Of a stretch of DNA of 52,903 nucleotides, positions 1 to 52,903 are shown one piece after another; the first letter of the stretch is position 1; the number at the start of each line of letters is the position of its first letter. The stretch comes from Armatimonadota bacterium (GTDB lineage: Bacteria > Armatimonadota > UBA10988): contig JACRKZ010000156.1 in the NCBI GenBank assembly GCA_016235455.1, forward strand, positions 1 through 52,903, written 5' to 3'. The translations under genes were made by a program, and so were the position numbers. The notes under the pieces are model-generated. The model was not told where the DNA came from. It ran no database searches and was given only the letters and a program-made list of their open reading frames with translations.

Positions 1-53
1 TGGGCGAGGGCGACGGGCGGATCAAGGCTTTGGCGGGCGTGCTGCGGCCGTAG
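1..53 (+). CDS. 3' end of a gene entering from the left edge (partial)
   Basis: Open frame 3..53 (GEGDGRIKALAGVLRP*) with G/C-rich third positions; its stop abuts the stop of the convergent gene at 54. Confidence 0.4.
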   Translation, partial: GEGDGRIKALAGVLRP

Positions 54-2249
54 TCACCGCCCATCTCGCTCCATCACCAACACCCAGTCCTGTGGCGAGG
101 GCACCTTGGGCGCCTGCCAGTCGCCCGAAGACAGTCGGGTGATCGGTGGTGCTGTCGTCGCGGTCGGCGGCGCAAACGGCGTGCGCGACAGCTCGAATGC
201 GCGGTACTCCTGCTGCTCGCCGATCTGGAACATCCACAGGCCGGCCTGGCCCGCGGTGGTGTTGCTCACCTTGACGATGGGGGTGCAATAGGTGCGCTGA
301 CCATCGGTCATCACCAGCGCCGCATACTCGCCGCAGGCCGCGGCCGTGAGCTTGATGCGCGGGCCGACGTCCGGCACGGCGACCCTCCCTAGCGGCTGGC
401 CCCACTCGCCGCCGCGCCGGTCGTGCAGGTAGATGGCCTTGAGACTGGGTGTGTAGAGCGCCACCAGATACTCGTCGAGACCGTGGTAGCGCAGCATCAC
501 TCCGGCTTCGGCGTCGCTGTTGGCTTCGACACTGGCCATCGCGTCGGCCTCGGCCGGCTGGCGGAGCACGGTGACCATGCCCTTGCCGCCCAGCAGTCGG
601 CCGTCGGCGCGCTGGGTGGGCGTGCCGTCATCGCGCCAGGCGGCGTTGTCGGTGCCTTGGAACTGGTCGCTAAAGGCCAACGGCAGCGTGTGGCCCGCGA
701 AGGGCAGGGCCGCCGGGCCGGCGTTGACCACGCGACCGACCTCGAAGCGCCGGCCGCGGACGGGATCGAAGTAGAAGGCGTGGTACGGCACGTCGCGCTC
801 AAGGCCCTTGAGGCTGGGCCCGGTCCAGTTGTAGACCCCGCGCTTGGGCAGGTAGGCCAGGCGCACCTCGCCGGGTATGCCCGCCGCGAACGAGCCCTCC
901 TCGACCCAGTCGGGATGCGGCTCGAAGCGGTCCCACGGGTAGGCCAGCAGCAGCTTCCGGCCCAGCCCGAGCTGGGTCGAGCCGGGGTAGGCCATGCCTT
1001 CGCGCCAGGTGGTGGTGTCGTAGACGTTGGCCAGGCCGGGGTCGCCCTCGACACTGGCGTGCCAGACGCCCGCCGCGCCGTAGGTGAGCCCCGCCGAGCC
1101 GCTCAGCAAGCTGGCCCAGAAGACATACCGCTGCACGTCCGCGAAGGCGGTCTGCATGTGGCCCTCGTAGCAGTACTCGCCGATCATCGCCGGCATGACC
1201 GGCGTGCGGGCATAGGCGGCGCGCACCTGCGGGATGGCGCCGAAGGCGGCGGGCCAGTCGCCATGCCCGGTCTGCAGCATATCGAAGTCGATGACCGTCT
1301 CGTCGGTCACCGCGTCGCGGCCGGAATGATGCGGGTGCATGGTGGCCAGGCGATGGAAGGGATCGGTCGCACGCACGTAGCGGGCCACCTCGGTCCATTC
1401 GGGGCCTTGCGACTCGCCGCCGATGATCCACACCGTGGGGTAGGCGCCGTAGCGCGCGATCAGGTGTCGCCAGTGCCGCTTGAGGCCGTCGACTCCCGCC
1501 AGCCGCAGGCCGTCGCAATCGCCGCGACCCCAACCGCCAACGATGGCGGGCACAAGCCCGGCCTGCACCAGATGCGCGATGCGGCGGTCGGCGTACGCGA
1601 AGTAGGCGGGGTTGACGCGACCGAAATCGTGGGTCTCATAGGGCTTGCCGCCTTCGTTCTCCCAGCGCGGCTCGAACGGCCCTTCGTCGGGATACGGGCC
1701 GCAGACGATCTGCACTACGCTGAAGCCCTTGGCGGCGCGGTCGGCGGTCAGCTCCTGGAATCCCTCCCAGGTCATGCGACGACAGAGGTTCTTCCACCAG
1801 GTGTCGCCCAGCCACAAGAACGGCGTGCCGTCGACGTGGGCGAAATGGCGATGGTCGGCGGCCAGGCGCACCGGACCATGCTCGTACAGCGGATTGGGGC
1901 TGGCGTTGGGCGCGACGGTGATCTGTCCGGTGGCCGCGTGCAGCCCGGCGTTGGCCGCATCGGAGCATTCGCTTCGCCAGGCGTGCCGGCCCGGCTGCGG
2001 CGAGGCGTAGCGGAAGCACCAGCGGTCGCCGCCGGCCCAAAACGCCGGCAGCCGCAGCGGCTCGCCGGCGGGCGGCGTGACGACCACATCGACCAGGACA
2101 TCGACAAACGGGTTGCCGTAGGTCTTGGCCGAGGTCAGGCCGACCTCGACCAGGTGGTTGGCCTCGACCGTCTGGCCGTCGCCTGGCGTTGCGGGCGCCA
2201 ACAGCAGCGCGCCGCACAGGGTCAGATGGAGTGTCTGGGCATGGTTCAT
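54..2249 (-). CDS. Secreted DUF5060/DUF4038 (apiosidase-like) glycoside hydrolase
   Basis: Start reassigned to MNHAQTLHLTLCGALLLA (signal-like). NPF..V..D..FWAGG.W.FRY N-domain, then DGTPFLWLGDTWW, RYGAYPTVWIIGGE, DFDMLQTGH and EYCYEG motifs. Confidence 0.8.
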   Translation of the reverse strand: MNHAQTLHLTLCGALLLAPATPGDGQTVEANHLVEVGLTSAKTYGNPFVDVLVDVVVTPPAGEPLRLPAFWAGGDRWCFRYASPQPGRHAWRSECSDAANAGLHAATGQITVAPNASPNPLYEHGPVRLAADHRHFAHVDGTPFLWLGDTWWKNLCRRMTWEGFQELTADRAAKGFSVVQIVCGPYPDEGPFEPRWENEGGKPYETHDFGRVNPAYFAYADRRIAHLVQAGLVPAIVGGWGRGDCDGLRLAGVDGLKRHWRHLIARYGAYPTVWIIGGESQGPEWTEVARYVRATDPFHRLATMHPHHSGRDAVTDETVIDFDMLQTGHGDWPAAFGAIPQVRAAYARTPVMPAMIGEYCYEGHMQTAFADVQRYVFWASLLSGSAGLTYGAAGVWHASVEGDPGLANVYDTTTWREGMAYPGSTQLGLGRKLLLAYPWDRFEPHPDWVEEGSFAAGIPGEVRLAYLPKRGVYNWTGPSLKGLERDVPYHAFYFDPVRGRRFEVGRVVNAGPAALPFAGHTLPLAFSDQFQGTDNAAWRDDGTPTQRADGRLLGGKGMVTVLRQPAEADAMASVEANSDAEAGVMLRYHGLDEYLVALYTPSLKAIYLHDRRGGEWGQPLGRVAVPDVGPRIKLTAAACGEYAALVMTDGQRTYCTPIVKVSNTTAGQAGLWMFQIGEQQEYRAFELSRTPFAPPTATTAPPITRLSSGDWQAPKVPSPQDWVLVMERDGR

Positions 2250-2364
2250 CGCAGGGGCCTTCCCTGGACCAGTGTAGGCTCTGGCCGACGGCCCTCGCAA
2301 GCGGCGGCACGACTCGCGGGAGGATTCGGGGCGTTTCTGGCGCAACGATCGCCTGGAGCACCCC

Positions 2365-3993
2365 ATGCCGCTGCTGCCCTTCCTGCTGGCCCTGCTCGCC
2401 GCCGCGCCCGAGTCGCCGCAGATCATCGTCGACCAGCTCGGCTGGCGGCCCGGCGATGTGAAGATCGTGGTCTTCGCCGACCCCCAGAAGGGGCAGAACA
2501 AGGACCAGCACTACCAGCCCGGCCCGTCGTTCGAGGTGCGCGCGGTGCCCGGCGGGGCGGTGGCGTTTCGTGGCGCCGTCGTCCAGTGGAAGGCCGGCAC
2601 CGTCGACACCGTCTCGGGCGACCGCTGCTGGCAGGGCACCTTCACCGCGCTGGCCGCGCCGGGCCGCTACGTGGTCTATGACCCCGCCACCGACCGCCAG
2701 TCTGCGCCGTTCTGGATCGACGACCATGTCTACGCCGGCGTCATGCGCGCCGCGCTCCGGACCTTCTACTACCAGCGCTGCGGCAGCGCCATCGAGGCGA
2801 AGTTCGGCGGCAACTGGACGCGGCCGGCCTGCCACCTGGGCCAGAAACAGGCGCGGATGCTGCGCGCCGGCAAGCTCGAAGGCGAGCCGCGCGATGTCTC
2901 GGGCGGCTGGCACGACGCCGGCGACCACAACAAGTACGTGCCCTTTCTCAATAGCACGCTGTGGGACCTGATGAGCGCCTACGAGCTGAATCCCAAGGCC
3001 TTTGGCGACGATGTGGGCATTCCCGAATCGGGCAACGGCGTGCCCGATCTGCTCGATGAGCTGCGCTACGAGTTCGACTGGCTGTTGCGGATGCAGTTGC
3101 CCGACGGCTCGGTCTGCAACCGCGTCACGACGACCTCGTACGACACCGGCGACGGCCCGCACAACGACCGGCAGGTCTACTCGGTGACGCCGCCAACCAC
3201 CTGGGCCACAAGCACGTTCGCCGCGAGCTGCGCCCATGCCGCGCGGCTCTGGAAGGGCGATCCGTATGGTGCCAGGCTGGCCCAGGCCGCCGCTGCCGCG
3301 TGGGCTTACCTGGCCAACGGCTGGGTGGATCCGCTGGGCGCCAATGAGCTGACCCAGGCCTTCGTCACCTATGCCGGTGCGCCGGGCCATGACCCCGCCA
3401 TCGTGGCCGATTTTGCCAAGTCGCTGAGCGCCTCGCTGGCGCAGCACTATGTCGGCGCGTTGCCGGATGACCCCTATCGTGCGCCGATCTTCGAGGGGCA
3501 CTACTGCTGGGGCTCCAACAGCGTGAAAAGCAAGTGGGGCCACCTGCCGCTGTTTGCCCGGCAGTTCGGCCTCGATCCCGCGCGCTCGGCGGTCTGGGAT
3601 GAGCTGGCCCAAGGCTACGTGCACTACCTGCACGGCCGCAACCCGCTGTCGCTCTGCTACCTGACCAACCTGGGCGAGCGCGGCGCGGCGCTCGGCGTCA
3701 CGCGCAGCGTGATGGAGATGTACCACGGCTGGTTCCACGACGGCAGCCCGCTCTACGACGGCCCCAAGTCGCAGTTCGGCCCGGCGCCCGGCTTCCTGGT
3801 CGGCGGACCCAACCAGTTCTTCGGCAAGGCCTGGGTGGCGCCGCCCGCGGGCGAGCCGCCGGCCAAGGCGTTCCGCGAGTGGAACACCGGCTGGAACGCC
3901 CAGCACAACGACAACGAGGACTCCTGGGCGATCACCGAGCCGGCTATCTACTATCAGGCGGCGTATGTGCTGCTGCTGGCCGGCTGCATGTGA
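2365..3993 (+). CDS. GH9 glycoside hydrolase with N-terminal Ig-like (CelD_N) domain
   Basis: Signal peptide; IIVDQLGW; FYYQRCG; DVSGGWHDAGDHNKY; ESGNGVPDLLDE; YLHGRNP; TEPAIYYQA. Confidence 0.9.
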   Translation: MPLLPFLLALLAAAPESPQIIVDQLGWRPGDVKIVVFADPQKGQNKDQHYQPGPSFEVRAVPGGAVAFRGAVVQWKAGTVDTVSGDRCWQGTFTALAAPGRYVVYDPATDRQSAPFWIDDHVYAGVMRAALRTFYYQRCGSAIEAKFGGNWTRPACHLGQKQARMLRAGKLEGEPRDVSGGWHDAGDHNKYVPFLNSTLWDLMSAYELNPKAFGDDVGIPESGNGVPDLLDELRYEFDWLLRMQLPDGSVCNRVTTTSYDTGDGPHNDRQVYSVTPPTTWATSTFAASCAHAARLWKGDPYGARLAQAAAAAWAYLANGWVDPLGANELTQAFVTYAGAPGHDPAIVADFAKSLSASLAQHYVGALPDDPYRAPIFEGHYCWGSNSVKSKWGHLPLFARQFGLDPARSAVWDELAQGYVHYLHGRNPLSLCYLTNLGERGAALGVTRSVMEMYHGWFHDGSPLYDGPKSQFGPAPGFLVGGPNQFFGKAWVAPPAGEPPAKAFREWNTGWNAQHNDNEDSWAITEPAIYYQAAYVLLLAGCM

Positions 3994-4642
3994 GGCCGGC
4001 GTGAGCCCGACGCAGGTGCGTCAAACCCAGGGCCGCCGCCCACAGGCCGATCAGTGACAGCCCGGCGCACCAGGCGGCGCGCCGCATGAGGTTGCGGGCA
4101 TGCTCGCCGAACAGCTCCTCGGGCGGCATCATCCGCGAGCCGTCGAACAGCGGCGTGAGCAGGCCGTTGGGCCGTTTCTCGAAGGCCTTGCCCTGCGCGA
4201 TGACCACCTCGCTGGGCGCGCCGCCCGTGTGCACAAACGCCTCGATCTCGCGCCTGATTGGCCCTGAACCATCGAGCGTGGCCGTGCGCCAGTCGCTGCC
4301 GACCATATGCACCAGGTGACGGACTGGGCGCGGCTCGGGGTCGCGCGCCAGGTAGGAGGCCAACACCGTCCAGCCAGCCTTGGGGTAGCGATGGTCGCAG
4401 TATTCCATCTGGTGGGCGTGACGGAGCCAGATCGTGCGGCCCTCGGCCGGCCAGCCGCGCAGGGCCCGGGTCACCAGCACGCAGAACGAAAGCGGCGTGG
4501 TCTGCGTGACCAGGCCGAAGACCAGCATGTCCTGGCGGCAGTGGCGACCGCCATAGCAGTCCGTGAGCCCGTACTGGTCGTCATGCGCCAGCGCCGACGT
4601 GGCCACGCCGGCCAGCAGCGCCGTCATCCAGAGCCTGCGCAT
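3944..4642 (-). CDS. Hypothetical exported/membrane-anchored protein
   Basis: MRRLWMTALLAGVATSALA signal peptide behind a GGGAGG RBS; C-terminal hydrophobic helix; 3' end overlaps the GH9 stop. Confidence 0.6.
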   Translation of the reverse strand: MRRLWMTALLAGVATSALAHDDQYGLTDCYGGRHCRQDMLVFGLVTQTTPLSFCVLVTRALRGWPAEGRTIWLRHAHQMEYCDHRYPKAGWTVLASYLARDPEPRPVRHLVHMVGSDWRTATLDGSGPIRREIEAFVHTGGAPSEVVIAQGKAFEKRPNGLLTPLFDGSRMMPPEELFGEHARNLMRRAAWCAGLSLIGLWAAALGLTHLRRAHAGLTCSRPAAAHTPPDSR

Positions 4643-4700
4643 CGCTGCCTCCCTGTTGGCACTATTCTGCCCCAAGGGCCCGCGCGACAAACGGGTGGGT

Positions 4701-4767
4701 GGTAACCCGCCTACCCGGCGAGCACGCTGTCGTGGGTCGGAGGACCCCCATGGCAGAGCTTGGGAGC
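4701..4767 (+). repeat. Degenerate direct repeat, copy 1 (67 bp)
   Basis: Ungapped manual alignment to 7340-7406 gives 54/67 identical positions. Confidence 0.85.
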
Positions 4768-4944
4768 ATGCCGGCGCACGGGCTGCGGCGAGGCAGCCGC
4801 GTGTCGCGCCGCACCGTCAATCGACGCAACCATGCCCGATTGTGCTATCGCCATCCGCCGACGCTGACAGAGTGTAGGTATCGGTCCACGGCAACCGCCG
4901 ATCACCCGATCGCTCCAGCCAAGTGGAGTCGATTATATACTAGC

Positions 4945-4960
4945 TATCTGGATACAGATA
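4945..4960. promoter_or_regulatory. Palindromic operator candidate upstream of qNor (TATCTG-N4-CAGATA)
   Basis: Perfect 6-4-6 inverted repeat in an AT-rich patch about 75 bp before the qNor start. Confidence 0.5.
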
Positions 4961-5033
4961 TCCGATAATGAGTTGGGCAGGGACGTCCGCGTCGGATGGA
5001 TGGCTGCCGACGGGACCTGCCCCGGAGGTTGAG

Positions 5034-7280
5034 ATGGCACGACGCAGGTTGTGGTTGACGTTGGTAGCGGTGATGGTGGGCTCGTTCGGCGTGCTGGGGT
5101 ACTACGGCCGCCAGATCTACCATCAAGCGCCGCCGGTGCCGGATCAGGTGGTCAGTGCGGATGGACAGGTGCTGTTCACCGGCGATGACATCCGTGAGGG
5201 CCAGAGCGTATGGCGGTCGATTGGTGGCCAGGAGTGCGGCTCGGTGTGGGGCCATGGTGCTTACGTGGCGCCCGACTGGTCGGCCGACTGGCTGCATCGT
5301 GAGGCCACCTGGCTGCTGGAGACATGGGCGCAAGCCGGCTATGGGCAGAGCTTCGCCTCTCTTGACGAGGAGGCGCAGGCGGGCCTGTTGGCTCGGCTGA
5401 AGTCGACCCTGCGGACCAACACCTATGACGCGAATCGCTCCGTGGTGACGGTTTCGGCCGACGTGGCCCAAGCCTGTGCGGCGGTGGCCGCGCACTACAC
5501 GGCGCTGTTCGGCGACGACGCCTCGCTGCACGAGCTCCGGTTGGCTTACGCCATGCCAGAATCGGTCATCAAGGATCCGGAGCGGCAGCGCCAGTTCAAC
5601 GCGTTCATCTGGTGGTCTGCATGGGCCTGCGCCACCAACCGGCCGAACCAGGCGATCAGCTACACCAGCAACTGGCCCGCCGAGGACCTGGTGGGCAACC
5701 GGCCCACGGCACCCCTCTTGGTCTGGTCGGCGCTGAGCGTGCTGTTCCTCCTGGCGGCCATCGGTACGATGGTCTGGTTTACCCAGGTGCAGCGCGGCCG
5801 TGGCGAGGAAGCACACACTCCGCCCGAGCTCGATCCGCTAGCCGGTCTGGTCATGACGCCTTCGATGCGGGCTGCGGTCAAGTACTTCTGGGTCGTCATC
5901 GCGCTGATCATGGCACAGGTCGGTCTGGGCATCGTCACCGCGCACTACGGTGTGGAGGGTCAGGGCTTCTATGGCGTTCCGCTGGCCAAGTGGCTGCCCT
6001 ACTCCCTGACTCGCACCTGGCATGTGCAGCTCGGCATCTTCTGGATAGCCACGGCCTGGCTGGGCACTGGTCTGTTCGTCGGCCCGATCATCGGCGGTCA
6101 CGAGCCCCGCTACCAGAAGCTGGGCGTCAACCTGCTGTTCGTCTGTCTGCTCATCATCGTCGTTGGCTCGTTCGCCGGCGAGTGGCTGGGCGTGCAGCAG
6201 AAGCTCGGGCTCTCGACCAGCCTCATGTTCGGCCATCAGGGCCTCGAGTATGTCGATCTGGGTCGCTTCTGGCAGGCATTCCTGTTCCTCGGCCTGTTCA
6301 TCTGGCTGGGCCTGGTGGTGGCAGCCATGCTGCCCGCGTTGCGCCGACCGGCTGAGAACCGGCAACTGCTTGGCCTGTTCGCGCTGTCGTCGCTGGCCAT
6401 CGCCGGCTTCTACGGCGCGGGCTTGAGTTGGGGCCAGCACACCAACCTGGCCGTCATCGAGTACTGGCGATGGTGGGTAGTGCACCTTTGGGTCGAGGGC
6501 TTCTTCGAGGTCTTCGCCACGGTGGTCATCGCGTTCTTGTTCAGCACGCTCGGCCTGGTGCGGGTCGGCACGGCGACGTCGGCGGCGCTGGCTACCACCT
6601 GCATCTACCTGACCGGCGGCATCATCGGCACGATGCACCACCTCTACTTCTCCGGTACGCCCATCGGTGTGCTGGCCTGGGGTGCGTCGTTCAGCGCGCT
6701 GGAGGTCGTCCCCTTGGTGCTGGTGGGCTTCGAGGCCTACGAGAACCTGAGCCTGACCAAGGCGGCCACGTGGATGGCCAACTACCGGTGGCCAGTGTAT
6801 TTCTTCATGGGTGTGGCCTTCTGGAACCTGGTTGGCGCCGGTCTGTTCGGCTTTCTGATCAATCCGCCCATCTCGCTGTACTACATGCAAGGCCTGAACA
6901 CCACACCAGTGCACGGCCATGCAGCCCTGTTCGGCGTCTACGGCATGCTGGGCATTGGCCTCATGTTGTTCTGCCTGCGCGCAGTGACCACAGGCCGGCC
7001 CTGGCGCACGAAGTGGTTGGCGGTGGCCTTCTGGTGCATCAACGTCGGCCTGGCCCTCATGCTGCTGCTGAGCCTGCTGCCCGTTGGCCTGCTACAGACC
7101 TGGGCCAGCGTTGAGCACGGCTACTGGTACGCGCGCTCGGCCGAGTTCCTGCACACGCCGCAGATGCAGACGCTGCGCTGGATGCGCGCTGTCGGCGACA
7201 GCATCTTCGGGGTGGGCAGCCTGGCACTGGCCTGGTTCGTCATCGGGCTGCACGGCGGCTGGTCGGTGGAGCCTGACTAG
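5034..7280 (+). CDS. norB: Quinol-dependent nitric-oxide reductase (qNor), heme-copper oxidase superfamily
   Basis: GSVWGHGAYVAPDWSADWLHRE, RTWHVQLGIFW, EYVDLGRFWQ, RWWVVHLWVEGFFEVF, GTMHHLYF and HGHAALFGVYG motifs; GGAGG RBS before MARRRLW. Confidence 0.95.
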   Translation: MARRRLWLTLVAVMVGSFGVLGYYGRQIYHQAPPVPDQVVSADGQVLFTGDDIREGQSVWRSIGGQECGSVWGHGAYVAPDWSADWLHREATWLLETWAQAGYGQSFASLDEEAQAGLLARLKSTLRTNTYDANRSVVTVSADVAQACAAVAAHYTALFGDDASLHELRLAYAMPESVIKDPERQRQFNAFIWWSAWACATNRPNQAISYTSNWPAEDLVGNRPTAPLLVWSALSVLFLLAAIGTMVWFTQVQRGRGEEAHTPPELDPLAGLVMTPSMRAAVKYFWVVIALIMAQVGLGIVTAHYGVEGQGFYGVPLAKWLPYSLTRTWHVQLGIFWIATAWLGTGLFVGPIIGGHEPRYQKLGVNLLFVCLLIIVVGSFAGEWLGVQQKLGLSTSLMFGHQGLEYVDLGRFWQAFLFLGLFIWLGLVVAAMLPALRRPAENRQLLGLFALSSLAIAGFYGAGLSWGQHTNLAVIEYWRWWVVHLWVEGFFEVFATVVIAFLFSTLGLVRVGTATSAALATTCIYLTGGIIGTMHHLYFSGTPIGVLAWGASFSALEVVPLVLVGFEAYENLSLTKAATWMANYRWPVYFFMGVAFWNLVGAGLFGFLINPPISLYYMQGLNTTPVHGHAALFGVYGMLGIGLMLFCLRAVTTGRPWRTKWLAVAFWCINVGLALMLLLSLLPVGLLQTWASVEHGYWYARSAEFLHTPQMQTLRWMRAVGDSIFGVGSLALAWFVIGLHGGWSVEPD

Positions 7281-7287
7281 CCATACC

Positions 7288-7320
7288 CGGTTGGCGGGGC
7301 TTGTCCGGCCCCGCCAACCG
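7288..7320 (+). terminator. Hairpin after qNor (terminator-like)
   Basis: 13-bp perfect stem cggttggcggggc / gccccgccaaccg; weak U-tail. Confidence 0.55.
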
Positions 7321-7339
7321 TTCCCTCGCACTCCAGACT

Positions 7340-7406
7340 GGTAACGCTGCCACCCAGCGAGTAAGCTGTAGTGAGTCGGAGGGACCCCATGGCAGAGCTT
7401 CTGAGC
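7340..7406 (+). repeat. Degenerate direct repeat, copy 2 (includes the RBS and start of the fucosidase gene)
   Basis: Matches 4701-4767 (54/67). Confidence 0.85.
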
Positions 7407-8690
7407 AAGTCGGCGTATGAGGAGCAGATCGCCGCCACGCGCGAGCAGCGTATGGCCTGGTGGCGCGAGGCGCGGTTCGGCATGTTCGTCCACTACGGGC
7501 TGCACACGGTGCTGGGCCGCAACGAGTGGGCCATGGCCATCGAGAACTGGCCCATCGCCGAGTATGAGCAGTTGGCCACCCAGTTCCAGCCCAAGCCCGG
7601 CTGCACGCGCGAGTGGGCCAGGCTGGCCAAGGCTGCCGGCATGAAGTACGCCGTGCTCACCAGCCGACACCACGAGGGCTTCAGCCTGTGGGACAGCCAG
7701 GTCAACCCGTACAACGTGGTCCGGTGCTGCCCCGGCGGGTTCGATGTGGTCGCCGAGTTCGTCGAGTCGTGCCGCGCCGAAGGGCTGGGCGTCGGGCTGT
7801 ACTTCTCGCTGATGGACTGGCACCATCCCGACAGCTGGCGCTGCGCCTTCGACCAGGCGGCGCGCGCGCGCTTCCAGGAGTTCCTGCGCGGCATGTTGCG
7901 CGAACTGCTGGGCGGCCGCTACGGCAAGATCGACATCCTCTGGTACGACGTGCCGGCGCCCATGGAGTCGCACGAGGGCTGGGGCTCGCTGGAAATGAAC
8001 CAGATGGTCCGCGAACTGGCGCCCGACATCCTCATCGACAACCGCTCGCGGCTCGATGAGGACTTCTCGACCCCGGAGGAGCACATCACCGCCGCTCAGG
8101 GCGGTCGCGGCTGGGAGGCGTGCATGACCTTCAACCGCATCTCGTGGGGCTACCTGGACAGCGCGCAGGCCGAGCCGTACAGCTACAACGCCCAGGGCAT
8201 CCTGCGCATGTTGCACACGGTCTGCTCCGGCAGCGGCAACCTGTTGCTCAACATCGGACCGCAGGTGGACGGCAGTGTGCCGGCCGAGGCGGTTGAGCCG
8301 CTGAAGACCGTCGGGCAGTGGTTGGCGGCCAACGGCGAGGCCGTCTATGGCCGGTTGGACCAGGCTACCGCGGGCACGGCCAGCGGCGTGGGTTCGTTCA
8401 GCCAACGGGGGAACAAGCTCTACTTCTGGCAGTGGATCTGGACCGATCAGCTCATCCTGGGCGGGTTCGAGACCAAGCTGTTGTCGATCAAGGCGTTGCC
8501 CGGCGGGCAGTCGGTCGGCTTCCGCCAGACCGAGCGCCAGATCATCGTTGACCCGCGGCCGGCGGAACTGCGCGACCCCATCGCCAACGTGACGATCTTT
8601 GAGCTGGAGTTCGAGGCGCCGCCCGTGCAGCGGCGATGCAGCGCCTACCCGCAGCTGCATGGCGGGCGTCAGTGGGTGGCCGATGCCTGA
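7389..8690 (+). CDS. Alpha-L-fucosidase (GH29)
   Basis: WWREARFGMFVHYG, AGMKYAVLTSRHHEGFSLWDS, YFSLMDWHHPD, DILWYD nucleophile, GNLLLNIGP. Confidence 0.92.
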   Translation: MAELLSKSAYEEQIAATREQRMAWWREARFGMFVHYGLHTVLGRNEWAMAIENWPIAEYEQLATQFQPKPGCTREWARLAKAAGMKYAVLTSRHHEGFSLWDSQVNPYNVVRCCPGGFDVVAEFVESCRAEGLGVGLYFSLMDWHHPDSWRCAFDQAARARFQEFLRGMLRELLGGRYGKIDILWYDVPAPMESHEGWGSLEMNQMVRELAPDILIDNRSRLDEDFSTPEEHITAAQGGRGWEACMTFNRISWGYLDSAQAEPYSYNAQGILRMLHTVCSGSGNLLLNIGPQVDGSVPAEAVEPLKTVGQWLAANGEAVYGRLDQATAGTASGVGSFSQRGNKLYFWQWIWTDQLILGGFETKLLSIKALPGGQSVGFRQTERQIIVDPRPAELRDPIANVTIFELEFEAPPVQRRCSAYPQLHGGRQWVADA

Positions 8691-8949
8691 GCAATTCGGC
8701 ACCGTCGAAGAGCTGTTTGAGGCGGCGCGCGCGCTGGTTGCCAGGCTGGAGGCCTGCGGCCAGCGCGATGCCGCCTCCGAACTGCAGTCGGGCTTCGGGT
8801 GCCTCAACGGCCTGACCGACGGGTGGGCCAAGTTCCTCGAGGCGATTGACTGGGTGGTGGCCAACGCGGGCCGCCAACTCGGCCCCGCCGACAAGCAAGC
8901 TCTGGAGCGCCTGCAGGCCGAGGTGCGGCGCGCGGTCAAGCGCCAGTAG
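8683..8949 (+). CDS. Small helical hypothetical protein (88 aa)
   Basis: Start MPEQFG overlaps the fucosidase stop; G/C-rich third positions; CLNGLTDGW core. Confidence 0.65.
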   Translation: MPEQFGTVEELFEAARALVARLEACGQRDAASELQSGFGCLNGLTDGWAKFLEAIDWVVANAGRQLGPADKQALERLQAEVRRAVKRQ

Positions 8950-8963
8950 GCGCGCTGCCGGGC

Positions 8964-11900
8964 CTACGTGTCGGCCAGCACCCGCTGCAAGGCCGCGGCC
9001 AGCTCGGCCAGCTCGTAGGGCTTCTGGATGAACACGTCGTGCGGGCCGAGCTGGGCGCGCTCGCCGAGCACGTCGCGCGCATAGCCCGAGGCCATCAGCA
9101 CGCGCACGGTCGGCCGTATGGCGCGAATCTGGTCGGCGAGTTGGCGGCCGTTGAGGCCGGGCATCACCACATCCGTGAACAGCACGTCGATGGGCTCCTG
9201 CTCAGCGCAGGCCAGGCACTCTTCGGCCGTCTCGGCGGTGACGACGTGGTAGCCCAGGTAGCTGCAGATGCGGCTGGCCAGCAACCGCACTCCCGGCTCG
9301 TCCTCGGCGATGAGGACGGTGGCGCCGCTGGCCGCGGGCGGCGGCGCGACGTCGGGCTCGGGCGCGCTGACCGGCGCGCTGGTGCCCTGCGGCAGCAGGA
9401 TGGTGAAGGTGGCGCCGGCCCCGACCCGCGAGTGCACCTCGATCTGGCCGCGGTGCTGCTGAATGATACCGAAGCTGGTGGCCAGGCCGAGGCCGGTGCC
9501 GAGGTCGCCCTTGGTGCTGAAGAACGGCTCGAAGATGCGCTCTCGCGTGGTGTCGTCCATGCCGTGCCCGGTGTCGGCCACGGTCAGCGCGACATACTCG
9601 CCGGCCGCCAGCGGGCCGCAGTCGACGGCGACATGGCGCGGCTCAGTGCGTAGCGTCAAGCGGCCGCCGTCGGGCATGGCGTCCTGCGCGTTGAGCGCCA
9701 GGTTGAGCAGCACCTGCTCGATCTGTCCGCGGTCGGCGCGCGTGAACAGCGGCTCGGGGGCCAGCTCGAGGGCGATCTCGATGTCGTCGCGTAGCGACCG
9801 GCGCATGAGCGACTGGAAGTCGCGCACCACCTCGCCCAGGTCGATGTCGCTGACCACCAGGGTCTGCCGGCGGCCAAACGCGAGCAACTGCTTGACCAGG
9901 TCGCGCGCACGGTGCGAAGCGCTGACGATCTCGCCCAGGGCCTGGCGGCGCGGGTCGCCCGGGGCGAACTCAGCCATGCTCGTCTCGGCATGTCCGAGGA
10001 TGGGTGTGAGCACGTTGTTCAGGTCGTGGGCGATGCCGCCGGCCAGCTGGCCGATGGCCTCCATCTTCTGCGCCTGCCGCAGCTCGGCTTCGAGCGCCAT
10101 CTCGCGGCTGACGTCGCGCTGCACGGCGACGAAGCGGGCCGTCTGACCCTTCTCGTCGACCACTGGCGCGATGGTCATCTCGCTGGTCAGCAGGTGTCCG
10201 TCGCGATGGCGGTCGACCACGCGGCCCGACCAGACGGCACCTGAGTTGATGGTTCGCCACAGGTGCGCGTAGAAGTCCGCCGAGTGCTCGTCGCTGCGCA
10301 GCACGCTGGGCAGTTGGCCGAGCACCTCGTCGCGCTGGTATCCGGTGAGGCGCTCGAAGGCGGGGTTCACGTATTCGAGCGCGCCGTGGGGATCGGTGAT
10401 GACGATGCTTTCGCCGGCCTGGTCCATGGCGGTGACGAGGTGGCGCAGTTCGGTCAGCGAACGCACGCGCTCGAGCTCGGCGCCGGCGCGCGCGGCGCAG
10501 ATGCGCAGCAGTGGCTCGATCTGCTGCGAGGTGAGGATCGGTCCGTCGTGCCAGAGCGTGATGACGCCGATGGGTTGACCGTCGCTCGCCGGCAGGATGG
10601 CGGCCGAGAAGCTCTCCAGGCGGCTACGGCACGGTGCCGACGGCCAGTAGGCGTCGGCGCCGCTGCTCACGCTGAGCACGCCGCCGGCGACCAGTTTGGC
10701 CCACGCCGCGCCATCGAGCGGCAGGTCGAAGGCCGGCTGGGGCTGGCCTTCGATGACGTGTGCCAGTGAGCGCAGGCGCCCGTCGACGATCTCGGCCACG
10801 AAGCAGCCGGCGCAGTCTGCGGCTTCAGCCAGTGCCCGCGCCAACGCGGCGAAGAAGGCCATGCCCGTGGTCTGGGCCGTGCCCTCCACCGTGGTGCGCA
10901 GGAGCCGCTCGACCAGTTTGCGCTCGCCCACGTCGCGCAGCACCACCTGCACCGCCGGCTGCCCATCAAACGTCACGGGCGCGGGTGCCACCTCCACATC
11001 GAGCAGCGTGCCGTCGAGCCGGAACAGCATCTGCTCCATGGGCGGCACGCTCTGGGTATCAGCCAGCAGCCGCATGCGCTCGCTGACCTCGCCTCGCTGG
11101 GTGGGATGCACGAAGTCGAAGGCGCTGCGGCCCAGCAGTTGCGCCTCGCTGTCGGCGCCGAGCAGGGCCAACGCGGCAGCGTTGGCCAGCACGATGGTGG
11201 CATCGCGGTGCACGACGATGGCCTCGGGCGAACGCTCGACGAGCACGCGGAAGCGGGCCTCGCTCCTGGCCATGGCTTGCTCGGCATGCCGGTGCTCGGT
11301 GATGTCGCGAGCCACGCCATGCACCGCCAGCCACTCACCGTTGTCATCGAGCAGAGCGTTGCCGACCACCTCGATCCAGACCGTCCGGCCGTCGCGTGTG
11401 ATCATCCGGATCTCGACGCGCTCCGAACGGGCACAGGCGTTGGCCAGGGCCTGGCGCTGCTCTGCGGTACAGTAGTCCTCGGGTGGTACCAGGTCCCACA
11501 CGTCTCGGCCCAGGATCTCCTCCGGCAAGTAGCCAAGCAGGCCCTCGACCGCGCCGTTCACGTAGGTGAGCTGCCCGGACCTGTCCACCTCGAACAGGGT
11601 GTCCTTCACACTCGCGGTGAGCAGGGCGAGCCGGCGCTCGCTGGTCTGGCGTGCTTCCTCGGCCTGACGCCAGGCGGCGATCTCCCAGGCCAGGTCGGCC
11701 AGTTGGTAGACCAGCTCGACGTCGTCGTCGCCGTAATCGCGCGGCTTGTTGCCCACGCCCAGCACCGCCACCGGCAGACCGTTGCGTAGCACCGGCACGG
11801 TCAACACGCGCTCGACGGTCGCGTGTCCCTCGGGCAGCGCGCGCCGCCCAGGCCGTGCCGCATAGTCGTTGCGCACCACCGGCTGGCAGAGCTCCAGGCA

Positions 11901-13163
11901 CTCGGCCCAGACGCCGACCTCGTCGGGCTCGTAGCTATGCGCGAGCGCTTGCGCTCGGCAGAACTGGGTCGTGGTCCGCGTCGACCACGCCTGCACCGCC
12001 ACGCTGCGGGCGAGCGGGTCAACGAAGTGGAAGAAGCCGGTCAGACTGCCGGTCAGCCACTCCGCCTCGTCGAGTGTTGCCACCAGCACCTCGTGCAGGC
12101 TGTGGGTCTGGGCGTACTCCAGCAGCCGCACGCGTGCCGCTTGGAGCATCTGCTCATGGTGACGCTGCTGGATATCGCGCGCCACGCCGACCACGCCGCT
12201 GGTTCGGCCGCGCTGGTCGAGCAGGGGAGACTTGCGGGTCTCGGTGTACGCCACCCGGCCCTGGGCGCCCGGTATGGCTTCCTCGACCTGACGCGTCCGG
12301 CCGTCGGCCAGGACCTGGGCGTCGACCGCGCAGAGCCGCGCCGCGGTGTCCGGCTCGAACAGATCGCTGCTCCGCGAGCCGATGATCGTCTTGGCTGGGC
12401 GGTCGATCAACCGCTCGAAGGCCGGGTTCACCGCGCGGTAGCGACCTTCCAGGTCCTTGACGCAAACGGCGTCGGGAATGGCATCGAGCACGCCGCGCAG
12501 CATGGCCCGGTCTTGATGGGCGGCCTGCTCGGCGCGGAAGCGCAGCAGTACCGAACCGGTCTCCGCCGCCAAGGCGCACAGCGCTTCCAGCCCGCCGGCA
12601 TCAGCCGAGTAGCGATGCGCGGAGGCCACGTTGACGAACCCCACTACCTCATCGCGCGCGCGAATGGCAATGGCATAGCCGCAGGTGAGCCCGAACTGGC
12701 TGCGTAGCGCCGAGAGGTGGCCGCAGTTGGTGATCAGATCGAGTGGACGCGGCTCGGCCAGGGTGGCCACCACCACCGGGCTGTCGAGCGGCATGTAGCG
12801 CACCTGCTCGACCATGGCCGGCGGCAGCCCGATGTGATGCCGCAGCACCAGCCAGTCGCCCTCCGTGCCGTAGACGCCGCCCGCTTCGAGCCCGGTCAGT
12901 TCCAGCGCCGCGCTCAACAACTGGATATTGGCCTGCGCCATGGTGGCGCTGCCGGCGACGGCGACGATACCGTCCCGCAGGCGCCCGCGCCGGGCCTCGG
13001 TCGTGGCCAGCAGCGCGTCACGCTCAGCGGCCAGGCGACCGAGCAGGGCGCGCACGTCGGCCGGAATGTCCGGTCGCGCCATCGCTGACGTCACGGTCAG
13101 CGCACCGTCCTCGTTTGCCGCGTCTGGCCCTAGCACGTCCACACTCGCCTGTCGCCCTGACAT
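8964..13163 (-). CDS. Multi-sensor hybrid histidine kinase (GAF/PAS arrays, HisKA, HATPase, receiver)
   Basis: QAQKMEAIGQLAGGIAHDLNN H-box; NLALNAQDAM, DTGHGMD, FEPFFSTK and GTGLGL boxes; TDVVMPGLNG receiver; several PAS/PAC and GAF segments. Start uncertain. Confidence 0.93.
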   Translation of the reverse strand: MSGRQASVDVLGPDAANEDGALTVTSAMARPDIPADVRALLGRLAAERDALLATTEARRGRLRDGIVAVAGSATMAQANIQLLSAALELTGLEAGGVYGTEGDWLVLRHHIGLPPAMVEQVRYMPLDSPVVVATLAEPRPLDLITNCGHLSALRSQFGLTCGYAIAIRARDEVVGFVNVASAHRYSADAGGLEALCALAAETGSVLLRFRAEQAAHQDRAMLRGVLDAIPDAVCVKDLEGRYRAVNPAFERLIDRPAKTIIGSRSSDLFEPDTAARLCAVDAQVLADGRTRQVEEAIPGAQGRVAYTETRKSPLLDQRGRTSGVVGVARDIQQRHHEQMLQAARVRLLEYAQTHSLHEVLVATLDEAEWLTGSLTGFFHFVDPLARSVAVQAWSTRTTTQFCRAQALAHSYEPDEVGVWAECLELCQPVVRNDYAARPGRRALPEGHATVERVLTVPVLRNGLPVAVLGVGNKPRDYGDDDVELVYQLADLAWEIAAWRQAEEARQTSERRLALLTASVKDTLFEVDRSGQLTYVNGAVEGLLGYLPEEILGRDVWDLVPPEDYCTAEQRQALANACARSERVEIRMITRDGRTVWIEVVGNALLDDNGEWLAVHGVARDITEHRHAEQAMARSEARFRVLVERSPEAIVVHRDATIVLANAAALALLGADSEAQLLGRSAFDFVHPTQRGEVSERMRLLADTQSVPPMEQMLFRLDGTLLDVEVAPAPVTFDGQPAVQVVLRDVGERKLVERLLRTTVEGTAQTTGMAFFAALARALAEAADCAGCFVAEIVDGRLRSLAHVIEGQPQPAFDLPLDGAAWAKLVAGGVLSVSSGADAYWPSAPCRSRLESFSAAILPASDGQPIGVITLWHDGPILTSQQIEPLLRICAARAGAELERVRSLTELRHLVTAMDQAGESIVITDPHGALEYVNPAFERLTGYQRDEVLGQLPSVLRSDEHSADFYAHLWRTINSGAVWSGRVVDRHRDGHLLTSEMTIAPVVDEKGQTARFVAVQRDVSREMALEAELRQAQKMEAIGQLAGGIAHDLNNVLTPILGHAETSMAEFAPGDPRRQALGEIVSASHRARDLVKQLLAFGRRQTLVVSDIDLGEVVRDFQSLMRRSLRDDIEIALELAPEPLFTRADRGQIEQVLLNLALNAQDAMPDGGRLTLRTEPRHVAVDCGPLAAGEYVALTVADTGHGMDDTTRERIFEPFFSTKGDLGTGLGLATSFGIIQQHRGQIEVHSRVGAGATFTILLPQGTSAPVSAPEPDVAPPPAASGATVLIAEDEPGVRLLASRICSYLGYHVVTAETAEECLACAEQEPIDVLFTDVVMPGLNGRQLADQIRAIRPTVRVLMASGYARDVLGERAQLGPHDVFIQKPYELAELAAALQRVLADT

Positions 13164-13271
13164 CCGTCGCCACTACCATAACAGCAGCATGGTGCGCGCT
13201 CACCTCCCAGTGTTGGGGAGGAATGAACCGAACGTAAACTTGGCTGGCGCCGGAGTCGCGGCGGCGTCGGG

Positions 13272-14363
13272 TCAGACCATCTGCTGCGCCAGCGTCCACA
13301 CATTCATAATGGAGGCCACGTAGAGATCAGGCCCCTTGCGGCCATCGGGTGCGGCCCATTCCACGACGCCGTTCTGCTGGTAGTAGGCCATCAGCTCGGC
13401 CATGGTCCGGCGCGCCAGTTCCGGAGCCACGCCGTTCAGCGCTTTGATCAGCCAGCCCGAGGCCGTGCCCCAGTAGCCGCCGTTCTGGTAGGTGCCTGCC
13501 GGCACGTTGCCAAACAGGCTCTGCCAGACCTGGTCGCCCGGCAGATGCCGCACCTGGCCGGCGAAGGTGTAGTCGGCGTAGTGCGCCGCCAGCCAGCGCG
13601 CCACGCGGTCGCGCCGTTCGGCGCTGCCGATGCCCTCGGCCACCAGGAAGGCGTTGCCCCAGACGTCGATCTGGCGGCAGACCTCGTTGGCCGCCAAGTA
13701 GATGCCCTGGCCTTCATCCCACAGCAGCCGTAGGCCGTCCTCGGCCGCGGCGATGGCCGCCTGGTAGCGGCTGGCCTGCTCAGGGTCGAGACTGGCCATC
13801 TGGCGGCAGGCGCAGACCCACAGCAGCGAGCAGAACAGGTCGTGCCCACCCTTGGCCACCGTGTCCTGGAAGCCGTAGGTGCTTGAGCGCTCCTGGGGAT
13901 CGTTGAACACCAGGCCGCGGTTGAGCGGCATCCAGGCCAGCCCGCGCCGCAGCACCGGCAGCGCCGCTTTGACCAGTTCGGCGTCGTGGTGACGGCGGTG
14001 GTAGTGGTAGACGGTGGCCACCAGGAACAGCGGGTTGTCCAGCGCCGGCCCATGGCCTAGGGGCCCCTCAATGCCGCCGGGATGGAAGAGCGGCACGAGC
14101 CGCTGGTTGACGCGGTCGGGCACCGCGCCGTCGTGGCGCCCGCCGGCCAGCAACACCCCAATCGCCGCGCGCGACTCGTCGCGCCCGAGGAACTCGCCGC
14201 CATGCTCCAGCAGGTAGGCATAGTCGCGCGTCCACAGCGCGCCGTAGTTGCCCACGCCGTCGGGGGTGAACAGCGTGGTACCGTCGAGCGCCTTGAGGCG
14301 GCAGGTGCGGGCCACCTCGACGCACTTGTTGCGCGCCCAGGCGAGGAGTTCGGGGTTCGGCAT
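13272..14363 (-). CDS. (alpha/alpha)6-barrel glycoside hydrolase-like protein
   Basis: YGALWTRDYAY, YGFQDTV, GTYQNGGYW and terminal E...YVAS motifs typical of six-hairpin glycosidases. Confidence 0.7.
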   Translation of the reverse strand: MPNPELLAWARNKCVEVARTCRLKALDGTTLFTPDGVGNYGALWTRDYAYLLEHGGEFLGRDESRAAIGVLLAGGRHDGAVPDRVNQRLVPLFHPGGIEGPLGHGPALDNPLFLVATVYHYHRRHHDAELVKAALPVLRRGLAWMPLNRGLVFNDPQERSSTYGFQDTVAKGGHDLFCSLLWVCACRQMASLDPEQASRYQAAIAAAEDGLRLLWDEGQGIYLAANEVCRQIDVWGNAFLVAEGIGSAERRDRVARWLAAHYADYTFAGQVRHLPGDQVWQSLFGNVPAGTYQNGGYWGTASGWLIKALNGVAPELARRTMAELMAYYQQNGVVEWAAPDGRKGPDLYVASIMNVWTLAQQMV

Positions 14364-14366
14364 GGG

Positions 14367-15551
14367 TCAGGCTCCGGGCCAGGTATAGCCTGGGATCTTG
14401 AGCAACTCGCCGTCCTTAAGTGCCGACTGATGCGCCACGATGCCACCGACGGTCATGTTCAGCGCCCAGGCGATGTTGACCAGCGGCTGCCGGTCCAGCA
14501 GCACCGCCTGCACGAACTCGTTGCACAGATGCCCATGCGACCCGCCATGGCCGCCGGCTTCGACGCCGGGCGGCAGCGCCGGCTTGCGCAGGTCCACGCC
14601 GGCAGGCACCTTGGCCGAGAAGGCCTGGTTGAAGGCGCCCTTGCTGCCGCGGATGCGGCCCATCTCACCCTCGTGGCCGGGCGTGGCCCAGCTCACGGCC
14701 ATGCGTGCCGAGCCGCCTTCGGACGTCTTGAACAGCGCGATCTCGGTCGCGAAGGGGTTCTTGTACGGGTTGGCGCCGGGCTGGAACTGGTCGATGCCGC
14801 ACTTGCTGCCCAGGCAGGAGACCGCGGTGAACCGGCCGCCGGCTACGCACACGTGGTAGGCGTTGGAGTGCGTGGGATACCACTGCGGCGGCAGGCCCAC
14901 GCGCCAGCCCTTGTAGCTGTCGATGGGCGTGCTCATGTAATGGTAGTACTCGCCCTCGGCATAAACCAGGTCGCCCAGCGCGCCAGCGGCATGGAGCCCG
15001 CGCATGGCGACCATGTCGTCGTGGAAGGCCGAGGTCTCGAACATCATGTACTTGAGGCCAGACTTCTTCACCGCCTCATACACGGCGTCGGCCTCCTCCA
15101 GGCTGCCAAACACCGCCGGCACCGCGCAGGCCACATGCTTGCCGTGCTTCAGCACCTCCATGACATGCCGGCCATGGCTGGGCGCGTCGGTGGCCACGAA
15201 CACGGCCTCGATGCGGTCATCCTTGACCAGTTCCTCCAGCGAGGGATAGGTCTTGGCACAGCGGCAGGCCTTGGCCAGGCCGTCGCAGCGCTCGGGGATC
15301 AGGTCGCTGACGGCGACCACCTCGACGTTGGGATGGTTCTGGAAGCCGAACTGCGCGCCGAACTGGCAGACGCCGTAGCCGACGATGCCGACTCGCAGTT
15401 TCCGCTCCGAGAACGGCTGCCAGACGCGCGCGGCGTTGGGGTCGTCCTTGGCTTTCTCGAAGCCGGCGATGTTGGGCTGCGCGCCCGCGGCACCGACGGC
15501 GCCGATGGCGGTGGCAAGGAGGAAGTCACGTCGTTGGAGGGTGGTGGCCAT
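14367..15551 (-). CDS. Gfo/Idh/MocA-family oxidoreductase with Tat signal
   Basis: QRRDFL twin-arginine motif; RVGIVGYG Rossmann start; GKHVACAVP; GGHGGSH. Confidence 0.88.
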   Translation of the reverse strand: MATTLQRRDFLLATAIGAVGAAGAQPNIAGFEKAKDDPNAARVWQPFSERKLRVGIVGYGVCQFGAQFGFQNHPNVEVVAVSDLIPERCDGLAKACRCAKTYPSLEELVKDDRIEAVFVATDAPSHGRHVMEVLKHGKHVACAVPAVFGSLEEADAVYEAVKKSGLKYMMFETSAFHDDMVAMRGLHAAGALGDLVYAEGEYYHYMSTPIDSYKGWRVGLPPQWYPTHSNAYHVCVAGGRFTAVSCLGSKCGIDQFQPGANPYKNPFATEIALFKTSEGGSARMAVSWATPGHEGEMGRIRGSKGAFNQAFSAKVPAGVDLRKPALPPGVEAGGHGGSHGHLCNEFVQAVLLDRQPLVNIAWALNMTVGGIVAHQSALKDGELLKIPGYTWPGA

Positions 15552-15612
15552 GGTGCTGATCTCTCTGTTCGCGATGTTCGGCGGTGGTTGGGCTGGTCCT
15601 TCGCGCACATGT

Positions 15613-15690
15613 CAGCCACGAGAGGACACAAAGAGCACAGAGGGGAGCTATGGTGGTGGTCTCTGTGGTCTCTGTGCTCTCTTGTGGTTG
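15613..15690. repeat. Intergenic palindrome built from CACAGAG / CTCTGTG units (REP-like)
   Basis: cagccacgagaggacacaaagagcacagag ... ctctgtggtctctgtgctctcttgtggttg imperfect inverted arms with internal 9-10 nt periodicity. Confidence 0.75.
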
Positions 15691-15744
15691 GGTTGCGTAT
15701 GTTCGTCCGTGCTCGGCACTGTATGCCGACCAGCGGACGCCTAC

Positions 15745-17928
15745 TCACGGCGTCGCGCGATACACGCTCAGTTCAAAGATCGACCAGTGATAGGTCGGAT
15801 TGGTGCCGGTCTGCGTGATGCGCAGGTAGCGCGCGGTCTGCGGCGCGAAGGTGATGGTCGTGATGCCCAGCGCGCCCCGGCCGGTGGCCACCGGCTGGCC
15901 CCAGGTCGTGCCGTCGTCCGAGAGGGTCACGGCGTACTCGGTGGGCGAGTCCCACAGCGCCCAGGTGTTGTCGAGCACGACCTTGTCGAACGTCTGGCGG
16001 TGGAGCATATCCACCTGGAACCACTGGCCGGGGTACTGGGTCCGGGTCATATCGCGCCAGCCGGTCCAGTAGTCGCCGTCCAGCGCGTTCGCCGCGGGCA
16101 CCTTGATGGGGATCTTGGCGCCGCTGAACAGGAACTCGCCGTCCGGCACCGAGGCCGATGCCACCCAACCACGCTTGTCGAGCGCCACCTCGGCGCGCGG
16201 CTTGGGTCGTGGCGCCTTGGGCGAGTCGAGCGGCACCACGCCGCGTCCCACCAGGTGCCAGGTGCCCGGCCGCAGGCGGAACTTGACATAGCCGTCCTGC
16301 TCGCCGATCCACGACAGGCCCGGCACCACGTCGTGGTAGCCGCCGTTCCACACCGTCTGGCCGTTGGCCAGGATGGCGTTGAGCCGCGTGAACGAGCGCC
16401 GCGGCAGCCCCACCACCGCCGTGGTGCCCGGCGGCGAGATGACGCTCAGGGCATACTCGGTCCCGCTCTTGCGGATCTCGACCGTCACGGGACCTTTGAC
16501 CGTGGGCACCGTGGTGTGCAGGTTGGTCAGGAAGGCCTCCTGGGGCAACACCTGGAAGGTCGACCAGCCCGGCTCGATGGGCCGCACGCCGACGGTGTTC
16601 TGGCCGAGGACGACCGCCGGCGGGTTCCAGCCGTGGTTGAGCGATGACGCGTCGTCGAACGCGTTCAGCCACGAGGCCCACCAGCGGTCGTAGTGTTCCC
16701 ACAGCGTGGTCTGGGGGGCGTCGATCATGGTGCGGTAGCGGGTCACCATGCGCAGCAGCGCCTGGTCGGGCCGGCCCATGCGGCATAGCGCTTCGAACAC
16801 CCAACGGTCGAAGAAGCAACTGGCGTTGGTGGTCCGGCTCAGCACGTCGGTCCAGATGGCATCCCACTTGCTCTCGTCGGCCAGCCCAGCGTTGACGGCC
16901 ATGGCGTTGGCCCGGTCGTCGGGCGCCGCCACGTCGGCCGACTGGTAGTAGCGCCCGCGCCAGAAGCGCTGGTCGAAGGTGCGGCGGACCTCGTCGCGCT
17001 TGGCGTCGATCAGCGCCAAGTCGGCCTGATGGCCGGTGGCCAGGGCCATCTGGCGCAGTGTCCCCAGGTCGATGTACCAGAAGCAGGTCTCGATGACGCT
17101 GGTGTCCTTGCTGTCTTTGCCCCAGTCGTACCAGGTGTTCTTGTGGCCGAACTGGTAGGTCTCCAGCAGGAAGGTCTTCGTCGCGTCGTAGACGGCGGCG
17201 ATGGACGCCAGGTCGCCCGAGTGCAGGTAGTAGAACCACAGGCCATACTCGCCCAGGAACTCGAGGTGCTGGCCGGGATAGAACTTGGGTTGGAGCTGGC
17301 GTGTCACCAGGTCCTTGGCCAGGGCGTGGGCGCGCTGGTCGAAGACATAGAAGCACTGGTTGAGCTCGGGCGTGCCATCGCCCCAGAAGCCGACGCGCTC
17401 GCGGTCGGGGCAGTCGTAGAAGTGGTCGCGCATGCACAGATACGCGGTGCGCGCGGCCTTGCGCCAGAGGATGTTGAAGTCCTCGTCGTTGCACCAGAAC
17501 GAGCCGGCGACGCTCGTGTCGTAGCCGGTTTCGCGGTACCGGACAGCCCGCACCCCTACTCCCGCGGGGATGGTGTAGACGGCGCCCTCGCCGCTGACCC
17601 AGTTCTTGGCCTCGTAGACGCGCTTGCCGTCCACGGTGTCCTGGGTCTCGGTCGGCGTCAGGTAGAGCACCAGCGGATTGCTGGAATTGAAGGTCAGCGT
17701 CTTGCCCGCGGGCGCATCCACCTCGATCCAAGGCTGGAATTGGCAGTTGTAGGGCAGAGCGCAGACCAGACGCCAGGGCTTCTCCTCGGCATGGGGCAGG
17801 TCTTCAGAAACCCGCACGTAGTCCTTCAGGCCATAGTCGCGGATGGGCATGGCGGTCCTCGCTGGTCCGGCGGCGAGGACCGCCACGATGGCGCACAACA
17901 CGGCTCGCAGGGTCTGGCGGCGCGGCAT
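15745..17928 (-). CDS. GH78 alpha-L-rhamnosidase-like protein with C-terminal F5/8 (discoidin) domain
   Basis: Signal peptide; DCPDRERVGFWGD; TTLWEH; SLNHGW; C-terminal QWFQVDM...ARYLRITQTG...WSIFE. Confidence 0.85.
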   Translation of the reverse strand: MPRRQTLRAVLCAIVAVLAAGPARTAMPIRDYGLKDYVRVSEDLPHAEEKPWRLVCALPYNCQFQPWIEVDAPAGKTLTFNSSNPLVLYLTPTETQDTVDGKRVYEAKNWVSGEGAVYTIPAGVGVRAVRYRETGYDTSVAGSFWCNDEDFNILWRKAARTAYLCMRDHFYDCPDRERVGFWGDGTPELNQCFYVFDQRAHALAKDLVTRQLQPKFYPGQHLEFLGEYGLWFYYLHSGDLASIAAVYDATKTFLLETYQFGHKNTWYDWGKDSKDTSVIETCFWYIDLGTLRQMALATGHQADLALIDAKRDEVRRTFDQRFWRGRYYQSADVAAPDDRANAMAVNAGLADESKWDAIWTDVLSRTTNASCFFDRWVFEALCRMGRPDQALLRMVTRYRTMIDAPQTTLWEHYDRWWASWLNAFDDASSLNHGWNPPAVVLGQNTVGVRPIEPGWSTFQVLPQEAFLTNLHTTVPTVKGPVTVEIRKSGTEYALSVISPPGTTAVVGLPRRSFTRLNAILANGQTVWNGGYHDVVPGLSWIGEQDGYVKFRLRPGTWHLVGRGVVPLDSPKAPRPKPRAEVALDKRGWVASASVPDGEFLFSGAKIPIKVPAANALDGDYWTGWRDMTRTQYPGQWFQVDMLHRQTFDKVVLDNTWALWDSPTEYAVTLSDDGTTWGQPVATGRGALGITTITFAPQTARYLRITQTGTNPTYHWSIFELSVYRATP

Positions 17929-18003
17929 GGCGGCTCCCCGGTTTGGGGCGGTCTGTTCGCCGAGGTCGGAGCGCCTCCTTTGCCGCGGTTGGTGTCACCG
18001 GCC

Positions 18004-18250
18004 TCACTCCCTGAAAGTAGTCGGCCCGCTGGCTACCGTCGAAAGCGGCCCGAGGTCAGGCAGCACCGGCCGAAAGCGGCGGCCCGACCCGCACGGGCAA
18101 GGGTCGCGGCGGCCGAGCTTCTCGCTCAGTTCTTTGTCGCCATGGACCACGCGCGCACCGCGCATGACGCGTGCTTCGGACGGGAAGCCCTTACGGCGCT
18201 TGCTCATTGGCTCGAAAGCCCAGTTCGTCGTACCGTGGTTGGCGTGACAT
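18004..18250 (-). CDS. Small SEC-C motif (Zn-binding) protein interrupted by four +1 frameshifts at TTTC; 80 aa if recoded
   Basis: AAGGAGGT RBS 5 nt before ATG 18250; [15 protein letters not shown]; the closing CC of the SEC-C motif lies in the +1 frame; length 247 nt = 81 codons + 4. Confidence 0.8.
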
Positions 18251-18297
18251 AGCGCACCTCCTTGGCCGGAGGCTGTATCGCGCCACCGCGGCTGGTG

Positions 18298-19862
18298 CTA
18301 AGGCGCGGCCAGCGTCGGCACGCCCTGGTCGTCCACGGTGATCTCGCCCAGCAGCACGCGCCGGTCGCCTTCGTCGCTGTCGGGTCGCAGGCGCTCGTTG
18401 GGCTGGCCCAGCAGTGCCGGGCGGAACAGCCCGGTGGCCAGCCGGTACGACTTGCCCTTGGCCTCCGGCGGTACGACGAAGCGGAGCGTCACCGCCACGT
18501 CGCCGGGCTGGGCCAGACTCGGGTTGCCCACGGGATGGCCCTGGAAGGCGATCTTGCCGTCGGCGGCATCGCAATGCAGGAAGGGCATGGCGTCGCCCGC
18601 GCCGTTGTGGAGGTCTGGTTGTAAGCCAGCGGATAGCTGCGCTTCGAGCGCTTGGTCAGCACCTGATCGGCCGGGCCGACGGGCAGGTCCCGCGCGTTGA
18701 GCGCGTCGTCGACGAACACCCCCACGACGCCGCCCTTGGCATCGGTCAGCGTGAGGCAGGGGTAACCGCCGGCATAGCACGGCGCCACGCCGGCATTGCG
18801 CCATGACCAGTCGACGCTCAGCTCACCACCGAGCTCGATCTGCTGGGGCCAGGTGATGCTCGTCGGCAGCAGGCGATAGCCCATGCGCTTGTTCATCGCG
18901 GCGATCAACGGCCCGCACTCGGCCAGGAACTCGCGCGGCCACCAGTGGATGCTCGCGTAGGAGGCGTGGTATTCCTCCAGCGCCTTGAGGTACAGGCTGC
19001 CATCGCCCCAGTTGCCCCGGTCGCGCGAGCCGCCGTAGTGCTCGCTCTCCAAGATGGTGGGCACCGTCGGCCAGAAGCCCTGGGCCATCTCGGCGTGGAA
19101 GTAGGCGTTCTTGCCCGGCTGCACCAGGATGCTGTCGTCGCGCAGGCCCAGGCCGTGCTCGCGGGCGTAGTCGATGGCCGCGTCGCCCTGGAAGGAGAAG
19201 TCGTCGTTGGCCACCAGCAGCGACTTGCCGAAATGCTTGCGGTACAGGTCTATGTGCCGGATGACTGTTTCGGCGGGGTACTTCATCTGGGTGCTGGCCC
19301 ACAGGTGGCCCTCGCCCCACACGCCGAACGAACCGACATCGACGAACGACACGGCGGGATCGCCGTCGTAACGCTTGGCCAGCGCGGCCAGGAAGCGGTC
19401 GAGCTTGTCCAGGAAGACTGGGTCGTTGTAGTCGGGCTCCCAGTAGGGGCCTTTCTCGTCCACCTTACCGGGCGTGAAGTTGTAGCCCTTGGCGCCGGCC
19501 TTCTGCACCCATTCGGGAGTGGCCCAGCGCGTCCACGACTCGCAGACGCTGATGCGTAGCGCGATCTGCAGGCCCTTGTCGCGCCAGCGCTGCGTGGGCG
19601 CATCGAGCACCGACCAGCAGAACTTGCCTTCCTCGGGCTCCACATAGGACCACGGGATGCGCAGGTAGACGCAGTTCATGCCAGGGAAGTCGTCGACCGT
19701 GTCCGACGGCGCCAGGCGCGAGCCGTAGTTGGTGGGGACGTTGTCGTAGAAGTGCAGCACCCAGCCCATGCCGGGGTTGCGCAGCGCCTCGCCGGTATCG
19801 GCCGGTTGGACCGTCACGCCATCGGCGGCCAGTGCCGCCGCCAGAGCCATCCACAATGCCAT
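18298..19862 (-). CDS. DUF4832-type secreted glycoside hydrolase-like protein with a frame break near 18620 (possible pseudogene)
   Basis: Signal MALWMALAAALAA; NPGMGW, YLRIPWSYVEPEEG, GSFGVWGEGH, GLRDDSI, MGYRL motifs; coding-like composition switches from ORF 18489-19955 to ORF 18298-18804 around 18620. Confidence 0.7.
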
Positions 19863-19929
19863 CGTCTGCCTCACGCCGAGCGCGTTCGTGGTGGGGTCCC
19901 GCGTTCCTTCGTTGTGATACCCTGTCGGC

Positions 19930-20910
19930 ATGGCAATCTTGGTCACCGGTGGCACCGGTTTCGTGGGCTGGCATGTGGCGCGGCTGCTGACAGAGGCCGG
20001 CGCTAACGTGCGTTGTCTGGTGCGCTCGGGCAGCGATACCTCGCGCCTGGAGCCGCTCGGCGTCGAGCTGGCGGTGGGCGACCTGCGCGATGCCGAGTCG
20101 CTGAGGCGCGCCGCGCGCGGCTGCGCCCAGGTCTATCACGTCGCCGCTGACTACCGGCTGTGGACGCGCGACCCGCACGAGATGTACGCCTCCAATGTCG
20201 ACGGCACGCGCGCGCTGTTGGCTGCCGCCGAGGATGCCGAGCGCATCGTCTACACCTCCAGCGTGGGTTGCCTGGGCTTGCACCATGACGGCACGCCTGC
20301 CGACGAGACGACGCCGGTGAGCCTGAACGACATGGTCGGCCACTACAAGCGCAGCAAGTACCTGGCCGAGGAGGTGGCCCGCGAGCGTGCCGCCGCCGGC
20401 CAGCCGATCGTCATCGTCAACCCGTCCACGCCCATCGGCGAGGCCGATGTGAAGCCGACGCGCACCGGGCAGATCGTCGTCGACTTCCTGCGCGGCAAGA
20501 TGCCCGGGTTCGTCAGCACCGGGCTCAACCTGGTGGACGTGCGCGACGTAGCGGCGGGCCATCTGCTGGCCATGGAGCGCGGTCGCGTCGGTGAACGCTA
20601 CATCCTGGGCCATCGCGACCTGACCCTGGAGCAGATTCTGGCCACGCTGGCCGAACTGACCGGGCTGCCGCGACCGACCTTCCGCGTGCCGTTCGCGCTG
20701 GCCTTTGCCGCCGCCTACGCGGATACGTTCTGGAACGTCGTGGTGCGCCGTCGGCCGCCCAACATCCCGGTGGACGGCGTGCGCATGGCGCGGCACTTCA
20801 TGTACTTCTCGCCGGCCAAGGCGGTGGCCGAGCTGGGCCTGCCGCAGACGCCGGTTGAGGAGCCGCTGGAGCGGGCTGTGGCCTGGTTCCGCGAGCATGG
20901 CTACTGCTAG
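19930..20910 (+). CDS. hpnA: NAD-dependent epimerase/dehydratase, hopanoid-associated HpnA-like
   Basis: ILVTGGTGFVG, HVAADYRLW, YTSSV, YKRSK, VNPSTPIG..D.KPT.TG. Confidence 0.85.
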   Translation: MAILVTGGTGFVGWHVARLLTEAGANVRCLVRSGSDTSRLEPLGVELAVGDLRDAESLRRAARGCAQVYHVAADYRLWTRDPHEMYASNVDGTRALLAAAEDAERIVYTSSVGCLGLHHDGTPADETTPVSLNDMVGHYKRSKYLAEEVARERAAAGQPIVIVNPSTPIGEADVKPTRTGQIVVDFLRGKMPGFVSTGLNLVDVRDVAAGHLLAMERGRVGERYILGHRDLTLEQILATLAELTGLPRPTFRVPFALAFAAAYADTFWNVVVRRRPPNIPVDGVRMARHFMYFSPAKAVAELGLPQTPVEEPLERAVAWFREHGYC

Positions 20911-20917
20911 ACAGGGC

Positions 20918-20974
20918 CGTGAGACGTGGGGCGTAGGAGTCTTCAGCGCTCTGACCTACGTCTCACGTCCCACG
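20918..20974. repeat. Intergenic palindrome of heptamer units (GAGACGT / ACGTCTC)
   Basis: cgtgagacgtggggcgtagg ... cctacgtctcacgtcccacg; 20-bp stem with two G-U pairs and one mismatch. Confidence 0.75.
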
Positions 20975-21039
20975 TCCATTGGCGAACCTTGCCGCGACCG
21001 GCAACGCTTTGGGTACAATAGGATGGTGGAGCAAACCCC

Positions 21040-21513
21040 ATGTGGCTGATCCTCGGTGCGCTGGGCGCGGTGTTGTTGATGCTGAAGACCGCGGTGACAT
21101 ATGCGGCGGTGGCGCTGACAGCGTTGGTGGCGGTGGGCAACGAGCTGCGGCGCTGGCCGGTGCTCAAGTTCCTCGAGGGCCGGCAGATAGCGCTACGGCG
21201 GGCTTGGGGTACCAGCCTGCTGGCCTACTTCCTACTGGCCGTGGCCTATGCCTGGGCCGAGCAGCGCACCGACGCACTGGTCGTCGACTGCCTCGGCATT
21301 GTGGTCATGGTGTCGACGGTGATGTTGCTGGCGCAGCGCAAGTCGCTGCGCGAGGTGCGCGGTCGGCGCGATGATGAGGTGCCGGCCGAGCCCAGGGCGA
21401 GCGAGGCGGGTCGTCGGCCGCGGACGGGCAAGCTGGTAGACGTGGATGACGACGGCGATGAGTCGCTGTCGCCGAGCCGGCCGCGCCGCCGTCGGCGGGT
21501 GCCGCGAGACTGA
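21040..21513 (+). CDS. Hypothetical membrane protein with charged C-terminal tail
   Basis: About four hydrophobic segments followed by an acidic/Arg-rich tail. Confidence 0.7.
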   Translation: MWLILGALGAVLLMLKTAVTYAAVALTALVAVGNELRRWPVLKFLEGRQIALRRAWGTSLLAYFLLAVAYAWAEQRTDALVVDCLGIVVMVSTVMLLAQRKSLREVRGRRDDEVPAEPRASEAGRRPRTGKLVDVDDDGDESLSPSRPRRRRRVPRD

Positions 21514-21527
21514 AAGAGCAGGCTGTC

Positions 21528-22472
21528 GTGGGTGATCGTGTCTTTGATAAGCTGGCCAGGCCCGATTCCTTGGCCCAATCGCCGATCTTCGTCTTTGCCG
21601 GCGATGCCCAAGCCGCCGGTGGCCTGCGCGGACTGGGCGCCACCGGCGCCGCCGCGCAACGGCACCATCGCAAGCGGCCCGAGTTCCTGGAACTGTGCCG
21701 CGAGCTGAGTCTCGACGGCGCCATCGATGGCTGCCTGATGACCCCGGCCGACGCCGAGACGCTGGCCGTCGATGAGCGCTTCTTCGACCGCATCGACGTG
21801 ACTCCGCTGGTCCGCACCAACGCCGAGACCTGGATCTGGAGCCCGCGCCACGGTGCCTACAACCGCGCCGTCTCGCGCCCGTTCCAGACCGTGCCCCTGC
21901 GCGATGCCGGCTTCTGCCGCGACCTCATCTGCCAGGTGCAGGACTTCAACATCCGCCTCGGGCTGTACAGCATCACGCTCAACAACGAGGTCGAGGCCGA
22001 CCTGCGCACCCTGGAAACCTATCTGGCCTATGCCCACGAGGTGGGCAAGACGCCTGGGTTCGACCACTTCCTCGAGGTCTTTCTGCCCAACATGCCGCAG
22101 CATGGCATGAGCAGCGAGCAGATGGGCGAGTACGTGGCCGACAACATCGTGCGCACGATGAGCTACCTGCGACGCCACGAGCGCCCGCTGTTCATCAAGA
22201 CCGCTTACACCACCGCGTCGGTCTGGCGCGAGTTGTGCTCGTTCGACCCGACGCTGATCATCGGCGCGCTCGGCGGCCCGCGCACCGACGCGCGTGGCAC
22301 GCTGGAACTGGTCCGCAACGTGGTGGTCAACGGTGGCCGGATCATCCTGTTCGGCCGGGCCGTGTTCGAGGACGAGCACCCGCGCGCCATCTGCCAGGCC
22401 ATCCGCCGCGTGCTCGATGGGCAGGACCCGGTCACTGCCTACGAGTGGTACCGCGCGGAGTCGGCTCGATGA
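21528..22472 (+). CDS. Class I aldolase-like TIM-barrel protein
   Basis: GTG start; HFLEVFLPN, RPLFIKTAY (candidate Schiff-base Lys), IIGALGG, GGRIILFGRAV. Confidence 0.6.
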   Translation: MGDRVFDKLARPDSLAQSPIFVFAGDAQAAGGLRGLGATGAAAQRHHRKRPEFLELCRELSLDGAIDGCLMTPADAETLAVDERFFDRIDVTPLVRTNAETWIWSPRHGAYNRAVSRPFQTVPLRDAGFCRDLICQVQDFNIRLGLYSITLNNEVEADLRTLETYLAYAHEVGKTPGFDHFLEVFLPNMPQHGMSSEQMGEYVADNIVRTMSYLRRHERPLFIKTAYTTASVWRELCSFDPTLIIGALGGPRTDARGTLELVRNVVVNGGRIILFGRAVFEDEHPRAICQAIRRVLDGQDPVTAYEWYRAESAR

Positions 22473-23149
22473 GAGCCCTGCTGGCGCTGCTGGTGGTGAC
22501 CGTCGCGAGTGCGGCCGAGCCGGCGCCCGGCCTGCGATTCGTCTATGCCTACCCGCGCGTCGGCGCGGTCGACCTGCGCCTGACCGGGCCCGACGGTGCA
22601 CGGGCCGAGCAGCTGGCGCTGAGCGCGCCCGGGGTGACGCCGTGGCTGCCGCTGGCCTGGCCCCAGGGCGAGCTGACCATTCGGCCCGCCGGCCAGACCG
22701 ACGGCGACCCGCTCATCACCGCGCCGTTTGCCGCGACTGGCCGGGCTACGGTGATCGTCCTGCAGCCCGCCGACGAGCCCAAGCTGCTGGTGCTGGCCGA
22801 CGCGCCGCCGACGGTGCCGCCGGGCCAGGCGGCCTTCCGCGTGGTCAACGCCTTGCCCGGCGTGAGCCCGGTGACGCTCAAGCCGCGCCGGCCCACGGGC
22901 CAGCAGCCGGGCGAGCTGGCCGAGCAGAAGGTGGCCTACGGCGCCGTGAGCCAGTACCAATTCGTCGAGGCCGGCCTGCTTGCGTTGCGGGCCGTGCGGC
23001 CTGACGAGGAGAAGCCGTTCGACTGGGAGCTCACCAGTCTGCGACTGCTGCCCGGCGTGGCCTATACCGCGGTGCTCATGGGCCTGAGCTCGCCCGGCTC
23101 CGACGAGCTGCCGCTGACGCTGCTGCCCCTGGTCGACCGGCTGCCCTGA
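22469..23149 (+). CDS. Secreted DUF4397-like protein
   Basis: ATGA overlap with the upstream stop; signal MRALLALLVVTVASA; two repeats (LRFVYAYP..GAVD and FRVVNALP..SPV) and YGAVSQY. Confidence 0.7.
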   Translation: MRALLALLVVTVASAAEPAPGLRFVYAYPRVGAVDLRLTGPDGARAEQLALSAPGVTPWLPLAWPQGELTIRPAGQTDGDPLITAPFAATGRATVIVLQPADEPKLLVLADAPPTVPPGQAAFRVVNALPGVSPVTLKPRRPTGQQPGELAEQKVAYGAVSQYQFVEAGLLALRAVRPDEEKPFDWELTSLRLLPGVAYTAVLMGLSSPGSDELPLTLLPLVDRLP

Positions 23150-23153
23150 CGCC

Positions 23154-23951
23154 ATGGCCGATCCTGCGCACCAATCCCGCGTCGAAGCCCTGCTGGCCTG
23201 GCTCTACCGTGACGAGTTACGGCATTCGCGCCTCATCTGGCGGCTCGAAGCCGACCGCCAGCTTGACCCGCCCTGGCCCTATGCCGGGCTGTGGCATGAT
23301 CCGGCCGGCGCCGCCATGGTCGATCTGCGCGCGCACCCCACGCTGGGCGACCCCGAGCACGGTCTGCCGTGGTACCAGGTGGCGGGCGACGACCCCATCG
23401 CCGTCGAGCTGCAACTGGCCACCTGGCTGCCGCCGACGTGTGAGATCCTGGCCGACCTCGACCTGCTGCCCATCCTGGAGCGGTTGGGCCACGTGGCCTC
23501 GTCGGGCCGGCTCCAAGTGCGCGCCTGCGCGCCCGGCGAGCTGACCGGCACCGCGGCGCCCTGCCGGCCGACCCGCCTGTCTCTCCGCCATCGTGCGTTG
23601 GTGGCCGAGAACGATTGGCGGCCCGACGACCTGGCCGACGAGACCGACGAGGCTCGTGGCGGCGTGCGCTGGGCAATCATCGAGGGCGGCCATCTGCTGG
23701 CGCGGCTGGTGGTGCAGCCGGTGTCAGAGCATGTTGTCGAGGTGGCCGACGTGCACACCCGGCCGGATGTGCGGCGCCGGGGCCACGCCGCGGCGCTCAT
23801 CGCGCATGTGGTGCGCCGGCTCCATGAGCGCGGCTTCACGGTCACCTACAGCGTCCATCCCAGCAATCTGCCGTCGATCCGCCTGGCCGCCAGCCTGGGC
23901 TTCACGCCGCGCTTCACCTGGGAGCGGTACCTGTTGGAGCGCGTCTTCTAG
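23154..23951 (+). CDS. GNAT-family N-acetyltransferase
   Basis: VHTRPDVRRRGHAAAL acetyl-CoA motif; N.PSIRLAASLGF. Confidence 0.85.
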   Translation: MADPAHQSRVEALLAWLYRDELRHSRLIWRLEADRQLDPPWPYAGLWHDPAGAAMVDLRAHPTLGDPEHGLPWYQVAGDDPIAVELQLATWLPPTCEILADLDLLPILERLGHVASSGRLQVRACAPGELTGTAAPCRPTRLSLRHRALVAENDWRPDDLADETDEARGGVRWAIIEGGHLLARLVVQPVSEHVVEVADVHTRPDVRRRGHAAALIAHVVRRLHERGFTVTYSVHPSNLPSIRLAASLGFTPRFTWERYLLERVF

Positions 23952-24044
23952 TGCCTGTTCTGCAGACGGGCGCGGTCCGCGTTCGCAGTTGAGCCTTCAG
24001 CCGCCTGACGGCTCAAGAGCAGAAACGCTGGCCCGGAGCAGCGG

Positions 24045-25823
24045 CTACGCCGACGGGATCCCCAGCGCCTCGTTCCAGGCCCGCAACTGCGCCACACGCG
24101 TCGTGGGTTCGGGCGACGGCGTGAACGGCCGGCCGCGCCCATCGAGGAACAGGCCGACCACGCCGCCGGTCACCTCGCGCGAGACTTCGCGGCCGGGGCC
24201 CGCGCCCATGTCGAAGCCGCGCGCCGGCCGAACCGTCACTTCACAGCACTCGCCTACGCCCAGCGGCACCAGCCTCAGTTCACCCGCGCCCAGTGTGATG
24301 TCACCGCCGGGCAAGCCGCTGATGGTGGCCACGTCGTTGGTCTTGGCGTCCACCTTGCCGCGTGGCGCGATAGCCATGCCCAGTGGCACCAGGCAGTCGC
24401 GCTCGAAGACCTCAGTGGCCGCCTCCGGCAGCACCGTGGAGAGCACACCCAGGTGCGGCATCATGAAGATGCTGTCGACCGCCAGTTCGGTGAAGCCCTC
24501 GGGCTGGAAGGCGTCGAGCATCATCAAGGCCGACTCGGCGCGGCGCGGCGCATGCGACAGGCAACCGCCCGAGCCGATGATCAGGCCCAGGTTCATGAGG
24601 TTGACCAGCGTGCCGCCGGTGGCTTCGTCCAGCACGCGGCCGACGATGGTCTCCTGGCGCGTGCCCTTGAGCGAGGTGGCCAGCGAGCGGTGGTGCTCCA
24701 GAGCCAGGCGCAGTGCCTCACGGGCCAAGGCCTGTTCCACGCCGAGGCTGGCCAGGTCCTGGGGAATGGTGGTCGGGCGGATCATCTTGTTGCGCAGGCT
24801 GTTGCGCAATGCGTCCTCGGCCATCTCGAACGGCAGCCAACGCAGCACGTTGGCCGCGCCAGCGGCCGCCAGCACGTTGCAGATGCTGTAGCTCATGCCC
24901 AGGTTGGCGCTCACCGTGCGCGTGTATTCGGGGCCGAACACGCTGAACACGTCGGTCGTCGCGCCGCCGATGTCGACCGCCAACACGTCCACGCCGCGCT
25001 TGGCGGCCACCTGTTGCACGAGGATGCCCACGGCATTGGGCGTGGACAGGATATCGGCCGAAGTCCAGGCCTTGAGCTTGTGGTAACCGGGCGCATGCTC
25101 CATGACATGCTCGAGGAACAACTCATGGACCGCCTCGCGCGCGGGTCCGAGGTTCTCGGTCTCGGGCGTCGGGCGGATGTTGTCCACCACACGCAGGTCG
25201 GTGGCTCGGCCCAGGATGGCGACGATGTCGTCACGAATGACCTTGTTGCCCGCGTAGATCACGGGCAGGTTGTAGGCGGCGCCCAGCCGCGGCTTGGGGT
25301 CGGCGGCCAGGATGAACTCGGCCAACTCGACCACATTGTCGCTCTGGCCGCCATCGGTGCCACCGGCCAACAGGATCATGTCCGGCCGCAGCCGGCGAAT
25401 CTGCTCGATGCGCTCATGCTCGGCGCGGCCGTCATCGATACTGACCACGTCCATGACGATGGCGCCCGCGCCCAAGGCGGCGCGCTCGGCGCTTTCGGCG
25501 GTGATCTTGGCCACCACGCCGGCCACGGTCATCTGCAGGCCGCCACCCGCGCTCGAGGTGCTCAGGTACATATCCACGCCACGGTCGGTGCCGTGCTCGA
25601 TGAGGATGCCGTCGGCCGTGGTGATAGTGCGACCGGTCAGGTCCTCGACCTCGCGCGCCGCGGTCAGCACGCCCACCGTCACGTCGTCGAACGGCGCTTC
25701 CACGGTGGTCGGCGCCTCGCCCCGGCAAGCCAGCCGATAGCCGGTGTCGGTCTTCTCGATCAGAATGGCCTTGGTCGTCGTGCTGCCGCAGTCCGTAGCC
25801 AGAATGGTCCGCACGTCACTCAT
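24045..25823 (-). CDS. glmL: Glutamate mutase L (GlmL/MutL-type, ASKHA ATPase) family protein
   Basis: TDCGSTTTKA, STSSAGGGL, SAERAALGAGA, PDMILLAGGTDGG, VDIGGATTDVFS, RTVSANLGMSYS. Confidence 0.85.
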   Translation of the reverse strand: MSDVRTILATDCGSTTTKAILIEKTDTGYRLACRGEAPTTVEAPFDDVTVGVLTAAREVEDLTGRTITTADGILIEHGTDRGVDMYLSTSSAGGGLQMTVAGVVAKITAESAERAALGAGAIVMDVVSIDDGRAEHERIEQIRRLRPDMILLAGGTDGGQSDNVVELAEFILAADPKPRLGAAYNLPVIYAGNKVIRDDIVAILGRATDLRVVDNIRPTPETENLGPAREAVHELFLEHVMEHAPGYHKLKAWTSADILSTPNAVGILVQQVAAKRGVDVLAVDIGGATTDVFSVFGPEYTRTVSANLGMSYSICNVLAAAGAANVLRWLPFEMAEDALRNSLRNKMIRPTTIPQDLASLGVEQALAREALRLALEHHRSLATSLKGTRQETIVGRVLDEATGGTLVNLMNLGLIIGSGGCLSHAPRRAESALMMLDAFQPEGFTELAVDSIFMMPHLGVLSTVLPEAATEVFERDCLVPLGMAIAPRGKVDAKTNDVATISGLPGGDITLGAGELRLVPLGVGECCEVTVRPARGFDMGAGPGREVSREVTGGVVGLFLDGRGRPFTPSPEPTTRVAQLRAWNEALGIPSA

Positions 25824-25901
25824 CGGGTCGCTCTCTCAAATGCCAGTCGCCCGCTGGCGCGGGCGACGAGGGGCACACTTGAAGATGGTACCGCAAGGGC
25901 G

Positions 25902-27059
25902 CTACTTGTAGCCCTTCTTGCGTTCGGCGGCGAGCTCTTCCTCGGCCGCGGTAGCGACCTTGCCCACGTCCTGGTTCAGCCGAGATACCTCGGCCGCGGC
26001 GTTGCCGTTGGCCAGCGCGTAGGTGCGGTAGGCTTCGAGCGGAGCCATGCCGGGCGCGTCCGACTTGTCGGGCTCGCGTTTGAGGTCGGCCGACGGCGGC
26101 GGCAGCACGGGCGTGGTCAGCTGGGCGCCTTGGCCCGAATGCAGCGCGCCGAGCGCGAGCGTGGCCTTCCAGCGCACGTCCTCGGGCTCCTTGGCGTTTT
26201 TGGCCAGCGACAGCAGGTTGGCTTCCACCGTGCTCTTGGCCGAGCCCAGGCCGGGCGCGCCCTGAGCCAGCGCCAGGGCCACGCGCGCGCGGATCTTGTC
26301 ATCGGGATCGGCCAGCAGGCTGGACAGCGTGCCCACCTGCTCCCAGGCGGCGAAGGCGACCACGGCCTCGATGGCCAGCAGCCGCACGTCCGTCGTCATG
26401 GCCGTGTCCTGGGCCACCTTGGCCACTTCGATACCGACCTGCGACTTGAGCTTGGCGCGGCCCTGCTGGTCCTGCTGTTCCTCGGTGAGCTTGGCATCGC
26501 CGGCGCAGACCGGCGCCTTGGCCAGGCTGGTCAGCACGATGATGGCGCTGTAGCGCAGGTCGGCGTCGGGCCGGGTCAGCACGTTCAGCAACCGCGGCAG
26601 GCCATCGTTGAACACTGCGCGCTTGAGGTTGAGCGAGCGAGCGTAAGCTTCGGGGTCGAGCTGGCGCTCATCCTCGGTCTTCTCGGCGAAGCCCACCGGG
26701 CCGGAGAAGCCGGCCAGCGCCGCTTGCGCCACGCCCTTGTTCTCGTCGTCGAGCAGCTTGATGGCGGTGGCCAGCGCCTGCGGGCGAACGGTTTCGCAGC
26801 TCTTGGCCAGCTCGGGGTCCGTCGGCGGCTTGGCGGTGGCCAGGCCGATGAGCTTGCCGACGGCCTCTTTGCGCTTGGCCTGGTCGCTGCCCGCGAGCGC
26901 CTTGGACTGATCGGCGAAGGTCTTGGCCGGGTCTTCCTGGTCCTTCTTCTCTTCTTCGCCGGCGGTGCCCTCAAGCCACTGATTGAGCTTGGCGCACCCA
27001 CCCAGCCAGGGCGTGGTCAACCCCATCACCAATGCCAGGAACAACACATGCGGCCGCAT
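25902..27059 (-). CDS. HEAT-repeat lipoprotein
   Basis: Lipobox LGGC after a hydrophobic stretch; repeated D..VR..A..ALG helical motifs. Confidence 0.75.
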   Translation of the reverse strand: MRPHVLFLALVMGLTTPWLGGCAKLNQWLEGTAGEEEKKDQEDPAKTFADQSKALAGSDQAKRKEAVGKLIGLATAKPPTDPELAKSCETVRPQALATAIKLLDDENKGVAQAALAGFSGPVGFAEKTEDERQLDPEAYARSLNLKRAVFNDGLPRLLNVLTRPDADLRYSAIIVLTSLAKAPVCAGDAKLTEEQQDQQGRAKLKSQVGIEVAKVAQDTAMTTDVRLLAIEAVVAFAAWEQVGTLSSLLADPDDKIRARVALALAQGAPGLGSAKSTVEANLLSLAKNAKEPEDVRWKATLALGALHSGQGAQLTTPVLPPPSADLKREPDKSDAPGMAPLEAYRTYALANGNAAAEVSRLNQDVGKVATAAEEELAAERKKGYK

Positions 27060-27148
27060 AGAGCTCTCCAAAGGAAACCATCGTCTGGACGGTGCGAATG
27101 TAGCATAGATCGGGCGCGCGCGTCAAACGCGGCGGGTGCGGCGGGTGC

Positions 27149-28369
27149 CTAGGCCAGGAGCTGCGCCAGCGAGATGGCCCACAGCCGGTCGCCAAGCGAC
27201 ACTGATGTCTCCCCGTTGTATGCCAGGATACCGGCGTTGACCTGCGGCGCGCGGTCGATGAAGGCGCGCAGACCGGCCAGATCGCCTGGGCCGAAGTGGC
27301 TGGCGGCCTTCACCTCGATGGCCAGCGTGCGGGCACCATCCTCGATGACGAAGTCGACCTCGTGCCGGCCCTGCTCCTGCCAGTAGGAGAGTCTGGCATC
27401 GGGGCGGTGGCATTCGAGCAGCGCGGCCAGGTTCTGGCCCACGTAGGTCTCGTACAGCGCGCCGCGCAAGGCGTCGTCGGTGCCGGGCGACAGGTTGTCC
27501 ATGCCGGCCAGGTGTGCGGCGAGTCCGCTGTCTGTGAAGTACAGCTTCGGCGTCTTGACCAGGCGCGAGCCGCGATTCCGCAGGTGCGGCGGCAGCCGAC
27601 GGACGAGGAACGATGTCTCCAGCAGATCGAGGTAGCGTGCCGTCGTCGTGGCGGTCAGCCGGGCCTCGCGCCCGAGCGCGCTGGCGTTGAGCATCTGGCC
27701 CGTGCGCAGCGCCGCCAGTTGCGCCAACAGGCGGAACGCCACCAGATCGGTGATCTGCGAGATCTGCCGCAGGTCGCGCTCAACGTACGTCTGCACATAC
27801 GCCCTGAACCACTCAGCCCGCCCGTCGGGCGGCGCCAGGCAGGCCGGCGGCAGCCCACCAGCCAACACCTCGTCGTCGCCCAGCGGCGGCAGGACATCGC
27901 CGGGCAGCGCCGGATCGCGCAGAAACCGCGTCAGGAACGGTTCTTGCTCGGTCTCCCCGCGCCGCTCGCGGCGCGCCATGGGGTGCAGGGTCAGGTAACC
28001 CGCGCGGCCCGCCAACGTCTCGGCCACATGGCCCAGCAGAGCGAGGTTGGCCGAGCCCGACAGCACATAGTGGCCATTGCGGCGCTCTGAGTCCACCGCG
28101 CGCTTGATGGCCATCAACAGCTCGGGACAGCGCTGCACCTCGTCGATGACCACCGGGCCAGCCAGCAGCGAGTCGGGATCGGCCTGCGCTGCCGCCAGAG
28201 TCGCGAACTCGTCGAGCGTGCGGTAGTCGTGCGTCGCGGCCAGGCTCGACTCGTGGCGCAGCAAGGTGCTCTTGCCGGCCTGACGCAGACCCGAAAGCAC
28301 TACCACCGGCAGCACCGCCATCGCGCGCGCCAACCGGCCAGTCATCTCTCGCGGCAGGTAATCTGTCAT
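27149..28369 (-). CDS. AAA_14 ATPase with DUF4143 / PD-(D/E)xK-like C-terminus
   Basis: GLRQAGKST Walker A, IDEVQ Walker B, LSGSA, KTPKLYFTDSGL, EVDFV...IEVKA. Confidence 0.9.
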   Translation of the reverse strand: MTDYLPREMTGRLARAMAVLPVVVLSGLRQAGKSTLLRHESSLAATHDYRTLDEFATLAAAQADPDSLLAGPVVIDEVQRCPELLMAIKRAVDSERRNGHYVLSGSANLALLGHVAETLAGRAGYLTLHPMARRERRGETEQEPFLTRFLRDPALPGDVLPPLGDDEVLAGGLPPACLAPPDGRAEWFRAYVQTYVERDLRQISQITDLVAFRLLAQLAALRTGQMLNASALGREARLTATTTARYLDLLETSFLVRRLPPHLRNRGSRLVKTPKLYFTDSGLAAHLAGMDNLSPGTDDALRGALYETYVGQNLAALLECHRPDARLSYWQEQGRHEVDFVIEDGARTLAIEVKAASHFGPGDLAGLRAFIDRAPQVNAGILAYNGETSVSLGDRLWAISLAQLLA

Positions 28370-28432
28370 GATCCACCACGATTTAGTGTCATATTGACAT
28401 TATAGCCTGGCGAATTATGACAGATGCGTCAA
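28361..28432 (-). promoter_or_regulatory. AT-rich promoter region of the AAA_14 gene with TATAAT and TGTCA/TGACA inverted repeats
   Basis: Minus-strand TATAAT at 28399-28404; TGTCA-N3-TGACA at 28387-28399; ATCTGTCAT (28361-69) and ATGACAGAT (28417-25) inverted pair. Confidence 0.5.
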
Positions 28433-28508
28433 GCAGTCGCAAGAGTCGGCCCGCCTATACAGCGCTGCTGGCGAACGCGGGGATCGGCCGGGAGCACAGC
28501 CAGCCAGG

Positions 28509-29285
28509 CTAGATACGCCGTACCCAGGCCTCGTCGCCGTACTTGGCCGCCGCCAGGGCCTGCGCCTCGCGCCATTCGTCGGCGCTCGGTTCGGCCACCG
28601 GCGCCGACGGCCCCAGCAGCGGCTCAAAGCCGACCGCCAGGTGCTCGGCAAACTGGTTCGGGGTCAGGTCGATGCCCAACTCGCTCAGGCAGGTCCAGCC
28701 GCGCGTGGCGCCGGCCGGCCGGCGCAGGCAGTCGGCCACCTGCTGGTCATGGACCGTGCGCGGCAGTGAGCCATGCTGGAGCACGCCGCCCAGCTTGTGG
28801 CATTGGGCGCTGCCCATGAGCTTGCGGCCGTCGACGCTCAGGTCCCCGCCCGCGGCGGAGGCGAAGCAGGCCGGGTCGTGGCTGGTGCCGCCGCCGTGGC
28901 GGTCCGACAGGGCCACGGTGATGCCCGCGCGCGCCAGTGCGGCGATGAGGCAGGCGCAGATGCGGTGGTAGGACTCGGTGATGTTGCGTATGCCGCCCAG
29001 CGCGTCGGGCGCGGCGATGACGCTGTAGGTCAACTCGTCGCCGTGCAGCACCGCGCGCCCGCCAGTCAGCCGGCGCGTGACGTCGAGCCCCCAGCGGCGG
29101 CAGGCCGCCTCGTCGACATCGGTGCTGCGTTGGCCGTAGCCCAGCGTGATGGTGTGTGGCAGCCACTCATAGACGCGGATGACGGGCGCGCCCCCGCTGG
29201 CCAGGAGCACCTCGTCGAGCGCCATGTTGAGCGCGCCGGTCAGCGGCGGCGTAACCAGCAGCCGGGCCGCCCGATCAGTGCCCAC
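28509..29285 (-). CDS. Lipoate-protein ligase / octanoyltransferase (LipM/LplA-like)
   Basis: NMALDE, RRLTGGRAVLH..ELTYS, ACF, GRKLMGSAQ, LQHGS; GTG start overlapping the gcvH stop. Confidence 0.88.
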   Translation of the reverse strand: MGTDRAARLLVTPPLTGALNMALDEVLLASGGAPVIRVYEWLPHTITLGYGQRSTDVDEAACRRWGLDVTRRLTGGRAVLHGDELTYSVIAAPDALGGIRNITESYHRICACLIAALARAGITVALSDRHGGGTSHDPACFASAAGGDLSVDGRKLMGSAQCHKLGGVLQHGSLPRTVHDQQVADCLRRPAGATRGWTCLSELGIDLTPNQFAEHLAVGFEPLLGPSAPVAEPSADEWREAQALAAAKYGDEAWVRRI

Positions 29286-29664
29286 CGGCCTCGCAGTGCG
29301 CGGTGTAGGCGTCGGCGTCGAGCAGGCTGTCGGCCTCGGCGGCATCGGTCACGGCGATGGTGATCAGCCAACCCGCCCCATAGGGATCGGTGTTGACCGT
29401 CTCGGGCGCGGCGTCGAGGTCGGCATTGACCGCGGTGACCGCGCCGCTCAGCGGGGCGATCAGGTCGCTGGCCGCCTTGACCGACTCGATGGTGCCGAAC
29501 GCTTCACCGGCGACCACGGCGCTGCCCACGGCCGGCAACTCGATGTAGACAACGTCGCCGAGCTGGTCCTGGGCAAAGTCGGAGATCCCGAACGTGGCCT
29601 GGTCGCCGTCGACGCGACACCACTCATGGCTCGGCAGAAAACGATGATCTGTTGGCACAAGCAT
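29275..29664 (-). CDS. gcvH: Glycine cleavage system H protein (lipoyl carrier)
   Basis: HEW, GISDFAQDQLGDVVYIELP, IESVKAASD (lipoyl Lys), NTDPYGAGW. Confidence 0.95.
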   Translation of the reverse strand: MLVPTDHRFLPSHEWCRVDGDQATFGISDFAQDQLGDVVYIELPAVGSAVVAGEAFGTIESVKAASDLIAPLSGAVTAVNADLDAAPETVNTDPYGAGWLITIAVTDAAEADSLLDADAYTAHCEAGGH

Positions 29665-29712
29665 GGTGATTCGCGACTCCTCATCCGGATTGTACCGCGC
29701 CGCGCGGGGGCG

Positions 29713-32121
29713 TCAAGGCAGGCGGGCGGGCGGCTGCGTTTCGAGCGTGAGCACCTCAAACGGGCCGAGCGTCAGCGTCAGCGGCACGGCCGCGTCGGCG
29801 TGCAGGGCGGGCCGTTGGGCCTCCGTCCGCCACGGGCTGCGCAGCTCGAAGCCCGCCGGGGCGCCGGCCGGCAGCTCGAACGCGGCTGCCACCGTCAACG
29901 GGAACGCGCGTGGCTGGTCGTCCGGGTTGCGCAGCGTGAGCACGCCGCCGTGCTGTGGATGCCAGGCGGCGATGCCATAGACCTCGTTACGGCGCGGGTC
30001 GCCGCCGACCCAATGCGCGTCGACCAGGACCGCCTGTTTGGCGCGGGCCCAGGTGATGCACTCGGCCAGAGCGTCCCAGGCCTCGCCGGTCATCAGCGCC
30101 GGCGACAGGTACAACTCGCCGAGCCCGCTGGCATAGCCCGCGGCCATCCTCAGTTCGTGCAGGAAGCTCGTGAGATTCTGAGCCGGAGTCGGCATGCGCG
30201 CGGGGTTGGCGCGTGGGCCGAGCAAGACACCGTGGTACATGAGCGCGTTGAGCGGATAGAGCGGGCTGCGTGACGCGAAGCGGTCAAAGACCAGCGAGTC
30301 GCGGTAGTTGATCCATTGCTCGCGCGGATTGCCACGGCCAGCGAAGCTGGTGTCCTCGCCCTGGCGCCAGATGCTGTCGGCGCAGAACGTCCAGTAGGGC
30401 GAGGCCCATGTGCCGACGGTGCAGTTGACGAACAGGTCGGGGCTGGCGGCGCGCAACTCGCCGATCAGTCTGACCAGACCGTCAAGATCGGGGGCGATGG
30501 ACACCGGCGCTCCGGTGGCGTAGGCGCCACCACCGATACCATCGAACTTGAAGTAGGTCTGATGGTAGTCGCGGATCATCCTGAGGCAGGCATCGCGGAA
30601 CGCTGCGTAGTACTTCGGCCCGCCGAGCGAGAACCCGCTGGCATTGGTCTCATAGCCCTGGCTCTGCCCATAGGCTACGCGCCTGGCATGCGACTCGCCA
30701 TAGCCGCCCCACGGCGAGAGCCAGGCGCCCATGCCGGCGCCCTGTGCCGCGGCGGCGTCACGGAGCTTGGCGAAGCCGGCGGGGAAGCCGGCGTGGAACT
30801 GCCACAGCGTGTTCCAGTCGTCCCAGCCATCGTCCCACACGAAGCCGTCGAGGCCGACGCCGCGCCGGTCGTGCAACTCGGCGCCGAAGGCGCGGATGAC
30901 CTCCAGGCACTGCGCTTCGGTCATGCGTTGGCGCGGTTCGGGGTCGTCGTTGCGACCGATGTTCAGGTCGTACCAGGAGTTGTAGTGCCAGTACTGCCGG
31001 TAGGGGTGGGCGCGCTCGCGTTCCAGGTAGCCTAGAAAGGCACGGCGCAACTGCCCGGCCGGGTACACGCCGACCCCGCAGCTTGCGGTCCAGGTGGCGC
31101 CGGTGGGCAACTCCGACTGACGCGGCAGCGCGCACACCACCTCCGTCGGGGCGGCGGCGAGCCGGGCGCCGGTGACCGTCACCTGGCCCCAGGAATCGGT
31201 CTCCGTGGGCCGTCCGCCGATGGTCACGCGCAAGGTCGCGGCGGCCATGCCGGCGCGCAGTGGCAGTCGGTAGACATTGCCTTCGACGGCGTTGCCGCTG
31301 AAGCCGGGGTGCGCATCCTCGGCCAGCACCGTTCCGTCGGGGGCCAGCAGCGTCACCTTGGCGATGTCGAGGCGGTGGCTGCCGCGCTGGTAGTCGAAGC
31401 GCGCCTGCACCGCGTCGCCGGCCAGGTCGGTCAGTCGCAGGTCGAAGCCGCGCGCGCGCATCTCGGCCGGGGTCCAGCCGCCGGCCGGCTGCACCCCGTT
31501 CTGGGCCATGGGGTGTTCCACGCCGAGGAACAGGTGGTCGGTAGCCACGGGCGCGCCGTCGGTGTAGCCCACCAGCCGCGCGCCGGGCAGCGCCACGCGC
31601 GCCAGTTCGATGCGGTCGATGGCCACCGGCCCGCGACTCGCCCGCAGCTCGACCTCGCAGCGCAGATAGTGAGCGCCGTCGGTCATGACCGCCCGCCAGC
31701 GCGCCTCCAGCCCGGTCGCGGCATCGACGAACGTGGCGCGCAGCATGCGGCCGGGCAGCTGCGCTGAGCGTCGAGCCGCGCCGGCCACCGGGCGCAGCGC
31801 CGCCTCCTCTGGCTGGCCCGCGAGGGCCATGGTCGAGGAGGCCAACTCGCGAGCGCCCGAGCGTAGGTGGATGACGAACAGATTGGGGTCGCTCCAGGCC
31901 TGGTCGAGTCCCGTCTGGTCGCTGCGCAGTCGGGTCAGGCGGATGGTGCCAGCAGCGCGCGTGAACGTCGCGGTCAGCGTGTTGTTGCCGAGGGTCAGCG
32001 AATCGCGGGTCACCACGGCCCGGGTTGGCGTGATCGGCGGACCGGCGAATGGCACGCTGTCGATGGCGGCTGCGCCGAGCGCAGTGACCGCAAGCAGGCA
32101 GGCCACAAGCATGGTCGGCAC
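29713..32121 (-). CDS. Secreted alpha-galactosidase-like (clan GH-D TIM barrel) glycoside hydrolase
   Basis: Signal peptide; HYNSWYD, FVWDDGWD, GAWLSPWGGY, YFKFDG. Confidence 0.7.
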   Translation of the reverse strand: MPTMLVACLLAVTALGAAAIDSVPFAGPPITPTRAVVTRDSLTLGNNTLTATFTRAAGTIRLTRLRSDQTGLDQAWSDPNLFVIHLRSGARELASSTMALAGQPEEAALRPVAGAARRSAQLPGRMLRATFVDAATGLEARWRAVMTDGAHYLRCEVELRASRGPVAIDRIELARVALPGARLVGYTDGAPVATDHLFLGVEHPMAQNGVQPAGGWTPAEMRARGFDLRLTDLAGDAVQARFDYQRGSHRLDIAKVTLLAPDGTVLAEDAHPGFSGNAVEGNVYRLPLRAGMAAATLRVTIGGRPTETDSWGQVTVTGARLAAAPTEVVCALPRQSELPTGATWTASCGVGVYPAGQLRRAFLGYLERERAHPYRQYWHYNSWYDLNIGRNDDPEPRQRMTEAQCLEVIRAFGAELHDRRGVGLDGFVWDDGWDDWNTLWQFHAGFPAGFAKLRDAAAAQGAGMGAWLSPWGGYGESHARRVAYGQSQGYETNASGFSLGGPKYYAAFRDACLRMIRDYHQTYFKFDGIGGGAYATGAPVSIAPDLDGLVRLIGELRAASPDLFVNCTVGTWASPYWTFCADSIWRQGEDTSFAGRGNPREQWINYRDSLVFDRFASRSPLYPLNALMYHGVLLGPRANPARMPTPAQNLTSFLHELRMAAGYASGLGELYLSPALMTGEAWDALAECITWARAKQAVLVDAHWVGGDPRRNEVYGIAAWHPQHGGVLTLRNPDDQPRAFPLTVAAAFELPAGAPAGFELRSPWRTEAQRPALHADAAVPLTLTLGPFEVLTLETQPPARLP

Positions 32122-32140
32122 CTCTCGGTCGCGCGCCAGG

Positions 32141-33286
32141 CTACTGGAAGACCACGCCCTGGGCCAGCGCCTGGATCTCGGCGGCGCGTGCGGTGAGCAG
32201 GTCCACCGGGCCGACGGCGCGGAAGGAGACCATCTTGTCGGCGAAACCCAGCAGATACCACGAGATGGTGCGCTCGGTGTTGCCGCGGCGGTCGATGACT
32301 TCGTAATCGTGGAGCAGGAAGGCGTCGTCCGGCACGGGCAGGCGGCGACTGGCGACGATCTCGATCCACTTGTCGGTCAGCGCATACTTGCGTACGTCGG
32401 CCACGTAGGTCTCGAACGAGCGGCGGCCGAGGCTGCCGGTGACCACTTCGACCACCAGCGGGTCGTCCGCCTTGTCGGGCCGGGCCACGGCGAAGAAGCC
32501 GTCGCGTCGCTCGAAATGCCAGCCCGGCGGCGCCTTGAGCAGCGCGCCCGTGGCGGGGTCGCGCAGTTGTGTACGCGGCGGCGTGGCGGGCAGCAAGGCG
32601 GTCAGCGAGGCGCCCAGGTAGGCGGGCAGTTCCTCCGGCTTGGCCGCGCGGACGACGCTGGTCAGGCCCCAGCGCTCCAGGGTTTGCTGCAGGCGCGTGT
32701 TGCCGTCGAGCCGGTCGGCCTGGCCCACCAACAACACGGCCTTGCCGGGCGTGTTGGCTGCCTGGCCGGGCACGGGCTCAAGGACTTCAGGCACGGCGGC
32801 ATCGACCAGGAGGCAGCCGCCGAAAAGTGTCGGCTGACGCAACAGCATCTGCCAGGCCCAGGCGCCGGCCACATCCCAGCCCGAGCCGGGCTGCTTGGCG
32901 TCGGCGGTGTTCGGCACGCTGGCCAGGATGATGTCGCTGTGGATGGTGGTGTGGCTCTCGAGTGCCTGGTGCACGATGGTGGCGAAGCGCTGCTCGTCGC
33001 CACTGGGCACGGTGATCAGCAGCGCGCCACGCGGGCTGGTCAGGGCGCGCAGCCGGTTGGATTGCGCGGTCATCAGCTCGGCGCGCGGCACCAGAGACAC
33101 GACCACGGGCCATTTGTCGCCGCGCCACAGCGCGTCGGGCTGGTCGACCAGGTAGTCGGTGCCCTCCTTGGGCAGGCCCGGCGTGGCTGGCGCGACGGCC
33201 CACAACGCACCAGCAGCCAACAACGCGAGCCCCAGAACGGGGACTCGGGCGATCGCTGGCCATGGCATCGTTGTCTGTCGCCGCAT
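32141..33286 (-). CDS. Hypothetical exported protein
   Basis: Signal-like N-terminus; coding-like composition; C-terminal part loosely PsbP/DcrB-like (weak). Confidence 0.6.
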   Translation of the reverse strand: MRRQTTMPWPAIARVPVLGLALLAAGALWAVAPATPGLPKEGTDYLVDQPDALWRGDKWPVVVSLVPRAELMTAQSNRLRALTSPRGALLITVPSGDEQRFATIVHQALESHTTIHSDIILASVPNTADAKQPGSGWDVAGAWAWQMLLRQPTLFGGCLLVDAAVPEVLEPVPGQAANTPGKAVLLVGQADRLDGNTRLQQTLERWGLTSVVRAAKPEELPAYLGASLTALLPATPPRTQLRDPATGALLKAPPGWHFERRDGFFAVARPDKADDPLVVEVVTGSLGRRSFETYVADVRKYALTDKWIEIVASRRLPVPDDAFLLHDYEVIDRRGNTERTISWYLLGFADKMVSFRAVGPVDLLTARAAEIQALAQGVVFQ

Positions 33287-33384
33287 CGTGCTCTAGTCGC
33301 TCCTGACCAGATTGACTTCGAGTCGGCCCACGATGTTTCCTCGCTGGCGAAATCGGAGTCGTCGGCCCCCACAACCACCCCAGC

Positions 33385-34428
33385 TTACCACGCGAACCAA
33401 CGGGTGAGCGCCGGCGGTGCGCCGATCGTGGCCAGGTGGCCGCCGTCCACCCAGTCGACCCGGACGTGGGCGCCGGCCCGCTCCAGCCCGCGCGCCAGGG
33501 CGGCCACGCACGGGCTGGGCATGATGGAGTCGCTGCGCCCGCCGACCAGCACAGCGCGCGCCACACGGCTGTCGCCAGCGTAGGTGAGCGGGTCAAGCCG
33601 GGCCAGCTTGCGGCGCCAGGCGTGGGCCGACGCGCCCGGTGGGCAGCGCAGTTGGCCGGCCAGGCCGTGCGTGGACAGGGCGGCGAGTTGGCCCAGATCA
33701 CCGCCGGCGCCCCACACGAACAGGTCGACATCGGCCAGCAGGTCGGGCCGCAGACCGCAGGCAGCCGCGGCGAAGCAGCCGCCCAGGCTGAACCCGCCCA
33801 GGGCCTCGACGCGCAGCCCCTGGCCCTGACAGGCCTGCACGGCGCGGCTGACATCGAGGGTCATCTGCCGTGCCATGCCGGCCAGCACGTCGGCGTCGGC
33901 GGTGGCCAGGCTGGGCCAGCCGGGGCCACGCTGCTCGGCGGCGGGCAACGGCACGACCAGCAGGCGGCGTGGCGGATCGAACCAGCGGTAGAGGGTCAGC
34001 GCCTCGATGTCGAGCCCCGGCCCGCGACTCACCCCGGAGCTGGCCAGGTAGATGAGCACGGTCGGCGGCGCGCCCGGCGGGCTGATCAGCAGGCAGTCGA
34101 GCGGGCGGGCCGCGGCCGTCGGCTGGCCGACAGGGGTGGTATCGAAGGCGAAGGATTCGAGTTTGGGTCCGCCCAGTTGGCGTTCGAACCAGGCTTCGGC
34201 ATCGGCCACGGTCGTACCGCGTGACACGCCAAGTCCCAGCCAGCGGCCCGCGACGCCCTGTACGGCACCGCGCCGGCAGTCCAGCGGCAGGCGCTGAGCG
34301 TCGCTGGCGTCGGCCTGAACGAGGGCCCGCATGGCGCGCGCCGGAGCCGGCCTGGCGTAGAGACCCAGCGCCAGGCCCCCCAAGCCCAGAACGGTGAGCG
34401 CGACCAGTCGCCAGCTACGCCTCGACAT
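33385..34428 (-). CDS. Membrane-anchored alpha/beta-hydrolase-fold protein
   Basis: N-terminal TM helix; GFSLG nucleophile elbow; D (SDSIMP) and H (GGH) triad candidates. Confidence 0.7.
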   Translation of the reverse strand: MSRRSWRLVALTVLGLGGLALGLYARPAPARAMRALVQADASDAQRLPLDCRRGAVQGVAGRWLGLGVSRGTTVADAEAWFERQLGGPKLESFAFDTTPVGQPTAAARPLDCLLISPPGAPPTVLIYLASSGVSRGPGLDIEALTLYRWFDPPRRLLVVPLPAAEQRGPGWPSLATADADVLAGMARQMTLDVSRAVQACQGQGLRVEALGGFSLGGCFAAAACGLRPDLLADVDLFVWGAGGDLGQLAALSTHGLAGQLRCPPGASAHAWRRKLARLDPLTYAGDSRVARAVLVGGRSDSIMPSPCVAALARGLERAGAHVRVDWVDGGHLATIGAPPALTRWFAW

Positions 34429-34990
34429 CCAACGCCGCCGAGGCAACCGCCACGCGCGCGGGCCGGATCATGCGGCCGTTGAGCAGGACGCCGGGCTCCA
34501 CCAGCGCGGAGATGTGGCCCTCGGGGATGTCGGCCGTGGCCGGCTGGCCGAAGATGGCGTCGTGCTGCTCGGGGTCGAACGGATCGCCCGGCTGCGGCAG
34601 CACGAGTTCGGCGCCGATGGCGTCGAGGAACGTGCCGATCTGGCGCTCGACGAGCGCCAGGCCGGTCTGGATCTGTTCCACCGAGGTGGCCTGGGCGCCG
34701 GCGCCCAGCGCGCGGGCGAAGCCGGAGAGCAGGGGCAGCATGGCTTCGAGGAACTGCTCGTTGGCGCGGGCCACCTGCACCTTGGCCTGTTCGGCGGCGC
34801 GGCGGGCGCGGGTCTCGGCCTCAGCCAGCGCGCGCAGGTAGCGGTCGCGCTCGGCCACCACTTCGTCATACAGGGCGGCCTCGACAAAGGACTCCTCTGG
34901 GGCGTCCTGCGGCTCATGCTCCAGGGGCACCTCGCTCAGCCCGGCGGGGGTGGTGCTGGGCTCGGTGATGGGATCGGTTGGGTCGGCCAT
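34415..34990 (-). CDS. grpE: Nucleotide exchange factor GrpE
   Basis: YLRALAE.E..RRR, FDPEQHDAI, G.LLNGRMIRPARVAV. Confidence 0.9.
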   Translation of the reverse strand: MADPTDPITEPSTTPAGLSEVPLEHEPQDAPEESFVEAALYDEVVAERDRYLRALAEAETRARRAAEQAKVQVARANEQFLEAMLPLLSGFARALGAGAQATSVEQIQTGLALVERQIGTFLDAIGAELVLPQPGDPFDPEQHDAIFGQPATADIPEGHISALVEPGVLLNGRMIRPARVAVASAALDVEA

Positions 34991-34999
34991 CGGGCTACC

Positions 35000-36034
35000 T
35001 CACTCGGATTCGCTGATGTCCACGCCGTAGGTCCAGCGAGGCTGGGCCAACAGCAGCTTCATGAGCCCGCGGAACAGCGGGAAGGTCAGCGCCTGGCTGC
35101 CGTCGCTGAGGGCCACCTTGGGGTCGGGGTGGACCTCCAGCATGATGGCGTCGGCGCCAATCGCCGCGCAGGCCGCGGCCATGGGCGGGATGTACTCGCG
35201 CACGCCCGAGGCGTGGCTGGGATCGAGGCAGATGGGCAGGTGCGTGAGCTTGCGCAGCACGGGCACCGCGGCGGTATCCAGCGTGTTGCGCGTGGCGGTC
35301 TCGAAGGTGCGGATGCCGCGCTCACAGAGCAGGATGCGCTCGTTGCCACGCGAAGCGACGTACTCGGCGGCGTTGAGCAGGTCCTCGATGGTCGCGGCCA
35401 GACCACGCTTGAGCATGACCGGCTTGCCGGTCTCGCCGGCGGCGGCCAGCAGCGCGAAGTTCTGCATGTTGCGCGCGCCGATCTGGATCATGTCGACACA
35501 CTCGAGGGTGTCGTCGAACTGGGCCGCGTCGGTGAACTCGGAGATGACCTTGAGCCCCGTCTCGGCGCGCGCCGCGGCCAGGATCTTGAGCCCGTCGGTG
35601 CCCATGCCCTGGAAGCTGTAGGGCGAGGTGCGCGGCTTGTAAGCGCCGCCGCGCAGCATGCTCGCGCCGCAGGCCTTGGCCAGTCGGGCGCAGGCCATGA
35701 CCTGGTCCTCGGACTCCACCGAACACGGCCCGGCGATGACTGTCAGCGCGCCGCCGCCGATGGTGATGGGGTCGGCATCGCCCACCGAGAAGCCCAGACT
35801 GGGCCGGCCGGCACGCGCCACCAACTTGTACGACTGGTCGATGAGCACGCAGCGGTCGACGCCCGGCATCGACTCGAAGTGGTCCTTGAACTCACCGGGG
35901 TGCGGGCCGACCACCGCCACGACCGTCAGGTGCTCGCCGTAGATGGGGTTGGGCACAAACTTCCGGGCCTGCACCTCGTCCACCACGGCTTGCTTCTGCT
36001 CGGCCGTTGCATCGGTCTTCATGATGATGATCAT
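35000..36034 (-). CDS. aroF: DAHP synthase, type I-beta, with N-terminal regulatory domain
   Basis: IAGPCSVES, LRGGAYKPRTSPYSFQG, QIGARNMQNF, LCERGIRTFE, DPSH, ALSDG. Confidence 0.95.
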   Translation of the reverse strand: MIIIMKTDATAEQKQAVVDEVQARKFVPNPIYGEHLTVVAVVGPHPGEFKDHFESMPGVDRCVLIDQSYKLVARAGRPSLGFSVGDADPITIGGGALTVIAGPCSVESEDQVMACARLAKACGASMLRGGAYKPRTSPYSFQGMGTDGLKILAAARAETGLKVISEFTDAAQFDDTLECVDMIQIGARNMQNFALLAAAGETGKPVMLKRGLAATIEDLLNAAEYVASRGNERILLCERGIRTFETATRNTLDTAAVPVLRKLTHLPICLDPSHASGVREYIPPMAAACAAIGADAIMLEVHPDPKVALSDGSQALTFPLFRGLMKLLLAQPRWTYGVDISESE

Positions 36035-36047
36035 CGCCCGCTCTCCT

Positions 36048-37184
36048 TCACGCCTCGGGCAGCACGCACTCGATGATGCCGCCAAGCACTACGTAGCCCT
36101 GCTCATCATAGACCACCGCCGACTGGCCGGGCGCGATGCCGCGCAGGGGCTCCGTCAAGGTGACAGCGACCGCGTCGCCATCAGCCGGCGCGATCTGACA
36201 GGGTATTGCCTTCATACGGTACCGCACCTGCACCAAACCGTAAAGCGCGCCGGGGGGACGGTCATCGGGCTCCCTCCCCGCTTGCGGGGAGGGTTGGGGT
36301 GGGGGCATGTGCACAACCGGCTCGCCCTGCAGCCTGACCAGGAACCGCCGACGGTCGGCCTGCTCGGCGCGGCCGACGACCAGCGTATTGCTCGGCGCGT
36401 CGATCTCGGTGACGAACCAAGCCTCGGGTCCAGCCAGGCCGAGGCCCTTGCGCTGGCCGATGGTGTACCAGACGAGCCCGCGATGTGTGCCCAACGGCCG
36501 GCCGCCGGCATCGACGATGGGCCCCGGCCGCGCGGCGTCGGGCCGGTGCGCGGCGACGAACTCGGCGTAGTCGCCCGACACAAAGCAGATGTCCTGGCTC
36601 TCATGCTTGGTCGCCGTGGGCAGCGAGAACTCAGCAGCCAGGGCGCGCACCTCGGGCTTGGTCAGGCCGCCCAGCGGCAGCCGCGTGGCCGCCATCTGCT
36701 CCTGGGTCAGCGTGTGCAGCACGTACGACTGATCCTTGGCGGCGTCGACTCCGCGCCGCAGCCGCGAGACGCCGTCGGCGCCTCTCTCCAGGCGGGCGTA
36801 ATGGCCGGTAGCAATGGCCTCGCAGCCCAGCGCGCGGGCCTGGGCCAGGAACAGGTCGAACTTGATGTGCTGGTTGCAGCGAATGCATGGGTTGGGCGTG
36901 CGGCCGGCAGCATATTCGTCGAGGAAGTCCTCGACCACGTCCTGCCAGAAGGCCTCGGCGTGGTTGACCACGTAATGGGGAATGCCCAGCACGTCGGCCA
37001 CGCGGCGGGCGTCGTGCAGCTCGCTCAGCCCGCAGCAGGCCTTGGTGGCTTCCCAGCCCGCGTTGGCCGAACCCAGGCGCATGGTGAAGCCCAGCAGCTC
37101 ATGCCCCTCGCGCTGGAGCAGCGCGGCGGCCACGGAGCTGTCGACTCCGCCGGACATGGCGATGGCGATCTTGGCCATGGGCAT
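36048..37184 (-). CDS. mnmA: tRNA-specific 2-thiouridylase
   Basis: AMSGGVDSS PP-loop, GRTPNPCIRCN, ATGHYAR, KDQSYVL, ESQDICF, YTIGQRKG, PGQSAV.Y. Confidence 0.95.
   Translation of the reverse strand: MPMAKIAIAMSGGVDSSVAAALLQREGHELLGFTMRLGSANAGWEATKACCGLSELHDARRVADVLGIPHYVVNHAEAFWQDVVEDFLDEYAAGRTPNPCIRCNQHIKFDLFLAQARALGCEAIATGHYARLERGADGVSRLRRGVDAAKDQSYVLHTLTQEQMAATRLPLGGLTKPEVRALAAEFSLPTATKHESQDICFVSGDYAEFVAAHRPDAARPGPIVDAGGRPLGTHRGLVWYTIGQRKGLGLAGPEAWFVTEIDAPSNTLVVGRAEQADRRRFLVRLQGEPVVHMPPPQPSPQAGREPDDRPPGALYGLVQVRYRMKAIPCQIAPADGDAVAVTLTEPLRGIAPGQSAVVYDEQGYVVLGGIIECVLPEA
36270..36306. repeat. REP-like palindrome inside the mnmA coding sequence
   Basis: ccctccccgc-tt-gcggggaggg hairpin followed by ttggggtggggg; translated as PPPQPSPQAGRE. 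Confidence 0.75.
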
Positions 37185-37190
37185 CCCCGT

Positions 37191-37270
37191 CCAGATCAAC
37201 AGTTAGCGCAGGTGGACGCAGAGGATCTATGCGCTCAATCTGCGTCCACCTGCGCCATCTGTTGATCTGG
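37191..37270. repeat. Long intergenic inverted repeat (CGCAGxT-unit REP-like / terminator-like) between the flx cluster and mnmA
   Basis: ccagatcaacag.ttagcgcaggtggacgcaga ... tctgcgtccacctgcgc.catctgttgatctgg, about 32-bp arms. Confidence 0.8.
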
Positions 37271-37284
37271 GTGTCTGAGGCGTC

Positions 37285-38121
37285 TCAGAACTCCTGAGGC
37301 AGCGCGGCGATCTGGGCGGCGGTGAACACCGGCCCGTCACAGCAGACGTACGCACCGCCGATGTTGCATCGCCCGCACTTGCCCACGCCGCACTTCATGC
37401 GGTTCTCCAGCGTGGTGATGACCTGCTCGCCGGAAAAGCCCATCTTCTCCAGGCTTATCAGCGAGAACTTGATCATGATCGGCGGGCCGCACAGCACTAC
37501 CTTCGTATTATGGGGCGTGGGCGCGAGCCGTTCGAGCACATGGGGGATCAGGCCCACCTCGCCGTCCCACCCCTCGCTGTCGCCGCCGGGATCGACCGTC
37601 TTGACGCAGCGCACATCCGAGCGCGCCGTCCAGGCGTCGGTCTGGTCGCGGTAGACCAGGTCGGCCGCCGAGCGCGCGCCGTTGAGGATGGTGATGTCGC
37701 CAAACTCGCTCCGCCGGTCGAGGCAGTTGACCAGGATGCTGCGCACCGGCGCCATGCCGATGCCGCCGCCGATGAACACCAGGTTGTGCCCGACCATCTC
37801 GTCGATGGGGAAGCTGTTGCCATAGGGCCCGCGGAAGCCCATGACATCGCCTTCGCTCAGCCGGCGCAAGGCGCTGGTCACCTTGCCGGTGAGCTTGAAG
37901 CTGCACTCGACATAGCCGGTCTCGGTGGGCGAGCTGGCGATGCAGAACACCGACTCGCCTTCGCCAAACGCCGAGTAGAAGGCAAACTGCCCAGCGCGAT
38001 AGGCGAACGAGTCGGCCAGCGCCGGGTCGGTGAACGTCAGCCGCAGCGTGCGCACATCGGCGGTCTCGTCGCGCACCTGCGCCACAGTCATCAGATGGGG
38101 TTCGTAGGTCTCGGTTCGCAT
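37285..38121 (-). CDS. flxA: FlxA / AsrB-like FAD/NAD-binding oxidoreductase with [2Fe-2S]
   Basis: Start MRTETYEPH; GFRGPYGNSF, GGGIGMAP, CGPPIM, LENRMKCGVGKCGRC...C.DGPVF. Confidence 0.85.
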   Translation of the reverse strand: MRTETYEPHLMTVAQVRDETADVRTLRLTFTDPALADSFAYRAGQFAFYSAFGEGESVFCIASSPTETGYVECSFKLTGKVTSALRRLSEGDVMGFRGPYGNSFPIDEMVGHNLVFIGGGIGMAPVRSILVNCLDRRSEFGDITILNGARSAADLVYRDQTDAWTARSDVRCVKTVDPGGDSEGWDGEVGLIPHVLERLAPTPHNTKVVLCGPPIMIKFSLISLEKMGFSGEQVITTLENRMKCGVGKCGRCNIGGAYVCCDGPVFTAAQIAALPQEF

Positions 38122-38126
38122 CGTGC

Positions 38127-39143
38127 TCAGCCTTGGCCGGCGGCGGCGGTCGCCGCCACTTCGAAGATATCCATGCCCGCGGGGCAGGCGTTCACGCAGC
38201 GGCCGCAGCCCACACACATGGGCCGGCCGTGCGCGCGCGGGTAGTAGCTGAACTTGTGCAGCGCCCGCTGCCGGTAACGCGCGGCCTGGTCGGCGCGCGG
38301 GTTGTGGCCCGAGGCGTGCAGCGTGAACAGCCCGAACTGGCAAGCGTCCCAGACGCGCAGCCGTTGGCCGCCGCGCAGGTTGGACTCGTCGACCACGTCG
38401 AAGCAGTGGCATGTCGGGCAGACGAAGGCACAGGTGCCGCATCCCAGGCAGCGGGCTGCGGCATCGGCCCAGGCGGCTTCGCCAAAGGCGGCGGCCAGCC
38501 CGTCGGCCAGCCCGGCGGGCAGCGCGCGCGGCGCCATGGCGGCCTCGGCACGGGCCGTGACCTCAGCCTTGTCGGCCGCGCCGGGCCGCAGGGCCTCGCC
38601 CAGCAGGTCGACCAGCGCGGCGCCACGCGCGGTCAGCACTTCCACCAAGACGCCCTCGGCCAGCGGCGTCAGCAGCAGGTCGCTGCCATCGGTGGCCGTG
38701 GGCGACAGGCCCACCGCGGTACAGGCACAGTGTGCCTGCGGCTGGTCGCACGACAGGCCGACCACCGTGATCCGCGCGCGCCGCGCCAGGTAGGGCGCGT
38801 CCGCCGGCTCCGCGCCGAACACCCCGTCGAGGATGGCCAGGCCGGCCGCATCGCACGGCCGCACGCCGAACAGCACGGTCGGCGCCGGCGGCTCCTCGCC
38901 CGGCAGCAGCTCCACGCCGGGGTTGCCGAAGCGGTAGCCGAACAGCCGTTGGGTGCGCGGGAAAGCCAGCTCCTTGGCCGAGGCGCGGGTCTGGCCGATC
39001 AGTTGTGCCTGCTCCGCCTGTTCGACATGCGCGAAGGCCAGCAGCCCGGCCTGCTCGACCGGCGCGACGACGCGCTGGCCGGCGGCCAGGATGGCGGTCA
39101 GCACGGCCTGCGCCGAGTCCGCGAGGTAGGTCGTCGGGCTCAT
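38127..39143 (-). CDS. flxB: FlxB / AsrA-like 4Fe-4S protein
   Basis: Start MSPTTY (ATGA overlap); GVRPCD, CLGCGTCAFVCPTCHCF, RVWDAC, CVGCGRCVNACP. Confidence 0.85.
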   Translation of the reverse strand: MSPTTYLADSAQAVLTAILAAGQRVVAPVEQAGLLAFAHVEQAEQAQLIGQTRASAKELAFPRTQRLFGYRFGNPGVELLPGEEPPAPTVLFGVRPCDAAGLAILDGVFGAEPADAPYLARRARITVVGLSCDQPQAHCACTAVGLSPTATDGSDLLLTPLAEGVLVEVLTARGAALVDLLGEALRPGAADKAEVTARAEAAMAPRALPAGLADGLAAAFGEAAWADAAARCLGCGTCAFVCPTCHCFDVVDESNLRGGQRLRVWDACQFGLFTLHASGHNPRADQAARYRQRALHKFSYYPRAHGRPMCVGCGRCVNACPAGMDIFEVAATAAAGQG

Positions 39144-40507
39144 CGGATGAACTCCTCGTGGTCTTCGAGCAGGTAGGTGGTCAGCGGCGGCGGCAGGTCG
39201 GGGTCGCCGCCGGCCACGTAGCCGAATTCGTCGCGTACCACCTGCGCCAGCTTGGCGTTGAGCAGGTCGAGCCGGATGTTCGACGGGCAGACCCGGGTGC
39301 ACTCGCCACACCCCACGCAGCGCCCAGCCAGGTGGAAGGCGCGGACCAGGTTCCAGGCCAGATTGCCCCGGCCGTCGCTGCTCTTGGACACCCACTGCGG
39401 GCGGCTCTGGTCGGCGATGCACTGGCTGCAGTAGCACAACGGGCAGACGGCGCGACAGGCGTAGCAGCGCAGGCAGCGGTCGAACTGCGCCTGCCACCAG
39501 GCGCGGCGCTGGGCCGGCGACATCTTCTCCACCCAGGCGATCTCAGCGGCCAGACCCTCACCGTCGACCGGCGTCAGCGGCACTTCGGCCGAGAGCACTT
39601 CGTCCACCAGCGCGGGCCAGGCGCTGTCGCAGGTGTGGCACTTGGGCGCCAGCGCGCCATCGACCTCCACCCCGATGCAGGGCACGCCCAGCAGCGTCAC
39701 CTGCTCGCGCTCGATCTGGCGCTCCTGCAGCAGGCCGACCACGGCGCGTGCGTCGCAGCTCTTGACCAGCAGGCCAACCCGGCCGTGACGCTTGACCAGC
39801 CCGCGGGTCAGGTAGGTGGCCAGGTTGTTGACCGCGTGCTCGTTCCAGACCAACTGGTCGACCTCGTCAGGCGAGGTGATGAACGCTGGCCGCAAGCGGC
39901 CCGGCAGCGAGCCCTGGCCGTAGCCGACGAACACATCGACCCGGCAATCGCTCAGCCAGCGCTGTGCCGTGGCGCGCAACTCGCCCACCACGTCGAGCGG
40001 CTCCGGCACTGGTCGCGGCGGCTCGGACAGGGAGCGCACGGGCAGTTCGCCCGCGCCACCCCAGGTCGGCTGTACCGGGCCCACGCGCAGCAGGCCGGCG
40101 ACCACATCGCTGACCACATCGGCCCATTTGCGGCCTTCGGCGGCCGACACCCACGAGAACTGCAGCCGCTCGGGTTCGATGCCCAGGAACTCGGCCAGCG
40201 CGTGCAGCACCATGAACTTGCGCCGCGCATGGTAGTTGCCCGCCGTGTAGTGGCAGTCGCCGGGATGGCAGCCCGAGACGAGCACGCCATCGGCGCCCTG
40301 CTCGAAGGCGCGGATGATGAAGTGCGGGTCGATGCGGCCCGAGCACGGCAGCCGCACGATGCGCACGTTGGCCGGATACTCGGTGCGGCTGGTGCCAGCC
40401 AGGTCGGCGCCGGTGTAGGTGCACCAGTTGCAGACGAAGGCCACCAGCCGTGGCTTCCAGGTCGCCGTGTCCGGCGCGCTCGGCGTCAAGAGTGTCTCAG
40501 TGCTCAT
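39140..40507 (-). CDS. MvhD/FlxD [2Fe-2S] domain fused to FlxC-like 4Fe-4S domain
   Basis: FVCNWCTYTGADLAG, RLPCSGRIDP, GADGVLVSGCHPGDCHY; then KSCD, CLRCYACRAVCPLCYC..C, HLAGRCVGCGECTRVCP. Confidence 0.88.
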   Translation of the reverse strand: MSTETLLTPSAPDTATWKPRLVAFVCNWCTYTGADLAGTSRTEYPANVRIVRLPCSGRIDPHFIIRAFEQGADGVLVSGCHPGDCHYTAGNYHARRKFMVLHALAEFLGIEPERLQFSWVSAAEGRKWADVVSDVVAGLLRVGPVQPTWGGAGELPVRSLSEPPRPVPEPLDVVGELRATAQRWLSDCRVDVFVGYGQGSLPGRLRPAFITSPDEVDQLVWNEHAVNNLATYLTRGLVKRHGRVGLLVKSCDARAVVGLLQERQIEREQVTLLGVPCIGVEVDGALAPKCHTCDSAWPALVDEVLSAEVPLTPVDGEGLAAEIAWVEKMSPAQRRAWWQAQFDRCLRCYACRAVCPLCYCSQCIADQSRPQWVSKSSDGRGNLAWNLVRAFHLAGRCVGCGECTRVCPSNIRLDLLNAKLAQVVRDEFGYVAGGDPDLPPPLTTYLLEDHEEFIR

Positions 40508-40517
40508 TGGTCATCCA

Positions 40518-42491
40518 TCAAAACGGCGCGAGGGCCCCGATCTCGGCGAACGTCTGCTCGTCGCTGAAGCCCGCCAGATCGATACTGTGGCTGCGGCAGG
40601 TGACCACGCACAGCCCGCAGCCCGCGCACACGCCCTCATTGATATGCGAGACCACGCGCAGCAGGTCGCCGGCGCGGTTGCGCAATTCGCGATGCTCGGG
40701 CGCGTGGAACGGGCAGACGCGCTCACAGTCGAAGCAGGCCACGCAGGTCGCCTCGTTGACCCGCGACACCACGGGCTCGCGTTCGAGCTGGTCGGCGGAG
40801 AACAGCGCCAGCACCTTGGCCGCGCAGCCGCCGGCCTGGGCTACCGTGTCGGGAATGTCGCGCGGCGCCTGGCAGGTGCCGGCCAGGAAGACGCCCGCGG
40901 TGTTGGTTTCCACTGGCCGCAGCTTGGGGTGCGCCTCGCTGGCGAAGCCGAAGGCGTCGTACGGCACGCTGAGCTTCTGGGCCAAGGCATCGCTGCCGGG
41001 GCGCGGAGTGACCGCCGTGGCCAGCACCACCAGGTCCGCGCGGATGGTCAGCGCCGTGCCACTGAGCGTGTCGGCGCCGCGCACCACGAGCTGGTCGCCG
41101 TCGCGGTAGATGCGCGAGACCCGGCCGCGCAGATACTGGGCGCCCTCCTCGGCGATGACGCGGTGCACGAACGCGTCGTAGTTCTTGCCGGCGGCGCGGA
41201 TGTCCATGTAGAACACGTACGCCTGGCCGTCATGCACCTTGTGTTTGTACAGTAGCGCGTGCTTGGCCGTGTACATGCAGCAGATGCTCGAGCAGTAAGG
41301 CACACCGCGCGCCGGATCGCGCGAGCCGGCGCAGGCCACGAACACCACGCTCCGCGGCACCTCGCCGTTCGATGGCCGCCGCGGCTCACCGGCCGTGGGC
41401 CCCGAGGCACTCAGCAGTCGCTCGAACTGCAGCCCGTTGATGATGTCCGGGTCACTGCCATACTCCGGATAGAGCGTCGGCGGCTGCACATCGAAGCCGG
41501 TGGCCATGACGATGGCGCCGACCTCCTCGGTGACCAGCGTGTCCGTCTGCTCGTAGTCAATGCATCCCGCTGGGCAGGCCTTGGCGCACAGACCGCACTT
41601 GCCTTTGAGGAACATCGTGCAGCGCGTGCGGTCGATGACCGGCAGGTTGGGCACGGCCTGGGCAAACGGGATGAAGATGGCCGGCCGCTGGCCCATGCCC
41701 GCGTCGAACTCACTGGCGATCTTCTTCTGCGGGCAACGCTGGGTGCAGGCGCCGCAGCCGGTGCACTTGGACTCGTCCACCGAACGGGCCCGGCGGCGAA
41801 TGGTCACCGTGAAGTTGCCCACGTAGCCGTCGACGGCTTCCACTTCGGCGTAGGTGTAGAGCTGGATGCGCGGGTGGTTCTTCACCTCCACCATGCGCGG
41901 GGTCATGATGCACTGCGAGCAATCGAGCGTGGGGAAGGTCTCGGAGAGCTGCGCCATGTGGCCGCCGATGGACGGTTCGCGCTCCACGAGCACCACGTCG
42001 CGCCCGGCGTTGGCGATGTCCAGCGCGGCCTGAATGCCGGCGATGCCGCCGCCGATGACCAGCGCGCGCTTGGTCATCGGCACGCGAATCGGCGCGAGCG
42101 GCTGGTTGCGCTTCACCTTCTCTACCATGATCGCGATCAGCTCAAGCGCTTTAGACGTAGCTTCTTCGCGATCCGAGTGGACCCAGGAGCAGTGCTCGCG
42201 CAGGTTGGCCATCTCGCACAGGTAGCGGTTGAGCCCGGCGCCTTCCACGGCGTTCTGGAAGGTGTTTTCGTGCATGTGCGGGCTGCACGCGGCGACCACG
42301 ATGCCGGTCAAGCCCTGCGCGACGATGGCCTCGCGGATCTTGCGCTGGCCGGGGTCCGAGCACATGTAGCGATAGGATTCGGCGTGCGCCACGCCGGGGA
42401 TCTGCGCCGCGGCCTCGGCCACGCGGTCCACGTCCACGTTACGGGCGATGTTCTCGCCGCAATGACAGATGAAGACTCCGATGCGTGCCAT
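40518..42491 (-). CDS. hdrA: Heterodisulfide reductase subunit A
   Basis: RIGVFICHCGENIA, MCSDPGQ, AACSP, ANLREHCSWVH, GGGIAG, TFPTLDCSQC, CAGSRD...CSSICCMY; ferredoxin motifs. Confidence 0.95.
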   Translation of the reverse strand: MARIGVFICHCGENIARNVDVDRVAEAAAQIPGVAHAESYRYMCSDPGQRKIREAIVAQGLTGIVVAACSPHMHENTFQNAVEGAGLNRYLCEMANLREHCSWVHSDREEATSKALELIAIMVEKVKRNQPLAPIRVPMTKRALVIGGGIAGIQAALDIANAGRDVVLVEREPSIGGHMAQLSETFPTLDCSQCIMTPRMVEVKNHPRIQLYTYAEVEAVDGYVGNFTVTIRRRARSVDESKCTGCGACTQRCPQKKIASEFDAGMGQRPAIFIPFAQAVPNLPVIDRTRCTMFLKGKCGLCAKACPAGCIDYEQTDTLVTEEVGAIVMATGFDVQPPTLYPEYGSDPDIINGLQFERLLSASGPTAGEPRRPSNGEVPRSVVFVACAGSRDPARGVPYCSSICCMYTAKHALLYKHKVHDGQAYVFYMDIRAAGKNYDAFVHRVIAEEGAQYLRGRVSRIYRDGDQLVVRGADTLSGTALTIRADLVVLATAVTPRPGSDALAQKLSVPYDAFGFASEAHPKLRPVETNTAGVFLAGTCQAPRDIPDTVAQAGGCAAKVLALFSADQLEREPVVSRVNEATCVACFDCERVCPFHAPEHRELRNRAGDLLRVVSHINEGVCAGCGLCVVTCRSHSIDLAGFSDEQTFAEIGALAPF

Positions 42492-43360
42492 CAGCTCAAC
42501 CACCCAGCCAGCGTGGGCCGGCTATCCACAAACGACTTGTCCAGACCCAGCTCGTCCGCGCCGGCGCCCAGCGCCAGGCCCACGAGTTGGGTGAAATAGA
42601 CCGCGGGCAGGTCGTAGCGGTGACCGGTCTGAGCGGTCACGTCGGTCTGCCGCACGTCCAGGTTGGCCTGGCACAGCGGGCAGGCCACGGCCACGACATC
42701 CGCGCCGGCGCGCTTGGCCTGGTCCAGCAGCCGATCGACCAGGCTGACCACGATGTCGCTGCGCGACAGGCTGAGGTTGGCCCCGCAGCACTCGGTCTTG
42801 CCCGGCCAGTCCACGGTCTCGGCGCCGCAGGCGGCCAGCACGCGATCCATGCTGGTCGGGTGTTCGGCGTCGTCGAAGGCCATGACCTCGGGTGGGCGCA
42901 CCAGCAGGCAGCCGTAGTAGCAGGCCACCTTGAGGCCGGTCAGCGGCCGGCGCACTCGGGCGGCCAACGCGTCGAGCCCGTAGGTGTCGAGCAGCAGTTC
43001 CAGCAGGTGGTCGACACGCACATCCAACGGCGCGGGTGCTTCCAGCACGTGCTCGACGCGGCCGCGCAGCACCTCGTCGTGGGCCATCTCGTGCCGCGCG
43101 CTGCGCAGGCGGTTGAAGCAGGCCGCGCAAGCCACCACCAGGCTGTCACGCTGCTGGTCGGAGGCAAGCCGCAGATTCTGGGCGCTCAGCGCCACGGAGA
43201 GCAGCGCGCTGGTGTTGTGGGCCGGGGTGGAGCCGCAGCAGGTCCAGCCCTCGAGCTCCGTCAGGTCCAGGCCCAGCCGTTGGCACACGGCGTGAGCCGA
43301 CTGGGCGTAGTCGTTGCCGGTCCCGTGCAACGAGCAGCCCGGATAGAAAGCGACGCTCAC
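42491..43360 (-). CDS. hdrB: Heterodisulfide reductase subunit B
   Basis: FYPGCSL, WTCCG, CAACF, YYGCLLVRP, KTECCGA, CPLCQANLD (two CCG domains). Confidence 0.93.
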   Translation of the reverse strand: MSVAFYPGCSLHGTGNDYAQSAHAVCQRLGLDLTELEGWTCCGSTPAHNTSALLSVALSAQNLRLASDQQRDSLVVACAACFNRLRSARHEMAHDEVLRGRVEHVLEAPAPLDVRVDHLLELLLDTYGLDALAARVRRPLTGLKVACYYGCLLVRPPEVMAFDDAEHPTSMDRVLAACGAETVDWPGKTECCGANLSLSRSDIVVSLVDRLLDQAKRAGADVVAVACPLCQANLDVRQTDVTAQTGHRYDLPAVYFTQLVGLALGAGADELGLDKSFVDSRPTLAGWLS

Positions 43361-43929
43361 GTCTCCGATCCCTCCAGCTCCTGCACCCGCTCGAAGATAC
43401 GGCGCACGGCGGGAAGGTTGGCACTGCGTTGGGGCAGCAGGTGAAGCTTGCCCTTGCGCATCATTGACGGCCCCTTGGTCACGTCGCGCAGCGGCCGGCG
43501 GCTGGCCAGGTTGAAGCCGGCCACCAGGCTCATCTCATGCACACGGCCAAAGGCACGGATCTGGGCCAGGAACAGCCGGTTGAGCAAGGCCGCGCCGCGA
43601 TTGTCGCGGGCGTAGCCGTCCTGCTCGGCCACGGCCCGCAGCGCATCCATGACGCGCGGCAGACGACAGGCTTGCGGACATCGGCTGACACAGGTTTCGC
43701 ACGAGGCGCACAGCCAGATGGCCTCGTCGCGCAGCACGCGTTCCCGGGCGCCCAGTTGCACCAGGCGCATGACCCGCGCGGGATCGGTGTCCATCTCGCT
43801 GGCCACCGGGCAGCCGGCCGTGCACTTGCCGCATTGGTAGCAGCTCGACACAGTCTGGCCCGACAGGTGCTCTATCCGGGCGCGAAAGGCTAAGGCAGCC
43901 TCCGACGCAATATCACTCGCTGTTGGCAC
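43357..43929 (-). CDS. hdrC: Heterodisulfide reductase subunit C
   Basis: GTG start after GGAGGA; CYQCGKCTAGCP and WLCASCETCVSRCP. Confidence 0.92.
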   Translation of the reverse strand: MPTASDIASEAALAFRARIEHLSGQTVSSCYQCGKCTAGCPVASEMDTDPARVMRLVQLGARERVLRDEAIWLCASCETCVSRCPQACRLPRVMDALRAVAEQDGYARDNRGAALLNRLFLAQIRAFGRVHEMSLVAGFNLASRRPLRDVTKGPSMMRKGKLHLLPQRSANLPAVRRIFERVQELEGSET

Positions 43930-44118
43930 GGCACTCCTCCGTCCACGACACGGCAGAGCGGCCAGATGAACCGCCCACAGCACCCACGAGCGTGGGCCCT
44001 GCTTTGCTGGTGAGCGCCTCAGGCGAGTCGACGCCACCATCCCCCGGAGGCATCATACACCTAGTCCCGTTTTCGGCAACACCTGAGCCGGAGGTTTCGC
44101 TTCGCGGGGATCTAACGC

Positions 44119-44325
44119 TCAGGTTAGGCCGGATTCCTGTTGCGTCTCGGTTTCGTCGCCGGCCTGCTCGTAGCGCTCGGCTGTGGCTTCGCGGGCCGTC
44201 ACCTGGCCCAGGGCGCCCTCAATCGGCGCGGTGATCTGCTCACAGGCCTCGCCCTTGAGGCCGAGCGTGCGTTCCTCAATCGTGCCGTCGGGATGGATGA
44301 TGAACTCGATGGTTTCCTGGGGCAT
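44119..44325 (-). CDS. DUF2997-family small protein
   Basis: IEFIIHPDGTIEE...G.KG..C...T..IE.ALG.V pattern. Confidence 0.85.
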   Translation of the reverse strand: MPQETIEFIIHPDGTIEERTLGLKGEACEQITAPIEGALGQVTAREATAERYEQAGDETETQQESGLT

Positions 44326-44340
44326 GGCGGCACTCGACTC

Positions 44341-44718
44341 CTACGTGTAACGTTGCACGACGAGGCGGATGGAGCCGTCGGCCTGCGTCTCCTCGCCGAC
44401 CACCTGGAAGCCTTGGGCCTCGGCCTGCTCGCGGCAGACATGGTAGGCATAGCGCTGGGTGATTGTGCCGAGCAGCTCGGTCAGGTTGTCGCGGAAGCCC
44501 CACTCGTCGGCCAGCAGCACCAGCTCGTCGCCAACCACGCGGAAACCGAAGTCGTAATGATTGGCCATGGGCACCACGAGGTCGGCGCGGCGCGACTCGC
44601 CGTTCCAGCCGCGCACGCGCACGTTGCCCGCCGTCGGCTGGTAGCCCAGGTCGCGCAGCGCCTTCTCCAGCAGGGCCAGATTGCGCAGCTTGGTCTTGAT
44701 CCGCGTGAAATGCGACAC
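44341..44718 (-). CDS. DUF1257 / Ycf35-family protein
   Basis: MSHFTRIKT.L.....L..AL.DLG, VRGWNG, QRYAY, DGSIRLVVQR. Confidence 0.88.
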   Translation of the reverse strand: MSHFTRIKTKLRNLALLEKALRDLGYQPTAGNVRVRGWNGESRRADLVVPMANHYDFGFRVVGDELVLLADEWGFRDNLTELLGTITQRYAYHVCREQAEAQGFQVVGEETQADGSIRLVVQRYT

Positions 44719-44730
44719 GTCGGCCTCCGC

Positions 44731-45294
44731 TCAGGCCAGGATGTGGTCGAGCACGATCTTGGCGCCGATACCGATCAGGACCAGCCCGCCGAGCAACTCC
44801 ATGCGGCGGCCGAACCGCTCGCCCAGCCGACTGCCCAGCCGCATGCCGAGCATGGTCAAGGTGGCCGTGGTGACGCCGATGATCGCGCTGGGGTACCAGA
44901 TGTCGACCTTCAGCATGGCGAACGTGAAGCCGATGGCCAGCGCGTCGATGCTGGTCGCCACGGACAGCATGACCATGCGCGCGCCCTTCGTCGGGTCATG
45001 GGCCAGCGGTTCGTCCTCATCGCGCTCCAGCGCCTCGCGGATGGCCTTGATGCCCAACAGCGTCAGCAGCGCGAAGGCGATCCAATGGTCCCAGCTGACC
45101 ACATAGTGGCCGACCCAGCGGCCCAGCGACCAGCCGATGACCGGCATCATGGCCTGGAACAGCCCGAAATGGAACGACAGCCGGAAGACCTGCCGCGGAT
45201 GCAGCTTGCCCAACGCCACACTGGCGCTCACCGCGACGGCGAAGGCGTCCATGGACAGGCCCACGGCGATAGCGAACAACTGCGCGAAGCTCAT
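44731..45294 (-). CDS. mntP: Manganese efflux pump MntP
   Basis: GLSMDAFAV, FGLFQAMMP, DHWIAF, ATSIDALAIG, ELLGGLVLIGIG. Confidence 0.92.
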   Translation of the reverse strand: MSFAQLFAIAVGLSMDAFAVAVSASVALGKLHPRQVFRLSFHFGLFQAMMPVIGWSLGRWVGHYVVSWDHWIAFALLTLLGIKAIREALERDEDEPLAHDPTKGARMVMLSVATSIDALAIGFTFAMLKVDIWYPSAIIGVTTATLTMLGMRLGSRLGERFGRRMELLGGLVLIGIGAKIVLDHILA

Positions 45295-46343
45295 CCGGCG
45301 AACCCCTTGGCCAGCCTGGCCAGTGCGGCGATCCAGTCGGGCCGCAAGTCATACAGTCGGCGGTTCTCACGCGTGGGATGCACGCGATTGGTCAGTAGCG
45401 CCACCACCAGTTCACGCTCGGGGCTGGCCCAGGCCAGCGTGCCGGTGAACCCATCGTGGCCGAACGCGCGCGCATCGCCCGACTCATAGCCCAGCCGCTT
45501 GAGCCCCAGCCAGAAGGCGGCGCCGCTCACATCGGCGCGCGGCGTGAACACCTCGGCCCACAACGGCGCCGAGAGCAGCTTGCGCTGCATCATGGCCAGC
45601 AAGGCCTGGCCCGCGGCCGGCGCCGTGGCGAACAGCCCGGCATGGCCGGCCACGCCGCCACACGCCGCCGCGTTCTCGTCATGCACCTCGCCGCGCACCA
45701 GCGCGCCGCGCCAGGCGCAGACCTCGGTGGCTGCCGTGGTCTCGGGTGCCAGCGGCCCATAGACCAACTGGCCTGCCAGACCTAACGGCTTTAGAACACG
45801 CTCTTGAAGGAAGATGTCCTGGCGCTGCCCGCTTGCCGCCTCGACCGCGAAGCCGAGCAGCATGAAGCCCAGATCAGAGTACTCGCAGGCGGTGCCCGGC
45901 GGCCGGACGAGGTCGCTGGCCAGCAGCGCGGCCTTGATCGTCTCGCGGTCGCGGCCGAGCCGGTAGAACAGCCTGAACGGTGGCAGCCCGGCCTGATGGG
46001 TCAGCAGCCAGCGCGGCGTGAGGTGCGCCAGCCGCCGGTCATGCTCGAACAGCGCGGGCACGGCCTGGCCCAGCGGCTGGTCGAGACACAGCTTGCCGTC
46101 ATCGACCAGCGCCAGCACGCACCACGTGGTGGACAGCGCCTTGGTAAGCGAAGCCAAGTCGAAGACTTGGCTTCGCGACAGGGGCTCGGGCGCGGGCAGC
46201 GTGGTGGCCAGGCCCCATGTCTCGTCGAGCACCACCTGCCCGCGATGCCAGACCCAGCACTGGGCGCCGGGAGCTGCTCCCGTTGCCAAGCCGCTGGTGA
46301 CTGTGCGCCACCACTGGGAATAGGGTCCGTCGCCGTGTGCCAC
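45291..46343 (-). CDS. Serine hydrolase, beta-lactamase (class C-like) family
   Basis: FDLASLTK (SxxK), LLTHQAGL, YSDLGF, GEVHDENA, GHAGLF, FGHDGFTG. Confidence 0.9.
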   Translation of the reverse strand: MAHGDGPYSQWWRTVTSGLATGAAPGAQCWVWHRGQVVLDETWGLATTLPAPEPLSRSQVFDLASLTKALSTTWCVLALVDDGKLCLDQPLGQAVPALFEHDRRLAHLTPRWLLTHQAGLPPFRLFYRLGRDRETIKAALLASDLVRPPGTACEYSDLGFMLLGFAVEAASGQRQDIFLQERVLKPLGLAGQLVYGPLAPETTAATEVCAWRGALVRGEVHDENAAACGGVAGHAGLFATAPAAGQALLAMMQRKLLSAPLWAEVFTPRADVSGAAFWLGLKRLGYESGDARAFGHDGFTGTLAWASPERELVVALLTNRVHPTRENRRLYDLRPDWIAALARLAKGFAG

Positions 46344-46403
46344 GGGGTCAGGGTAGGCGGGGGTTGGGTGGTTGTCAATGCTGCCAAAGCAGCAACGACC
46401 CAG

Positions 46404-47717
46404 CTACCCCTGCTTCTGTCTGGCAGCCCAATCGATGTAGTACACAGACCGACGGCTCAGATAGGCGAACCACTGGCCGTTGCCGGACCACGTTACGCAC
46501 GGGCGTGCCACCACGTCGCGCATCTTGCGCCGGAACGTCACGTTGTTCAGTTCACAGTCAGCTCGGAGGAGCTGACCACTGTTGGGTTCTGTGCACCATG
46601 TGGCCCAGGTAGGTTTCCTTTCGATGCCGGCCGTGGGGTCTGGCGCGGGCGCCATCGGGTCGTGGCCAGTCTCGACCTTGGCCTCGATGAGCAGGTCCAG
46701 CGTCTCTGGTACCTGCTGGCCGGAGAACAGCAACAACTGCCATACGGTGGCCGCCGCGCCGCCGCTGGTCACACGCCGCTTGGTCCAGCAAGCTATGTTC
46801 CCGCCTGCGGGATGGGCAGCCGGCTGCGCGAAGGTGAGTGTCTCCTGAATGGGTCCTTCGTCCCCCGTGACTTTGCCGTCGAACCATGGCTCCACGATGA
46901 GTTGACGCCACGCCGACGCATCGGTGGCCGGTGCACCGCGACGCAGTTCGAGCCAGTAGATCCCCGTGTTCGGGCATGGATCGTCTTTGGAGAGATCGTC
47001 GAGCCGGCCCAGCCAAAGGCGCCAGCCGTCCGGCATCTTGTCGACACCCAAGTCGCGCCAGCGGCCGGGCGAGGTCACCTTTGGCGTCGGCACTGTGGCC
47101 AGGCGTGTGCTGTTGCCGTCCAGAAGCGCTACATTGTCATCTGCAACCTCGAGGAAGAGCACATCGCCGAGCAATCGATGGTTGGCATCACACATCGGCT
47201 CAATGCGATGGTCGTAGGAGGTGCCGCCGGTGCGACCGATACCGCGCTCCAAGCGGATCAGGGGCGCATCTGGTGCGAGTTGGCGCGGTGCCTCATAGGG
47301 GAAGATCAAGGCCTCCGTCCCGTTCAGGCGAACGCGGTGGGGCGGCATCGGTAGCGGAGCGTCAAAGTAGGCCGACCACAAGTGCTGGCCGACGAAGATG
47401 CCCTGCCGTTGGCCCCATGAACGGATCAGGTAGGTGAGCGGCTGCCCAGGCGGAGTGTAGGGCTTCACGCCAAGCTCGATGATCTGCCGCTCAACGCCAT
47501 CGCCAGGGCACAGGGCAACGATGGCCGGCTCGTTCGGCACCATGTCGCCCCCGAAGACGGGCTTCATCTTGCGTTTGGTGTAGCCCTCGGCGATCTCGCG
47601 GCCGGCGGCCTGCGCGCGAGTGGCCAGCTCGGCAACGAACTTGCAGTCCTTGGGCGGGGCAGCCCAGCCTGTGCTCACCGTCAGAGCCGCCGCCAACCAC
47701 CATCGTAGACGTTGCAT
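46404..47717 (-). CDS. Hypothetical exported protein, possible beta-propeller; candidate immunity/accessory protein
   Basis: Signal MQRLRWWLAAALTVSTGWA; Trp-rich; C-terminal P..TWSGNGQWFAY resembles a TolB/PD40 blade; atypical codon usage. Confidence 0.6.
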   Translation of the reverse strand: MQRLRWWLAAALTVSTGWAAPPKDCKFVAELATRAQAAGREIAEGYTKRKMKPVFGGDMVPNEPAIVALCPGDGVERQIIELGVKPYTPPGQPLTYLIRSWGQRQGIFVGQHLWSAYFDAPLPMPPHRVRLNGTEALIFPYEAPRQLAPDAPLIRLERGIGRTGGTSYDHRIEPMCDANHRLLGDVLFLEVADDNVALLDGNSTRLATVPTPKVTSPGRWRDLGVDKMPDGWRLWLGRLDDLSKDDPCPNTGIYWLELRRGAPATDASAWRQLIVEPWFDGKVTGDEGPIQETLTFAQPAAHPAGGNIACWTKRRVTSGGAAATVWQLLLFSGQQVPETLDLLIEAKVETGHDPMAPAPDPTAGIERKPTWATWCTEPNSGQLLRADCELNNVTFRRKMRDVVARPCVTWSGNGQWFAYLSRRSVYYIDWAARQKQG

Positions 47718-47732
47718 AGCCTGCCTTCCCTT

Positions 47733-49151
47733 CTACTTGCCGTGCTCGGCCCACGCCGCAGACAGGTTGGCCAGTTGCAGCCTTCCGTCCACGAAGTAGA
47801 GCAACTCACGCTCGGCCGTGGCCGCCAGCGCTTTCAACTGCGCACTCTCCTCCGTTCCCGTGTCTTCCCGGTCGGTCGGCCACGCCGTCTCCAGCGCTCG
47901 ACCGTCGGCGTCGGGCGACCACAGGTAGTAGGTCGGGTACTCGGCCCACGGCTCCATCTCGCCACCCTCCATGTGCGTGCCCGTGATCTTGCCTTTGTAC
48001 GTGGCCCGCCAATCTACCAGTTGCCGAACGCCGTCGCGCCAGTCGACGACCAAGGCTTGCACCATGATCTCCTCGTCGAACGGCCCATCGTCACGCACAG
48101 ACGCTGCCGGCTTCTCGCCCACCATGGCTGCTCGGCCTCGCCAGGTGTAGGCCAGGCCGGCGCCATCGGCCAGAAGCACGCCGTGCCTGGTCTCGGCGCC
48201 GAGCACTGCGGGCGGGCCAACTTCGGCCACCGGCCGCGGCTCGGACGGGATGACCTTGACCGCCGCCGGTCGCACCGTGCCTGGCGCGGTCGGAGTCAGC
48301 GTGAACACCGTCACGTTGCCAAAACGGTCTGCTGGCGCATCGCCCCGGTCGGCGTCGACGGCTTCGTCGGTCAGGCCACCGGCAGCGGACACTGCCACCA
48401 CGAACTTCTCCCCCAGTCGCGTGACAGGTTCGAGGAAGCCACCACCAAACTGATCGCTGGGCTCAGCGCGCATGCCTTGCGGCAGGCGCGCCACGGCCAC
48501 CTCTCTGCCAACGCAATCATAGATGCGGACATGGCCCTTCAGGCGCACATCGGCCGTCGCGCCAGTTTCGTCGGCCGTGTAGTCGCGGAATCGTGCGGTA
48601 TAGACCTGACGCAGTGGTTCAGTCGCCGGCCCAGCGACACCCAGGGGCACGCACAGCCCGTCGCGCCACATGCAGCCGCGCAGGTCCTTGCGATCCCATC
48701 TGGCCTGAGCCATGAGCCAGCCGGAGGGCGTGGATCTCCAGACGAACGTACCCTCGTCATCGAACTGCTCGGGTGGCACGCGCAGTTTCTGCACCTTGAT
48801 CGACCCAGTGTCCCACCGCAACCAGTGGAACCACTCACTCTCTTCGGTGTAGAACAGCGCCTGCTTGGCACCGCCGACGGCGCCGGGTTGGCTGCATCGC
48901 CCAGGTCGGAAGAGAGTTGATCGCTGGCCGGTCAAAGGCAGGCGGCTGTCGATGCCGCGCAACCAGGCCTGCCAAGCGTGCAGCAAGGGCTTGGAGCTCG
49001 GTGCTTTGGCCAAGCCAGCCACGGGTGGAGGCGGCGGGCCAACGGGCTCGACATCACCCACCTTGCCCACCACGGGACCGACGGCCAAGCCGGCCAACAA
49101 GGCAAAGACCGTTTGCCTTAGCAGAGCAGAGACAGACTCATGGCGTGTCAT
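47733..49151 (-). CDS. Hypothetical exported protein; candidate immunity/accessory protein
   Basis: Hydrophobic N-terminal signal followed by a Pro-rich linker; 472-aa ORF; atypical codon usage. Confidence 0.6.
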   Translation of the reverse strand: MTRHESVSALLRQTVFALLAGLAVGPVVGKVGDVEPVGPPPPPVAGLAKAPSSKPLLHAWQAWLRGIDSRLPLTGQRSTLFRPGRCSQPGAVGGAKQALFYTEESEWFHWLRWDTGSIKVQKLRVPPEQFDDEGTFVWRSTPSGWLMAQARWDRKDLRGCMWRDGLCVPLGVAGPATEPLRQVYTARFRDYTADETGATADVRLKGHVRIYDCVGREVAVARLPQGMRAEPSDQFGGGFLEPVTRLGEKFVVAVSAAGGLTDEAVDADRGDAPADRFGNVTVFTLTPTAPGTVRPAAVKVIPSEPRPVAEVGPPAVLGAETRHGVLLADGAGLAYTWRGRAAMVGEKPAASVRDDGPFDEEIMVQALVVDWRDGVRQLVDWRATYKGKITGTHMEGGEMEPWAEYPTYYLWSPDADGRALETAWPTDREDTGTEESAQLKALAATAERELLYFVDGRLQLANLSAAWAEHGK

Positions 49152-49233
49152 TGGATTCCCTCTAGTCGACAGCCGGAGAGGACCTGCCGCCGGTGCGGCG
49201 ACGCCAGGCCCCCTCCCGTGCTGCTGCTCCCCG

Positions 49234-52032
49234 CTAGTCCTTGTCGGGCACCCTGTAGCTCCGGTAGATCACGGGCTTGTTCTGGCCTGCGTAGTAGGGA
49301 CTAGTGCCCAACACGTAGTCAGGACCTGGATTGCCCGTCACGTACAGCGGAAGCGGTCCTTGGCCGCTCTTGTACTCGTTCATCCGCTGCTTGACGCGGT
49401 CGAGCCACCCGGACTCGCCCCAACCGCCCTTGTCCTGGTGGTCGCCGTAGCCCATGAACCAGAGGAACTTACCGGGGTCTTGGATGCCGATGCAGCCTTG
49501 CGTCCCACGATGACCGGAATCGAAGTGGACGCGCAGGATGTGGCGCCAGTCCGCCGCCGTCGCATTGGCACCGCACGTACCGTTGTCATTGTAGTCGGCG
49601 AGTTCGTGATGGTCGTCGCCACCGGCTTCGTTCTTGATCATCTTCCGGTCGTAGTTCCAACGGTTGCTGCCCGGGGCTTTGAAGTCCATGCCGGTCTTCC
49701 CAGGCGGCTTGTCGTTGTTGGGGTGCCCTTGCATCAAAGCGCCCAGGTGGTACGGGTACTTCCACGTTCCGTCTGCATGGTTCCGGTTCTCGTACACGGT
49801 CTTGGAGCCCGGGGTTGGCCCGTTGCCGTTTTCGCCCGTCCATTGCTGTGCGGGATCATTGGTGTTCATTCTGGCCCCTTGGCCGCTCCAGTAGGCCATG
49901 GGCGAGTCCTGATGCCACTCACCTCCAGGTATCTGAGTCCATCCAGAGGCCTGGTGCTCCATCTTGCGCTGGACCAGATAGAGGTGGCTGGCCTCGGTGC
50001 TGCTGCCAGAGTGCTGGGCCCATAGATAGACGTCGTACCTACGCTCGGTCTTGTTCTTGTTGCGCGGCAGCATCGGCTTTGGTTGCCGCGACCGATTGGT
50101 TGCCGCGTGGGTATCCTTGGACTGGATCACGAAGATGCAGCGCTTGCCTTCCTCGGACTCCTCGCCGTCACTGTACTTGATTTCGACGGCATCGTCGCCG
50201 CTCTTCTCAATGCCATCGAACGGCCCGAACACCTTCAGGGTTCCGTCGATGCCGTAGTGGAACCGCACCCACGTCGACGCCGGAAGGGGCGTCTCCGTGA
50301 GCCGGTAGCTCAAGAGGAAGTACAGGGCTGGGGCCTGGCCATCATCTTCTCTGCCGTCTTCGTCGCTAAGCGGGTCGGTGCCCTCATCCTCTGTGGAGCC
50401 TTCGGCTCCCGTCGGCACCGCTTCGCCGATGTTGGACAGCCCGAGGTTAGCCCAGTCAACATGCAGCGCGCCGGACCGGTACGTTGCCATATCGTAGTCA
50501 GCGTACTGAACCAGTTGGATCTCGAACGTATACATCCCTTCGTCCGGCAAGACCAGAGCAGGTTGGTACTGCGCGTCATAGCCGTTCACCAGCCCGTCCC
50601 ACGTCACACTGGCGGTGGTGCCGGTGAATGTCGTGGTCAAGGTGCGGACGGGAGTCGAATCGTCCGTCCGGTTGGTCGGGAAGATGCGGACCTCCGCGTT
50701 GATCGGCTGACTGGTGTCGTTGTCGGCCACAGTGAAGCCGATGGACACGTCCCCGGTGTGGTTCGCGCTACGCGGGAAGTAGTCGTCGCAGGTCACACCA
50801 GTGACGACAAGGTTGACCAGGTCCACGGCTACCGTGGCTGTCGCCGTGCCGTCGTGCGCCGCATCAACCGGCTTCTCGCCCATGTGGATGGGATCGCCCC
50901 AGGGGTTGCTGATCACGGCGCAGACCTTGATGTCCGTCGGCCCGTTGCGCCACTGGCAGTTCGAGTCACCATTGCCATAGCCAGCAGACATCCACTGGTA
51001 CGTGACCTCCTGGGTCATCGTCACCCAGTTCTCATCGTAGGTGGTCTGACCGTACTGCCACCCCGACAGGCCGTCGCCGTCGTACAGGAGGACCGACCGT
51101 TGCGCGTCGGCATCCCAGGTCCACATGGTCAGGTGCATCAGGTCGCAGGCGCCGGGCTGGGTCTTGATGCGTAGCTTGATCGGCACGTTGCCACCAGTCG
51201 TCGCGCCGGCCTCGGGTGTCAGGAACTGCAGAGAGACACCCGGTTCGAGCCGTGTCAAGGCGACCTCTACCGTGGTTTCCGAGCCGTTCTCAACGCTGGC
51301 GGTCGCCTCCACGTATCCGCGATAGCCCGTACCGTACTTGGCCGGCGCGCTGACCCGGACCTTGTAGCTCCCGCCGTAGACGTAGCTGAAGGTCGCGTTG
51401 CCATCGGAGTCGGTCTGCACGCCCGAGCCGATGCTGTAGGTGCCGTCGGCGTTCATCAGCGTCACATACAAGCCGGCAACGGGGGCCGGCGCGTTCTCCG
51501 CGCCCGTATCCACCACATGCACCGCCACACTGCCCGGCGTGCTCGTCGGCGGAGGAGGAGGAGGTGGTGGCGGCGGAGGAGGAGGTGGCGGTGGAGGTGG
51601 CGGCGTGCCATCGCCCACGCTCACGCTGAACTGCGTGCTGCCCGTGCCGGTGCCCAGGCCTTCGGCGGTGACCACGGCCTGCACGGTGAAGCGGTAGTTA
51701 CCGGCGGTGCCAAAGCACATGCTCAGGCTGGCGTAGTTGGTGCCCGTGCTCTGCACGCTGACCCCGCCCGCGGTGACCCAGTTCTCACCGTCCTGCCGCT
51801 CGCAGGCGGTGACCGACCACTCGGCCGTGGAGTTCGTCATGGTCTGGGTCTGCGGGTAGGCACTCACGTAGCCAGTGTAGGTCTGCCCGGTGACGTACGG
51901 CCCGTAGCCCGGATAGCCGTAGACCGACACTCCGAAATCATCCGCCCAGGCCGGCGCGCCCAGCGCACCGACGAGCAGACTCAGCAACCCCACCAGGTGG
52001 ATATACCCCCCCCCCGGTGTCCCAATGAACAT
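49234..52032 (-). CDS. Large secreted multidomain protein: Ig-like domains, poly-Pro linker, C-terminal L,D-transpeptidase/Tlde1-like domain
   Basis: Signal ...LVGLLSLLVGALGAPAWA; TDSDGNATF..V.GG.Y.V.VSAP (carboxypeptidase-regulatory-like); VRTL...VTWDG...EG.YTF (FlgD Ig-like); C-terminal RVHFDSGHRGTQGCIGI. Confidence 0.75.
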   Translation of the reverse strand: MFIGTPGGGYIHLVGLLSLLVGALGAPAWADDFGVSVYGYPGYGPYVTGQTYTGYVSAYPQTQTMTNSTAEWSVTACERQDGENWVTAGGVSVQSTGTNYASLSMCFGTAGNYRFTVQAVVTAEGLGTGTGSTQFSVSVGDGTPPPPPPPPPPPPPPPPPPPTSTPGSVAVHVVDTGAENAPAPVAGLYVTLMNADGTYSIGSGVQTDSDGNATFSYVYGGSYKVRVSAPAKYGTGYRGYVEATASVENGSETTVEVALTRLEPGVSLQFLTPEAGATTGGNVPIKLRIKTQPGACDLMHLTMWTWDADAQRSVLLYDGDGLSGWQYGQTTYDENWVTMTQEVTYQWMSAGYGNGDSNCQWRNGPTDIKVCAVISNPWGDPIHMGEKPVDAAHDGTATATVAVDLVNLVVTGVTCDDYFPRSANHTGDVSIGFTVADNDTSQPINAEVRIFPTNRTDDSTPVRTLTTTFTGTTASVTWDGLVNGYDAQYQPALVLPDEGMYTFEIQLVQYADYDMATYRSGALHVDWANLGLSNIGEAVPTGAEGSTEDEGTDPLSDEDGREDDGQAPALYFLLSYRLTETPLPASTWVRFHYGIDGTLKVFGPFDGIEKSGDDAVEIKYSDGEESEEGKRCIFVIQSKDTHAATNRSRQPKPMLPRNKNKTERRYDVYLWAQHSGSSTEASHLYLVQRKMEHQASGWTQIPGGEWHQDSPMAYWSGQGARMNTNDPAQQWTGENGNGPTPGSKTVYENRNHADGTWKYPYHLGALMQGHPNNDKPPGKTGMDFKAPGSNRWNYDRKMIKNEAGGDDHHELADYNDNGTCGANATAADWRHILRVHFDSGHRGTQGCIGIQDPGKFLWFMGYGDHQDKGGWGESGWLDRVKQRMNEYKSGQGPLPLYVTGNPGPDYVLGTSPYYAGQNKPVIYRSYRVPDKD
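51547..51603 (-). repeat. Trinucleotide (CCN)19 run encoding 19 consecutive prolines
   Basis: Counted directly from the sequence. Confidence 0.95.
52006..52015 (-). repeat. G10 homopolymer in the 5' coding region of the large secreted gene
   Basis: C10 on the plus strand; no comparable run noticed elsewhere in the window. Confidence 0.95.
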
Positions 52033-52249
52033 CTCATGGGATCACTCCCCTTGCACCAGCCGAGTCGGCGTCGCCAACTCGGGTACGACCCGTCCGCCGC
52101 GCTGACCCACAACGTCCCGCGGCGGCCACCGGCACAAGCCTGCATGATGCGCCAGCGGCTTGTCAAGTGAACTTGGGTTCTCTATGCAACAGAGGCGCAA
52201 CGCAGGCGTCAGTGGTACGCAGTAGGGGCGTGTATTAGCGACTGGAAGC

Positions 52250-52903
52250 CTAACCCACCCCATCCAACCGCAACAGCGCTGCCACCACCGCCCGCGTCGC
52301 CAGCGCCACGTTCTCGATATCCACGCCGGCGAAGTCGTCGCGTTCGTCGTGGTACCAGCGGTGGGCATAGGGCCAGGAGCCCAGGCACTTGATGGCGTGG
52401 CGGTAGCCGGCGTTGATGAACATGCCGTCGTCGTCGTTGGGCCGCTCGGCGGTGGCCACCGAGGTGGCCAAGGGCAGGCCGAAGTCGGCGACGACCTGAG
52501 TGATCAGTTCGGCGAACGGGCGGCCTTCGTCGTGGGTGTAGACGCTGACGTTGGTGCGGCGGCCGGCGGCGTGGTCGGCTTCGCTACGGCCGCCGAGGCT
52601 GTCGATGTTGAAGATCGCGTCGAGCTGCTCGCCCCGCTCGGCCGCGGCCAGCGCGGCGGGGTAGCTGGTCCAGGGCGTATGCTCCTCGTTGCACCACAGC
52701 AGCCACAGGCTATGGTCGAGCGGCACCGCGGCCAGGACGCGGGCGATCTCGAGCAGGGCCACCGTGCCCACGCCGTTGTCATAGGCGCCGGGGCAGTCGA
52801 CCCAGCTCTGGGAATCCTTGTGGGCGATGAGCACCAGCGAGCGCTCGGGGCAGCGGTGGCCGGGCCGGCGGAGCGACAGGTTGTCCGCGTCGTACCACGG
52901 GTC
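52250..52903 (-). CDS. M28-family metallopeptidase (5'-truncated by the window edge)
   Basis: LIAHKDS, PGAYDNGVG, NEEH, FNIDSLG, YHDERD zinc-ligand motifs. Confidence 0.85.
   Translation of the reverse strand, partial: DPWYDADNLSLRRPGHRCPERSLVLIAHKDSQSWVDCPGAYDNGVGTVALLEIARVLAAVPLDHSLWLLWCNEEHTPWTSYPAALAAAERGEQLDAIFNIDSLGGRSEADHAAGRRTNVSVYTHDEGRPFAELITQVVADFGLPLATSVATAERPNDDDGMFINAGYRHAIKCLGSWPYAHRWYHDERDDFAGVDIENVALATRAVVAALLRLDGVG

Follow-up and report, generated by a model that had tools for sequence, protein, structure and literature searches.

We describe a small gene whose expression very probably depends on serial programmed +1 frameshifting of the ribosome at UUU_Y. It lies on the reverse strand (18004..18250) of a 52,903-nucleotide stretch of DNA, referred to here as the window, and it encodes an 80-aa protein (P0001) only if each of four TTTC sites is decoded as a single Phe, with one base passed over. 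The gene is part of a family found across many phyla in species-representative genomes, and the only product conserved in this family takes as many as four or five shifts over 80 codons to complete. Most of what is known of programmed +1 frameshifting in the chromosomal genes of bacteria comes from prfB, together with a few cases that have a single site; the arrangement described here looks like an apparently deliberate, and previously undescribed, gating of protein synthesis.

A strong Shine–Dalgarno (SD) sequence, AAGGAGGT, occupies 18256..18263 (this and all following features are on the reverse strand) and is located 5 bases 5' of an ATG start codon (18248..18250) that opens the 12-residue leader part of the protein. 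A related contig from public run X5 (92% alike) has GTG in place of this ATG, which is still a start codon. The plain frame from the ATG is terminated after 19 codons by TAA (18191..18193). An internal ATG (Met15, 18205..18207), which has no SD and is a possible second entry bypassing site 1, opens the listed 67-aa ORF (18004-18207); this ORF has just CPCGSGRRF, followed by RPVLPDL. The shift sites are GGC_TTT_C GAG (site 1, Phe12, 18214..18217), CGC_TTT_C GGC (site 2, Phe59, 18072..18075), CGC_TTT_C GAC (site 3, Phe69, 18041..18044) and TAC_TTT_C AGG (site 4, Phe78, 18013..18016), for which the next codon without a shift is CGA, CGG, CGA and CAG, respectively. An unshifted site 3 is followed two codons on by TAG (18033..18035; GRF-RR-stop), while the frame left by an unshifted site 4 is open for more than 40 further codons. 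The final frame stops at TGA (18004..18006) after Arg79-Glu80. Site 2 has two readings, TTT_C GGC CGG (F-G-R-C-C) or TTT CGG_C CGG (F-R-R-C-C), of which the alignment prefers the latter; the residue after this Phe is Lys in 82 of 85 family loci. TTTC is thus present at four of the five Phe codons of the product, the exception being F22 (TTC). The original prediction for this DNA had described the SD, the ATG at 18250 with its 19-codon plain frame, a 67-aa ORF with half a motif, four TTTC sites with an extra base at four of the five Phe positions and an 80-aa recoded protein, and each of these elements was recovered by inspection and translation.

The SEC-C metal-binding motif (18060..18099), identified by its Pfam score and by a match to SecA and YchJ zinc-motif chains, contains shift site 2 and is not in one uninterrupted frame, with the last two Cys lying one base off, past the TTTC at 18072-18075. 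Against Pfam SEC-C (PF02810; cut-off 20.4 bits), the recoded protein scored 31.4 bits over profile positions 1-18 of 19 and the plain 67-aa ORF 22.3 bits over positions 1-13. The recoded product was similar from end to end to a large family of small SEC-C proteins (1890 database proteins at E<=0.01), with top matches of 60-83% identity across 63-96% of the query; it aligned to the family over residues 12 to 79 and had the near-invariant family residues. Judged by its sequence, the gene is a real member of a widespread family whose proteins are small (about 65-80 aa) and basic and bear a zinc motif of the SecA type. These proteins consist of an N-terminal basic part, the SEC-C motif and a C-terminal DGxxRxxYF-R[ED] tail, and are labelled 'nucleic acid-binding protein' in some sources. 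The family profile matched SecA and YchJ zinc-motif chains in the PDB, and the C-terminal metal-binding domain of SecA and the YchJ/YecA proteins are alike in having SEC-C with [FY]K.CC (PF02810; PDB chains), but they have only about 20 residues in common with the family, and the literature found described no frameshift in their SEC-C genes. The N-terminal part and the DGxxRxxYF tail had no match in Pfam, NCBIfam or PDB, and the only matches in NCBIfam and PADLOC were to SEC-C motifs that lie terminally in unrelated proteins. An AlphaFold2 model built from an alignment of 31 naturally in-frame relatives was of too low a quality for comparing folds (mean pLDDT 61.3, pTM 0.41), and the Atlas model was poor as well (pLDDT 0.41), with neighbours that were other SEC-C proteins only. 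No paralogues were found in the genome of the window. Among phage records, 5 of 50,697 matched, four of these through the YecA motif alone, and 3 of 80 kept IMG/VR loci were true family members, the remainder matching the motif only. We also considered longer or fused forms of the protein; 172 longer proteins matched residues 13-58 and shared no common second domain, and we rejected them as looking like over-extended ORF calls.

Conservation of the shift sites was read base by base from a frameshift-aware alignment of 85 loci, comprising the window, four relatives and the best 80 of at least 591 matches in species-representative genomes, a best-scoring choice that under-samples genes shifted at site 2. 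The set includes the isolates Stieleria magnilauensis TBK1r, Novipirellula sp. SH528, Massilia pinisoli JCM 31316 and Acidobacteriaceae bacterium KBS 96. An extra base was present at the same codons in 83 of the 85 loci, these four isolate genomes included. Counted by +1 steps per gene, 2 loci had none, 6 had one, 21 had two, 45 had three and 11 had four, rising to five where site 1 is double. Site 1 had a clear +1 step in 54 loci, with 5 more having a start in both frames, 10-12 being double and 14 unresolved; a +1 step was required in 14 loci at site 2, in 65 at site 3 (48 TTTT, 9 TTTC and 8 others) and in 65 at site 4. Shifted sites read TTT+T or TTT+C, while the in-frame relatives have TTC or TAY, or else a TTT with a purine after it. 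The TTT+Y form accounted for all 14 shifts at site 2, 57 of 65 at site 3 and all 65 at site 4, and at site 1 a TTTY immediately 5' of a conserved GAR-CCN-ATG is kept across the family. An SD followed by an ATG, in frame and 27-57 nt 5' of the first Phe site, is present in 54 of 85 loci. The eight other shifts at site 3 fall on or near Leu codons (CTG_Y in four, CTT_T in two and CTT_C five codons earlier in two).

Four orthologues from the same phylum were found among 40 related genomes, all with +1 steps at the same codons (sites 1, 2 and 4 in G026, G002 and G017; sites 2 and 4 in G013). All four have CGC_TTT_C before AAG-CGC-TGC-TGC at site 2 and an unshifted site 3 that is an in-frame Tyr or TTT-G, and the extra base is absent wherever the codon is one for Tyr (TAC or TAT). 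The expectation that distant taxa would carry the extra base at the same Phe positions was therefore borne out by both the orthologues and the 85-locus alignment. Three details of the original prediction need correcting for the family. What is conserved is TTT+Y and not the TTTC it named, with TTT+T commoner at sites 3 and 4 in other lineages, where it places a stop codon in the unshifted frame; the four sites become zero to four per gene (five with a double site 1); and a few relatives shift on the Leu codons CTT_T, CTT_C and CTG_Y in place of Phe. A TTT_C does not by itself force a shift, since the Phe at position 22 is an in-frame TTT_C in 8 of 60 loci.

An alternative is that the unshifted products are the real ones, namely a leader peptide, a protein started at Met15 and forms ending at the stop of site 3 or 4, with the shifted tails a rare, minor isoform. 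Position 15 is a start codon in 63 of the 85 loci; TTT+T stops the unshifted frame right at sites 1, 3 and 4, giving defined short products; and gene callers predict such products, cutting the family at its shift sites: 82 of the 120 best database clusters break off at site 3, and only 2 stay in frame throughout. We nevertheless consider this improbable. Position 15 is not a start codon in the other 22 loci, and in 14 of these the only SD-ATG is in the frame that depends on a shift at site 1. The leader bears an acidic motif, [DE][DE]Q.[SC]F, that recurs in the family. Because site 2 is within the zinc motif, a product unshifted there would be without two ligand Cys. Finally, coding selection acts in the +1 frame on the tails that follow sites 3 and 4. 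In the 65 loci shifted at site 3, residues 70-77 had an entropy of 0.72/0.57/1.28 bits at codon positions 1/2/3 in the shifted reading, and the same bases read without the shift gave 1.26/0.72/0.57 bits. Third-position variation thus follows the +1 reading and shows that the shifted frames are under selection. Where site 4 is TTT+Y (65 of 85 loci), the +1 frame encodes a short tail, mostly RE, RD or REKD, whose first residue is Arg and only rarely Lys, before its stop, while the unshifted frame meets an immediate stop or runs into a long unrelated tail. Both the codon-position entropies and the site 4 tails agree with the earlier expectation that protein-level conservation would follow the shifted frames.

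Selection of this kind also bears on whether the gene is a decaying pseudogene or a sequencing artefact, in which four one-base insertions arose by chance and have no function. The genome is a metagenome-assembled draft of 185 contigs, and the gene immediately upstream changes frame too, both of which would fit. However, contigs from four public runs (X2, the probable source, and X3 from one study, X4 and X5 from another) span the stretch with substitutions only; these are contigs and not raw reads, and the search for an inserted or deleted letter suggested with the original prediction revealed none in any of the four. The layout is not an assembly artefact. Together with the extra base at the same codons in 83 of 85 loci, isolates among them, the selection on the shifted frames and the density of TTT+Y codons described below, these contigs make decay or error so improbable as to be close to negligible. 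Phase variation by slipped-strand mispairing was rejected as well: three to four short runs would have to change together, and the contigs held no in-frame allele.

We then set the shift sites against the decoding habits of the same genome. In 2397 long, confidently coding ORFs, 3050 of 38,718 Phe codons are TTT and only 511 of 38,718 (1.3%) are a TTT with C or T as the next base, with frames kept, compared with four of five Phe codons in the window gene. TTT codons are followed by Y in 16.8% of cases, against 28-49% for ten other NNT codons, and the dicodon TTT_CGA occurs twice in 1.42 million genome codons and twice in the 80-codon window gene. The genome therefore avoids in-frame TTT-Y. Elsewhere in the window, in-frame TTTC (7 occurrences across 22 ORFs) is read normally. 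The genome (93% complete) has 57 tRNAs, including one tRNA-Phe(GAA) with a normal 7-base anticodon loop, and a miaA homologue is present; Aragorn reported one odd tRNA with a four-base anticodon, cgtg, that does not match UUUY.

These features have consequences for a further alternative, dedicated four-base decoding, in which UUUY is read as Phe by a tRNA with an enlarged loop, whether encoded as such or formed when tRNA-Phe is damaged and repaired. All window sites are Phe, a one-step reading of TTTY gives the conserved protein, and RNA-ligase and end-healing genes adjoin the gene in a quarter of loci. The normal loop of the sole tRNA-Phe(GAA) argues against such decoding, as do the in-frame TTTC and TTTT that keep frame elsewhere and the poor fit of the Leu-codon variants; moreover, as the family is found in many phyla, such a tRNA would be required in all of them. 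We regard it as very improbable. The claim that the effect is gene-specific, with TTTC read in triplets elsewhere and an ordinary tRNA-Phe(GAA), accordingly stands. Since there is one normal tRNA-Phe(GAA) and TTTC is decoded normally in other genes, serial programmed +1 frameshifting is the best explanation.

Under serial frameshifting, ribosomes would initiate at the ATG at 18250 behind the strong SD and, at each of the four Phe codons, the P-site tRNA-Phe(GAA), held on UUU by a G:U wobble, would slip +1 onto UUC, with decoding continuing in the +1 frame. All four window sites are UUU_C, on which this tRNA can re-pair one base downstream. The full protein, with a complete CPCGSG..F..CC and the DGxxRxxYF-RE tail, would come only from a ribosome that shifts at every site. 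Missing site 1 would give the 19-aa peptide, missing site 2 a protein without its last two Cys, missing site 3 a stop two codons on and missing site 4 a long unrelated tail. As all four shifts are required, the yield would be the product of four shift frequencies, and the protein may be very scarce or may appear steeply when ribosomes turn slip-prone.

Which features could assist the slips is less apparent. The unshifted A-site codon in the window is CGA at sites 1 and 3, which is rare (3.6 per 1000), CGG at site 2 (18.8) and CAG at site 4 (31.7); as CGG and CAG are common, sites 2 and 4 lack a slow A-site codon, and four unaided serial shifts would be predicted to give a very low yield. In relatives with TTT+T, the unshifted A-site codon is a stop, UGA at sites 1 and 3, UAA at site 2 and UAG at site 4. 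No SD-like element or common purine-rich stretch precedes the sites, the codon 5' of TTT varies between them, and RNAalifold on 29 sequences found no conserved structure (-0.99 kcal/mol, 6 pairs). A counter-point to tRNA slippage is CTG_Y at site 3 in 4 of 85 loci, where the Leu tRNA cannot re-pair in the +1 frame. The in-frame TTT_C at position 22 of some loci and the unshifted site 3 of the four same-phylum orthologues also count against serial frameshifting.

A correction at the RNA level would not require slippage by the ribosome, as polymerase slippage or editing could drop one U per TTTY and leave an mRNA that is read normally. The seven-T run at site 1 in 12-13 of the 85 loci is of a length at which polymerase slippage is conceivable, and none of the 20 public runs listed for the stretch is an RNA run. 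The T runs are short, however, at three in the window and three to four at sites 2-4 across the family, while known bacterial polymerase slippage requires much longer homopolymers; CTG_Y and CTT_C sites have no run at all, and we know of no U-deletion editing in bacteria. Correction of the transcript is therefore decidedly improbable, and shifting by the ribosome is retained as the best explanation of the layout.

The purpose of such an arrangement may be suggested by gene neighbourhoods. In 15 of 76 loci the next downstream gene encodes an RNA-repair enzyme; the types found directly 3' of the family gene, in a quarter of the loci, are RtcB, an Rnl-type ligase, a PNK-like kinase, Hen1 and a Thg1-like protein. 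The neighbourhood survey proposed with the original prediction thus found RNA-repair genes beside relatives, while none lies next to the gene within the window, and we treat the link drawn from the relatives' neighbours as a lead only. It was suggested earlier that the product depends on translational fidelity, tRNA-Phe modification or ribosome stress, and the gene may be a sensor of one of these. Tentatively, and with doubt outweighing confidence, we propose that the gene could be a translational fuse for damage to the decoding machinery, whose protein might act on ribosomes or broken RNA along with the downstream RNA-repair enzymes. Because three to five independent +1 slips are needed, the output of a fuse would rise with a high power of the cell's slip rate. 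If this were so, the protein would appear only on global failure of A-site decoding or termination, for which possible triggers include tRNAs cut by anticodon nucleases, 16S rRNA cut at the decoding centre, under-modified tRNA-Phe and scarce release factors. In the literature as partly surveyed, sensing of damaged tRNA or rRNA is known only for the RtcR system; if the link to RNA repair is true, the family would tie reading-frame errors to the sensing or repair of such damage.

Whatever its purpose, the family indicates that serial recoding can stay stable over long evolutionary times, and it offers a natural system for studying unaided slippage on UUU_Y and the multiplication of yields across sites. 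The original prediction named no earlier description of the arrangement, and the literature that we searched, which included the main text of the GeneTack paper (PMC3711429; SEC-C and UUU are unmentioned there), likewise held none of frameshifts in this family.

Comparison with known systems places the family among established forms of +1 frameshifting and sets it apart from each of them. The closest bacterial parallel is prfB (RF2, CUU_UGA_C), in which, as here, a P-site tRNA slips +1 on YUU_Y while the unshifted A site holds a stop or a codon that is read poorly, and which is also conserved across phyla; family loci L048 and L053 have CTT_TGA itself at site 3. The prfB system has one site, an SD-like stimulator three bases upstream and autoregulation by RF2. 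The family differs in having one to four (or five) sites in about 80 codons, no SD-like element, any of the three stops or sense codons in the A site and a product that is not a release factor.

The tetranucleotide UUU_Y is itself shift-prone in bacteria (2016, PMC5009743), with the Yersinia YopN-TyeA fusion and E. coli test genes as examples, and an E. coli-based screen places TTT_C and CTT_T with the +1 tetramers of highest efficiency (bioRxiv 10.1101/2025.10.02.679949). Sites of the YopN-TyeA type share their tetranucleotide and direction with the family, but they are single and either low-level or incidental, or yield a second product beside the main one, whereas the only conserved product of the family cannot be made without the shift, which is serial and fixed to particular residues. 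The +1 site of influenza PA-X is UCC_UUU_CGU, and site 1 in 15 loci (TCC_TTT_C then GA(R)) corresponds to UCC_UUU_CGA, the E- and P-site codons being identical and the A-site codon an Arg codon of the CGN type; the window has GGC_UUU_CGA and CGC_UUU_CGA. PA-X differs (PMC3498833) in being eukaryotic, viral and single-site, with a minor second product made at low frequency. The family is bacterial and chromosomal and uses several shifts for its main product.

Several obligatory shifts in one coding sequence do have precedents. Euplotes nuclear genes contain many obligatory +1 shifts at a fixed codon type, as a genome-wide trait that accompanies altered termination or decoding. The mitochondria of Perkinsus are reportedly alike in having several obligatory +1 shifts per coding sequence at a fixed codon type; there too the trait is genome-wide and associated with altered termination or decoding, whereas here it belongs to one small bacterial gene family.

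The mini-gene lies on the minus strand of the window, where an SD (AAGGAGGT, 18256-18263) precedes an ATG (18248-18250) whose plain frame ends after 19 codons at a TAA (18191-18193). The listed 67-aa ORF (18004-18207, minus strand) occupies a second frame and passes from CPCGSGRRF into unrelated residues. Four TTTC sites on the same strand, at 18214-18217 (site 1), 18072-18075 (site 2), 18041-18044 (site 3) and 18013-18016 (site 4), make up four of the five Phe codons, the fifth being TTC. Translation with every TTTC read as Phe plus one skipped base yields an 80-aa protein, exactly the sequence put forward in the original prediction, and the Pfam SEC-C score is 22.3 bits unshifted (profile 1-13 of 19) but 31.4 bits recoded (1-18 of 19). 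Indel error was assessed over 17900-18350 with contigs, not raw reads, from four public runs: X2, probably the source run of the window, X3 from the same study, and X4 and X5 from another. These contigs contained no inserted or deleted letters in this interval, only substitutions; GTG replaces ATG at 18250 in one contig that is 92% alike. In-frame TTTC elsewhere in the window keeps frame (7 cases, 22 ORFs). The GH42/DUF4832-like gene directly upstream (18298-19955, minus strand) is itself split over two frames, comprising a 488-aa ORF (18489-19955, minus strand) whose tail looks unrelated and a 168-aa ORF (18298-18804, minus strand) whose last ~110 residues look real; this frame change is -1 or +2, near 18600-18640 and away from any TTT.

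The recoded protein matched 1890 database proteins of 44-140 aa, and the family consensus covers it from Phe12 to the end, spanning all four junctions. Among the 120 best clusters, 82 terminate precisely at the site-3 Phe and 12 at the site-4 Phe, 8 have unrelated tails, 2 stay in frame as far as ..YF-R[ED] and 16 behave otherwise. This piling up of ends at the shift sites indicated that gene callers cut the family at the same places. Some calls, such as the window's 67-aa ORF and the database protein P0111, cross an out-of-frame stretch and then regain frame. Three IMG/VR contigs classed as viral (L111-L113), which may be phages or bacterial DNA binned wrongly, carry true family members whose matches stop at site 3.

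True orthologues, each appearing as split matches, were found in 4 of 40 related genomes. In three of these (G026, G002 and G017), sites 1, 2 and 4 are TTT+Y and carry the extra base, and site 3 is a Tyr codon read in frame. In the fourth (G013), sites 2 and 4 are TTTC, and sites 1 and 3 are read in frame as TTC and TTT-G respectively. Species-representative genomes were then scanned, yielding at least 600 matching stretches and at least 591 confirmed relatives, and the best 80 of 591 were kept. These 80 are mostly Planctomycetota, with other labels including Pseudomonadota, Acidobacteriota, Cyanobacteria, Chloroflexota, Thermoleophilia, Verrucomicrobiota and Deinococcales, and isolates are represented among them by Stieleria, Novipirellula, Massilia and Acidobacteriaceae genomes. 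The family profile was aligned to the DNA of 85 loci (the window, the four orthologues and these 80) by a script permitting one-base skips. At site 1, +1 is needed clearly in 54 loci, 5 further cases have a start in both frames, 10-12 loci are double and 14, G013 among them, were left unassigned; none other than G013, with its TTC, is clearly in frame. The shifted sequence at this site is mostly TTTC or TTTT, and the next codon is GAR in 58 of the 59 single-step loci. Site 2 needs +1 in 14 loci (11 TTTC, 3 TTTT) and is in frame in 71 (60 TTC, 9 TTT+A, 2 other), counts in which site-2-shifted genes are under-sampled because the 80 loci are the best-scoring hits. Site 3 is shifted in 65 loci (48 TTTT, 9 TTTC, 8 on or near Leu codons) and in frame in 20 (11 TAY, 3 TTT+G, 3 TTC, 3 CAY), and site 4 is shifted in 65 (38 TTTT, 27 TTTC) and in frame in 15, with 4 other and 1 not covered. 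Shifts per gene number four in 11 loci, three in 45, two in 21, one in 6 and none in 2. An Acidobacteriaceae MAG (L092) needs +1 at site 2 and then, between CC and DG, a shift of -1; misassembly or decay of this copy may account for it.

In the 65 loci shifted at site 3, codon positions 1/2/3 of residues 70-77 have entropies of 0.72/0.57/1.28 bits in the shifted frame, against 1.26/0.72/0.57 bits for the same bases unshifted. Past the site-4 TTT+Y, the +1 frame closes with RE, RD or REKD before a stop, and an identical RE or RD stands in frame where the site-4 Phe is TTC; left unshifted, the frame stops at once or runs on into a long unrelated tail. Judged from these sequence patterns, selection evidently tracks the shifted frames. 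Unshifted products may also exist and matter, but this would account neither for site 2 within the SEC-C motif nor for selection on the tails. An SD-ATG lies 27-57 nt upstream of site 1 in the skip-requiring frame, and the leader of 9-19 codons ends in a recurrent acidic ..[DE][DE]Q.[SC]F. The Met15 codon is not a start in 22 of the 85 loci, 14 of which have an SD-ATG in the shifted frame only; internal initiation therefore cannot replace the site-1 shift in those 14.

The genome holding the window (G000) is 93% complete, and among its 57 tRNAs none able to read UUUY as four bases was found. Its single tRNA-Phe(GAA) has a normal 7-base loop with A36-A37-A38, and a miaA homologue is present. 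Conservation, normal reading elsewhere and this tRNA set contradict both four-base decoding of the sites and pseudogene decay of the gene; what the data show is the layout, that it is conserved and that selection acts on the shifted frames. At C164:7011-7088 of G000, Aragorn also reports a tRNA without an assigned identity whose anticodon, cgtg, has four bases; this call may be false. The sites are best explained by P-site tRNA-Phe slipping +1 at each of them, from UUU to UUY, a move that in the window would swap a G:U wobble for a G:C pair. A miss at any site would give a dead-end product, and the yield would therefore be the product of the site efficiencies. We infer correction by the ribosome rather than in the transcript, and likewise any efficiency and purpose; that the frame is corrected at the RNA level is very improbable, the T runs being too short. 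Across 2397 long coding ORFs of G000 (1.42 million codons), TTT accounts for 3050 of 38718 Phe codons and TTT followed by C or T for 511. A pyrimidine follows in-frame TTT in 16.8% of cases vs 28-49% for ten other NNT codons, a pattern that suggests the genome as a whole avoids the shift-prone TTT-pyrimidine tetranucleotide. TTT_CGA occurs twice in the 1.42 million codons, and also twice within the 80-codon mini-gene.

The family matches SecA and YchJ through the zinc motif (SEC-C) only, Pfam and NCBIfam profile searches found no known relatives outside this motif, and structure prediction gave a poor model (pLDDT 61.3). The next downstream gene on the same strand encodes an RNA-repair enzyme in 15 of 76 loci: Hen1 in four (L052, L056, L066, L081), RNA ligase PF09414 in four (L054, L068, L071, L096), RtcB in three (L031, L070, L097), a PNK-like AAA_33 kinase in three (L076, L090, L094) and a Thg1-like protein in one. 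By tblastn, an RNA-repair gene is present in the 3 kb retrieved at 20 of 85 loci, on the downstream side at 19, and such families are absent from the 25 commonest families of 75 upstream neighbours. These neighbourhoods support a link of the family to RNA repair, which would not in itself give the protein's own role. At L068 the mini-gene is followed by ligase, kinase and Hen1, in that order. The window's mini-gene has glycoside hydrolases as neighbours, and the RtcB and partial Hen1 match of G000 lie on other contigs.

The residues after Phe at sites 1-4 are Glu, Lys, Asp and Arg (AGR), and TTT+T therefore places UGA, UAA, UGA and UAG as the unshifted next codon. With TTT+C this codon is CGA, CAA, CGA and CAG/CCG, and in the window it is CGA, CGG, CGA and CAG; CGA is rare in G000 (3.6 per 1000), CGG and CAG common. 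No SD-like element was found ahead of the shift sites in the family loci, where the preceding codon is variable, and a comparison of 29 sequences yielded no conserved RNA structure. Four loci (L089, L091, L102, L105) have CTG_Y at site 3, with the extra base at a Leu codon and no re-pairing possible in the +1 frame, and two Acidobacteria (L058, L086) have a CTT_C shift five codons before site 3. Site 1 carries seven T plus C before Glu13, with the SD-ATG in the third frame, in 12-13 loci (listed as L028, L033, L037, L041, L046, L048, L054, L055, L057, L088, L094 and L106), which would mean either two four-base steps in tandem (TTTT, TTTC) or one slip of +2.

The literature searched yielded no account of frameshifting in the small SEC-C family, a scope that leaves the PMC3711429 supplements and a 2016 RNA-repair survey outside. 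According to PMC5009743, +1 shifting in bacteria is especially likely on UUU_Ynn, and a recent screen (bioRxiv 10.1101/2025.10.02.679949) places TTT_C and CTT_T among the best +1 tetramers. Site 1 of 15 loci reads TCC_TTT_CGA and resembles the influenza PA-X cassette in its identical first two codons, with Arg encoded by CGN in the A site. CTT_TGA, prfB's own shift site, stands around site 3 of L048 and L053. The +1 shift is known as a kind of event; as far as our searches reach, its serial, conserved, multi-phylum arrangement is new.

Follow-up and report, generated by a model that had tools for sequence, protein, structure and literature searches.

A cluster of three genes and its setting

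Three co-oriented ORFs on the minus strand, coding for 932, 472 and 437 aa, make up the locus studied here. By "the window" we mean the whole stretch of DNA that was analysed, 52,903 nt of a contig from an Armatimonadota bacterium. An earlier, sequence-only reading had placed the three genes between an M28 peptidase and a serine hydrolase, and Pfam agrees on both flanks. In the direction of transcription, the genes are as follows:

52250..52903, minus strand: M28 peptidase, upstream flank, cut by the window end (Pfam Peptidase_M28, E 6.6e-17; GC3 0.93)
49234..52032, minus strand: gene for a modular, predicted exported protein of 932 aa (P0001), from its ORF, translation, coding-like GC pattern and homology to P0005
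47733..49151, minus strand: gene for a 472-aa ORFan, an ORF whose product starts with a hydrophobic anchor and goes on with a proline run and a Trp-rich body
46404..47717, minus strand: gene for a protein of 437 aa whose leader resembles a signal peptide, an ORF that starts 15 nt past the stop of the 472-aa gene
45291..46343, minus strand: beta-lactamase-family serine hydrolase, downstream flank, without a leader (Pfam Beta-lactamase family, E 1.1e-52; GC3 0.86)

In all three cluster genes GC3 exceeds GC1 and GC1 exceeds GC2, as in coding DNA; in the long plus-strand ORFs that overlie them, GC1 is above GC3. Their GC3 values (0.82, 0.78 and 0.78 for the 932-, 472- and 437-aa genes) are lower than those of most neighbors, which lie at 0.86 to 0.94; besides the two flanking genes, these include MntP (0.94), DUF1257 (0.91) and the HdrB/HdrA-like genes (0.90). 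The excess of A/T at third positions noticed in the sequence-only reading is thus real, and modest in size: GC3 is 0.82 or less in 7 of the 36 ORFs called across the window, and three of those seven are the cluster genes. The intergenic gaps are tight, with 82 nt between the 932- and 472-aa genes and 15 nt between the 472- and 437-aa genes. We regard the three genes as a real accessory cluster of exported proteins.

A scan of the 29 other window ORFs gave no secretion-system, T6SS, Rhs, PAAR, integrase or transposase families, no paralogue of any of the three cluster proteins was found within the window, and the locus showed no island-boundary repeats. There were no matches to sigma-70-like promoters at the locus, three terminator-like matches, which equals the shuffle expectation, and no Rfam family in the window. 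With HdrA as a synteny anchor, all but one of 601 stretches (600) could be confirmed. Of these, the 80 best loci (top identity, 66%) were kept; none of them carried relatives of the three cluster genes, the hydrolase or the M28 peptidase by tblastn. A FastTree phylogeny of HdrA was built from the window and 76 of the 80 loci, the other four being dropped for a stop in the best HSP or a length under 550 aa. In it, the HdrA of the window has a long branch (0.37) and a single Actinomycetes MAG as its neighbor, with SH-like support of 96, which is not a placement of the organism.

The two downstream genes

The 82-nt spacer behind the 932-aa gene contains a hairpin:

49175..49216, minus strand: 17-bp GC-rich hairpin without a U tract, 3′ of the 932-aa gene (RNA fold)

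Folding of 49140-49240 gave an MFE of −46.4 kcal/mol (z, −2.2), equalled by 3 of 200 shuffles, and the hairpin may be a transcript-stabilising or attenuating element.

Both downstream proteins had been described as exported. Judged by eye, this fits the 437-aa protein, with its cleavable-looking leader; the 472-aa protein looks membrane anchored instead. The latter had no match in Pfam, NCBIfam, PADLOC, PHROGs or the PDB, and a single word-index search for relatives returned only the protein itself. The 437-aa protein may be a PD40/TolB-type beta-propeller: Pfam PD40 was found at E 0.082, and a language model likens it to PD40 clusters (0.94, 165 shared features), a lead only at a recognition of 1748. 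The two proteins have no similarity to each other, and neither matched immunity or defence families or DUF2195. A complex prediction for the tip of the 932-aa protein (alignment A1, below) with residues 55-472 of the 472-aa protein returned "no answer" at a score of 0.00, without controls, and speaks neither for nor against an interaction.

An exported protein with a long stalk

Ahead of its C-terminal domain, the 932-aa protein can be divided into a leader and a series of stalk elements:

51943..52032, minus strand: residues 1-30, leader resembling a signal peptide, its core hydrophobic and D31 preceded by A-W-A (by eye)
51547..51603, minus strand: run of 19 prolines, residues 144-162, a likely rigid linker behind the first beta-rich module (sequence)
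51253..51540, minus strand: residues 165-260, putative prealbumin/Ig-like beta-sandwich module (sub-threshold Pfam matches)
50338..50442, minus strand: acidic linker, residues 531-565, net charge −11 (residue composition)
49393..50949, minus strand: residues 362-880, conserved with P0005 (BLASTP)

Neither a lipobox Cys nor any Lys or Arg is present in the leader, which by eye looks cleavable, in keeping with the signal peptide recognized earlier. The acidic patch of the same reading is borne out by residues 531-565. That reading had also seen Ig-like modules along the protein. Residues 165-260 gave sub-threshold matches to CarboxypepD_reg (4e-06, 27.5 bits against a cutoff of 32.3), SdrD_B (7.1e-05) and Ig_DR_A0283-like (9.9e-05), and no matches fell elsewhere, so that the Ig-like assignment has sub-threshold backing for this module and none beyond it. 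On the plus strand, the proline run shows up as direct repeats rich in GGN (51548-51605).

The second half of the protein has a relative. Residues 362-880 align with P0005, a protein of 622 aa, at 30% identity over 553 columns (BLASTP pairwise E, 3e-47). The common stretch consists of the last stalk module, the acidic linker, a pre-domain and the C-terminal tip, and a boundary Q-P-K-x-[ML]-L-P-R-N precedes the tip in both proteins. The end of the stalk and the tip are therefore conserved together. P0005 is the only relative that retains stalk sequence (1 of 1), and since it carries the same tip, no swapping of tips is seen. Word-index searches with the whole 932-aa protein or with residues 165-660 found no homologues; these searches are uninformative because, among about 8000 candidates, they missed P0005 and even the query itself. 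A search of a genome collection with residues 171-932 produced 332 pattern matches, of which none was confirmed. In agreement with the earlier remark that the carrier has no Rhs, VgrG, PAAR or CdiA repeats, none of these families, nor FHA, LXG or other trafficking families, matched P0001 at E ≤ 1.

A basic tip from a very rare family

The C-terminal domain is the part of the protein for which an enzymatic activity can be proposed:

49237..50100, minus strand: residues 645-932, basic 288-aa tip (P0002), from relatives in a profile search and alignment A1
49483..49527, minus strand: candidate active site H-F-D-S-G-H-R-G-T-Q-G-C-I-G-I, residues 836-850, the most conserved 15-mer of the family (translation)

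With a pI of 8.84 and with 37 Gly, 20 Asn and 17 Lys among its 288 residues, the tip is indeed basic and rich in G, N and K, as had been stated. Among 1,835,955,588 representatives, only three relatives were found at E ≤ 0.001: P0003 (6.6e-16), P0004 (9e-10) and P0005 (2.9e-04). The tip is thus a founding member of a real, very rare and unclassified family, whose four members make up alignment A1. A tblastn search of plasmids with the tip listed 30 records, all at E ≥ 2, and these are chance matches; those in Bacillus plasmids lie in the S8-peptidase region of a protein of 787 aa without a Gly-Cys motif and were therefore rejected. No match was found for the tip in phages or for P0003 in plasmids by tblastn, and PADLOC and PHROGs gave no families.

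Ten residues of the tip are invariant in all four members (P0001 numbering): R830, R834, H836, T844, G846, C847, I848, G849, D878 and R879. Further invariant polar residues are D806 and H808. The family block can be written [LI]-R-x-H-x(5-13)-T-x-G-C-I-G, with its H, T, G, C, I and G the same in 4/4 sequences. The spacing between His and Cys is 11 in P0001, 10 in P0004, 9 in P0005 and 17 in P0003. There is a single invariant Cys, in an [S/T]-x-G-C-h context (h, hydrophobic) and behind a strand-like segment of the form hydrophobic-R-hydrophobic-H. Judged from these sequences, His836 is a candidate base and Cys847 a candidate nucleophile. The motif is present where the sequence-only reading had seen it, with two corrections: its outer coordinate, given as 49534, overshoots by 7 nt, and 82 further residues lie between the motif and the end of the protein.

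Tests of the tip against L,D-transpeptidases

A His followed by [S/T]-x-Gly-Cys-hydrophobic is the catalytic motif of the YkuD superfamily, and the tip has it as H836...T844-Q-G-C847-I. In PMC9638812, the motif of L,D-transpeptidases (LDTs) and of the toxin Tlde1a is given as H-x(n)-[S/T]-x-G-C-h, with H121 and C131 of Tlde1a at a spacing of 10. How easily might such a motif arise by chance? The pattern H-x(6,17)-[ST]-x-G-C-[IVLMF] occurs at 14 sites in 5142 ORFs of at least 90 aa (1,071,490 residues), or about 0.004 expected per 288 aa. This is rare, yet not negligible for a reader who scans many motifs.

Language-model look-alikes of the tip point the same way as the motif. At rank 1 stands a "putative YkuD domain-containing protein" (0.93, 173 of 256 features) and at rank 11 a cluster of PF10908, Tlde1_dom (0.89), with a recognition of 2178, which is under the 2300 mark and so counts as weak evidence; the short motif itself may account for the score.

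Methods that depend on alignment did not recognize the tip. Pfam, including PF03734, PF13645 and PF10908, gave no family at E ≤ 10 for the four members and three sub-fragments of the tip, although HMMER filters may hide matches with E above about 0.1, and NCBIfam gave no match for the tip. A PDB profile search returned no LDT or Tlde1a chains at E ≤ 10, just chance matches to uS12 at E 0.3 to 1. By hhalign, A1 against E. coli LdtB/C/D/DpaA had a probability of 0.1 with thin profiles (4 sequences each), and core against core reached 0.22 over 18 columns on the motif, again with 4 sequences per profile. With an E. coli YkuD model, hmmsearch --max scored below 0 bits. The top local alignments from hhalign and hmmsearch do fall on the S-x-G-C of the E. 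coli Ldts, without significance. AlphaFold2 models had a mean pLDDT of 31.8 (A1, with the window's tip first) and 32.9 (A3, with P0003 first), and a Foldseek search of the PDB with the former gave nothing at E ≤ 0.001 and just matches at E ≥ 1.2, which are meaningless for so poor a model. The L,D-transpeptidase/Tlde1-like tip proposed earlier therefore keeps its motif and a weak language-model lead, and finds no backing in Pfam, NCBIfam, PDB profiles or hhalign. We discounted other catalytic classes, namely clan CD, sortase, NlpC/P60, CE-clan and 3C-like proteases, since their residue order or spacing seems not to fit.

Comparison with known systems

In its candidate active site, the tip resembles Tlde1a and its domain, DUF2778 (PF10908), of T6SS effectors with L,D-carboxypeptidase/transpeptidase activity, which have a His and then [S/T]-x-G-C-hydrophobic. 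According to two sources (PMC9638812; bioRxiv 10.1101/2020.02.18.954545), the His-Cys distance is shorter in DUF2778 than in YkuD, and a similarly short distance of 9 to 11 is found in three of the four members here. The position before Gly-Cys sets them apart. Tlde1a has S-H-G-C, in which this His (H129) is catalytic, whereas the tip family has Q, D, D or E, and the DUF2778 HMM does not match it. Tlde1a is moreover a stand-alone cargo effector of 173 aa, unlike a 288-aa domain that ends a 932-aa, presumably Sec-exported protein with its own leader. The T6SS setting of Tlde1 also differs: the window has no T6SS genes and no DUF2195-type immunity gene of 138 aa, and the proteins encoded downstream have 472 and 437 aa.

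In overall architecture, the M. tuberculosis enzyme LdtMt2 and E. coli LdtB, LdtC and LdtD share with it export or anchoring, beta-sandwich modules, a Cys/His domain with [S/T]-x-G-C-[IV] and a C-terminal tail. Compared to these, the protein described here has a shorter His-Cys distance, a Gly after Cys-Ile where LdtB, LdtC and LdtD have Arg, and a much longer stalk with its poly-proline rod and acidic linker. Housekeeping YkuD LDTs are ubiquitous, whereas the tip family is extremely rare. In E. coli DpaA (YafK), a YkuD-like amidase, His and Cys likewise lie very close together (8), and the Cys stands in S-x-G-C. This small protein of the periplasm has a single domain and no detectable similarity to the tip beyond the motif. 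The cluster resembles polymorphic toxins such as Rhs, CdiA and MafB in that the candidate enzyme stands at the very C terminus of a large exported protein, behind a conserved junction, and co-oriented genes follow; it differs in having neither a known domain for trafficking or pre-toxin function, nor any sign that tips are exchanged, nor a small immunity gene.

Discussion

We tentatively read the 932-aa protein as an accessory module that is exported and bears a divergent, L,D-peptidase-like domain at its tip, a branch of the YkuD/Tlde1 superfamily, and hold this reading with slightly under even confidence. The product of the first gene, about 900 aa, would leave the cytoplasm by the Sec route and consist of beta-rich modules, a 19-proline rod, more beta-rich modules, the acidic linker and the basic 288-aa tip. 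The known Ig-like stalk before the LDT domain of LdtMt2 counts in favor of such an assignment for the tip, whose fold would most likely be that of a highly divergent L,D-transpeptidase. By analogy with the superfamily, we imagine that His836 activates Cys847, which would attack the mDAP3-D-Ala4 bond in the tetrapeptide stem of peptidoglycan, and that the acyl-enzyme then reacts with water, as in a carboxypeptidase, or with an amine, giving exchange or a cross-link. The stalk may serve to hold the tip off the membrane or the cell surface, and the 472-aa membrane-anchored and 437-aa propeller-like proteins are probably co-expressed partners.

There is a substantial minority chance that the tip has another fold and is no L,D-peptidase: it could be a cysteine hydrolase of another kind, or a domain for binding or adhesion in which the Cys is structural, and the likeness of the motif would then be coincidental. 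Every alignment-based test was negative, and a domain of about 290 aa is some twice the size of the YkuD core, with 190 residues ahead of the His. The tip also lacks both the His before Gly-Cys that is catalytic in Tlde1a and the Arg after Cys-Ile/Val of LdtB, LdtC and LdtD (though not of DpaA), and the invariant D806, H808, D878 and R879 could make a different site. What speaks for an L,D-peptidase against this is that the only invariant Cys sits in the most conserved block and in exactly the [S/T]-x-G-C-h context, and that the look-alikes point to YkuD and Tlde1_dom, perhaps via this same short motif.

If the tip is such an enzyme, its target could be the wall of a neighbor or that of the producer. 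In the former case, as the sequence-only reading had it, the stalk would display or release a Tlde1-like tip that kills neighboring cells, with the downstream exported protein(s) acting as periplasmic immunity. We consider such a polymorphic antibacterial toxin unlikely. It would account for the C-terminal position of the candidate enzyme past the conserved boundary, for the extreme rarity and lower GC3 expected of accessory or conflict genes, and for a His-Cys spacing like that of the DUF2778 toxin clade. L,D-peptidase tips have also been reported on polymorphic toxins, with Zhang et al. 2012 cited, in bioRxiv 10.1101/2020.02.18.954545, where the Tlde1 immunity protein, Tldi1, is Sec-exported, as the downstream proteins here seem to be. 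The same source gives Tldi1 138 aa, against 472 and 437 aa for the candidates here, neither of which matches an immunity or defence family, and the 472-aa protein had no relatives in the search made. The missing Rhs, PAAR, VgrG, FHA and LXG families, the 29 other ORFs free of secretion-system, integrase and transposase families, the lack of island-boundary repeats and the same tip on the one stalk-bearing relative all weigh against it, on top of an enzyme assignment that is itself unproven. The claim of a toxin with its immunity genes is not supported here. One can still envision a bolder version, which we hold more doubtful again: a new class of antibacterial weapon, independent of contact or displayed on the surface, in which a Sec-exported peptidoglycan L,D-peptidase on a stalk, from a branch of the YkuD/Tlde1 superfamily not seen before, would need no T6SS, CDI or Rhs machinery for its delivery. 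Unusually large exported immunity proteins, one a membrane-anchored ORFan and the other a beta-propeller, would protect the producer.

The other target would be the producer's own peptidoglycan, with the protein remodelling or anchoring the wall in the manner of LdtMt2, or with the tip tethering the stalk covalently to it. According to PMC3605043, the catalytic domain of LdtMt2 follows a membrane anchor and Ig-like domains in tandem, and a C-terminal tail comes after it. The co-conserved stalk end and tip are consistent with a fixed role of this kind, as are the flanking peptidase and PBP4B/AmpH-like hydrolase (for which PBP4B is the top NCBIfam match, far under the cutoff) and a neighborhood without delivery apparatus. 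Housekeeping LDTs are, however, readily recognized by Pfam and the tip is not; its family is extremely rare, the cluster differs in GC3 from the flanking genes, and the leader looks cleavable rather than anchor-like. Five to six modules and a 19-proline rod also seem long for a periplasm. We judge a role in the producer's own wall improbable too, and prefer the divergent L,D-peptidase on an exported stalk as stated, whichever wall it acts on.

Should the motif prove coincidental, the locus would hold a rare surface protein with two ORFan neighbors, which is ordinary for a poorly sampled lineage. As a toxin, the protein would represent delivery of a Tlde1-like enzyme independent of the type VI system. 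With an L,D-peptidase as the tip, the superfamily would gain a branch that no current profile recognizes and an enzyme carried on a long exported stalk, and the finding would bear on cell-wall attack and remodelling by bacteria outside the Proteobacteria and on the number of cell-wall enzymes that annotation misses.

Gene cluster and composition

The sequence-only reading of this DNA had singled out three genes by composition, leaders and a catalytic-looking motif, and that observation was borne out with small corrections. The genes are as follows.

49234-52032, minus strand, gene 1, ORF of 932 aa (P0001, the exported stalk protein)
47733-49151, minus strand, gene 2, ORF of 472 aa
46404-47717, minus strand, gene 3, ORF of 437 aa

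In this DNA of 68% G+C, all three genes show the real-gene pattern GC3 > GC1 > GC2; in the long ORFs overlapping them on the plus strand, GC1 exceeds GC3 and the translations are rich in Arg and poor in Lys and Tyr. GC3 is 0.82 in the 932-aa gene and 0.78 in both the 472-aa and the 437-aa gene, with immediate neighbors at 0.86-0.94. Since 7 of the 36 ORFs called across the window lie at GC3 ≤ 0.82, the offset is real but modest. Spacers of 82 nt (932-aa/472-aa genes) and 15 nt (472-aa/437-aa genes) separate the genes, and in each spacer a purine-rich stretch precedes the ATG. A 17-bp GC-rich hairpin (49175-49216, minus strand) occupies much of the 82-nt spacer; the 101-nt stretch around it has an MFE of -46.4 kcal/mol (z -2.2), with no U tract after the hairpin. 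This structure may give gene 1 an expression level unlike that of the two downstream genes.

By Pfam, the flanking genes encode a Peptidase_M28 (6.6e-17), 217 nt upstream of the cluster, and a beta-lactamase-family serine hydrolase (1.1e-52). Near the cluster, no gene for an integrase, a transposase or a secretion system was seen, and neither a tRNA nor a boundary repeat.

Anatomy of P0001 and rarity of its tip

Signal peptides of the cluster proteins were assigned by eye. P0001 is divided as follows (residues).

1-30, hydrophobic leader ending A-W-A
31-140, beta-rich acidic module
144-162, run of 19 prolines (51547-51603, minus strand)
165-260, module with sub-threshold Pfam matches to CarboxypepD_reg, SdrD_B and Ig_DR_A0283
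263-530, further acidic modules
531-565, acidic linker, net charge -11
566-644, small module
645-932, basic C-terminal domain, pI 8.84 (the tip)

The proline codons form imperfect 9-12-nt GGN repeats (plus strand, 51548-51605), and the length of this tract could shift by slippage.

The tip is very rare. An exhaustive phmmer search with the last 288 aa against 1,835,955,588 representative proteins found three relatives at E ≤ 0.001.

Relatives of the tip (phmmer)
P0003, 255 aa, E 6.6e-16
P0004, 242 aa, E 9e-10
P0005, 622 aa, E 2.9e-04

P0001 residues 362-880 are homologous to P0005 (30% identity, 553 columns, pairwise E 3e-47), and thus the last stalk module, acidic linker, pre-domain and tip travel together. 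P0003 and P0004 start at Met residues that match Met654 and Met712, inside P0001, in the alignment. Both ORFs were therefore probably called too short, instead of being stand-alone domains, and the long stalked form is probably the usual architecture of the family. Both long members keep a junction, Q-P-K-x-[ML]-L-P-R-N, at the stalk/tip boundary (P0001 residues ~649-657, 50071-50088 region; P0005 residues ~300-309), which may mark either the edge of a domain or a site of processing.

Part of the rarity may come from poor sampling of the lineage. When 185,579 species genomes were searched with the HdrA encoded in the window, identity did not exceed 66% in any of the best 80 loci, and in its tree this HdrA sits on a long branch adjoining a single Actinomycetes MAG. 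Relatives of the three genes or of the genes flanking them are absent from all 80 loci, so sampling of the lineage is poor.

The rest of the window holds housekeeping genes (GrpE, MnmA, DAHP synthase), an HdrABC/MvhD-like cluster and many glycoside hydrolases.

37285-44040, minus strand, HdrC/HdrB/HdrA-like cluster with an MvhD/FlpD-ferredoxin fusion and an FAD/NAD oxidoreductase
54-19955, carbohydrate-degradation stretch with apiosidase-like, alpha-L-fucosidase, rhamnosidase (with F5/8 type C domain) and GH42-like genes
within 54-19955, GFO/IDH/MocA oxidoreductase with a TAT leader
4968-7280, quinol NO reductase
8964-13163, PAS/GAF hybrid histidine kinase, 1399 aa
29713-32121 and 32141-33286, minus strand, adjacent ORFs of 802 and 381 aa with leader-like N termini

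The last two ORFs matched no Pfam family at E ≤ 0.001 and are another pair of exported unknowns.

The tip as a candidate peptidase

The motif behind the L,D-transpeptidase/Tlde1-like assignment, H-F-D-S-G-H-R-G-T-Q-G-C-I-G-I, covers residues 836-850 (encoded at 49483-49527), 82 residues from the C terminus, and is the 15-residue window of highest identity in the family. R830, R834, H836, T844, G846, C847, I848 and G849 are among the residues invariant in the four-way alignment, as are D806, H808, D878 and R879. The block fits the published L,D-transpeptidase (LDT)/Tlde1 motif, His...(S/T)-H-G-C-hydrophobic. The Tlde1a reports give H121, H129 and C131 and a shorter His-Cys distance in DUF2778 than in YkuD (PMC9638812; bioRxiv 10.1101/2020.02.18.954545). 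The distances in the four tip-family members are 11, 17, 10 and 9; that of E. coli DpaA is 8. However, neither the His before Gly-Cys nor the Arg after Cys-Ile/Val is kept in the tip family.

Among language-model look-alikes of the tip, a "putative YkuD domain-containing protein" cluster ranked first (0.93, 173/256 features) and a PF10908 Tlde1_dom cluster ranked 11 (0.89); recognition was 2178, under the tool's mark of 2300, and the score may be driven by the motif block itself. Pfam at E ≤ 10 gave no match for any of the four family members or for three sub-fragments of the tip, NCBIfam gave none for the tip, and neither LDT nor Tlde1a chains were listed when the PDB was searched by sequence and by profile. 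Against E. coli Ldts, hhalign probabilities were 0.1 and 0.22, and hmmsearch with the E. coli YkuD model scored below 0 bits, although the best local alignments of both landed on the S-x-G-C of those enzymes. AlphaFold2 models of the tip had mean pLDDT of 31.8 and 32.9, too low for Foldseek output to mean anything. The assignment is a reasonable yet unproven lead; we consider the chances of an L,D-peptidase about even.

Function of the cluster

The proposal that this is a polymorphic toxin locus with downstream immunity or accessory genes was not supported. No known trafficking or pre-toxin family was found with Pfam, and the tip is the same in P0005, the sole relative with stalk sequence. The Tlde1 immunity protein, as described, is 138 aa, whereas the downstream proteins here are far bigger (472 and 437 aa). 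In the 472-aa protein, an N-terminal anchor is followed by a proline run; searches of Pfam, NCBIfam, PADLOC, PHROGs and PDB gave no match for it, and in one homologue search it matched only itself. For the 437-aa protein, which has a leader, weak leads (Pfam PD40, E 0.082; language-model look-alikes at 0.94, recognition 1748) would point to a PD40 beta-propeller. In LdtMt2, a housekeeping enzyme, an Ig-like stalk precedes the L,D-transpeptidase domain, according to its report (PMC3605043), so that architecture alone is no argument for a toxin. Rarity, lower GC3 and ORFan neighbors nevertheless fit a fast-evolving accessory module more readily than a housekeeping module.

Most likely, then, the cluster is an accessory set of three exported proteins, with a new and very rare Cys/His domain on the first. 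For this tip the preferred reading is a divergent L,D-peptidase whose substrates would be peptidoglycan stem peptides, either of the cell's own wall or of its rivals.
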